DNA from: Malacoraja senta
Lineage: Eukaryota
Length of the DNA stretch: 64,000 bases
NCBI GenBank assembly: GCA_038087875.1
Contig: CM075988.1
Location: 3,286,001 to 3,350,000, forward strand
Direction of reading: 5' to 3'
Of this stretch, positions 1 to 64,000 are shown in pieces (position 1 is the first letter of the stretch; each line of letters opens with the position of its first letter). A program made the translations under genes and the position numbers. The notes below the pieces were generated by a model. The model made no database searches, was not told the DNA's origin, and saw only the letters and a program-made list of their open reading frames with translations.

Positions 1-780
1 CTGCAGCCATACAATACAAAACGAAGAAGACCCGAGACACAACACAATTTACACATACATCCATCACAGCGCTGTGATGGAAGGCAAAAAAACGTATCTC
101 TCCACTGCACTCCCCCCCGATGTCAGAGTCAAAGTCAAAGCCCCCGGCGGGCGATGGTGATTGTCCCGCAGCCATTAAAGCCACGCCGGGTGATGCAAGG
201 TCGCGCACCGGGTCTTGGTGTTAGAGCCCCGGCGCGCACCCGCAAAGTTCGGTGGCCATTCCAAGCCGCGCGGGGGGATAAAGCCCCGCTCCAGGTGCTC
301 TTCAACCCCGCAACTCGGGCGGGAGAAGTCGCTACTGCGGAAGCCCCGAAAAGCGGTCTCCCACCAGGGGACCCGCGGGCTTCCAGTGTTGCCGTCCGCC
401 AGACCCGCGGTTGTAGCCTCCGAATCTCCGGCGGTCGGGTAGCTGCAGCGCTCCACCACAGCTCCACCCGCTCCGGACTCGGCCAGCCCCGCGACGGTGA
501 GTAGTCCGCAGCTCCACGGGAGCCCCAGGTCGTTCCTGCTGGAGGCCGCACCACGTTGCCCAGCCCCAACGACAACGGAGACCCGACAAAGAAAAGGTCG
601 GGTCTCCCGTGCAGCGGAAAGATTTCAAAGTTTCCCCACCCCACCCCCACCCCACCCCCACCCCCCACGCACACATACCCCGACAAAAAAAAGAATAAAA
701 AACTACATAAAAACGAGACAAAAATAATAAAAAGACAGACGGACTGCAGAGGCCGCTGCAGACGAAAGTCGCGCCGCCCA
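1..780 (-). repeat. Unclassified GC-rich interspersed repeat (probable non-autonomous non-LTR element), truncated by window start
   Basis: Similar layout and motifs to 59276-60130 and 27470-27780 (e.g. ccccacccc...acata, ...gacag...ctgc...cgcc). The long ORFs here are low-complexity with no domain motifs. Confidence 0.35.
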
Positions 781-796
781 CCCAAACACCAATTAC

Positions 797-2703
797 TTAA
801 CCACCAATTACCTAAATATATGTTATAAAGTCTGATACTGGGGCAGTAGTGGTGAATGTTTCTCGCTGCATTGGGGTAACATGTTTGTATACATTTTCCA
901 TTTTTTCTCATTTAACAGTATATACAGAAGATCAAACAGGATTCCGTTTCGGGAGTATTGGTGGTACTAGATTGGATCTACAAAACCATGGTACCCTGAG
1001 GTGTTTAAAATGATCACAAAGCCTCTTATGATTTCCAAACAGAATTAATCTGTTTGTGCGCTCTATAACTGATGATTCACATCCTTTACATAATCATATT
1101 GGTTGCTGATTTACAGATTTTAAGGAGTGACATTTATCGGAAGAGGACTATCAGATTGTACTGTGGATATAACCATATAACCATATAACAATTACAGCAT
1201 GGAAACAGGCCGTCTCGGCCCTTCAAGTCCATGCCGAACACTTTTTCTCCCCTAGTCCCATACAGAGTTTGTATGTTCTCCCCGTGACCTGCGTGAGTTT
1301 TCTCCAGGTGCTCGGGTTTCCTCCCACATTCCAAAGACGTACAGGTTTGTAGGCTAGTTGGCTTCGGTAAAATTGTACATTATTCTCCAGTATTAATGTG
1401 CGGGGATCGCTGGTCACCACGGACTCAGTGGGCTGAAGGGCCTGTTTCCGCACTGTATCTCAAAAGTAAACTGCAATGTAATCTAGGAAGTTTGGTGGTG
1501 ACAATTTGTAGAGAACTTCATGAGAGCTTTGTTCTACTTGAAGTAGACGGATCCCCAGATTCACAAAGATCTGCCTGAAATTTAGAAAGTACTGATCAAA
1601 CTTAACCATATAACCATTACATTACAGCACGGAAACAGGCCATCTCGACCCTTCAAGTCCGTGCCGAACACTTTATTTATTTATTTCCCCCCCTACTTTC
1701 TTCCCCCTAGTCCCATCTACCTGCACTCAGACCATAACCCTCCATTCCTTTCATAGAAACATAGAAACATAGAAAATAGGTGCAGGAGTAGGCCATTCGG
1801 CCCTTCGAGCCTGCACCGCCATTCAATATGATCATGGCTGATCATCCAACTCAGTATCCCGTACCTGCCTTCTCTCCATACCCCCTGATCCCTTTAGCCA
1901 CAAGGGCCACATCTAACTCCCTCTTAAATATAGCCAATGAACTGGCCTCAACTACCCTCTGTGGCAGAGAGTTCCAGAGATTCACCACTCTGTGTGAAAA
2001 AGTTTTTCCTCATCTCGGTCTTAAAGGATTTCCCCCTTATCCTTAAGCTGTGACCCCTTGTCCTGGACTTCCCCAACATCCAGTCCATATACCAATCCAA
2101 TCTATTTTTAAAGGATAAAATCGAACCTGCCTCCACCACTTCCTCTGGAAGCTCATTCCACACAGCTTCCACTCTCTGAGTAAAGAAGTTCCCCCTAATG
2201 TTACCCCTAAACTTCTGTCCCTTAATTCTCAAGTCATGTCCCCTTGTTTGAATCTTCCCTATTCTCAATGGGAAAAGCTTATCCACGTCAACTCTGTCTA
2301 ACCCGCTCATCATTTTAAAGACCACTATTAAGTCCCCTCTTAACCTTCTGCGCTCCAAAGTATAAAGACCTAACTTGTTCAACCTTTCTCTGTAACTTAG
2401 TTGCTGAAACCCAGGCAACATTCTAGTAAATTTCCTCTGTACTCTCTCTATTTTGTTGACATCCTTCCTATAATTAAGCGACCAAAATTGTACTCCATAC
2501 TCCAGAATTGGCCTCACCAATGCCTTGTACAATTTTAACATTACATCCCAACTTCTATATTCAATGCTCTGATTTATAAAAGCCAGCACACCAAAAGCTT
2601 TCTTTACCACCTTATCCACATGAGATTCCACCTTCAGGGAACTATGCACAGTTATTCCTAGATCTCTCTGTTCAACTGCATTCCTCAATTCGCTACCATT
2701 TAC
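797..2703 (+). repeat. Local duplication of 6448-6856 + 11640-12930 (DIRS-A interior, SINE, CR1), lacking DIRS-B
   Basis: Near-identical: ttaaccaccaattacc...catggaaa matches 6448-6856; caggcc...cgctaccatttac matches 11643-12930. Confidence 0.95.
1605..2703 (-). mobile_element. CR1 LINE 3' fragment with a second CR1 3' tail nested at ~1752-2080
   Basis: ORF 1948-2688 has CR1 C-terminal motifs (LYKALVRPILEY.VQFW, ERVQR, LGLY.LE.RRLRGDLI, RGH, FFTQRV). (catagaaa)n tail at 1752. Confidence 0.9.
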
Positions 2704-3654
2704 TATAATAGAAGTTATAGCCTCTATTTACCTTGGAGGTCTGCAATTGATATGACCTTGTGTACACTCATTCCTTCAGCAAATGCAGGCTATTTTTTCC
2801 CCCTAAAACCATATATCTTGCTCTGTTTCAAAGATTTTACCAATGTTCTCCATTAAGGTGCAGTGCGTTCTGTCCGTTGGCAAAGTGTTCCAAGCACTGT
2901 GGCAAGAAATTATTTCTGAATTTTTTTTTTCATTCTCATGCTGGGGATAGAAATTTATCCAGTGAGTCTTTCAATAAGGAAAAGGTGACGTTTCCCCATA
3001 ATTTATGCCTTTCATAGGTGTCTTCATACGTTTTGCTGTTGAAAAGCAAGATAAATGCACCTTGTTGTTATTCATGGAACATGGAAAATAGAACAGTACA
3101 GCTTCAGGCCCTTCAGCCCACAATAACTGTGCCGAACATGATTTTACTTCGGAGTCACGTGAGTGACTACGTGAAGAAGAGCCCGTCCAGCCGCACACGC
3201 GTCATATCGTACAGCCGCGCAGCGAGAGTGCCGATGTTTGGAGCGAGCAGAGCTCCTCCAAACCGGTAAGTTAAAAAAAACCTGAAGGTAAGTTTTTACT
3301 TACGGTTTTCAGGCGATTTAAAAGACTTGTAGTAATACAATACAAGTCATAATGAAGAAAATTGTGGAGGTGTACCGCAGAGTGCTCAGACAGACTGCGG
3401 GTCTGTGAGTAGTGGGCGCCCTTTTAAAAAAAAAATGTAAACGGGTACTGTTTAGCGCTATTAGATCGCATAGATAAGAGGTTGCCGTTAAAGAAGTCAG
3501 ACCAGAGATCCCCGTTTCAGGTAACTAGTTGGTTATATTTAAAACCTAGTTACAAGGCAATGCAGGGAATGCCTGAGTCAGGTAACTAGTTTGTTATATT
3601 TTAAAAACCTAGTTGCAGGGCAATGCAGGGAATGTCTGGGGAATGTCCAGGTTA

Positions 3655-4150
3655 ACTGTTTGGTCTAAATTAGAGCCAGCATATGAAGTGCCTAGGGAAG
3701 GTCCGGGCTTTGTGTTGGGCTAGAGAAGGCCAGTGTATGAAGTGCCTGGGGAAGGTCTGTTTTAAAATTGTCCCTACAGGGTCAGTGCCGGGGTGCCTGA
3801 TGGAGGTCCAGGTTTAGCGTTGGCCTAGAGGAGAGCCAGCGCATGGAGTGCTTTATAAGGTCTGGCTCAATGTTGGCCTAAAGGGCGAGCCAGCATAGGA
3901 AATATTTGAGAAAGTCCGGTTCAGCGCTGGCCTACAGGTGAGCCAGTGTGAGCAAATGGTTGGTTAAGGTACGTTGGTCTACAGGAGAGCCAGCGCCAAC
4001 TATATCTGGAAGTTAGCGTTGGCCTACAGGTGAGCCAGCGCCAGCAACACCTGAAAGAGGGCTGCCTATGATGGGCATACAGGAGTGCCCGCATGGAGAG
4101 CAACTGGAAGGGTTGTTATGCGTAGGCCTATGGGAGAGCCAGCGCTAGAG
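3655..4150 (+). repeat. Degenerate ~45-54 bp minisatellite with palindromic core in the DIRS-A gag region
   Basis: About 10 units with core gcgytggcctacaggwgagccagcgc (e.g. 3817, 3924, 3971, 4016, 4120). Confidence 0.75.
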
Positions 4151-7100
4151 ATACCTGAAGCAGGATGTAAATTCGCCCCTCCATGAGGAGTTTAGTTCAT
4201 ACAAAGATTCAAGTAAACGGATCATATAAGGCCTAGAGCCCAATACAGAGCCAAAGGACCAGAGTTGGCACAATGTATTAAAGTTGTGGTTCCAAAAAGA
4301 TGAGGGAACCATTGGGAGATAAATAAACTATGTTAATAAAATACTTACTCTCCCAGCAGCTCCAGGTTCTAACCAGGTATGAGCTGTCTACAAATATAAA
4401 CCCGCAGTATTGAGCATGATAAGCAAGTCTCAGCGAGGGAGAGGGTATTGAAATTACTGGTCAGGCGTTAAGGCTTTTTTGACCAAAGGTTGGATGGAGA
4501 GCATGTGTTTATATCACAACAAGGTTGAATTAGCACTCATGTGTAGTGCGCACTTTCAAATAATTGTTTTATAAAAGTGCTATAAAACCTAATATATACC
4601 CTAAGTTTGGGGGCTCTGTACACCATCTAATATTTAAATTGTCTATTAATCTGTTTTTATAAAGATCTAGCCAAAAAAGGTATGATCCTGTGTGATTAAC
4701 AGATACAATTAAGGCAGTTTTCCCTACCAATATGTGGTGACTGGGGATAGTAAAGTATCAATTCTGTCTTTCCCATATGTGCGTTATAGGCGCACTCCTC
4801 CCGAGTTATGTGGAAGTTATAATATTCCACTAAGATCAGGGGATAACAATTGCCATAAGCAAACCCCGAGGAGGAGGTCTGGTTCTGTAAGAAACATATT
4901 AAATGTTTTACACTTACAAGTTGGGGAAGATTACATTTCTTGCTAAAAAATGGCAAATTGATATTGTACTGTACAGTATTGTGGGGTTTAGAATGTAGTT
5001 CTACCCATATTTGGTTTCTCTTACTAAGGTATTTGAAACCAGACACATATTTTCTCAAAATAAGAGAATATGTAGATTCAGACAAAACATGAAACATTGT
5101 GGGAAAGAGATGATTAACAAGTCAGTTCACCATTACCATCAATTAATGCCAAATATGTTATGAGAGCAAATAAGGATGGTGGGTGTAGATTTATTCTAGA
5201 TCTGACAAATTTTAACTCTTTTTTGTACAGTATAAACAGTGGATAATATTTGTTAATATTATGCAGCCAATTTCACAAATAAGCATTTTACTATGTGACT
5301 GTGTATGGTATAATAGATTTTTCTATTTTATCTGGATAAGCCAATTATGGCAATTTAAAGCATTGTATTAATGTTTAGTCTCAGCCTTGAGACTATTTGA
5401 CAGGTTGTTGGATTTAATATTAGCTTTACTAAGAACTCAGGGCCATTTGGTAATGGTCTATTGCCATATTCTGATTGTAGGAAATATTTGGACTACAACA
5501 GAACCATGAGTGTTAGAATAAAGCTCACTTTGGAGATTTGTTAACCATCGAGATAAATCTAAAAGTTTCCAAACACAGTTATTGATTATTTGGGTTCCAT
5601 TATTAAATGAGAACACATGGTCATGATCCGATTGCATGATTAAGGCTGCATTTAAGTGGAAGTTGTACAAAGCTCATTAGAGAACATCAACCATTGTATA
5701 AAGGTCAATATAGAGCACTAATCATTAATTAGGCATTTAATTGGAAGTGGTATTAAGCTCATTATAGAGCACCAACCATCAATTAGGCAGGAAACAAGCC
5801 TACTTTACAAATTTTGTTTAATTTCAGCTGTAGAATTTAGATTGCGGCATTATCAAAGTTTATAGTAAGCATGGATAGAGGAATGGATAATACAATTTAT
5901 GGTAAGTTTGCCAGGCCATGTATTTGCCACTTACAGTTATTACTGGAATATTGATGAATCAGGAGTGTCTCAAATGCCTCCAGAGAGATTCTGGCTAAAC
6001 ACCTTCCATTATGCTACACACTAATGGTAGTGCTCTAAGTTGAGGTCATACTTATAAGTATTTTCAGCTGTGGAGGTACATGGAATATGGAGAAAGTACC
6101 TTTTGATCAAATAACAAGGGATCATTATGTAAGTTTTAGGAACATTTATGACCTAAAGCTTATTTGATCTTATATGCAAAGTTGCATGTTTAGACATAGT
6201 TTGAGACTACGGAATAGAACGTATGTCAATCATTCGAGTGGTTCAAGTCACTATCTTGTAATAGACTGGCTAATGTTATCTGGATCTGGTATTTACCAGA
6301 AATATTTGATTGGCAATCTACCTATGAGGTAGGTTCAATATAGTTGAAGACTCAAAAGTCATGTAAATCAATGATAATATAGAATGTATGTTGGATCGTG
6401 AGAAATTTAATATTATAGCACGATTGATGACTTGTTTGTATCCAGATTTAACCACCAATTACCTAAATATATGTTATAAAGTCTGATACTGGGGCAGTAG
6501 TGGTGAATGTTTCTCGCTGCATTGGGGTAAAATGTTTGTATACATTTTCCATTTTTTCTCATTTAACAGTATATACAGAAGAGCAAACAGGATTCCGTTT
6601 CGGGAGTATTGGTGGTACTAGATTGGATCCACAAAACCATGGTACCCTGAGGTGTTTAAAATGATCACAAAGCCTCTTATGATTTCCAAACAGAATTAAT
6701 CTGTTTGTGCGCTCTATAACTGATGATTCACATCCTTTACATAATCATATTGGTTGTTGATTTACAGATTTTAAGGAGTGACATTTATCGGAAGAGGACT
6801 ATCCGATTGTACTGTGGATATAACCATACAACCATATAACAATTACAGCATGGAAATAGTAAGATTAAACGAGAACTTACCTAAGTTTGAAGTTTGATCT
6901 TTATTTTATGAGGAGTTACGTTGGTGATTACGTGAAGAACCCCGCCAGTGTGCCTGCGCGTCAATCTTCAAAGCAGCGGTGTGAAATCACAAAAAACAAC
7001 AAGCGAAGTAATATAGTATCATAATAAAACGAGTAATACAAGAACTTCCATCTGACCTTTATGATAGAGGGTTGGATCGTGGTGGGCACGTAGTCACCAA

Positions 7101-7372
7101 CGTAACTCCTCATAAAATAAAGATCAAACTTCAAACTTAGGTAAGTTCTCGTTTAATCTTACTATTTTACTTCGGAGTCACGTGAGTGACTACGTGAAGA
7201 TTTTAAAGCTTTGTGATTTCATGCCGTAGATCAATCCCGGCTTCTCACTGCATTGATTGACACGGAACGAGAATAATCAATCATGCATTCATAATAACAT
7301 TTGTACCACAAATGCAGTAATTCATTTATTTTAATAATGAAATTAATCAGATCCCCTTTAAACCAGAGGAAT

Positions 7373-8293
7373 TTACACAGAACTTAAAATAGTTTCTGCA
7401 AACAATCCCGCATTAACAATAGGCCGATGGTAAAATTGTTGAAACATCAACTCATTGGACCACCCGGCGGCTGTGAGGATATGGTCGACGGTGACGTCTT
7501 TCGCCCTGGCCGCCGACGTTGCTCCTGCCCTAGTCGAGTGAGACGTAAAAACATCAATGTTAATACCAGCAGCTGTTAAGACTTCTTTTATACATCTGGA
7601 AATAGTCTGTACTGAAACTCTCTTGTGTGGTTTCTTGTGTGTGATCAACAACCCAGTTTCCGTATCTCTCAAATTCTTTGTGACCTCAATGTATTGTAAC
7701 AAATATGTCTTAATACAGAGACAAGGATCATTTGGATATGCTGCTAGCACAATTTTAAATCCTGTCACACCTGGCCTACTTTGCTTTAGTAGGTCATAGA
7801 TATAGAATGTAACCTTGTCTTCAGTTACTTCCATCATGTCTATTTGTAATTTTCCAAGTGTTTGCACTCGTTGTGCTGTCACTAATGCCATAAGCATGAC
7901 TACTTTCATACTGAGCTTGGCCAAAGGTAAAGACACACTTGGTGACCATTCACAAAGTAGTTTCAGCACCACACTTATATCCCAGATTGTCATGTACCTA
8001 GGTTTCGGAGGTTTGGAATTAAAGATTCCTTTCATCAGTCTGGAAACAAGTGGGTGCGACCCAATTGGATTTCTTTCTGAATCCAGAACCAAATATGAGG
8101 ACAATGCACTTCTGGCTGAATTAATTGCACTATAACTCAAACCATCATAATAAAGTTTTGACAGAAATTCTAAAACATTTGAAATATCTGCAGTACTATA
8201 TTCCACATTCTTTTGTACACAGAACTCTTCCCATTTCTTAATATAAGAAAGGTACTGTTTTTGAGTGCTCTTCCTCCAGGCTGCCGTAAGCAT
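7373..8293 (-). CDS. DIRS tyrosine recombinase
   Basis: 306-aa ORF with catalytic-type R (TAQRVQT), HSTR, AGWS and FY motifs of lambda-integrase-family recombinases. Confidence 0.92.
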   Translation of the reverse strand: MLTAAWRKSTQKQYLSYIKKWEEFCVQKNVEYSTADISNVLEFLSKLYYDGLSYSAINSARSALSSYLVLDSERNPIGSHPLVSRLMKGIFNSKPPKPRYMTIWDISVVLKLLCEWSPSVSLPLAKLSMKVVMLMALVTAQRVQTLGKLQIDMMEVTEDKVTFYIYDLLKQSRPGVTGFKIVLAAYPNDPCLCIKTYLLQYIEVTKNLRDTETGLLITHKKPHKRVSVQTISRCIKEVLTAAGINIDVFTSHSTRAGATSAARAKDVTVDHILTAAGWSNELMFQQFYHRPIVNAGLFAETILSSV

Positions 8294-8339
8294 GCCACAG
8301 TACGCTCAGACAGTCCTTGCCCCAGAAAAGGCCTTCTTA

Positions 8340-10230
8340 AAACCTGCAAATCAACAAATCCAAATGATCATATAATGGATGTTGTTCCCCTGTTACAGGG
8401 TGCAGCAATAGATTACTTCTTTTTGGGACTTTCATCAACTTTTGTGTTGTTAATTCTAATATCAACGGATACTATGGCTGTGTAGGCCAATCTGGTACTA
8501 CTAATACCCCTGAAGCAGCATCTTGCCTGATTTTAAGCAAACATCAGCTTATGAGGCAGAAAGGTGGAAATATATATGAAAACATCCCACCCCAATGTAG
8601 CGAGAAAGCATCAATCGCCATTGCTCCTGGATCTGGTTCCCATGACACATATCTCGATAGCTGATGATTCAGTCTAGATGCGAACAAGTTGATGTCTGGC
8701 ATTCCAAATCTGATTACTATGTCCTTGAATACCTCTCTATTCAACATCCATTCTTTATTATCATGGAACTTTCGTGACCTGGTGTCTGCTATTGTATTCA
8801 TTCTACCTGGTAGATGGATAGCTGAAATCCAAATGTTCTTTCCAATGCACCAAGACCAAATTTGATTAGCCATTTTGTCACATGACACCGACTTGATTCC
8901 ACCCATATGATTAATATAGGCAACTGCTGTTGTGTTATCAATTTGAACTTGACCATGCTTATTAGTTGTGTTAGAACAGTAAGCTTGGAGTCCATAGAAA
9001 CATCCTAAAAGCTCCAAATAGTTAATTCCCCATGTCTGCAGTAACAATGACTCTTCCTGATTCCATCTGCCACCGCAGCTAGATGCTAAGTCAGTTGCAC
9101 CCCATCCTAGTGCACTGGCATCAGTTTGTAATATCATGGAAGGTTGTTCAATCAGCACTTTGCTGGAACTGCTTGAGACATGTAGAATCCACCACTGCAG
9201 ATCAGAAACAGCATTTGTTGTTAGTTGCATGGTTCTATCAAAATGACTAGCATGCATTCTCAGTGCCTGTTCTTTAACTCTCTGCAGCTGTTGATAATGT
9301 AATGGTCCGTATTGGACTGCTGGGAATGCTGCTACTAATTTTCCCAGTACTCGAGCCACCTGTCTGATTGAGGGTTTTTGCTCGTTTAACAGATTACTGC
9401 AATCTTTAATCAACTCCACCCTTTTTTCCCTGGGCAAATTCATTTTCATTTGGACTGAATCAATTGTGAACCCCAAATAATCAATTGAGGTACATGGTGT
9501 TAACCTTGATTTCTTTGGATGAATTAGAAACCCCAAACTTTCAAAAGTTGATTTCACAACTGCAACAGATGCTTCTGTTGACTGTTTTGTCCTTCCTATA
9601 ATCAAGACATCATCCAAGTATGCCATTAGTACATGCCCCTGGCTTCTCAGCAACCCCAGAATTGGTTTTAACAATTTTGTGAATATTCTGGGAGCGGACG
9701 TTAACCCATTAGGCAGGGCTTTGAACTGCCATAACTGGTTCATCCATGTAAATTTAAGATACTTCCTATCTTCCGAGTGAACAGACACTGAATAATATGC
9801 ATCTTTTAAATCTATAGTTGCCATATAACATGCTTCTGAAATAAGTTGTTTGGCAGTCACAAATGTCTCCATTTTAAAATGTCTAAATTGAACAAAAGGA
9901 TTCAGACTTGTCAAGTCTAGAATAATCCTACATCCTCCATCCTTTTTTGATCGAGGAAATACATTTGACACAAATTGGTGAATTTGGTAGACTGATTCTT
10001 CAATAACACCTTTTATATATAGGGTTTCAAGTGCAGCTTGAACCTCCATCACTTCTTTTTGTGCAAAGTGGAGAGTTCTGCTAGGAACATGCTGGACAGG
10101 CAAATCGTAATTTGGATTGAATTCAATTTGAAATCCTTGTATACTATTCAGAATTACCACATCTGAAGTAATTGTTATAGAAGAGATGTAATCTGCCTCC
10201 AACCTTTGGACTTAATCCGGTTAGTATGTT
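8340..10230 (-). pseudogene. DIRS reverse transcriptase / RNase H / N6-adenine methyltransferase-like ORF (552-aa open stretch, disrupted near both ends)
   Basis: IDLKDAY, LPNGL, YLDD; RNase H TDAS..GWG, INYLEL, DNTTA; MT-like NLFAS...DAFS...FPPF. Stop at 8544. Confidence 0.92.
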
Positions 10231-11430
10231 CCCATGAGAACCAGGTCCACCTACATCTTGAGTCATTTGAGTACCCTGAGATCCCTGGGTTCTCCCAGAA
10301 GCACCGCCACTGGTTCTTGCTCCCGCTGCAGGCCGCCAGCTACGTCCCTGCGTTGATGAGCGACTTGGTCCTGGTCCAGGATCCGTATGACGTCTGAAAG
10401 GATACTTCCTCTTTACAGACTTTACAACCATTGATGTATTCATCAATCCTGTTTTCGCTTCATCTTCCAACTCTTTAATACGTCTCCCGAGATCCTCTCC
10501 AAAGAGTAAGTTGGGTAATTGTACATTAATTGGTTTGCAGAGTGCTGCGAATTTCGGAATCATAGTAGGCCGTATAGCACCTTTCCTCAGACAATTGATC
10601 TCGAAGTGGGTGCTGCATAGCAACCCCAGTGCTTCCTGATGCAACTCCGTCATCTCTTAGCTTTTATCCGCTATTCTGGCAAAAGGAGTTATTCCAGAAC
10701 CCAGCAGCTTTAATATTCTCTGCAATTTTAATTCTTGAGTTCTCATAGTCATACTCAACTGATTCCAGATGATTTGATTCACTGCTGGTGCTTTCAGCAA
10801 CACACAGTTACTTGGGGTCTCATGCTTTCTTGCAGTCTCATCCATCTCCTGCTGTTCCAGCTGATGGGAAACCAAGTAATTTATTAGGGAGGCCAATTCT
10901 TCTCCTAATGGCTCTCCTGACCCTGACGGGGCAGCGAATCGTACAGCCAGTGGTGGAATATCTGCCAGCTGCCGTTCTTCACCTTGTACAGCCTCACCGT
11001 CAGAGTCGGGGTCTGAACTCTCATGACCCGTGGCACGCTCCTCATCCCTGAGGGTGCATTCCATCAGCCCTGTACCAGGAGCTGTTGAGCTGCTTCCAGC
11101 AGCTTGGATTTCAGTACACTCCTCCCTGAGTGTGCTTCGCTCCAACAGCCTATGTACAAGGCTTTCCATTTGGGCAATACGCTCAAAAGCAGTATCTAGC
11201 CCTGGAGCTACTTCCATTGTCTGGGACTCCTCCTTCGTGGGCCGTCTGGATTTAAACTTGGCCTTGCGCCCGACAGGCGCTGACTGTGTTTTCACCAGCC
11301 CCAGGTCCACAGTCGCTATGCTCACCGCTGGCGACTGTACCGGGGTTAGAGGCGGTTGGTCTCTAACCGCAGACTCCCGACTTTCTGTCGGCTGAGTCGC
11401 TCGCCTCTTCCCCCTGCCCGTTTTTTCCAT
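10144..11430 (-). pseudogene. DIRS gag-like ORF1 with one in-frame stop (10657)
   Basis: ORFs 10657-11454 and 10144-10653. Homologous to DIRS-D ORF 54556-55278 (RFA..S..G.PL.E.LA..INYL, LFGEDL). Confidence 0.8.
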
Positions 11431-12169
11431 GGCGTCTGTGGAAAAAATCCCCACAGACCCACAGTAAACGGACCTGGATATACTTTAAAAAAGTTTCTAC
11501 TTACCTTGTAGTTGAAAAACTACAATTCCACTAGAGGAGCTCTGCTCCTACCGTCCGTTTGCATCAAGGCGTCTGACGTAATGACGCGCAGGCGCACTGG
11601 CGGGGTTCTTCACGTAGTCACTCACGTGACTCCGAAGTAAAACAGGCCATCTCGGCCCTTCAAGTCCATGCCGAACACTTTTTCTCCCCTAGTCCCATAC
11701 AGAGTTTGTATGTTCTCCCCGTGACCTGCGTGAGTTTTCTCCAGGTGCTCGGGTTTCCTCCCACACTCCAAAGACATACAGGGTTGTAGGCTAGTTGGCT
11801 TCGGTAAAATTGTACATTGTCTGCCAGTGTTAATGTGCGGGGATCGCTGGTCACCACGGACTCAGCGGACTGCAATGTAATCTAGGAAGTTTGGTGGTGA
11901 CAATTTGTAGAGAACTTCATGAGAGCTTTGTTCTACTTGGAGTAGACGGATCCCCAGATTCACAAAGATCTGCCTGAAATTTAGAAAGTACTGATCAAAG
12001 CTCCGGACTGTAAGTTAACCATTGTTCATGATATATGTATTTTTACTTCTATTTCTTTTTTACTGCACACACTGAAATGGACACTGGTTGAGGAACGTTT
12101 TTTTGTTTCCTCTGGGTATGCGAATACTCAGGAAATGACAATAAAGATATACAATACAATACAATACAA

Positions 12170-13160
12170 TAACCATTACATTACAGCACGGAAACAGGCC
12201 ATCTCGGCCCTTCAAGTCCGTGCCGAACACTTTATTTATTTATTTTCTCCCCTACTTTCTTCCCCCTAGTCCCATCTACCTGCACTCAGACCATAACCCT
12301 CCATTCCTTTCCAGTCCATATACCAATCCAATCTATTTTTAAAGGATAAAATCGAACCTGCCTCCACCACTTCCTCTGGAAGCTCATTCCACACAGCTAC
12401 CACTCTCTGAGTAAAGAAGTTCCCCCTAATGTTACCCCTAAACTTCTGTCCCTTAATTCTCAAGTCATGTCCCCTTGTTTGAATCTTCCCTATTCTCAAT
12501 GGGAAAAGCTTATCCACGTCAACTCTGTCTAACCCGCTCATCATTTTAAAGACCACTATTAAGTCCCCCCTTAACCTTCTGCGCTCCAAAGAATAAAGAC
12601 CTAACTTGTTCAACCTTTCTCTGTAACTTAGTTGCTGAAACCCAGGTAACATTCTAGTAAATCTCCTCTGTACTCTCTCTATTTTGTTGACATCCATCCT
12701 ATAATTAGGCGACCAAAATTGTACTCCATACTCCAGAATTGGCCTCACCAATGCCTTGTACAATTTTATCATTACATCCCAACTTCTATATTCAATGCTC
12801 TGATTTATAAAAGCACACCAAAAGCTTTCTTTACCACCTTATCTACATGAGATTCCACCTTCAGGGAACTATGCACAGTTATTCCTAGATCCCTCTGTTC
12901 AACTGCATTCCTCAATTCGCTACCATTTACCATGTACGTCCTATTTTGATTTGTCCTGCCAAGATGTAGCACCTCACATTTTTCAGCATTAAACTCCATC
13001 TGCCTTCTTTCAGCCCACTCTTCCAAATGGCCCAAATCTCTCTGTAGACTTTGAAAATCTACTTCATTATCCACAACACCACCTATCTTAGTATCATCTG
13101 CATACTTACTAATCCAACTTTCCACACCATCATCCAGATCATTGATGTACATGACAAACA
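12170..13160 (-). mobile_element. CR1 LINE 3' fragment
   Basis: YINDL, KYADD and CR1 C-terminal motifs in ORFs 12805-13215 and 12266-12772. Confidence 0.92.
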
Positions 13161-25625: not shown

Positions 25626-26170
25626 AGGTAGCACCAAAGCAATCGTCGATGTAGCGGAGGGTAGAGGTCGGGGATGGGGCCCAGATACGTCTCGAACAAG
25701 GATTGTTCGACGCACCCTACAAAGAGGCAGGCGTACCTGGGGCCCAAGCGCATGCCCATAGGGGTCTTGTATTTGGAGGAAATGGGAGGAGTCAAACAAA
25801 AAGTTATTAAGGGTAAGGACCAGCTCCGCTAGGTGGAGGAGAGTATCAGTAGACGGGGATTGGTTGGTTCTCCAGTCGAGGAAGAACCGGAGGGCTTTGA
25901 GACCATCCTTGTAGGGGATGGAGGTGTAGAGTGACTGGACGTCCATGGTGAGGATGAGGGGATGGTGGCCTAGAGAATGGAATGCCCGGAGACGACGGCG
26001 AGTGTCTGAGGTGTTTTGAACATAGGTCGGGAGGGATTTAACCAGGGGAGATAGGATGGAGTCGAGGTATGTGAAAATCAGTAGGGCACGAACAGGCAGA
26101 GACAATGGGTCTACCACGACAGTCAGGTTTGTGGATTTTGGGGAGAAGGTAAAATCGGGCCGTGCGGGGC
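25626..26170 (-). pseudogene. Penelope-like element reverse transcriptase fragment
   Basis: TMDVQSLYTSIP, LAELVLTLNNF.F, PMG...GP.YACLFVG..E, frameshifted (R)YIDD region. Confidence 0.85.
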
Positions 26171-26255
26171 TATTCCTGACTCTCAATTGTAAAGCGACTT
26201 TGAGTCCTGAAGAGCGCTATATAAATAAAATCTATTATTATTATTATTATTATTA

Positions 26256-26985
26256 ATGGTATGGTAGTGGAATAAAGGCATAGACTATTTTCTGAATGGG
26301 GAGAGAATCCAGAAATCGGAGATGCAAAGGGACGGTGCAGGATGCCCAAAAAGTTAATCTGCAAGTCGAATTGGTTGTAAAGAATGCAAACTCAATTTAT
26401 TTCAAGAGGGCTTGTATACAAAAACAGGGATGCAATGCTGAGGCTCTATAAGGTGCTGGTCAGGCCACATTTTGAATATTGTGAGCAATTTTTGGGCACC
26501 ATATTTGAGGAAGGATGTGCTGGCTCTGGAGGAGGTCCAGAGGAGGTTTACAAGAATGATCCCAGGAATGAGTAGGTTGACAAATGATGAGCGTTTGTCG
26601 GCACTGAGCCTGTATTCGCTGGAGTTTAGAAGAATGAGGGGGGACCTCATTGAAACATACAGAATAGTGAAAGGCTTGGATAGAGTGGATGTGGAGAGGA
26701 TGTTTAACTAATGGGAGAGTCTACTACTAGAGGTCATAGCCTCAGAATTAAAGGACGTTCTTTTAGGAAGGAGATGAGGAGTCATTTCTTTGGTCGGTGA
26801 TGAATCTGTGGAATTCTTTGCCACAGAAGGCTGTGGAGGCCAAGTCAGTGGATATTTGCAAGGCAGAATTAAACAGATTCTTGATTAGTACATGCCATCA
26901 GAGGTTGTGGGGAGAAGGTAGGAAAATGGGGAGAGATAGAACAGCCATGATTGAATGGCAGTGTGGACTTGATGGGCCGAATAGT
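26256..26985 (+). mobile_element. CR1 LINE 3' fragment
   Basis: LYKVLVRPHFEYC, EVQRRFTRMIPG, RRMRGDLIE. Confidence 0.9.
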
Positions 26986-29886
26986 CATTGTTTGGCAGAA
27001 GCCAATTAACCTACCAACCCGCATGCCTTTGGAATGTGGGAGGAAGCCGAAGCACCCGGAGAAAACCCACACAGGTCACAGGGAGAAGTTACAAACTCCC
27101 CACAGACAGCACCTGCACTCAGGATCAAACCTGGTTCTCTGGCGCTGTTAGGCAGCAACTCTACCGCTGCAACACCGTGTTGCCCCACGTGTAAATTAGT
27201 CTAGGGCATTGGGTGTACAATGTTTACCTTATATGGTTATATGGTTACAGTGGAGAGAATGACTCTAGAGAATGATCCTCATTTCATATTGTTCCATTCA
27301 CCTCTCATACCTGTATGAGTCGACCACCATTGACTCATTTCTGCCAATGCCAGGATTTGAAGATGTTCTTCTATTTATTCGTATTGCCCCTGATTTGCTT
27401 CGTCCCTCAAAGTATTTCTTTGTTACCACTGCCCCTCCTCCTTGAAATATGTTTCACTTTTAGGACAAAGGACATTTAATGTCACATACACCAATTGGTG
27501 CAGTGAAATTTGAGTTGCCATTGCAGCTCACAAATAAAATAAACATAACACTATGGAATTTAACATTAAACATAAAAAACATCCCCCACAGCGGGATCTA
27601 CGTTTCCCACTGTGAGGGAAGGTAGCAAAGTTCAGTCCAATTCCTCTATTTTCACCCGTGGTCAGGGCCTATTTGAGGTCGCCACTACGGCGGCACGATG
27701 TTTCAGGCCCTCTCGACGGGATGATGGAACTCCGGCATCGGAAGAACACTCTCAGCGGCTTGGAGTTCCGAAACGGCCGCTTCTAGATAACAGTTCAGAT
27801 AACATTTCTAGATAATATTTTTTCCTTCATATTTCTTGTATTTCTGGTTATACTAGAAAACAGCTGCAATCATTGAGGAACAAATATTGGTTTTGTATGG
27901 AACAAAATAGGTAAGTGCAGATAACACCCATATCATGCACTGTAAGCAACAGGAATGTACGCTACAAAAAAAATTTGAGATGCAGAATAAAAATAAATTT
28001 TATGGAATTTATGTAAAAAATTCACAAAATGTACACTTGAAATTTTCCAGCAGTAATCAAACAAACTTCATTGTACATATCACAACTGCCGTGAACATGA
28101 TAGGCGTCACAAGTGATTTGCTTGGGAAACTGATAAGACAATGTCTTCTATTGGTACAACAACCCTCTCTGTCTGCTTCCATTCAAGTTGGCTTTGTACA
28201 AACCCGATTAGTACGGGTGTCAGAGGTTATGGGGAGAAGGCAGGAGAATGGGGTAAGGAGAGAGAGATAGATCAGCCATGATTGAAAGGCGGAGTAGACT
28301 TGATGGGCCGAATGGCCTAATTCTACTCCTATTCCTTATGACCCTTTATTAATTCCTACCCTATAAACTTCACCCCACATGTTCATTAACAACATCCAGC
28401 TATCATCAACTGAGTTGTTTCTCCATGATCAGACATTGACATGACCCACAGTGGTTAACACCCTATCCCACCGTCACTCCAGTCTCTGTCCTGATTTAGA
28501 CCTTCGACTTTAGAGATACATTGTGGAAACAGGCCCTTCGGCCCACCGAGTCCGCACCGATCAGTGATCACCCCGTACACAAGCACTATCCTACACACAC
28601 AAGGGACAATTTACAATTTACAGAAGCCAATTAACCTACAAACCATTGAAGTGTGGGAGGAAACCAGAGCACCCAGAGATAACCTACGTGGTCAGATGGA
28701 GAATGTACACACTCCGTACAGACAGCACCCATAGTCAGGATTGAACCCAGGTCTGTGGTTCTATAATGCAGCAACTGTGTCACTGTGCTGCCCATCTGTG
28801 ATCTTTCTGCAACTCCATGCAATGTAATCTCATCCGACCAAGCGATATCACACGCACACCACCACCACCACCAAATGTGCGGACTGGGATGCGACTCATA
28901 GCTACCCTGATCCAATATGGTACTGAACCGGAAATTTAATTCAAGCAAAGACACCAGATGCTTGAGTAACTCAGCGGGTCAGGCAGCATCTCTGGAGAAC
29001 ATGCATGAGTGTCGTTTCGGGTCGGGACCCTTCTCAGATCTGACTCGTTGAGTTACATAGAAACATGGGAAATATTTGCAGGAGGAGGCCATTAGGCCCT
29101 ACGAGCCTGCACGACCATTCATTGTGATCATGGCTGATCATCCACAATTGATAATAACAAACATTTTGGGGTACTTGACAAAATGGAGGATTTCTGCTTC
29201 TGTAAAACCTGCTTGGTATCTTTTGCAAAAAGCTGCAAGCCCATGAGGACCATGGCTACTGAAAGTCTGTGGCCTGGGAAGGTGTTGAATAGAGGTTGAT
29301 GTCCAGGTGGCCTTTAATTGTTAATATGTATGAGAGTTTGCAGAAGGAGCTAGGTCTTGTTGTAAATGCATGCTTGGGATTGGTTGAGGAAATGATTGGA
29401 TACAATAATGTTGCAGAGTCTTCCCGCTGCTAATTATGATTGGTCCAGGAGATGGGCCTCACCAAAGATGTTTACTTTACCTGGGGATATTGTTTCTTTA
29501 CTTAACAGAAATGTTTCCCCCTAAGTGCTTTGTGTTGAAACTATATTATGTGATATTATATGATTGGGTTAGGGAACTGTCATTCAATGTGTTCTGCAGT
29601 CCTTATATATAATTGGCTTGTCGGGGGTTGCCCGCCCCCCATGTATTTTCGCGCCATGGGTCTGTAAGGGTATAAAAGAGTGGGCAGCACGTTCGGGTGA
29701 GCCGATCTTCTGGGGTATGTGTTCTATTTGCACGAGGCTGTTGGGCACGAGTAAGTAGAGAAAAGGATTGGTCCCGCAGTATTGGACGGTATTGTATTGG
29801 TATTGTGTAATAAAAGATAGTTGGATTTCTAGTGCTCGTATTTGGTGTTTGACTGAACCAGACTAAGTTTAGGACCGGAATTACAT

Positions 29887-29904
29887 TGGGGGCTCATCCA
29901 GGAT
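29887..29904 (+). promoter_or_regulatory. ERV primer-binding site, tRNA-Pro
   Basis: tgggggctcatccaggat versus canonical TGGGGGCTCGTCCGGGAT (two CpG-type changes), right after the 5' LTR. Confidence 0.9.
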
Positions 29905-30717
29905 CTCAATGGATTGCCAAACATAAATTTGCGGTCAGGGAATCGAGTCATGTCGGATTGCGGGAGGAGAAATTGGCGCCACGATGTGACTTTCGTATCG
30001 GTTTTCCCCGCTCCGCTAGTCTGACGATGAATCGGTTATTCGCGTGCTTGTGTTTGGATTCCCGACGAGATCGATAGAAGATCAGTTCTGAGCACTGAGG
30101 GCGAGGTTTTGAGTCCCCGCCTAGGGGGTTTGAGGCCCGGAGGGTGGGGGTTGGACTCAAAAGGCTCCTCTCTGGTGGGTTAAAGGCACCACACCATTGG
30201 TAAGGCGACAGCTTTTGCAATCGGGAAGGTACTGAAACTGGCCTGAGGTTTGAGGGTTGGTAGACCCTAGGGTTTGAGGCCCCACTCAGACTGGGATATA
30301 AATTACGAGATATCCTCAAACACAGGACTGCGAAGGTCAGTACTTAGTGGGGAAGTGCTGAGTCGTTGCTGAGAGTGCGATTGGAAAGACGACACTTTAA
30401 AAATCGGCATCGAGAACCAGCACGAAGCGGGTACGTGCTGAAGACCAGTAATTAGCGGGTAGAAGGGTTTGAGGCCGTGCCTGTGTGTGGCTTAAGTCCC
30501 AAACAATATTGGGAACTCAGTGTTGGAGTAAAATTGGCTGAAATACTTTAAAATCAACACTGAGCTGGGCAAGACGTGTCTGTTATAATCTGGACAGTGA
30601 TCTAAATTCTTCGATTTAAATTCAGGGCGTTCATATTGAAGGCTACTGGTTATTGTATAGAGATACGTTTTTAATCTTGTAAAATTGTAAAATAACTCTG
30701 TAATTATATATCTCCTT

Positions 30718-31722
30718 TGTTTTGTTTATTTTATTAGAAGTTAATACAATACAAAACAATACAGTGGCACCTAATTTTAGGTGCCAACTATGTCATAACG
30801 TAATGCATTCTATGTACAACCTCTAGTTTTATGTTTTTGAAAAGGAGCTAAAAAATAAAAAAAAAGAAAGATAAAAAATTGAGAAAAGAAAGAGGAAAAA
30901 TAAATAGTAGAAAATAGAAAAACGTGAGGTGTGTATATAAGAAAAGAAAAAATAGAAAGTAGAAATAGTAGAAAAAGACCCTTAAAAAAGAAATTTTCAA
31001 ATCTTTGTTTGGAGATGTAAATCTATCCACGACCTGACCTGAAATCAGTAATCTTTACGGTACTGCTGCATCACATGATTCCAAAAAGTCAATGAAAGGT
31101 GACCAACTCCTTAAGAATTGGTCATATTTATCTATTAGGCGGATTCTCATTTCTTCAAGGTGTGCTATGTCCGTCATATGCCTAATCCACATTTTAATAG
31201 TTGGTATAGCTGTATTTTTCCAGAAATTTAAGTATCAATTTCTTTCCAATTATTAACCCATAATTAAAGAATACTTTTTGGTCTTTGTTTAAATTGATAT
31301 CTTCTAATATTATTCCAAATATAATCCATTCCATATTAGGTTCTATTCTTGACTTGAAGAGCTTTGTAAATATATCAAATATATCGCTCCAAAATGTATT
31401 CAACTTTGTACATCCTACCAATGAATGTGTTATATTGGCATTTTGAAACAAACATTTATCGCATCTGGGAGAGACATTTGGGTAAAATTTATTCAACCTC
31501 GTTTTTGAATAATATAGTCTATGTAATAATTTAAATTGAATTAAATTATGTCTTGCATTAATGGAACAATTATGTGTATTCATCAGATACTTTTCCCATC
31601 TATCTTTCGGGATCTTTAACATTAGTTCATGTTCCCAATCTTCTCTTAGTGCCTCTGTTGAGGGTAATTCTCTATTTAATATACTATTATAAAAATATGA
31701 TATTAGTTTTTCTGAATCAGCC
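30718..31722 (-). mobile_element. 5'-truncated L1/Tx1-clade LINE in the ERV leader
   Basis: C-terminal CDKC-x7-H-x4-C zinc motif in ORF 31194-31622, A-rich tail, 18-bp TSD gtaattatatatctcctt (30700-30717 / 31723-31740). Confidence 0.9.
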
Positions 31723-32781
31723 GTAATTATATATCTCCTTAATTGTAATATAGCAATTGTGTGGTTAATGCTGCTGTTGTAATCATTTTTTAAATTCTGC
31801 TTATATGTTTTGTAATCTGCTTATCTACAAGGCGTCATTGAGAGTCTTTGAAAGGCGCCCATAAGTGTAATGATAAATAAAATAAAAAAATAGTTTGAAC
31901 CGTGACTGTATGTCAATATAGCGTAATCTAGTTTAAAATAGTGTGATTTACTTTAGAATTGATTGTTATCAAATGCTTATATTTTATATTGTAGTGTCAT
32001 TGTGTGTTAGTCTTTAACTATATTTTTTCTTGTTTGAATGTAATTTTGCTTGCGTGTTACAACCTTCATTTGCTTTTTTTAAATTCAAGTGTTTGAGTGC
32101 AGGAGATTTTCTGCTGAAGTGTGTTTGATTGTTCCATTGAGAAGGTGTTCCCAACCTTGAGCTGAGAGTGTTTACCATTTTAATTTACCATTTTAAAAGC
32201 TTGTGTGATCTCTGCGATTTCTTTGTTTGAGATTTGCGTGAAAGATTCTTGGGTACCCAGTTGAAAGGAGATATATCGTGTGGGAGACTTGTTAGGTGTT
32301 AGGAATTTGTGTCCTTGTCTTGTGAGAGACTTAAGGGCCTGTCCCACTTACGCGACCTTAGCTCGCAAATTACGCGACCTCGTGGTTGCTTGAGGTGCAC
32401 GGGCCTCGCGGGGCCGGCCCCACTTAGAAGCGCGGAGGGGTATGGAGTTGTGCGGGGCTGGTCCCGACATCGCGCAGGGTTCCGAAATTCCTGCAGTGAC
32501 CGAAATCTTCGTGCGCCAACGGCCTGTCGGCCCGCAGGCGCATTGCGGGCGTACGCAGCATCAGGCGTCGTACGCAGCGTCTTGATCGCGTATGCCTAGC
32601 GCGTGGCGTTGTGTTGCGTGATGATTTCACCGCTCGACGCCGTGCGACGCCCAAAATCAGTCGGCCCGCCTTTATCGCGTCAGCATAAAAAACGTGTGCG
32701 ATTTGAAAATAATCACCACACTTACCGCGTTTCTTGCCACGGAGTCCGTTTTCATCCCAGCTGTAGCGATCCACAGAGCAC

Positions 32782-34814
32782 ATGGCTCCGAAGAGAACAA
32801 GGAACACCAGGAACATCAAGAAGCAATCCATGCAGGTTATTAGAAAGAACATACAGATCCCGGAGGGTCCAGCCACTGCTTCTGGCCATGCTGCTGTTCC
32901 TGACCCTGCTCCTGCTTCAGTTCCTGTCCCATCTCCTGCCCTATCTTCTGCCTCAGCACCTTCACCAGTTCCTATCCCAGTTCCTACCCCATCTCCTGCC
33001 TTATCTCCTGCCCTATCTTTTGCCTCAGCACCTACCCCAGTTCCTACCCCAGTTCCTGCCCCATCTCCTGCTTCAGCTTCTGCTTCAGCTCCTGCCCCAG
33101 CTGCTGCTGCAGAATGGGACTCGGATTTGGCTCAGGAGACTGATGCCTCAGCTGCGCCGGCAAAGAAGAAGAAGAAGAGGGTGGTCACAAGGCCTTATAA
33201 TTTTACCAGGGAACAAGAGGGAGACCTGGTAGAATGGTATCAGGCCCACCGAGAACTCTACGATAAGGGGCATCGTAATTTCAGGAGCACGGATCTCCGC
33301 AACGCGATGCTTGAAGGCAAGTCGAAGGAGTTCCCTGGCTGCTCTTGTAAGTACATACTTTGTAGTTTGTCTATATTTCTGTGGTTGTAATTGCAGTTCC
33401 AATTAAGATTACAATTTGCTCAACACTGATCTTCATTTATTCTATGTTTTCACAGATGACCAACTGTGTCAATGGCTCAAGAGTCAGAGGACACGGTTCG
33501 GGAGGCTGTCTCACAGTCTTGGCAAGTCTGGCTCCGCCAGTAAGCCACTGACTGACAGAGAGCAGCGGATAGTGGAGAAATGGGGGTTCGTGCGGAACCA
33601 CATAGTTCGAGTGCAGAGGAAGGAGAGCAGCAAGAAGGTGAATAGTTAAGAAAATTATGTAACAATTATAATTTGTTGGAAAGTGAGATAGTCAAAATTA
33701 TATTTGACAATGATAACTTGGTGGTCACCTTGCTTGCTACGTCCTGATGGCCTTGAACATTTCTGATACACATTTACTTTCTTCCAGTTTACCATGGGGA
33801 AATCATTGTGCGCTACCTCGAGTGAGGGCGAGATGGATCCCCCAGAGGGACCACCAGAGGGACCCTCTGGGTCTGGCACTGCGGACAAACAGGTGCACGC
33901 CAAACGGAAGCGGGCCTGCACAACTGCGGCAGAATGCGGCGTGCCTGTTGAACAACTTCAGCAGGAGATGTTCGCGGATGTAAGTGCTTTTGGGTGAACC
34001 ATCAGCAAATTTCTCATTTACTTCGCCCTACGTCCATGTTTCTCCATCGCCTCCCAAAAAATACTTACCAGGATTGCACTCTCTTTGTTGCAGATCATGC
34101 AACAGGCTAAGACTACTGCTGAGACAATAAACGTCTTGTCGCTGCCAAGGACGCAGCACGAAATAATTGTTTATGCCTACTCAACGCTACTGAGGGAGGA
34201 GATGTTGCAGATCCCTGAGTCGCAATGGTCCAGCTACTCCTTGGAGGGCTTAGTCTTGGCAAGGGCGCACAGATTTCTTCAGCCAGTAAAATCTTTTAAT
34301 CAAAGTTTATTAAATTTATAAACGTTTGACTTTAATGCTTTTTATGAATTACTCACTACGAATTCCTTGGTTTTGCAGAGTCCGATGAGGCACATGCCAT
34401 TCATGCCACACCATCAAATGGGGATGATGGCACCACAACATGCTCCCCAGGTACACTGTGAAACCTTTCTGAGTCTTCAGTCTGACTCAAGATTGTTTCT
34501 GACACACAGCTTGTGAAAGGTTGTGATTTGTTTAATATGATTTATTTGGCTCCCATACATATTGATACGTTTATGTGTTTTGCCCGCAGGCAATGATGGG
34601 ATCCCGGCCTATGGCATACCCATGGATGGCAGGCCCGCCCAACGTCAGGGCAGACAGCTCAACACCACATCATGCGGCATCCGGCATGGATAGGCTCAGA
34701 GCAACAGATTTCCCGGCGCGATTGGAGGGTCCCGACACAAGCGCCAACTTCAGCCTGAATCTCTCCGACTATTTGATGGAGGATTGCCCAGTGCAAATGG
34801 GCCGTAAAGAATGA
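32782..34814 (+). CDS. Harbinger Myb/SANT (MADF-like) DNA-binding protein, 6 exons: 32782-33346, 33456-33637, 33788-33979, 34094-34285, 34379-34450, 34590-34814 (475 aa)
   Basis: All introns GT-AG and phase-compatible; the spliced frame has no stop. LVEWYQAHRELYD and WLKSQRTRFGRL helices, KKKKK NLS, Pro/Ala-rich N-terminus, aataaa downstream. Confidence 0.82.
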
Positions 34815-35464
34815 TGCTCTCTCCAACATTCACTATTCTGTTTACTTGTGTTGCACATTAACGTTTAATTCCCTGTTGTTTTTCACTACGTCATTTGTTT
34901 GCTTGCACTAAATAAACAATATTCTGTTGACTTGTGTTGCACATTAAAAATTAGTTTCTTGTTTTGTCAATATGTTATTTGTTTGCTTGCACTAAATAAA
35001 CAAATGAATTCTTATAACGTCATGGGTCTTTGTATTTATCGCAAATAACCTCACCCACAACTTGATTATTAAACTTCAGTGTAACCTTTTCGTGTAGTGG
35101 AAAAAGCAGTTTGTTAATCATGGCATTGATCTCTCATATGGAAACCACGTCTAATAATGGAATGCATCTCACATATAAAATCATCGATTTATTAGATAAA
35201 TAAAACACACACAGGCATTGAACTGCATTGAATTGCAAAATGTGTCATGAAACGTCATATAAAGTAGACAAAGGCATTTAACCGCTGTTAAAATGATGGC
35301 ATTTCAAAGAAAGTGCGATGTGTGAGGTATTATTATTATTATCACAGTATTACTAATTTCACATACAAAAATCCTCCATTAACATACATAGATCCTCCTT
35401 TTATTAGATCAGTTCCTGCAGTGGTGGTCCTCTGTTTGTGATGTGGGATGTTTGCTGTTGATCC

Positions 35465-37770
35465 TCACCACATATTGTTCTGCCAGGGTACACTGCCTCG
35501 CTCGGAGTTGTAGTAAGCACAGAGATGGTCCCTCTGCTCCTTTGCTCTTTTGTTGCTGGTGTTTCTTTGCAATGCGCCTAGTGCCACCATTGGTGCAGCC
35601 TGTCTTGCAGCTCTCCATGAACCTGGTGTGACTTCTCCTGTCTGTTTGTCCATCGTGTCACCCTCCACCATGGCTGTTGCTGCACCTCTGGTGCGGATCA
35701 GGTTATGGATGACACATGCCGCGTAGACAATGGTCTGCACATTCTCGGGCTCCTGCTCCATTGTAGTCAGCAGGCATCTGAATCTGTTAGCAAGGAAACC
35801 AAAAGCATTTTCCATGACCCTCCTAGCCCTGGATAGCCTGTAATTAAAGATCCTTCGCTCCCTTGACATCTGCCTGTGAGGGTATGGCTTCATCATCCAT
35901 GGCCTGAGTGCGAAGGCATCATCACCAACCAATGCATAGGGGATGTCAGGATTGTCTTCTCCCGGCAGAGGTACTGGATCAGGAAGGCCTGCTCTCCCTT
36001 CTTCCAATGCTTGCCCAAGGGAGGTCTCTCTCCATAATCACTCCATCTGCGCCACTGCCAGGTGTGCCCACATCCTAGCAATGTACAAAATTTTGAGATT
36101 TTAAAAATCAAGTCTGCAATTTATCCCATCAGATAAAGCATAAATAGAAGTTTAATTTGACACCTAATTCACTTTCATATCTTCAGTATGAAAAAGGTAT
36201 GGCCATTTTCATATTTGGATATTAGCATCTTGTTCCCTATTGCTTTTCCATTGACTTAACACAAAAGCTGTGATCGAGGACAGTCAAAAGCCCATAACTT
36301 TCATAAAAATTAAGAGAACTGAAAGAAATGTTCAGTTATTATAGATTGAAGCATTCTGAAACAAATATGAAACAATCTTACTTGGATGACCTGAAATTAA
36401 AGCATATAATTAGTTAGTTACCCAATTGTAGCTAATTACATAATTCAATTACTAGATCTAAACATCTACCCATTTCTTAAGAAAAGATCAACATTTTTAA
36501 ATAGCCTAAGTGTCCAAATAACATACACACAAGAATTCACAATATAACATGATTTTAAAATCTCATTGTCATGGATTTATAGGCCAAATGGAAGGAATTG
36601 AGTGCTTAATACCTGCAAATTAATGGCCATTTAAATCATCTTGCGAGTGGGTTTTGCTGGAACGCGATCATTTGGAACGTTGCGGTTGCGGTGAATTTAA
36701 ACCCCATATCGGCAGGAAAAATACTGCTGGTTCGTATGGGGAAAAAAATCACCGTTTCGCAACGTAAAATGTGAATTAAAGGCATCTTAAGGAGCACTTT
36801 TATACATAAAATAAACGGCTTTCCTTTACCTGTCCCGTGCGTGAAATCCGTCCCCGTTGTCGGCGTTGATGGCTTTAGAAACTGATTTAAAAATTACTCC
36901 AGCGCTGAACTTGTCGGGCGATTAAAAAAAAAAAAATCACAAAATGGCCGTCGGAACAATTCTTCAGCAAAAGCTTGCACTCCGGGAAAATATAATCCAG
37001 GACAGGTAGGTGAAAACGCATTTTAACCCCGCCCCCCCTCAAAGGCGCCAAAATCGCGCACACGGCCAGTGACAGAACTGCAGCGCTGCTGATAGGTAAG
37101 TTTTCTAACACCTACACATCCACAAACAGGAAGTTGTAGTTTGCATCGACCACAGCTAACAGCTTGTAGTTAAAGTACATAGAACCGCCCCTGGGTGGCC
37201 ACATGCTTCCCGTCAACTGCCCCACATGTGTGCAGGAAGTTTCATCTGGTTTGAAAGCCATGCGCCACTCTCCTCCACCCGTCAGATGTACTAGGGCAGT
37301 CAATCATTTCTTCATATGCATTGTTGATGGCATCACAGGTCTCTCGGACAACCTTGCTGATGGAAATTGTAGGAGAGGCTCTTGTAGGAATCCCCTGATG
37401 CAAGGTAGTGGAGGGTGATGGCTAGGCGCAGGCCTGGTTCCAGTGCCTTCCTCATGAAGGTGTCCGTTTTCTGCAGAAGAGGACCGACTCATGTCTTTTG
37501 CTCCTGAAACAGGTCAGGGGGGAATCCTGGTGAAGTTTCTAAAGGCAGCCTCATCTTTCCACTGCAGATCCATCATCATGATCTCATACTGGCCCAAAGT
37601 GGGTCTCATCCGGAATAAGGACCTCGTCCACATTCTTGGGTTTCTTGATAGCCTTCCTTGTTAGACTCCTGCCCAGCTGATCTGTAAGCATGAGGGCTGC
37701 TGCTAACAGAAGTCTCTCTTGCTGTGCAGCAATGCAGTCTGCATCTCTTCCATGATGAGAATGGAATAGC
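35465..37770 (-). pseudogene. Harbinger (HARBI1-like) DDE transposase, frameshifted and interrupted
   Basis: GAVDGKH (~37200), YFNYK, AVVDANY.F..VDV, VGDDAF.L..W.MKPY, FNYRLSRARRV.ENAFG, ACVIHN. Confidence 0.9.
36077..37114. mobile_element. Non-coding TAG...CTA DNA element (hAT-like) inserted in the Harbinger transposase
   Basis: Imperfect TIRs tagcaatgtacaaaattt / taggtgttagaaaactt; cacatcc directly repeated on both sides. Confidence 0.65.
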
Positions 37771-38020
37771 AGCCAGCAACCCCCCTTTAAATGCGTAAAT
37801 GATGTCACGCGCGACCTTCCCGTGAACTTCGCTCGAACTTCGCGCGACCTCTGCGCGACCTCCGCTTACGGTTTGTCGCGCCAAACGCACGCAATCGCAT
37901 GCAAGTGGGACAGGCCCTTTACTAGTGCGTTGGAAAGCTTTTGTCATTGTTTTGTGAGCTAACTTGTTAAGTCCTAGGAAGCGTGAATAGCTTGAACTAT
38001 TGTTTCCATTGTAAGTAACA

Positions 38021-40631
38021 ATGGGAAACCAGATCGATACTGCGACAGATCCAGAAAGCCCATTGCAAATAATTTGCAGTAAGTTTCCAAAAGAGGCTGA
38101 AAGATTAAAGCATTTCTTGGGAACTTTGAATAAGAAATTAGGAGGTGAGTTGTGGGCTGAAGGAGGGGTTGGAATCCTGGAGGGCGTAAGATATATTGAC
38201 AAGATTATTTGGCAATTTAGTCAAAGTGAAACTGCAAAGGAACTCAATGGACCGTGGAGACAATATTATGAAGGATTAAGAGAATGTAGAGAGGCTGCAA
38301 TAATGGCAAATTGGCAGGAGGCAGCTTTAAAACTTGGAATATAATTAAAAGATGATGAAGGGAATAAACCTCTGGATACCTTGAAAAAGAAATGTGCATG
38401 TGCTTATGAAGATCATAGGGAACGGGAGACTGAGAGGACTCCTGATGGAAAATTGGCACGTAGAATTAGAGTTGAGGGACTCGTTAGTTGGCTTTGGTTT
38501 GGAAGGGGAGACGAGGAATGTCTGGAAGATTGGGAGAATATCCGTATTAAGAGAAGTTTGCAGCCTCCAACTTACGCCCCTTTAGGCCACCTCCACCTCC
38601 AGCACCTCATGTACATAGATACATAGATACATAGAAAATAGGTGCAGGAGTAGGCCATTCGGCCCTTCGAGCCTGCACCGCCATTCAATATGATCATGGC
38701 TGATCATCCAACTCAGTATCCCGTACCTGCCTTCTCTCCATACCCCCTGATCCCTTTAGCCACAAGGGCCACATCTAACTCCCTCTTAAATATAGCCAAT
38801 GAACTGGCCTCAACTACCCTCTGTGGCAGAGAGTTCCAGAGATTCACCACTCTCTGTGTGAAAAAGTTTTTCCTCATTTCGGTCTTAAAGGATTTCCCCC
38901 TTATCCTTAAGCTGTGACCCCTTGTCCTGGACTTCCCCAACATCGGGAACAATCTTCCTGCATCTAGCCTGTCCAACCCCATAAGAATTTTGTACGTTTC
39001 TATAAGATCCCCTCTCAATCTCCTAAATTCTAGCGAGTATAATCCAAGTCTATCCAGTCTTTCTTCATATGAAAGTCCTGACATCCCAGGAATCAGTCTG
39101 GTGAACCTTCTCTGCACTCCCTCTATGGCTATAATGTCCTTCCTCAGATTTGGAGACCAAAACTGTACGCAATACTCCAGGTGTGGTCTCACCAAGACCC
39201 TGTACCTCATAGACCTTCTGTGCCTGCAGCACCACCCACACCCCCTGCTGATAGTGATCCCGTAGTATCACCTGCTCCCCAGACAGCAGCACCAGCACAG
39301 AGTTCCTTGACCCCAACAGCTCCAGCACTAACAGACACTCCAGTGGAGCTCGGAACAAGGAGCAAGACAAAGAAATTAACTCCCGTATTTCAAGAAAAGG
39401 GAAGATCACCAGAACCAGTTTATGAACCTAAACCTAGGAGAATAAGACGACCACCCAGAGAGAAAAGACATGTTTTTAAAAAGTACCGCCTTCCCCCTAG
39501 TGATGAGGATGAGACATCGGAGGGTGAAGTAGTCTCTGGGGACACTGAGAGTGAGTCAGACTTAGGAAAAATTATGCAGGCTGAGTAACTATCTCGCCGC
39601 CAGTTCCCAGTTAGGGAGATGCCTAAACCAGCCTTTGATCCGACCAATGCAGTTGGTGCCAACAATCGTCGAACCATGTGTATTTACTATGGAAACCTAA
39701 TGAAATGATGGCAGTACTGAGTTAAATACCTGACAGAAAGAAATCAACTGCTTCCTTTGTGGACTATCTCCGGACTACTATGCATGTCTATCACGCGGAT
39801 TCGAGAGATTTGTGGGCTGTAATACATAACTCCTACAGTCAGAGCATTCCAGGTTCCTTGCCACTTTAGGACACACAATTCACGAGGCACTGGCCAATGT
39901 AATTGCCAATAACAATGCAAGAGAAGATGCAGTTTTAACTGCCCTTGCCACTACAAAAGCCAATAGACATCTGGAATAGGTTTCTGGATGTTAGACCAAA
40001 GAAAGGAGAGGGAGCAGATGAGTTTCTAGAAAGGTTCTCGGAACTATATATGGATCAGTCGGGAGATTTGAATTTTCGAAATGGGGCGAATTCTCCCCAA
40101 TACTGTGCAATTTTATTTAACTGGCTGCCAACTAATGTAGCAGAAGCAATCAACACAAACCACATGGATTGGTCAGAGAATAGTGCAAATCAAATGGCCC
40201 GTGCAGTTAGGTATCATTGGACAGATATTAGACAGCAAGAGAACCAGCCCTAAATTAAGGCAAAAAACTGAATACGTAATGAAAAAGGAAGCGCCGATCT
40301 AATTTAGACTTATGGAATAGTCCTCAGACAAGAGCAAGGCATGATGGGCCAGAATGGGCAAGGGCACCAGAACCGGAGTATCCAGGTCACCCTGATGAAC
40401 CACCTCTCCTTAGAACCAATTGCCCCAAGACACTAGAGAGGGAATAGTGTATTGGGACCAGACGAATGTTATACTTGCGGCGGATTAGGTCACTGGACTA
40501 GGGTGTGCCCGACACAAAAATGACAGGACGCAGGGGGCCAACAGAGAGAGCAGAGAAGGAGCTGGCAAGGAAATCAGGGACAGAGAAGACGAACACTCTT
40601 CTCTCATAATAATCCATTCTCACGTTCCTGA
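38021..40631 (+). pseudogene. gag: ERV gag (interrupted by CR1)
   Basis: MGNQ myristoylation-type start, PPTY motif, capsid-like remnant (39945-40253), CYTCGGLGHWTRVC knuckle at ~40467, TGA at 40629. Confidence 0.85.
38611..39203 (-). mobile_element. CR1 3' fragment inside ERV gag
   Basis: ORF 38713-39210 with CR1 C-terminus; (catagata)n tail; nearly identical to 1752-2080. Confidence 0.92.
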
Positions 40632-42580
40632 TTAGCTAACTTGGTGGTGAACGGATGAAAATCTGATGAAGAACCTGTACTATCATTGCGAGTAGAAGGA
40701 AGGATATGCACCTTTTTGGTAGATACTGGGGCATCTCTGCAATCAATTTATAACCTTCCTAAGTCTAGTGAAGTTCAGAGCCTGTCCGGATTCCAGGGAC
40801 AAGTTTGCCGGTACCCCATCTCTATGCCAGTCGAAGTGGTGTATCGAAGCAAGGCAATAAAATATAGATTCGTAAGAACAAATGAATTGGATTGCAATTT
40901 AATGGCTAGAGATTTGTTCTGTGCATTTTAATTGAAAATTGAATGCAGCTACGGTGGAATAATAGTGACCCCATGGGCTCCCAAAAGGCAGTGCTATTCA
41001 TCAGTGGTCCTTAGACTTAGTAGATGAACCCTGCTTCATATCACATTGGCCTATGATAGAAGTGGCAAAAATAAAGAATTCAAAACCTTTTTCAGACCTC
41101 AAGAAGGAAGAAATTGGAATGTGAATATTTTGGCATGGGTAACAGGACAAGAAGGAACTGCAGAGTACGTTAAGATACCCCTAGATTTATGGAAACGAGC
41201 TTCAGAGGTTGCTCCACACATAATAAGGAAGGTGAATTTTCCCAACAAGTGCGAAGGACTTGGGAACAATGGTAAAGAAAGCAATTGATCTGGCAGATTA
41301 GAATGTATATGAAGAACAGAGCTTGTTTGACCAATGTACTGTTGAGTTTTACCAGACCCCGAGGACAGTTGTTGCCCAGCTACGCCAGCATCTGGGGAGT
41401 GAGGTATGTGAGTATGTGGACCGACCGGCAAGTGTGGGCAGAAGACGCAACTCAGGTAGGATGTGTTCGCATTGATCCCATCCAGGTAGCTCTCCAGAAA
41501 GGGGTGACACTGCCTTCGATACAACAGTACCCATTGAAACAACAGGCAATTCCTAGTATAGGCAAGTTAATTTGGGAATTGCTGGAATAAGACATCTTAG
41601 TGAAGTGCCAGTCTATTTGCAACACACCAATCCTTGCTGTGCCCAAGGCAGGGAAAGAGGGCCAGTACAGGCTGGTCCAGGACTTGAGATCTGTCAATGC
41701 AGTGGTAGAACCGTTCCATGCCTTGGTGCCAAACCCGGCTCATATTCTAGCTTTGATTCCAGCGGAAGCGAAGATCTTTTCAATTGTAGACCTGCAACAT
41801 GCCTTCTTATTACCTCTGCACGGACACAGCCAGTATTTATTTGCCTTTACTTACAGGGGACAACAATATATGTGGACAAGACTACCTCAGGGATTCATTA
41901 ATTTGCCCACCTTGTTTTCTCGATTTCTTCAAGGACAGTTAAGCACCTTAAACTTTAAAAGTAAATCCACTCTAGTTCAATATGTGGACGACTTGTTGGT
42001 GGCTAGTTTAGATGAGCAGAGCAATCGTGAGGATGCTACTCAATTATTGAACCACTTGGCAACCTTAGTATATGTGGTCTCTCAGTCCAAAGTGTTAACG
42101 GCTCAACAAAAAGTAACATTCCTGGGAGTGATAATTTCGGCCACGGAAAGAAGTCTAGAGAGGAGTAGAATTGAACCAATTTGTGAATTTCCTGTACCAA
42201 AAGAGGCGAAGCAGATGAGACAGTTGCTCGGTATGGTGAACTACTGCCAATCCTGGATCCCTAATATTGCACTAGACACCAAGGAATTGACTCCTTATAC
42301 TAGCCTAGAGGGCGAATTTCAGTAGTCCGAAGAAGCTCAGAAAGCTTTCGAGAATTTAAAGAGATCTTTAATGCAGGCTCCAGCACTAGGAAGGCCATTC
42401 TACGATAGACCCTTCCAACTTTACTGTACCATCCTTTCCGAATGTTAAACTGCAGTCCTCACCCAAAAACATGAGGATAAGCACAGACCAGTGGCTTATT
42501 CTTCTTCAAAGCTGGACCCAGTAGCGAGAGGACACCCAATATGCAGCCAGATCTAAACAGCAATCTATAATTGTCTACAG

Positions 42581-42645
42581 CAGTGGTGGGGAACCTTTTC
42601 ATGTTGGAATGCCGCATTAAGTTAGCTGTAATCTAATAAGGCCAG
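42581..42645 (+). mobile_element. Short hAT (Charlie-like) terminal fragment at a deletion within ERV RNase H
   Basis: Starts cagtggtggggaacctttt, resembling Charlie-type termini. Confidence 0.45.
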
Positions 42646-42995
42646 GAACGCAAGGTTTTAGTGCAAAGATGATGAGGCAGACAAAAAGTTCATGTAACAA
42701 GTCTCCCACGGAAAAGCCAATGCCAACCATCCAGGAAAATATTCAGTTGCAGGAGGAAGCTCCTGAAGGGGATATAAGATTATGGAAACAGCTTGGATGT
42801 ACAAGAGATTGCATGTCAGGATAGTGGGTCACTCCGGCAGGGCAGACATGTATGACAGATCCTCTTGCAGTTTGGGTTGTGGACTGTATGCATTTTGCCA
42901 CTCACTGTAGTGCGAGAGCAATTGGTGATGCTCTTTCAGCTACTTGGTGGCATCCAAGATTACAGACTTTGGCCCAGAAAGTGAGTAGCTGCTGT

Positions 42996-45900
42996 ATTTT
43001 ACTTCGGAGTCACGTGAGTGACTACGTGAAGAAGACCCGTCAGGGCGCATGCGCGTCATTACGTCAGACGCATTGGCGCTCACGGACGTGAGGAGCAGAG
43101 CTCTGCTCCTCTAGTGGAATGTAGTTTTTACAACTCCAAGGTAAGTAAAACACTTTTTGGGAGTTTTTTAGGTCCGTTTGCTGTGGTGGTCTGTTGCGAT
43201 TTTTTCACAGGCACCATGAACAAAACGGGCAAGGGCAAGAGGCGAGCCGCAAAGCCGATAGAGAGCCGCAGGAATGCGGTTGGTGAAGGGCTGCCTCATA
43301 CCCCTGTAACAGTCGCTGGGTGGGAGCGGGGCGACTGTGGACTTGTGTATTTAGAAAAAGAACGGAGCCAGCGTCAGTTGGGCGCTGGCCAACATGCAAG
43401 TCATGTCCATGGAGCAAGAGTCAGTTTGGGATTCACCTCCAAGGCTGGATACCACTTTCTGAGTGGATATTCCAAATGGAGAACCTGTACACTGGTTGCT
43501 CCAACAAGACATACTCCAGGAGGAGTGATGTCAGAGCCAGGCTGCAGAAGCCAGTTCAGCAGCACCTAGTAAAGGGCTGCTTGATAGCACCCTCATTGAT
43601 GAGGCGCGTGCACAGGGTCAGCAGAGTTCTCCGATACAAGCGAAGACGGCAGCTACCAGATGTTCTTTTTCTGGCAGTACGATTCGCTGCTCTGTGAGAG
43701 TTCTGACCCTGACTCTGACGGTGAGGCAGATACAAGCGAAGACGGCAGCTGCCAGATGTTCTACTCCTGGCAGTACGATTCGCTGCCCCGTCAGAGTCAG
43801 GAGAGTCAAGGCTCTGTCTTACCTGTTTGCGGTCATCGGCGGTGAAGCGCGGCGTCGCCGGTAGCGAGGACCGCGCGGCAACGGCGAGAGCGTCGAGCCT
43901 ATCCACCGGAGCGCCGCACGGATGTTGCGCGGGGGCCGAGTTAATTCAAACACGGCGGGTCCCACGTGCTTGCGGTAAGTAAAAAAAGGGCGGGCCGACT
44001 GCGATGACGTCAGCCCGCCGCACGTGACTCACCAGCGGCGGCTGTGGCGGCGGCCATCCTGATCGCGGCGCTGTAGCGGTGGCTGTGCCTGCGGCCGTGC
44101 AGCACACGTGCCTCACTGGCGGCGGCACGTGCGTCACTGGCGGCGGCACGTGCGTCACTGGCGGAGGCTGTGGCAGTGGAGGTTTGACGCACGGCGCTCG
44201 AGCCATACTGGCGGCGGCCCGTGCGAGCGGCCGTGCGCACTCGTGCATCACTGGTGGAGGTTGTGCGGTGAGTATTTAGTTTTGGACATTGTTGATTTGA
44301 TTTTAGCACCGCGCGGTGTTGGGAACACCGCCGCACGGCCCGGGAATTGTACTTTCTCACGAGTGCGCGGTCTATGGCGGCAGATTCCTCCCGTTTCGCC
44401 GCCATAGACCGCAGACTCGTGAGACAGGCCTTTAACTGGGAGAAGAAGTGGCCTCTACGATCAACTATTTTGTCTTCCATCAGCTCCAGTAGCTTACGAT
44501 GGATGAAAATGCCAAAAAAGCACGAGACCCCGTATTGCGTATTGCTGAAAGTACTAGCAATGAACCAAGATATAAGGGGTCAGATGGGCGAGGGCATGTG
44601 AGCCTAAGAAATAAAACTGCAGAGAATATTGAAGCTACTGGGTTGAGGAACAACTGCATTTTTGCAAGAACAATGGATGGAGGCCAGGGATGGAGATGCA
44701 TCAAGAGGCACTAGGGTTGCTATGTAGCGCCCACTTCGAGATGAATTGTTTCAGGAAGTATGCCATTCGGCCTACCATCATCCCCAAGTTGCAGCAACTC
44801 TGTAAAGCCCAGAAATGTGCAGTCACTCAACTTACTCTTCGGAGAAAAACCTCATGAAACGTGGGAAAGAGTTGGATGATGAGGCAAAAACAGCAAGGTT
44901 GATCAAAACATAGATTGTCGGCAAGTCTGTGAAGAGGAGGTATCCTTTCAGACATCATACAGAATCCTGGGCCTACACCAGGAACAAGTCGACCATTGAA
45001 GCAGGGGCACAGTTGGCATCCTGCAGCGGGAACACAAAAAAGCGTGGGTTTTCCTGCCAGGAGCCAGGGACCACAGGGCACTCAGGTGACAAAGGAGGTA
45101 GGTGGACCCGGTTCTCATGGAAACATATTAAGGCAAAAACTGCCAAATATTGGAAGCAAATTACTTCGGATTCATTATTCTGAGTATTATTCAAAGGTTT
45201 CGAATTGATTCGATCCAAATAGTGATTTGCCATCCAGCATGTTCCTAGCAGAACACTCCAATTTCACAAAAAGAAGTGATGGAGGTTCAAGCTGCATTTG
45301 AAAACTTGTCTATAAACAAGTAATTGAAAGGTTGGTTTATCAAAACCACCTAATTGTGTTTACATTTTCTCGACCTAAAAAGGTGAGGAGTATTTTAGAT
45401 CTGATAAGTCTTTAAAATTTTGTGAAGTATAGACACTTCAAAATGGAAACTTTGAGACTGCCAAAAAACTTATTTCAAAAGATGTTATATGGCACCTATA
45501 GATCTGAAAGATGTATATTACTCAGTGTCTGTTCATTTGTAAGATTACAATATTTGAAATTTATCTGAATTAAACAATTATGGCAAGTCAAAGTTCTGTC
45601 TAATGGGTTAACTTCAGTTCCTAGAATTTCACTAAATTGGTAAAACCAATTTTGGGGCTAATTAGAGTCCAAGGACAGATGTTGATGGCTTAACTGGATG
45701 ATGTCCTAATTAGGATGAACAAGAGAATTAGTGAGTTATCTCTCTCAATTGTTCAATCCACTTTTGAAAGTTTTGGGTTTAATTCATCCAGTGAAATCAT
45801 GGTTAACGCCACTTACAACAATTGATCATTTTAATTTCACAATAGATTCAATTGACATGGTAGTAATTTTACCCAGGGTAAAGGGTAGAGCTGATTGATG

Positions 45901-48449
45901 GTTGCATTAAGCTGTTGAAAAAGCAACAATCTTCAATTAAGACAGGTGGCCAGCTTGCCTGGAAAATTAGTGTTATTTACAGCAATACGATATGGGCTAT
46001 TGCACTACCAGCAGCTACAGACGGCAAAAAGAAAAGGCACTAAGATGCATGGTGGCCATTTTGATAGGCCATGCAGTTAAACAACAAATGCTGCCTCTGA
46101 TTTGCAGTGGTGGGTTTATAATGTCTCCAGTACTTCGAGCAAGATACTGATTGAACAGCCTTCCATGGTCTTACAGACTGATGTCAGTGCACTAGGATTG
46201 GTGCCACTGAAATGGTATCCATCTGTAGATAGATGGAATATGGAAGAGGCATTATTTTTTGCAGACATGGAGAATCAACGTTTTACAGCTGTTGGAAGGC
46301 TTATGAGCTCCAAGCTTGTTGTTAATACAACTAATCTGCATGTTCAGCTTCAAATTTACAATACTACAGCAATGGCATGTATTAATCGTATGGGTGGAAT
46401 TAAGTTGGTGTCATGTGACAAATTGGCTAATCAAATCTGGACTTGGTGTGTTGACAAATATTTGGTTTCAGCTATTGGGTACCAGGTAGATTCAATATAG
46501 TAGCAGACACCAGGTTATGGGAATTTCCATGATAACAAAGAATGGATGTTGAATCTTAAGATTTTATTGATATATTAGTCAGATTTGGGAAGCCAGATAC
46601 TACTTGTTTCCATCCAGACTCAATCACCAATTACAGAGATATGTGTTATGGGAACTACATCGGGAGACAGTAGCAATTGATGCTTTCTCGCTACATTAGG
46701 GTGGTATGTTTTTATATGCATTTTCCATCATTATGTCTCATAAACTGGTGTCTGCTTAAAATGAAGCAGGATGATGCCTCTGGGGTACTTATGGTACCGG
46801 ACTGGTCTACGCAGCCATGGTTCCCTTTGATATTGGAATTAATGACACAGTTTCTGATAAAGGTTCCCAAAAGAAGGGATTTACTGGTGTATCCGATAAT
46901 TGGAGAGTAACATCCATTATATGCCTGTATGGATCTGTTCATTTGCAGGTTTTAAAAAGAGGATTGTCTGGGCATACTGTGGACATGCTTACAGCAGTCT
47001 GGCGGAAGAGCACTCAAAAGCAGTACATTTGCGAATCTGAGGTTGTGACTCTGTAAATGCTGCTTTCCCATAATGTAAAGAATGGGAAAATGTTCTGTGT
47101 ACAAAAGAATATTGAATATTGTACGGCACATGTCTCAAATGTCTTAGGTTTTCTCAACACTCTATTATGAGGGGTTGAGTTGTAGTGCGATTTATTCAGC
47201 CAGAAGTACATTGTCCTCGATTTTTATTGATGGGGTTGGAAAGACATCCTGTTGAGTCTCGTTCTTTCGTTTCCAGATTAATGAAAGGAATTTTAATTCC
47301 AGACCTTCTAACCCTAGGTATGGCAATCTGGAATATAGAGTGGTTTTAAGGTACTTCATCAATGGACTCTTGGTACAATTCTGATTTTGGCCAAATTCAG
47401 CATGAAGGTAGTCATGCTTATGGCACTTGTAACAAGCAGAGTGCAGACATTACAAAAGATACAGATACACAGGATGGAATTACCTCAGGATAATGTTATG
47501 TTTTACATTTATGACCTACTCAAATGAAGTAGGGTCAGGTGTGACAGGATTCAAGAGTGTTTTATTAGCATATTCCATGGATTCATGTCTATGTGTTAAG
47601 ACATATTTGTTGCAATACATTGAGGCTACAAAGGTCTTATGAAATATGAAAACAAGATTGTTTATCATTCACGAAAAACCATACAAGATAGTGTCAGTTC
47701 AGACTATTTCAAGATGGTTAAAACAAGTCTTGGTTGCTGCAGGTGTTAACAGTGATGTTTTTTACATCACATTCAGTTTAGCAGCAACATCGGCGGCCAG
47801 GGTGAAGGACGTCCCGTCGACCATATTCTCGCAGCCGCCGGGTGATCTAATAAGTTGGTGTTTCAACACTTTTACCATCGGCCTATTGTCAATACAGGGC
47901 TGTTTGCAGATACTATATTAAGTTCTGCTTAAATTCCCCTGGGTTAAAGGGGATATTGTTAATTCTATTATTCAAATAAATGAATTACTGCATTTTTTCA
48001 TGCAAATGTCATTAATGCATTATTGATTATTTATCGTTCCGAGTCAATCAATGCAGTGAGAAGCCGGGATTTGAATCTGCGGCATGAAATCACAAAGCTT
48101 TAAAGTCTTCACGTAGTCACTCACGTGACTCCGAACTAAAATAGTAAGATTAAACGAGAACTTACCAGTTTGAAGTTTGATCTTTATTTTATGAGGAGTT
48201 ACGTTGGTGATTACGTGCCCACCACGCCCAACACTCTTTCATAAAGGTCAGATGGAAGTTCTAAAATGTACTCGTTTTTACTATGTTACTATGTTACTTC
48301 ATTATTGGTGTTTTGTGATTTCACACCGCTGCTTTGAAGATTGACGCGCATGCACCCTGACGGGTCTTCTTCAAGTAATCACCAACGTAACTCCTCATAA
48401 AATAAAGATCAAACTTCAAACTGGTAAGTTCTCGTTTAATCTTACTATT
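42996..48449 (+). mobile_element. DIRS-C: DIRS1-type retrotransposon with frameshifted ORFs, inserted in the ERV integrase zinc finger
   Basis: Same termini and ICR (~48107-48217) as DIRS-B; colinear gag, RT, MT and YR remnants. Removal restores tgt-att-att-tgt (C-I-I-C). Confidence 0.93.
43809..44432. mobile_element. Harbinger-type MITE inside DIRS-C gag
   Basis: Imperfect TIRs aggctctgtctta / tgagacaggcctt; TSD tca/taa; removal restores G-E-S-L-G-E-E; internal 21-bp repeat cacgtgcgtcactggcggcgg. Confidence 0.7.
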
Positions 48450-50332
48450 ATTTGTCAGAAATATAATCATGGGAAAGGAGTCGGTTGTGAGGATGGAAGA
48501 ACATCTTTGCCCATGGGTCCTTTTGAAACTCTTCAAATGGATTACATCAAGCTGGAGAAGTGCCAAGGATATAGATATGTACTTTCGATTGTCGATGTAC
48601 TCAGCAAATGGATTGAGGCCTATCCAACACTTGATAACAAAGCGGCTACTGTTGTCAAGGTGCTTATGCGAGAGATTATCCCTAGATTCGGTAATCCATT
48701 CGGTTTAGTTCTGACAATGGTCCTCATTTCATTAGGCAAATTAACAAAGAATTCTGTGAACAGCTGGACATCCAGCAACAACTGCACTGTGCTTATCCAC
48801 CACAGATGGCTGGACTTGTCGAAAGGGCAAATCAGACCCTGAAAACTAAATTAGCTAAATTAAAGGCAGAGACAGTAATTAGTTGGATGAAATTACTCCC
48901 AAGAGCTTTGTTTCAGATGCATGTCACGCATGCAGGGAAATCGAGACTAAGCCCAGCTGGAATTGTTTATGGACATCCCTTAAGAACCCCGTGGAACCAA
49001 AATGCCCTAATGTTGTCAATTTCCATCACATGACTACAGAGATGACCAATTATGTTCTGACCTTGACTCGGGCATGAAGGGATTTGCATTCTAGGGTGGG
49101 AGCAGCATACAGTGAATTACCTCCTTTGGTTTCTTCCATTAAGGTCAATCCTGGTGATTTTGTGATGGTGAAAAATTGGGTGAGGAAAGGTTTGGAGGCT
49201 CGATGGAAGGTCTCCTAATGAACCCAACTGCTCTTAAGGTAGAAGGAAGGAATGCGTGGGTCCATCTTCACCATTGCAAGAGTATTGATGGAAGAGCTAA
49301 CTTGGTTTCTTCAAGGAATTTCTTAAGTATAGGAACATCATACCCATCAAGAGTCAAGAGTACATCAAGCTGATGTGATGGATGAAGAGGATTCATGCCC
49401 ATGCAAACTCGTGAGGTGGAGACTCGTCAGTCAGGAATCATTGAAACCATGCCCATGAAAACTCGGGAAGTTACTTAGAGTTCTGACACAATTACATCGC
49501 TATTATTGTTAAATTGTATTAGAAGAACCGTTGTTATCTTACTTTGTTTGTTATCATATATGATAAAAGAGGGGAATGATAATATTAGACATTTTGGGGT
49601 ACTTGACAAAATGGAGGATTTCTGCTTCTGTAAAACCTGCTTGGCATCTTTTGAAAAAAGCTGCAAGACCATGAGGACCATGGCTACTGAAAGTCTGTGG
49701 CCTGGGAAGGGGTTGAATAGAGGTTGATGTCTAGATGGCCTTTAATTGTTAATATGTATGAGATTTTGCAGAAGGAGCTAGGTCCTGTGCCAAATGCATG
49801 CTTGGGATTGGTTGGGGAAATGATGGGATACAATAATGTTGCAGAGTCTTCCCGTCGCTAATTATGATTGATCCAGGAGAGGGGCCTCACCAAAGATGTT
49901 TACTTTACCTGGCGATAATGTTTCTTTACTTAACAGAAATGTTTCCCCGTAAGTGCCTTGTGTTGAAACTATGTTATGTGATATTATATTATTAGGTTAG
50001 GAAACTGTCATTCAATGTATTCTGCAACCCTTATTGATAATTGGCTTGTAGGGGATTTCACCCCCCCCCCCCATGTATTTTCGCGCCAAGCATCTGTAAG
50101 GGTATAAAAGAGTGGGGAGCACATTGGGGTGTGCCGATCTTCTGGGGTGTGTTCGATTTGCGCAAGGCTGTTGGGCTGGAGTAAGTAGAGACAAGGATTG
50201 CACCCATGGTATTGGACTAGGTATTGTAGTGGTATTAGTCTTGTGTAATAAAAGAGTGTTGGATTTCCAGTGCTCGTATTCGGTGTTTCACTGAACTAGA
50301 CTAAGGGGGGTAAGTTTAGGACCGAAATTACA

Positions 50333-51655
50333 CAACCAGTAACCCGCGCCTGCCTTTTCCCAATATCCTTTGATTCCGCTAGCCCCTAGGGCTCTATCTA
50401 ATGGGCCTGTCCCACTTAGGCAACTTTTTATGCCACTGCAGGAGACTATGCAGTCGCCACATGGACACCACATGTTCATGGGTGGTTGCCGGGGAGTCGC
50501 CTTCATGGTGGTGAGGAGTTCCCGCATTCTGGGAACTGATCGCGGCCTCATTATGGTCACCGCGAATTTTTCAACATGTTGAATAATTAGCGGCAACAAG
50601 AATGAAGCCGCCGTAGAGAGTTGCGAGAATTCCCAAGCCGTAGGTGGGTCGCCAGGAGGTCCTAGTGGGTTGCCAGGAGGTCGAAGGTTCTCGTAGGTTC
50701 TCGGAGGTTGTAGCAGGTGCTGACCGGTGAATTTCATTGGCTCATTGGGAAAGAAAACGTAAGCAGTAGATTTCAGAACCAAGGATAACCGACCGGTAAT
50801 GTTAATGTCCGCCGAGCTTCACAGCCGTGTATCTCTGGCTTCTTAAAAATTGTCTCCAATCCTTCTCCCCCATTCTCCCCCGTCTCATCCCCTCTTTTAA
50901 AGGACTTACAGTACACTGTGTTTTCACCATCTAAATTACTGCACCAACCTTCCTGTTCATCACGGTGTGTGTCTGTATCAACTTGGCTTTGCGCCGTGTG
51001 AATTTCACTCAGACAGCACTCCCCCTGCTTGCCCTGTCCCCCACCTGGCTGGTGGAGGAAGCGATGTGTGTGCGTGTTCCACTCTGACAGTTGCCATTCC
51101 AGTTGCCGCTTTTTCAGACGACTGCCGGCAACTTGACAGTCGCCGACAGTCGCCTGAAAAATCGCCTAAGTGGGACAGGCCCAGAACTCTCTTTAAAATT
51201 CATCCAGTGAATTGGCCTCTACTGCCTTCAGTGGCAGAGAATTCCACAAATTCACAACTCTCTGGGTGAAAAAGTATTTTCTCATCTCAGTTTTAAATGT
51301 CCTCCCCTCTATTCTTAGACCATGGCCCGGGTTCTGGACTCCCCCAACATTGGGAACATTTTTCCTGCATCCAGCTTGTCCAGTCCTTTTATAATTGTAT
51401 TCGTTTCTATTAGATCCCCCCTCATCCTTCTAAACTCCAGTGAATACAAGCCCAGTCTTTCCAATCATTCCTCATATGACAGTCCCGCCATCCCAGGGAT
51501 CAATCTCGTGAACCTACGCTGCACTGCCTCAATAGCAAGGATGTTCTTCCTCAGATTAGCAGACCAAAACTACACACAATACTTCAGATGTGGTGTCAGC
51601 AAGGCCCTGTACAACTCGTTACTCCTATACTCAACTCCTCTCATTATGAAGGCCA
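50333..51655 (-). mobile_element. CR1 3' fragment (tail continues at ~29055-29148 beyond the ERV)
   Basis: CR1 C-terminal sequence interrupted by a MITE and the ERV. Confidence 0.85.
50402..51183. mobile_element. Harbinger-type MITE
   Basis: 19-bp TIR tgggcctgtcccacttagg, shared with the Harbinger at 32334; TSD taa/gaa. Confidence 0.9.
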
Positions 51656-51687
51656 AAAGATGGAGAGGACGGGACGTGACGAAGATA

Positions 51688-52611
51688 TGACGGGTAAGCT
51701 GATGCAGTGTGAGGCTTGCAGGATGAGGGAGGTCAGGGACACTGCTGGTGCCTCTGGTTGCTACAACTGTGGAAAGTGTGTCCAGGTTCAGCTCCTGAAG
51801 GACCGTGTTGGGGAACAGGAGAAACAGCTGGATAACCTCAGGGCCATCTGGGAAAATTAGTTTTGTGGGCAGGACCTACAGTGAGGTTGTCACACCAAGG
51901 ATACAGGAAGAGCGAAGGTGAGTGACTGGGAGAAAGGGGAGTAACCTTTTAGTGCTGGAGACCACAGTGGCTGTGCCAAATGGAAACAGGTACACCCTTT
52001 CGGGAGCTGTCGGGGCAGACGACACTTCCAGTCCGAGCGGTGGACAGGTCGGTGGCTCCAATTCTAGTGATGAGACTCGACTGGCGAGACCAATGTCGGG
52101 CAGAGCTATAGAGGTGGGTGACTCCATTGTCCAGGGTGCGGACTGGAGATTCTGTGGAGGCAGGCGAGGCTCGAGGATGGTCTGTTGCCTCCCTGGTGCC
52201 AGAGTTCAAGATATCACAAACCAAATTCAGAACATCCTCAAGAGGGAAAGTGAACAGCCGGCAGTAGTTGTGCATGTAGGCACAAACGACGTCGGAAAGA
52301 AGAGGAAGGATGTTCTGCAACGCGAGTTTAGAGAGTTAGGAAAAAGACTGAAAAGCAGGATTTCTAGGCTGGTTATCTCTGGATTGCTTCCAGTACCTCG
52401 TGCTAGTGAGGGCAGGATCAGGGAGATAGGGGATCTGAATGTGTGGCTGGGGGGCTGGTGCAGGGAGCAAGGTTTTAGCTTTATAGACCACTGGGATCTC
52501 ATCTGGGGTAGGGGCGACCTGTACAAAAGGGACGGGTTACACCTTAACTGGAGGGGGACCAACGTTCTGGCAGGCAGGTTTGCTAGGGCTACACGGGTGG
52601 GTTTAAACTAA
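51688..52611 (+). pseudogene. CR1 ORF1 (Cys-rich zinc finger + SGNH/GDSL esterase domain)
   Basis: CEAC...CGKC followed by a coiled segment; GDS, PGA, HVGTND, DGLH SGNH blocks. An APE start (LY...RSIRNK, GITET) follows at ~52790. Confidence 0.88.
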
Positions 52612-53005
52612 ACAGTGGGGGGGAGGGAGTGACAAATTGGGAGTTTCAAGATGGAGTTAAAGGGGAAGTGAGTACAGGAAAAGTTACGAAAGACTCCCAA
52701 ATTAATGGGAAGGAAAGTTCGAGAAGGGATAAGAGAGTAAGGTCAGGGCCAATAGTGACTGGTGTGAGAGAGGAGGTGAATACCGAAGTCAACGTGCTGT
52801 ATATGACTGTGCGAAGTATAAGAAATAAAGAGGATGAGCTTGAGGCTTAGTTAGAAATTGGCATATATGATGTTTTGGGAATTACAGAGACACGGCTGCA
52901 AGAGGTTTTCACGCCAAGGGTCTGTAAGGGTATAAAAGAGTGGGGAGCACATTGGGGTGTGCCGAAATTCTGGGGTGTGTTCTATTTGCGCGAGGCTGTT
53001 GGGCT

Positions 53006-54232
53006 CCAGTAATGACAGTGGATCAACAATGGCAGGTACTTATGGGAATAATACAGAAGGTGCAGGATCAGTTCATTCCAAAGAGGAAGAGAGATTCCAA
53101 GAGGAGTAAGGGGTGATCGTGGGTGACAAGGGAAGTCAGGGACAGTATAAAAATAAAAGAGACGTACAACATAGCAAAGATGAGCGGGAAGCCAGAGGCT
53201 TGGGAAACTTTTAGAGCAACAGAAGATAACTAAAAGGGCAATACGGGGAGAAAAGAAGAGGTACGAAGGTAAGCTAGACAAGAATATATGGGAGGATAGT
53301 AAAAGCTTCTTTAGGTACATGAGGAGGAAAAAATTAATTAAGACCAAAGTTGGACCCTTGAAGACTGAAACAGGTGAATTTATTATGAGGAACAATGAAA
53401 TGGCAGACGAGTTGAACAGGTATTTTGAATCCGTCATCACTAAGGACGACACAAACAATCTTCCTGGTGTACTAGTGGCCAGAGGATCTAGGGTGCCTAA
53501 GGGACTGAAGGAAATCCACATTAGGCAGAAAATGGTGTTGGATAGACTGATGGGACTTAAGGCTGATAAATCCCCAGGGCCTGATGGTCTGCATCCCAGA
53601 GTACTTAAGGAGGTGGCTCCAGAAATCGTGGACGCATTGGTGATCATTTTCCAATGTTCTATAGATTCAGGATCAGTTTCTGTGGATTGGGGGGTAGGGG
53701 GTAGAGGGTAGAGGAAGGACATTCTTGCTATTGAAGGAGTGAAGCGTAGGTTTACAAGGTTAATTCCCGGGATGGCGGGACTGTCATATGCTGAGAGAAT
53801 GGAGCAGCTGGGCTTGTACACTCTGGAGTTTAGAAGGATGAGAGGTGTTCTCATTGAAACATATCAGATTGTTAAGGGCTTGGACATGCTAGAGGCAGGA
53901 AACATGTTCCCGATGTTGGGGGAGTCCAGAACCAGGGGCCACAGTTTAAGAATAAGCAGTAATCCATTTAGAATGGAGACAAAGAAACACTTTTTCTCAC
54001 AGAGAGTGGTGAGTCTGTGGAATTCTCTGCCTCAGAGGGCGGTGGAGGCAGGTTCTCTGGATGCTTTCAAGAGAGAGCTAGATAGGGCTCTTAAAAATAG
54101 CGGAGTCAGGGGGTTTGGGGAGAAGGCAGGAACGGGGTACTGATTGGGGATGATCAGCCATGATCACATTGAATGGCGGTGCTGGTTCGAAGGGCCAAAT
54201 GGCCTGCTCCTGCACCTATTGTCTATTGTCTA
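53006..54232 (+). mobile_element. CR1 ORF2 fragments with 3' tail
   Basis: KSPGPDGLHPRVLKE; CR1 C-terminus; (tattgtc)n tail. Confidence 0.9.
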
Positions 54233-54281
54233 TAAAATGTTATCCCACTTTTTAAGAAAGGCGGGAGAGAGAAAACAGGGC

Positions 54282-56929
54282 ATTTTACTTGAGAGTCACG
54301 TGAGTGACTACGTGAAGAAGGGCCGTCAGTCCGCATGCGCGTCATTACGTCTGAAGCATGCGCCAACGACTGACTGGCAGGTGCGCTGCGTCCTTCCAGC
54401 GGTAAGTTTTAAAAACTGCAGGTAAGTGTTTTCTAAAACTACTCTGCGGTCGTATAGGCAGGTTCAGTGAGTCTTGTTTTTCAACAAGTTGGACCCAGCT
54501 ATGTCTAAGGTGAAGATACGGTCTGCGGGGAAGCCGGCTACCGAAGACCGCGGTAATGCGGGTAGCGGGCTGCTGTTCATTCGTGGGGCTGCAAAGTGTC
54601 TCCCTCGCTGGAGGGGGGAGTACACCGGGTCAGTTTTTTCCTGACTCCGAGTTTGGAGGCACAGTGGGTGAGCATTCCCAGGGGCACGGGTCTGAAGTGC
54701 CACTATTGGCATCCAGATTTGCCATATCCTCACCATTAGGAGCACCCCTGGATGAAGACCTGGCCAACAATATTAATTATTTGGCCTCTCACCAGCTCAA
54801 AGACCTGACTATGGAGGAGACCACCAACAGGTACCCCTCTTCTGCAAACTGTGCCTCCCTCAATGTGCCGGCCGTGAACCACTCCATCTGGGGTCACATT
54901 GGAGCGGGTGTCAGAGCCCAGGAAGTAAAGCTCCAGAAAGTCCTGAAATTACTGGCCTCTGTTATCACGGCCTTTGCTAGGTCTGTAGATGGGGAACTAC
55001 TGACCGACACTCAACAGGACGCAGTGGCATTACTGTGTAATGCTCACTTCGAAATAAATTGCCTGTGCAAGAACGCAATCCGGCCGGCACTAAACCTCAA
55101 GTTTGCTGTGCTGTGCAAGGCCAGCAACGTCCAGCCGGCCAATTATCTATTTGGGGAAGATCTGCCAAGGCAGGTCCGGGAGCTGGACGATGAGGCGAAG
55201 ACCATCCACCTCATGAGTAGAGCCCAAACCACACCAAATATGTGTCCTGGGAGCCAGACCCAGGGGCAGAGGCAGTAGATGCGTTTTCTCTACATCGGGG
55301 AGGAATTTTTCTGTATGCATTTCCCCCATTTTGCCTCATTGGCCGATGTTTGGCAAAAATCAAGCAAGACAACGCCACAGGCATTTTGGTAGTGCCTGAC
55401 TGGCCTACACAGTCTTGGTTTCCACAAGTCCTGGGAATGATTACACAGCCTTTCCCCATGAGCAATGAACTACTCGTTCACCCAGTAACGGGGAGCAACC
55501 ATCCACTTCATGACCGAATCAATTTATTGGTTTGCAGATTCTGAGGAGACCATAACTGGGGCTCGGACTGTCTAAACGAACTGTGGATGTGATGACAGCG
55601 GCCTGGAGGGACAGTGCACAAAAACAGTACGTCTCTCACATCAAGAAGTGGGAGATGTTCTGTTCTGTCTCAAATATCTCGTAAGATACAGCACGCATCA
55701 CGGATGTCCTGGAGTTCCTATCTGCCCTGTACTATGATCAAAAATTAAGCTACAGTGCCATCAATAGTGCCAGAAGCACACTATCTTCCTATTTAGTGCT
55801 GGGGTCAGGGCACCAGTCGGCAGGGACGCACCCTTTAATAACTAGGTCCATGAAGGGCATTTTTAATTCCATACCAGCCAGGCCCCAGTGCACGGACATT
55901 TGGGACATGAGCGTCGTGCTTACACTGCTTCGCCAGTGGGTGCCAGCTCCCTCTCTACCCTTATCTAAGCTCACCCTAAAAGTGGTCATGCTAATGGCGC
56001 TGGTAACTGCACAACGAGTCCAGACGTTGCACAAGCTGCACCTTGACTTCATGACCACCAATGTAAATTTAATAACCTTTTTCATTGAGGGCTTGATCAA
56101 ACAGAGCAGGCCAGGGGTGCCAGGGCTCGAGCTAGAGTTCCTGGCATACCCCGAGGATCCACGGTTGTGTGTCATATCACATATACACCATTACATAGAG
56201 TCACCAAGGGCCTCAGAGGCTCTGAGCAATCGGTCCTAATCAGTTACAAAAAGCCTCACCACAAGGTATCAGCACAAACCATTTCCAGATGGTTAAAGGA
56301 GGTACTGACGAGTGCAGGAGTGAACATTGACACTTTAAAATCTCACTCCACCAGGGCTGCATCTACGTCGGCAGCGAGAGCAATGGACGTTCCCCTCGAT
56401 AACATCCTAGCGGCTGCAGGATGGGCCAATGAACGGATGTTCCACCGGTTTTACAACAAACCTATTGCACGTACCATTTTAGATTCTGTTTTGTAGTTTC
56501 CCCCAGGATGGGAGGGGTTACTATTATTTTTATTTTCATATTAAAGCATCAGTATTATTACGCGCCTGGACTCGTATCCGGCGTGAAATCACAGAGCTTT
56601 AAAATCTTCACGTAATCACTCACGTGACTCCGAAGTAAAATAGTAAGATTAAACGAGAACTTACCAGTTTGAAGTTTGATTTTGATTTTACGAGGATTTA
56701 CGTGCCCACCGCTCCCTCCCTCATATTATCAAGGTCATCTGGTAGTTCCAGTTCTTCAAAATCTTACTATCCTCAGGTCAACTTCTCTTATCTGTGATTT
56801 CACACCGCTGCTTTGAAGATTGACGCGCATGCAGACTGACGGCCCTTTTTCACGTAATCGCTCATCGTAACTTCTCATAAAATCAAGATCAAACTTCAAA
56901 CTGGTAAGTTCTCGTTTAATCTTACTATT
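54282..56929 (+). mobile_element. DIRS-D: internally deleted DIRS (gag joined to MT end, then YR; no RT/RNase H), inserted in CR1 RT
   Basis: Termini and ICR present. Gag ORF 54556-55278 switches to YVSWEPDPG at ~55232. Frameshifted YR 55590-56496 (HSTR, AGW, FY). Flanks rejoin as PLFKKGGREKTG-HY-RPVS. Confidence 0.93.
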
Positions 56930-58303
56930 ATAGACCAGTTAGCGTGACATCGGTGGTGGGGAAGATGCTGGAGTCAATTATAAAAGATGAAATAGCAACA
57001 CATTTGGAAAGCAGTAACAGGATTGATCTGAGTCGGCATGGATTTACGAAGGGGAAATCATGCTTGACTAATCTTCTGGAATTTTTTGAGGATGTAACTA
57101 GGAAAATGGACAAGGGAAAGCCAATGGATGTAGTGTACCTGAACTTTCAGAAAGCATTTGATAAGGTCCCACATAGGAGATTAGTGGGCACAATTAGAGC
57201 ACATGGTATTGGGGGTAGAGTGCTGACATGGATAGAAAATTGGTTGGCAGACAGAAAACAAAGAGTAGGGATAAATGGGTCCCTTTCAGAATGGCAGGCA
57301 GTGACTAGTGAGGTACCTCAAGGCTTGCTGCTAGGACCACTGCTATTTACAATACACATTAAGGATTTAGATGACGGGATTAAAAGTAACATTAGCAAAT
57401 TTGCAGATGACACAAAGCTGGGTGGCAGTGTGAACTGTGAGGAGGATTCTATGAGTTGCAGGGTGACTTGGACAGGTTGGATGAGTGGGCAGATGCATGG
57501 CTTATGCAGTTTAATGTGGATAAATGTGAAGTTATCCTCTTTGGTGGCAAAAACTGGAAGGCAGATTATTATCTGAATGGTGTCAAGTTTGGAAAAGAGT
57601 AAGTACAATGAGATCTGGGGTCCTTGTTCATCAGTCACTGAAAGTAAACATGCAGGTACAGCAGGCAGTGAAGAAAGTGAATGGCATGTTGGCCTTCATA
57701 ACAAGAGGAATTCTGCAGTTGTACAGGGCCCTAGTGAGACAACACCTGGAGTATTGTGTGCAGTTTTGGTCTCCAAATTTGAGAAAGGACATTCTTGCTA
57801 TTGAGGTAGTGCAGCATAGGTTCACGAGGTTAATTCCCGGGATGGCGGGACTGTCATATGTTGATAGAATGGAGCGGCTGGGCTTGTATACTCTGGAATT
57901 TAGAAGGATGAGAGGCTATCTTATTGAAAGATATAAGATTATTAAGGGTTTGGACACGCTAGAGGCAGGAAACATGTTCCCGATGTTGGGGGAGTCCAGA
58001 ACCAGGGGCCACAGTTTAAGAATAAGGGGTAAGCCATTTAGAACAGTGATGAGGAAAAACTTTTTCACACAGAGGGTTGTGAATCTGTGGAATTCTCTTC
58101 CTCAAAAGGCAGTGGAGGCCAATTCTCTGGATACTTCCAAGAGAGAGTTAGATAGAGCTCTTAAAGATAGTGGAGTCACGGGATATGGTGAGTAGGCAGG
58201 AACGGGATACTGATTGTGGATGATCAGCCATGATCACAGTGAATGGCGGTGCTGGCTCGAAGGGCTGAATGATCTACTCCTGCACCAATTGTCTATTGTC
58301 TAT
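56930..58303 (+). mobile_element. CR1 RT to 3' end (begins ~54235, left of DIRS-D)
   Basis: HGF..GKSCLTNL, FQKAFD, PQG..LGP.LF, KFADD, C-terminus and tail. Confidence 0.93.
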
Positions 58304-58883
58304 TAACATGCCATTAGCTTTATTCATTGCCTGCTCTACCTGCATGTTTACTTTCTGTGACTTTCAGTTACTCCAGCATTTTGTGTCTTTCCTTGGTAAA
58401 CCATCATCTGCAGTACCTTCTTTCTACAACTTAATTCAAAAATTAAGAGTGTTTACAGAACAATTAATCTTTTACTTACAGCAGCTTAACAGGCCTGTAA
58501 ATGCAATGCACATTGATAATATATAATAAATAAGAATTCAATAAATTAATTCAAAATTGATGGTATTACTCCGGAAGTATCAATGTGCATTGCATTTATA
58601 GGCCTTGTCTTTTTTTTCTTTTTTTTTCTTTTTGTCCCGTTTCAGTTTGTTTTGGTTTGTTGGGTTGTGTGGGGGGGGGGGGGGGGGAGGCATGTTTTTG
58701 GTACCCAGCTAACTCTGCCTGTCCCGCCAGGTGAGCTTACAACCCTGCCTGGACTTGCGGGAAATATGGCCAGCACGGAGAAGCAGCGCTGGTGTCCCGT
58801 CAGTCCAGGCAGGGCTGTAGATAACCCAGTGAGACAGGCAGTTGAGCTGCATTTAGCGCTGGAATGAGCCTCCGAAGCCATGC

Positions 58884-59093
58884 GTGTGTGTGTGTGAGTG
58901 TGTGAGTGTGTGAGTGTGTGAGTGTGTGAGTGTGTGTGTGTGTGTGTGAGTGTGTGAGTGTGTGAGTGTGTGAGTGTGTGAGTGTGTGAGTGTGTGAGTG
59001 TGTGAGTGTGTGAGTGTGTGAGTGTGTGAGTGTGTGAGTGTGTGAGTGTGTGAGTGTGTGAGTGTGTGAGTGTGTGAGTGTGAGTGTGTGAGT
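58884..59093. repeat. (GTGTGAGT)n / (GT)n microsatellite
   Basis: Direct reading. Confidence 0.97.
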
Positions 59094-59275
59094 GGCCACC
59101 AAAAAATTGTGTTCCATCCCCTCCATGTTTTGATAGCGAGTTCCGCTCTTGATGACTGCAAGGTTAAACCATTTTGTTGTACTGTAAATGCGCAATGACA
59201 ATAAAGTTTAATCTAATCTAATCAAATTAAAACAGGAACAATCAGCTAAAATTCCATTGCGATCAGCTCCTTGCT

Positions 59276-60130
59276 TTCATTCAAGGTTCAAGGTATTTTT
59301 ATTAGTCACATTCACATACACCCAGGTGTAGTGAAGTGAAATGCTTTTTGCCATTATGCAGCACACAAAAAAGAGAATACAGACACAACACCAAGATAGT
59401 CTTAACACTGAACATCCCCCCACAATGGCTCCCACCATGAGGGAAGGCACAAAGTCCAGTCCCCAACCCCAGTTCACCCATAGTCGGGCCCATTGAGGCC
59501 TCCACAGTTGCCTCTACGGAGGCCAGATGTTCCAGGCCGTTCTCGCCGGGTGATGTTGCTCCGGCGTCGGGAGAGTCCTCCCAGCGGCCTGGGAACCCTG
59601 GAACGTCCACTTCCGCACTGGGGGCCGCGGCTTCCGAAGCCAACAAGGCCGCGCCGGTTGGAGCTCCACAACTGGCAATCTCATCTAGAGATCCCAGGCT
59701 CCCGGTGTAAAGTTCAGTGCCGCCGCCCGCAGTTGGTCGCTCCACAGTCCCGCAGCTCCGCGATGTTTTCTCCAGCGATCCTCAGCTCACCGGAGCTCCA
59801 GCGCGGCGACCCGGGCAAGGCATCGCCCGCTCCAAGATAGCGCTCCAGCGCTGCGCCGAAGCCGAGGTTCTGGGCGGTCCCCGACAGGAAACGCCGCTCC
59901 AGGCCCGCTGGTAGGCCGCGAGGACGGGTCGAAGCTGCAGCCCGGAGAAAAGCTGCCTCTCCGGTCAGGTAGGGACCCTGAAAGGTAGTTTCCCCCTTCC
60001 CCACCCCACCCCCCACATAAAGAAGTCTAGACCTCCAAACAAAACACTTAACTAACTAAAATAAAAAATAAAAGATGAAAGGACAGACAGCTGCTGGCTG
60101 GGCAGCTGCACACAGGACAGCGCCCCCTAT
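59276..60130 (-). repeat. Unclassified GC-rich interspersed repeat with LINE-like 3' tail
   Basis: Minus strand ends ...gtgtatgtgaatgtgactaataaa plus short repeats; resembles 1-780 and 27470-27780. Confidence 0.35.
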
Positions 60131-60585
60131 TCACCATGGAAAATGGTTTAAGTTTACTATTGTCACGTGTGTGACGACGTGTGCTGTCTGTACGGAGTTT
60201 GTACGTTTTCCCCCTGACCTCGTGGGTTTTCTCCAAGATCTTCAGTTTCCTCCCACATATCAAAGACGTACAGGTTTGTGGGTTAATTGGCTTGGTGTAA
60301 ATATAAATTGTCCTCTGTGTGTGTACGATAGTGTTAGTGTGCGAGGATCACTGGTCGGTGTGGACTTTGTTTCTGTGCAGTATCTCTAAACTAAACGAAA
60401 CTAAACATTTTGATTTGCATTATATCTAATCAGATCAAATACACCACAATCAAGTCTGACTAGTACATTAGATCGAGCATAGTACAAGATACAGAGTGTA
60501 GAATATAACTCACAGCATTGTCATGTACCAGCACCATCGAAGTCCAATGTCCACAATAGCATAGAGATTGTGGATGATCAGCCAT

Positions 60586-63500
60586 TGTAAAGAAGCTGAG
60601 TCTGACTCACTTGTAGCTTTACTTAACGTTTAATAATAAGACAGGTTAAACACTTTCCAGCACTGACTGCACCCAGTCTATCATCATGCTGGAACCAAGG
60701 GTGGAGCACATGGGAGATAGAGTTCTTATACTTGATAACTAAGGCGTGGTTAGTGGTACTGAGGTAGCTATATTATTGGTTGCATGCATAAACCATCTAC
60801 ATCCTTCCCCTCAGAATCAAATGCACATGGAGGCAATCAGGATAGTGTTATTACAATAAACGTGCGAATTTAGACAAAGTCGCCGTATCGGACAGGCGGC
60901 TTAACAATGCGACCCGAACGCGTACGTATAGCACCTCCCCCCCCCCCCCCATCAGAAAGAAGAGAAGCCGTAGCGGAGGCAGGCAGGAAAGTCAAGGGAG
61001 GGGGAGATGCAGCTAGAGCGGGAGAGATAGGAGGGGGAGGACGTGCAGGAGGTGAAAGCGACCGGCCAAGACCAGGAGGCAACGAAACAGGAGACCGCAC
61101 TAAGCGAGGGGAATGGGGCATGCATGGAGCAGCAGGGTGATCATCGGCAGCAGGTGGAAACGACAACGGAGGAGCATAGGGAGCCGCAGGAGGAGGCTTT
61201 GGCTCGTTGACGGCCAACAGGTGCTGACGGCTTCGTCGGTAGGTAGTCCCTTCGTAATCCACCAGGTAAGATCTTGGAGAGTCGTCCACGCCAGTCACCG
61301 TCACGAGGCGGGAATAGCCGGTGGTGGTCCGCATCCGAACGACCTGCCCGGGTAGCAGAGGCAGCAGAGGGCGGCAGGACCTGTCGTGGGAACGCCGTTG
61401 AACTTCATGTTTATGATCGATCCGTCTCTGGACGGTGGCAGGATCGAACACTTTGGGTATCAGGGACTGCTGGGCGATGGGCATAGGTGGTCTTGTCACT
61501 CTGGACATCAGACGTTGGGCAGGGGAACCCATAAGCGGGTCCCATGAAACGTTACGTAGGTTATGTAAGTCCAGGTAAAAATCGCTGTCTGACGGGCGGG
61601 ACTGCTCCATCAGGCGCTTAGCACTCCGCACGGCCCATTCGGCCAGGCCGTTACTCTGAGGGTACTCAGGGCTGCTGGTGTAGTGATGGAAGTTCCACCT
61701 TGCAGCGAAAGATTTGAACTCGGCACTTGTGAATTGCGGTCCATTGTCGGTCTGCAAGCGGACAGGGACGCCGTGGGCGGCGAAATGCTGATGCATCTTA
61801 GCGATGACCCTCCCGGAGGTGGTGGACGGAAGGAGGTCAATCTCAAACCAATTGAAGAAGGAGTCCACCAGGACGAGAAAGTACTTACCCCGCCATTCGA
61901 ATATGTCAGCAGCCAGCGATGTCCAAGGCATGGCTGGCGCCGGCTGCTGCAGAAGAGGTTGACGCTGCTGGTGTGGGGTAAGGTTGTTGCAGGAGGCACA
62001 GGAGGACACCCGGTTCCTGATGTAGTTGGCCATGCCAGGCCAGTAGAACTGTCCTTGGGCATGAGAAACAGTGGCCTCGACTCCAGGATGACCACTGTGG
62101 GCTGCGTTATAGTATAGATCGTATAGAGAGGCTGGGACCACAACTTTGTGGCCTTTGACGATAACCCCATCCTGGATCACCAGCTCGTCGCGGACCAGGA
62201 AGAAAGGTTGTGCGCCCGATGGCAAATTGGTACGTTTGATGGGCCACCCGCGCTTGATGACGGCAGCCTGCTGCTGCAGTGCGGGGTCCGCGGCGGTGTG
62301 CTCGATCAGGCTCTGTAGCTGCTTGGTTGGAACAAAGTTGACATTAAGTACGAGTAGGTTTTCCTGCTCGTAAGGGTGGCGGTCACAAGATGCCCCGTGG
62401 GGCGCGAGAAAGTGTGTCAGCAACATGCATCTCCGTTCCCTTCTTGTATGTGATTTCAAAATCAAAACGCTGGAGTTGCAGCATCATACGTTGTAATCTG
62501 GCAGGGGCAACATGTATGGGTTTGTTAAGAATGGTTAACAATTTGTTAAGAATCTACAGGCAAAGAGAAAGTCTTTGAATTTGGAACAAGCAAACACCAC
62601 AGCCAGGAGCTCCTTCTCGATCTGAGCATATCGTTGCTCCGTGTCGGTCATGGTCCGAGAGGCATACGAGACCGGTAGCAGGAAGCCATCGCTGTAAAGC
62701 TGCAGGCAAGCAGCACCCAGTCCAAAACGAGAGGCATCACAGGTGACAACAATGGGACGGCGTAGGTCGAAGAATTTGAGTGTTGGGGTGCTGATCAGCT
62801 TAGACTTCAGACATTCGAAAGCCTGCTGATGTTGTGGAAACCAGGACCAGGCGATGCCTTTCTTAGTTAGTTGTCTCAGGGATGAGCTCAGCTCACTGAG
62901 ATTCGGTACAAACTTCCCGAGGTAGTTGACCATGCCCAGGAATCGTTGTAGACCAAGCACGTCAGTTGGGGCTGGCATTCGGATATTGCAATAGTCTTTT
63001 GCGGGTCGGGTTTCAGTCCCTTGGAAGTGAAGATGTGCCCGACGTACGGCACCTCTGAGACACGGAACCGGCATTTATTCTTGTTCAGTTTTAAGTTGAT
63101 CTGCCGGGCACGGTCCAGGACTTTGCGGAGGTTCTTATCATGTTCGGTGGCATTCTCCCCATAAACTAGGATGTCGTCAACGATGATGGCGCAAGGCATG
63201 TCAGCGAACCGCTGTTCCATGGATCGCTGAAACACTTCACTGGCAGAGTTAATACCGAATGGCATCCGTAGAAACTTAAATCTGCCATAAGGAGTGGAAA
63301 AATTGTCAGGTTGGAGGAGCGCTTATCGAGTAGTATTTGCCAAAAAGAGCTTTTGCATCAAGGACAGAAAACAACCGTAGCCTGGCCGACCTGAGCTGCG
63401 ACGTCCTCTACGGTTCTCATGGGGTAGTGTGGCCGCCTGATCGCGAGGTTCAGGTCTTTGGGGTTGATACACACCCGTATCTCGTTTTTGTCCTTTTTCA

Positions 63501-64000
63501 GGGTAGCAACCATGGTGGAGACCCACTCGGTGGGCTCGCTCACTGCTTCCAGCACCCCCATTGTAACCATGCTCTTCAGCATCGCTTCCACTTTATCCTT
63601 TAAAGCGAGGGATACTCTGTGTGGTGCACGGACCACTGGCACCACTTTGGGGTCGGTGACAATCTTGTAGACAAGGGCAGTTTGCCCAGTTCATTATCAA
63701 ACAGGTCCGGGTACTCGGATAACGGATCCATTGGTAACCGTATTTCGTGGACAGTACGATCGAAGGACACTAGTCCCAGGTCTTGGCACGCCTGGTTGCC
63801 CAACAGAGTCACACAATCAGAATCCAGAACATAAAACATGAGGGGCCGCGATGACTTCTGCAGCACACAATTAAAAGTTGCCTTTCCCACAGGTTTCAGT
63901 ACCTCGCCCCCATAGGCACGTAAGGTTGAACGGTCTGAAGTTAGTGGTTAATTATGTCTAATCTTTCTGAACAGGTTTGTTGACATAACATTGACTTTTG
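60586..64000 (-). mobile_element. Gypsy LTR retrotransposon (3' LTR 60586-60801; frameshifted pol; runs off window)
   Basis: PPT ggggaagga then TG...CA LTR; integrase ORF 60870-62465; RNase H CDAS / YAQIEKELL; RT MPFGI, IVDD. Same clade as the 13908 element. Confidence 0.93.

Follow-up and report, generated by a model that had tools for sequence, protein, structure and literature searches.

Decayed remnant of a probable CNPase-type 2H phosphoesterase domain between protease and reverse transcriptase in an endogenous retrovirus of Malacoraja senta

Retroviral Pol is usually thought of as protease, reverse transcriptase (RT)/RNase H and integrase, plus dUTPase in some viruses. The window analyzed here, a stretch of 64,000 nucleotides from Malacoraja senta (GenBank assembly GCA_038087875.1, contig CM075988.1, positions 3,286,001 to 3,350,000 of the forward strand), harbors an endogenous retrovirus (ERV) that raises the question of what was once encoded between its protease (PR) and its RT. 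An earlier, sequence-only reading proposed a 2H phosphoesterase domain at this place, serving as an RNA-processing or immune-antagonist module, the second motif of which had decayed from HIT to HII. We thus asked whether such a domain is present, to which 2H proteins it is most closely related and what it might have done.

Frame translation of the window gives LHITLAY (41034-41054) and APHIIR (41211-41228), whose histidines occupy 41037-39 and 41217-19. These histidines lie 60 codons apart in one shared frame, in which the protease with its motifs LVDTGA (40716) and LMARDL (end 40916) is read as well. Both motifs are therefore found where they had been reported and lie between protease and RT, but the gap that contains them is larger than the approximately 400 bp originally given, as 515 bp separate LMARDL from VWAE, the RT landmark that begins at 41432 and is followed by QYPL from 41525. 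Measured from the catalytic motif of the protease, the distance to VWAE is 716 bp or about 239 codons. The domain extends over approximately 40986-41397 and is split between two frames. The reading frame shifts near 41004 and 41032 and again at about 41245 and about 41420, the last of these shifts preceding RT. Stops in the region are located at 40929 and 41299, and a further stop at 41025 is part of a short off-frame stretch near 41004-41032. A lone H-x-T/S is uninformative, since the 602 occurrences in the 127,996 six-frame residues of the window, 14 of them with hydrophobic flanks, correspond to chance level. The features of this region are the following.

40986..41397, plus strand: probable CNPase-like 2H phosphoesterase domain with frameshifts and a stop (two-frame profile matches, fold of a relative)
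41034..41048, plus strand: first 2H motif L-H-I-T-L, intact
41214..41228, plus strand: second 2H motif P-H-I-I-R, His kept, third residue not T/S in the window copy
41251..41280, plus strand: AKDLG helix after motif 2 in the next frame, putatively at the position of CNPase helix alpha7 judging from the spacing

The provirus around the domain is heavily damaged, and gag, capsid, zinc knuckle and protease share one frame. Its parts are listed in the order of their coordinates.

38021..40631, plus strand: decayed gag, start MGNQ at 38021, stop at 40629, with a repeat inserted inside
38614..39205, minus strand: fragment of a putative LINE-like repeat in gag (self-matches of 78-98% identity, further copies in the window)
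about 39678-40268, plus strand: capsid region, part of the decayed gag
40467-40496, plus strand: CCHC zinc knuckle, part of the decayed gag
40662..40922, plus strand: retroviral aspartic protease with LVDTGA at 40716, in the gag frame (Pfam RVP, E 1.1e-4, above the cut-off)
41432..42580, plus strand: RT, with YVDD at 41981, plus the connection domain, interrupted by in-frame stops (Pfam RVT_1, E 5.3e-21; tblastn)
42580..42666, plus strand: deletion site, about 250 codons including RNase H removed (tblastn against relatives)
42666..43001, plus strand: N-terminal (zinc-finger) region of integrase, cut by an insertion (tblastn)
42996..48449, plus strand: 5.4-kb DIRS-like retrotransposon (RT and tyrosine recombinase) within integrase (similarity to a second copy)
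48438..49290, plus strand: integrase core and C-terminal part (Pfam rve, E 2.9e-7; tblastn)
49564..50332, plus strand: polypurine tract, then a probable 3' LTR at 49577-50332 that starts with TG (sequence; 88.7% identical copy)

With RVP on one side and RVT_1 on the other, the placement of the domain between protease and RT holds, and Pfam names no family between these two matches in the PR-RT region. The flanking retroviral genes also set the domain apart from the vertebrate CNP gene. Marks of a class I element are gag and pol in one frame, a p30-type capsid, the YVDD RT, an integrase C-terminus of the MLV type and the polypurine tract-LTR end; of these, Gag_p30 (carried by the relative P0008) and MLVIN_C were detected in close relatives alignable to the window. 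At the RNase H deletion, the tblastn alignments of relatives skip from residue 440 to 693 (P0004) and from 656 to 908 (P0007). Only about 290 bp lie between integrase and the polypurine tract and hence env, for which no match was obtained among the relatives compared, is absent or nearly so and was probably deleted. No match to a 5' LTR was found within 35.5-38.1 kb.

The window contains further mobile elements. What is probably a solo LTR belonging to this ERV family lies at 29149-29885 (88.7% identical to the 3' LTR), and another LTR fragment at 52906-53012. The repeat inserted in gag appears to be LINE-like. DIRS-like elements are present in two copies, one inside the ERV integrase (42996-48449) and the other on the minus strand at 6855-11642, which is 72-76% identical to the first and encodes RT and phage-integrase domains; related end fragments are located at 16956-17390, 54282-54427 and 56564-56931. 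Open frames at 14988-16487 (plus strand, 499 aa) and 60870-62483 (minus strand, 537 aa) contain H2C2 and rve integrase domains, are 72% alike in DNA over 461 nt and probably represent Gypsy-like elements unrelated to the ERV. An assembly gap of 200 N occupies 25426-25625.

The seven closest RT relatives, with identities of 65-76% among the best 120 of 269 matches, stem from Heptranchias, Scyliorhinus, Leucoraja and Amblyraja. In a maximum-likelihood tree of 66 RT rows, the window RT falls into a nine-row clade consisting exclusively of chondrichthyan sequences with support of 100/100, which together with the shark and skate origin of the closest relatives bears out the assignment to a cartilaginous-fish ERV. 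The tree comprises 66 of 121 rows, leaving out those with fewer than 190 aligned residues or with neither label nor host name; it is midpoint-rooted, has a weak backbone and is built from database matches only. Because these include no named epsilonretrovirus, 'class I, gamma/epsilon-like' is the finest label supported. The state of the PR-RT interval changes four times on the best tree, with only one change forced by the starred branches, and the order in which the domain was gained or lost cannot be read from the RT tree.

To ask whether the domain is a property of the virus family, relatives were picked by RT alone and their upstream parts inspected afterwards (120 matches, the best 120 of 269). 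A protease motif was present in the same protein for 46 of the 120 RT matches. The PR-RT interval is long (241-316 residues) in 16 of these 46 proteins, every one of which possesses two H-x-T/S motifs 59-63 residues apart, and short (82-158 residues) in the remaining 30, none of which matches the domain profile, itself built from 14 of the 16 long rows. Where the host is named, it is a fish for each of 14 long-interval rows (2 skate, 11 teleost and 1 hagfish) and a tetrapod for each of 16 short-interval rows, in a sample of RT relatives that is biased and contains near-duplicates. The window interval of 239 codons compares to 241 in the Leucoraja relatives, and the 2H core, 49% identical to Leucoraja P0007 versus 39% for the protease, is no less conserved than the protease. 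A profile of the relatives made without the window row matches the window at 41001-41264 (E 2.5e-25) and 41242-41382 (E 1.1e-8) and nowhere else in the 64 kb, so that the homology is not due to chance. The unbroken 75-aa piece of the window finds nine proteins at E<=0.001 among 1.84 billion. A word-index search with this piece gave no match, a weak negative, and one with a five-row alignment of the domain returned only P0003, a weak negative as to other contexts such as Env or host genes.

Some of the relatives have features of their own. Two polyproteins of the hagfish Myxine glutinosa (P0017 and P0047) show the order PR-2H-RT with an RT identity of 46% and both 2H motifs intact. The Heptranchias relative P0003 has a 22-residue insertion between the motifs, bringing their spacing to 82, near the 79 of CNPase; this insertion may be a gene-model artefact. 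In the Amblyraja gene model P0011, 2H domain and RT are followed up by an attached C2H2 zinc-finger array; this is likely an artefact of annotation, with a host-ERV fusion as the less probable explanation.

Pfam names no 2H family for either P0002 or P0127, a PDB sequence search returned no 2H match for P0002, and the alignment search against the PDB was dominated by RT (best 60 of 206 rows). For structure, we employed P0127, a natural and unbroken relative that shares 42% identity with the 75-aa piece of the window (E 4.5e-9) and the predicted model of which has a pLDDT of 81-98 over residues 91-220. In a Foldseek search of the PDB with this model, the rows listed down to rank 48 are CNPase or RICH except for one fungal RNA kinase entry, with a best E of 8e-5. 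In a comparison to 48,161 chains with VIA-align, mouse CNPase (2xmi) ranks first with a Z of 13.3 (rmsd 3.7, 139 aligned residues, model residues 88-226), followed among the 2H proteins by drCPDase (7.0), rotavirus VP3 (6.0), MHV ns2 (5.3), Acb1 (5.2), the Arabidopsis Appr>p CPDase (5.2), penguinpox PDE (4.6) and AKAP18/AKAP7 (4.5). The two-lobed 2H fold is thus predicted for the relative P0127. The window's own unbroken 75 aa also have CNPase on top (75 aligned, chain residues 227-320), at a weak Z of 3.7 that lies within the range of common structural arrangements, and the ends of the aligned range suggest that, if ungapped, the window histidines are in register with CNPase H230 and H309. 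Features from the ESM Atlas lead to fungal tRNA-ligase CPDase clusters at 0.85, which serves as a lead only.

Further likeness to CNPase may lie beyond the motifs. The P0127 model contains a helix at residues 178-190 that is covered by the structural alignment and begins 11 residues after the second His, a spacing that would correspond to CNPase residue 320 and thereby to the position of helix alpha7; a near-invariant Gly follows the second His by 15 residues, with a spacing as for CNPase G324. The identity to CNPase amounts to 10-16% in the Foldseek alignments. The two histidines are 59-63 residues apart in the family (82 in one row) versus 79 in CNPase, or about 80 on average, and this shorter spacing suggests that the substrate groove may differ. 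According to an excerpt of PMC5283653, helix alpha7 is unique to CNPases and blocks the side at which 2-5A binds, and the biological function of CNPase is there called enigmatic. On these grounds, the 2H fold put forward by the sequence-only reading is almost certainly correct, and the domain very probably belongs to the CNPase subtype. In terms of the model, it is not closest to the eukaryotic-viral LigT group, the scores of which (Z 4.5-6.0) contrast with 13.3 for CNPase.

A 27-row alignment sets the second motif of the window copy, which lacks its T/S, beside that of the relatives. Motif 1 reads H-x-T in each of the 25 rows with coverage there; motif 2 has coverage in 26 rows, of which 24 read H-x-T/S. 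The two deviating rows are the window copy and P0126, which is 84% identical to the window and carries a different residue at this position. P0126 may have decayed independently or may reflect an earlier loss common to a sub-lineage, in which case activity could have been lost before insertion. The public sequencing runs of nine organisms contain 20-30% of the words of the region; no RNA run is among those listed, an absence that carries no information on expression. In each of four runs, 481-844 contig pieces are related to it, so that the family is multicopy. At the odd motif-2 codon, the larger part of the depth (64, 70, 98 and 98%) disagrees with the window, as it does in all four runs at both stops, and indels occur near each frame change; this depth share of contig pieces is not a copy number, and no single contig in the four runs spans the stretch. 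The defects are hence mostly private to the window copy, and the change in the second motif, the stops and the frameshifts are best explained as decay after insertion, in keeping with the decay from HIT to HII initially suspected. With its altered motif 2 and its frameshifts, the window copy is a pseudogene of the 2H family rather than a working member, and it makes no enzyme. As natural relatives show both the second H-x-T/S motif and the 2H fold, the questions of fold and motif are answered without a consensus.

We favor, with a probability of roughly 0.65, the reading that what remains here is a decayed, once Gag-Pol-borne 2H domain of the CNPase type which, judging from the modeled fold, would have acted as a cyclic-phosphate phosphodiesterase on RNA ends. 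The cyclic-phosphate chemistry, proposed by analogy, appears likely to about the same degree. A lineage of class I (gamma/epsilon-like) shark and ray retroviruses would have encoded the domain in Gag-Pol between protease and RT. Because Gag-Pol domains get packaged and are then released by the protease, the enzyme would have travelled with RT, entering the virion together with RT and integrase as part of Gag-Pol and probably being set free by the viral protease. At ends bearing a 2',3'-cyclic phosphate, it would have generated a 2'-phosphate and a free 3'-OH in the manner of CNPase and of the fungal Trl1 CPDase, for which the opening of RNA 2',3'-cyclic phosphate to 2'-phosphate is described in part of PMC10275265. 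The likeliest substrates would be RNA ends produced by metal-independent host nucleases, such as those of primer tRNA, of pieces of the genome or of immunostimulatory RNAs with a cyclic phosphate; that any single one of these was the biological substrate is unlikely. One use may have been to make damaged ends of primer or genome extendable again by restoring their 3'-OH, another to remove cyclic-phosphate RNA ends, which stimulate RIG-I/MDA5, NLRP3 and TLR8 (excerpt of PMC8406329). In a wider and rather improbable scenario, the virions of class I retroviruses of fishes would have contained an additional enzyme, a CNPase-like end-healing domain adjacent to RT that converted blocked cyclic-phosphate ends of nuclease-damaged primer tRNA or genome to the 3'-OH required by reverse transcription. 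It would be ancestral to the viruses of hagfish, sharks and teleosts, with a loss in those of tetrapods. The split of named hosts into fishes for long and tetrapods for short intervals, together with the single change forced by the starred branches, would fit this scenario.

Of the alternatives, an antagonist of second messengers would degrade 2-5A, as do ns2, VP3 and AKAP7, or cGAMP, as do Acb1 and the avipox PDE, and thereby blunt innate immunity. These proteins share the superfamily and are among the fold matches, antagonism of immunity is frequent in viral 2H enzymes (excerpt of PMC11410667), and the OAS-RNase L pathway is present in chondrichthyans according to a section of PMC10400998. 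The CNPase score, however, is more than twice as high as theirs, and the model helix appears to lie at the position at which alpha7 of CNPase blocks the 2-5A-binding side. Moreover, 12 of the 14 named hosts of long-interval relatives (11 ray-finned fishes and 1 hagfish) belong to groups without OAS-RNase L, since the same section reports its absence from ray-finned and jawless fishes, an argument that touches 2-5A and not cGAMP. The putative alpha7-like helix and the intact domains in such hosts render the 2-5A reading weak and the antagonist function quite unlikely. The originally drawn link to 2-5A degradation by ns2 and VP3 thus finds no support here, whereas the RNA-processing half of the same proposal is the more likely one.

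A non-catalytic or mainly binding function, either as an RNA/tRNA-binding module or as a decoy against host CNP, seems very unlikely. CNP is listed as a Gag-binding inhibitor of HIV-1 particle formation in a part of PMC7471995, and the T/S of motif 2 is missing from two closely related rows, but both motifs are kept from hagfish via skates to cichlids at RT identities of 40-66%, a pattern expected of a catalytic site. Even more doubtful is turnover of Appr>p, for which drCPDase and the Arabidopsis Appr>p CPDase provide matches in the VIA-align list and which would fit the observation, given in excerpts of PMC4977317, that fish ERVs can carry CNPase or macro domains; the scores of both are far below that of CNPase, and no macrodomain is among the first 25 of 51 Pfam families for 27 relatives. 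That chance motifs in a decayed spacer mimic a 2H domain can be dismissed, as the abundance of H-x-T/S in the window and the lack of Pfam and PDB sequence matches are outweighed by a profile match solely at the domain site, by motif pairs in 16 of 16 long-interval relatives and by the fold match.

Fish retroviruses of a broad range keep a further domain of catalytic type in Pol, one that Pfam misses in P0002 and P0127. Should this domain serve reverse transcription by healing RNA ends, a new step would be added to retroviral biology and a hint on the substrate of CNPase provided. The window locus itself is a dead fossil, and it is the family that matters more.

When compared to characterized systems, the domain is most similar to vertebrate CNPase and fish RICH (2xmi, 1woj, 2i3e), which are the top fold match in two programs and with which it appears to share two histidines in register, a helix after motif 2 and, at the spacing of G324, the near-invariant Gly. 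It differs from them in its low identity, its size of about 140 versus 210 residues, the shorter His-His spacing and its location inside a viral polyprotein. CNP additionally carries an N-terminal kinase-like domain and a lipid anchor, both of which are absent from the viral domain. The CPDase of fungal Trl1 (PF08302; 6u05) is likewise a fold match (E 4.7e-4) and is found among the ESM feature neighbors, but the window offers no ligase or kinase partner, the neighbors of the domain being protease and RT. MHV ns2, rotavirus VP3, MERS NS4b and AKAP7 have in common with it the 2H fold, two H-phi-T/S-phi motifs and carriage by RNA viruses, but are assigned to the eukaryotic-viral LigT group in an excerpt of PMC8406329, and reach a Z of only 4.5-6.0; alpha7 is described as unique to CNPases.

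CNPase or 2H domains in fish retroviruses have already been published. They are described for viruses such as walleye dermal sarcoma virus (WDSV; PMC9503650, in part, citing Mazumder 2002), and ray-finned fish ERVs can encode a CNPase (PMC4977317, in part, citing Basta 2009). In the literature searched, little of it subscription content, we found neither a shark example of the domain nor a functional test of a retroviral 2H domain; a zebrafish ERV paper (PMC8672886) mentions neither phosphodiesterase nor CNP, and the first half of a shark ERV paper (PMC4422223) mentions no such domain. In a BFVD search, the PR-2H model matched Env of walleye epidermal hyperplasia virus 1 (E 1e-6) and of WDSV (2.9e-4) better than it did WDSV Gag-Pol (0.022), the matched region not being displayed. 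Walleye viruses may thus carry the domain in Env rather than in Pol, and walleye retrovirus Pol, chosen as comparator by the sequence-only reading, may be the wrong one; if walleye epsilonretroviruses do carry 2H in Env, the domain would have moved between genes. The domains of fish retroviruses and the one described here are alike in being retroviral, CNPase-type 2H domains of class I-like elements with the same motifs and, in teleost polyproteins, the spacing of 59-63. They differ in that the window host is a cartilaginous fish, its RT forms part of a clade of its own (100/100), the PR-RT interval is about 240 rather than 271-316 residues and the copy is dead. Our analysis hence extends the CNPase-like retroviral domain to a shark and ray clade and, by predicted structure, ties it to CNPase rather than to the 2-5A antagonists.
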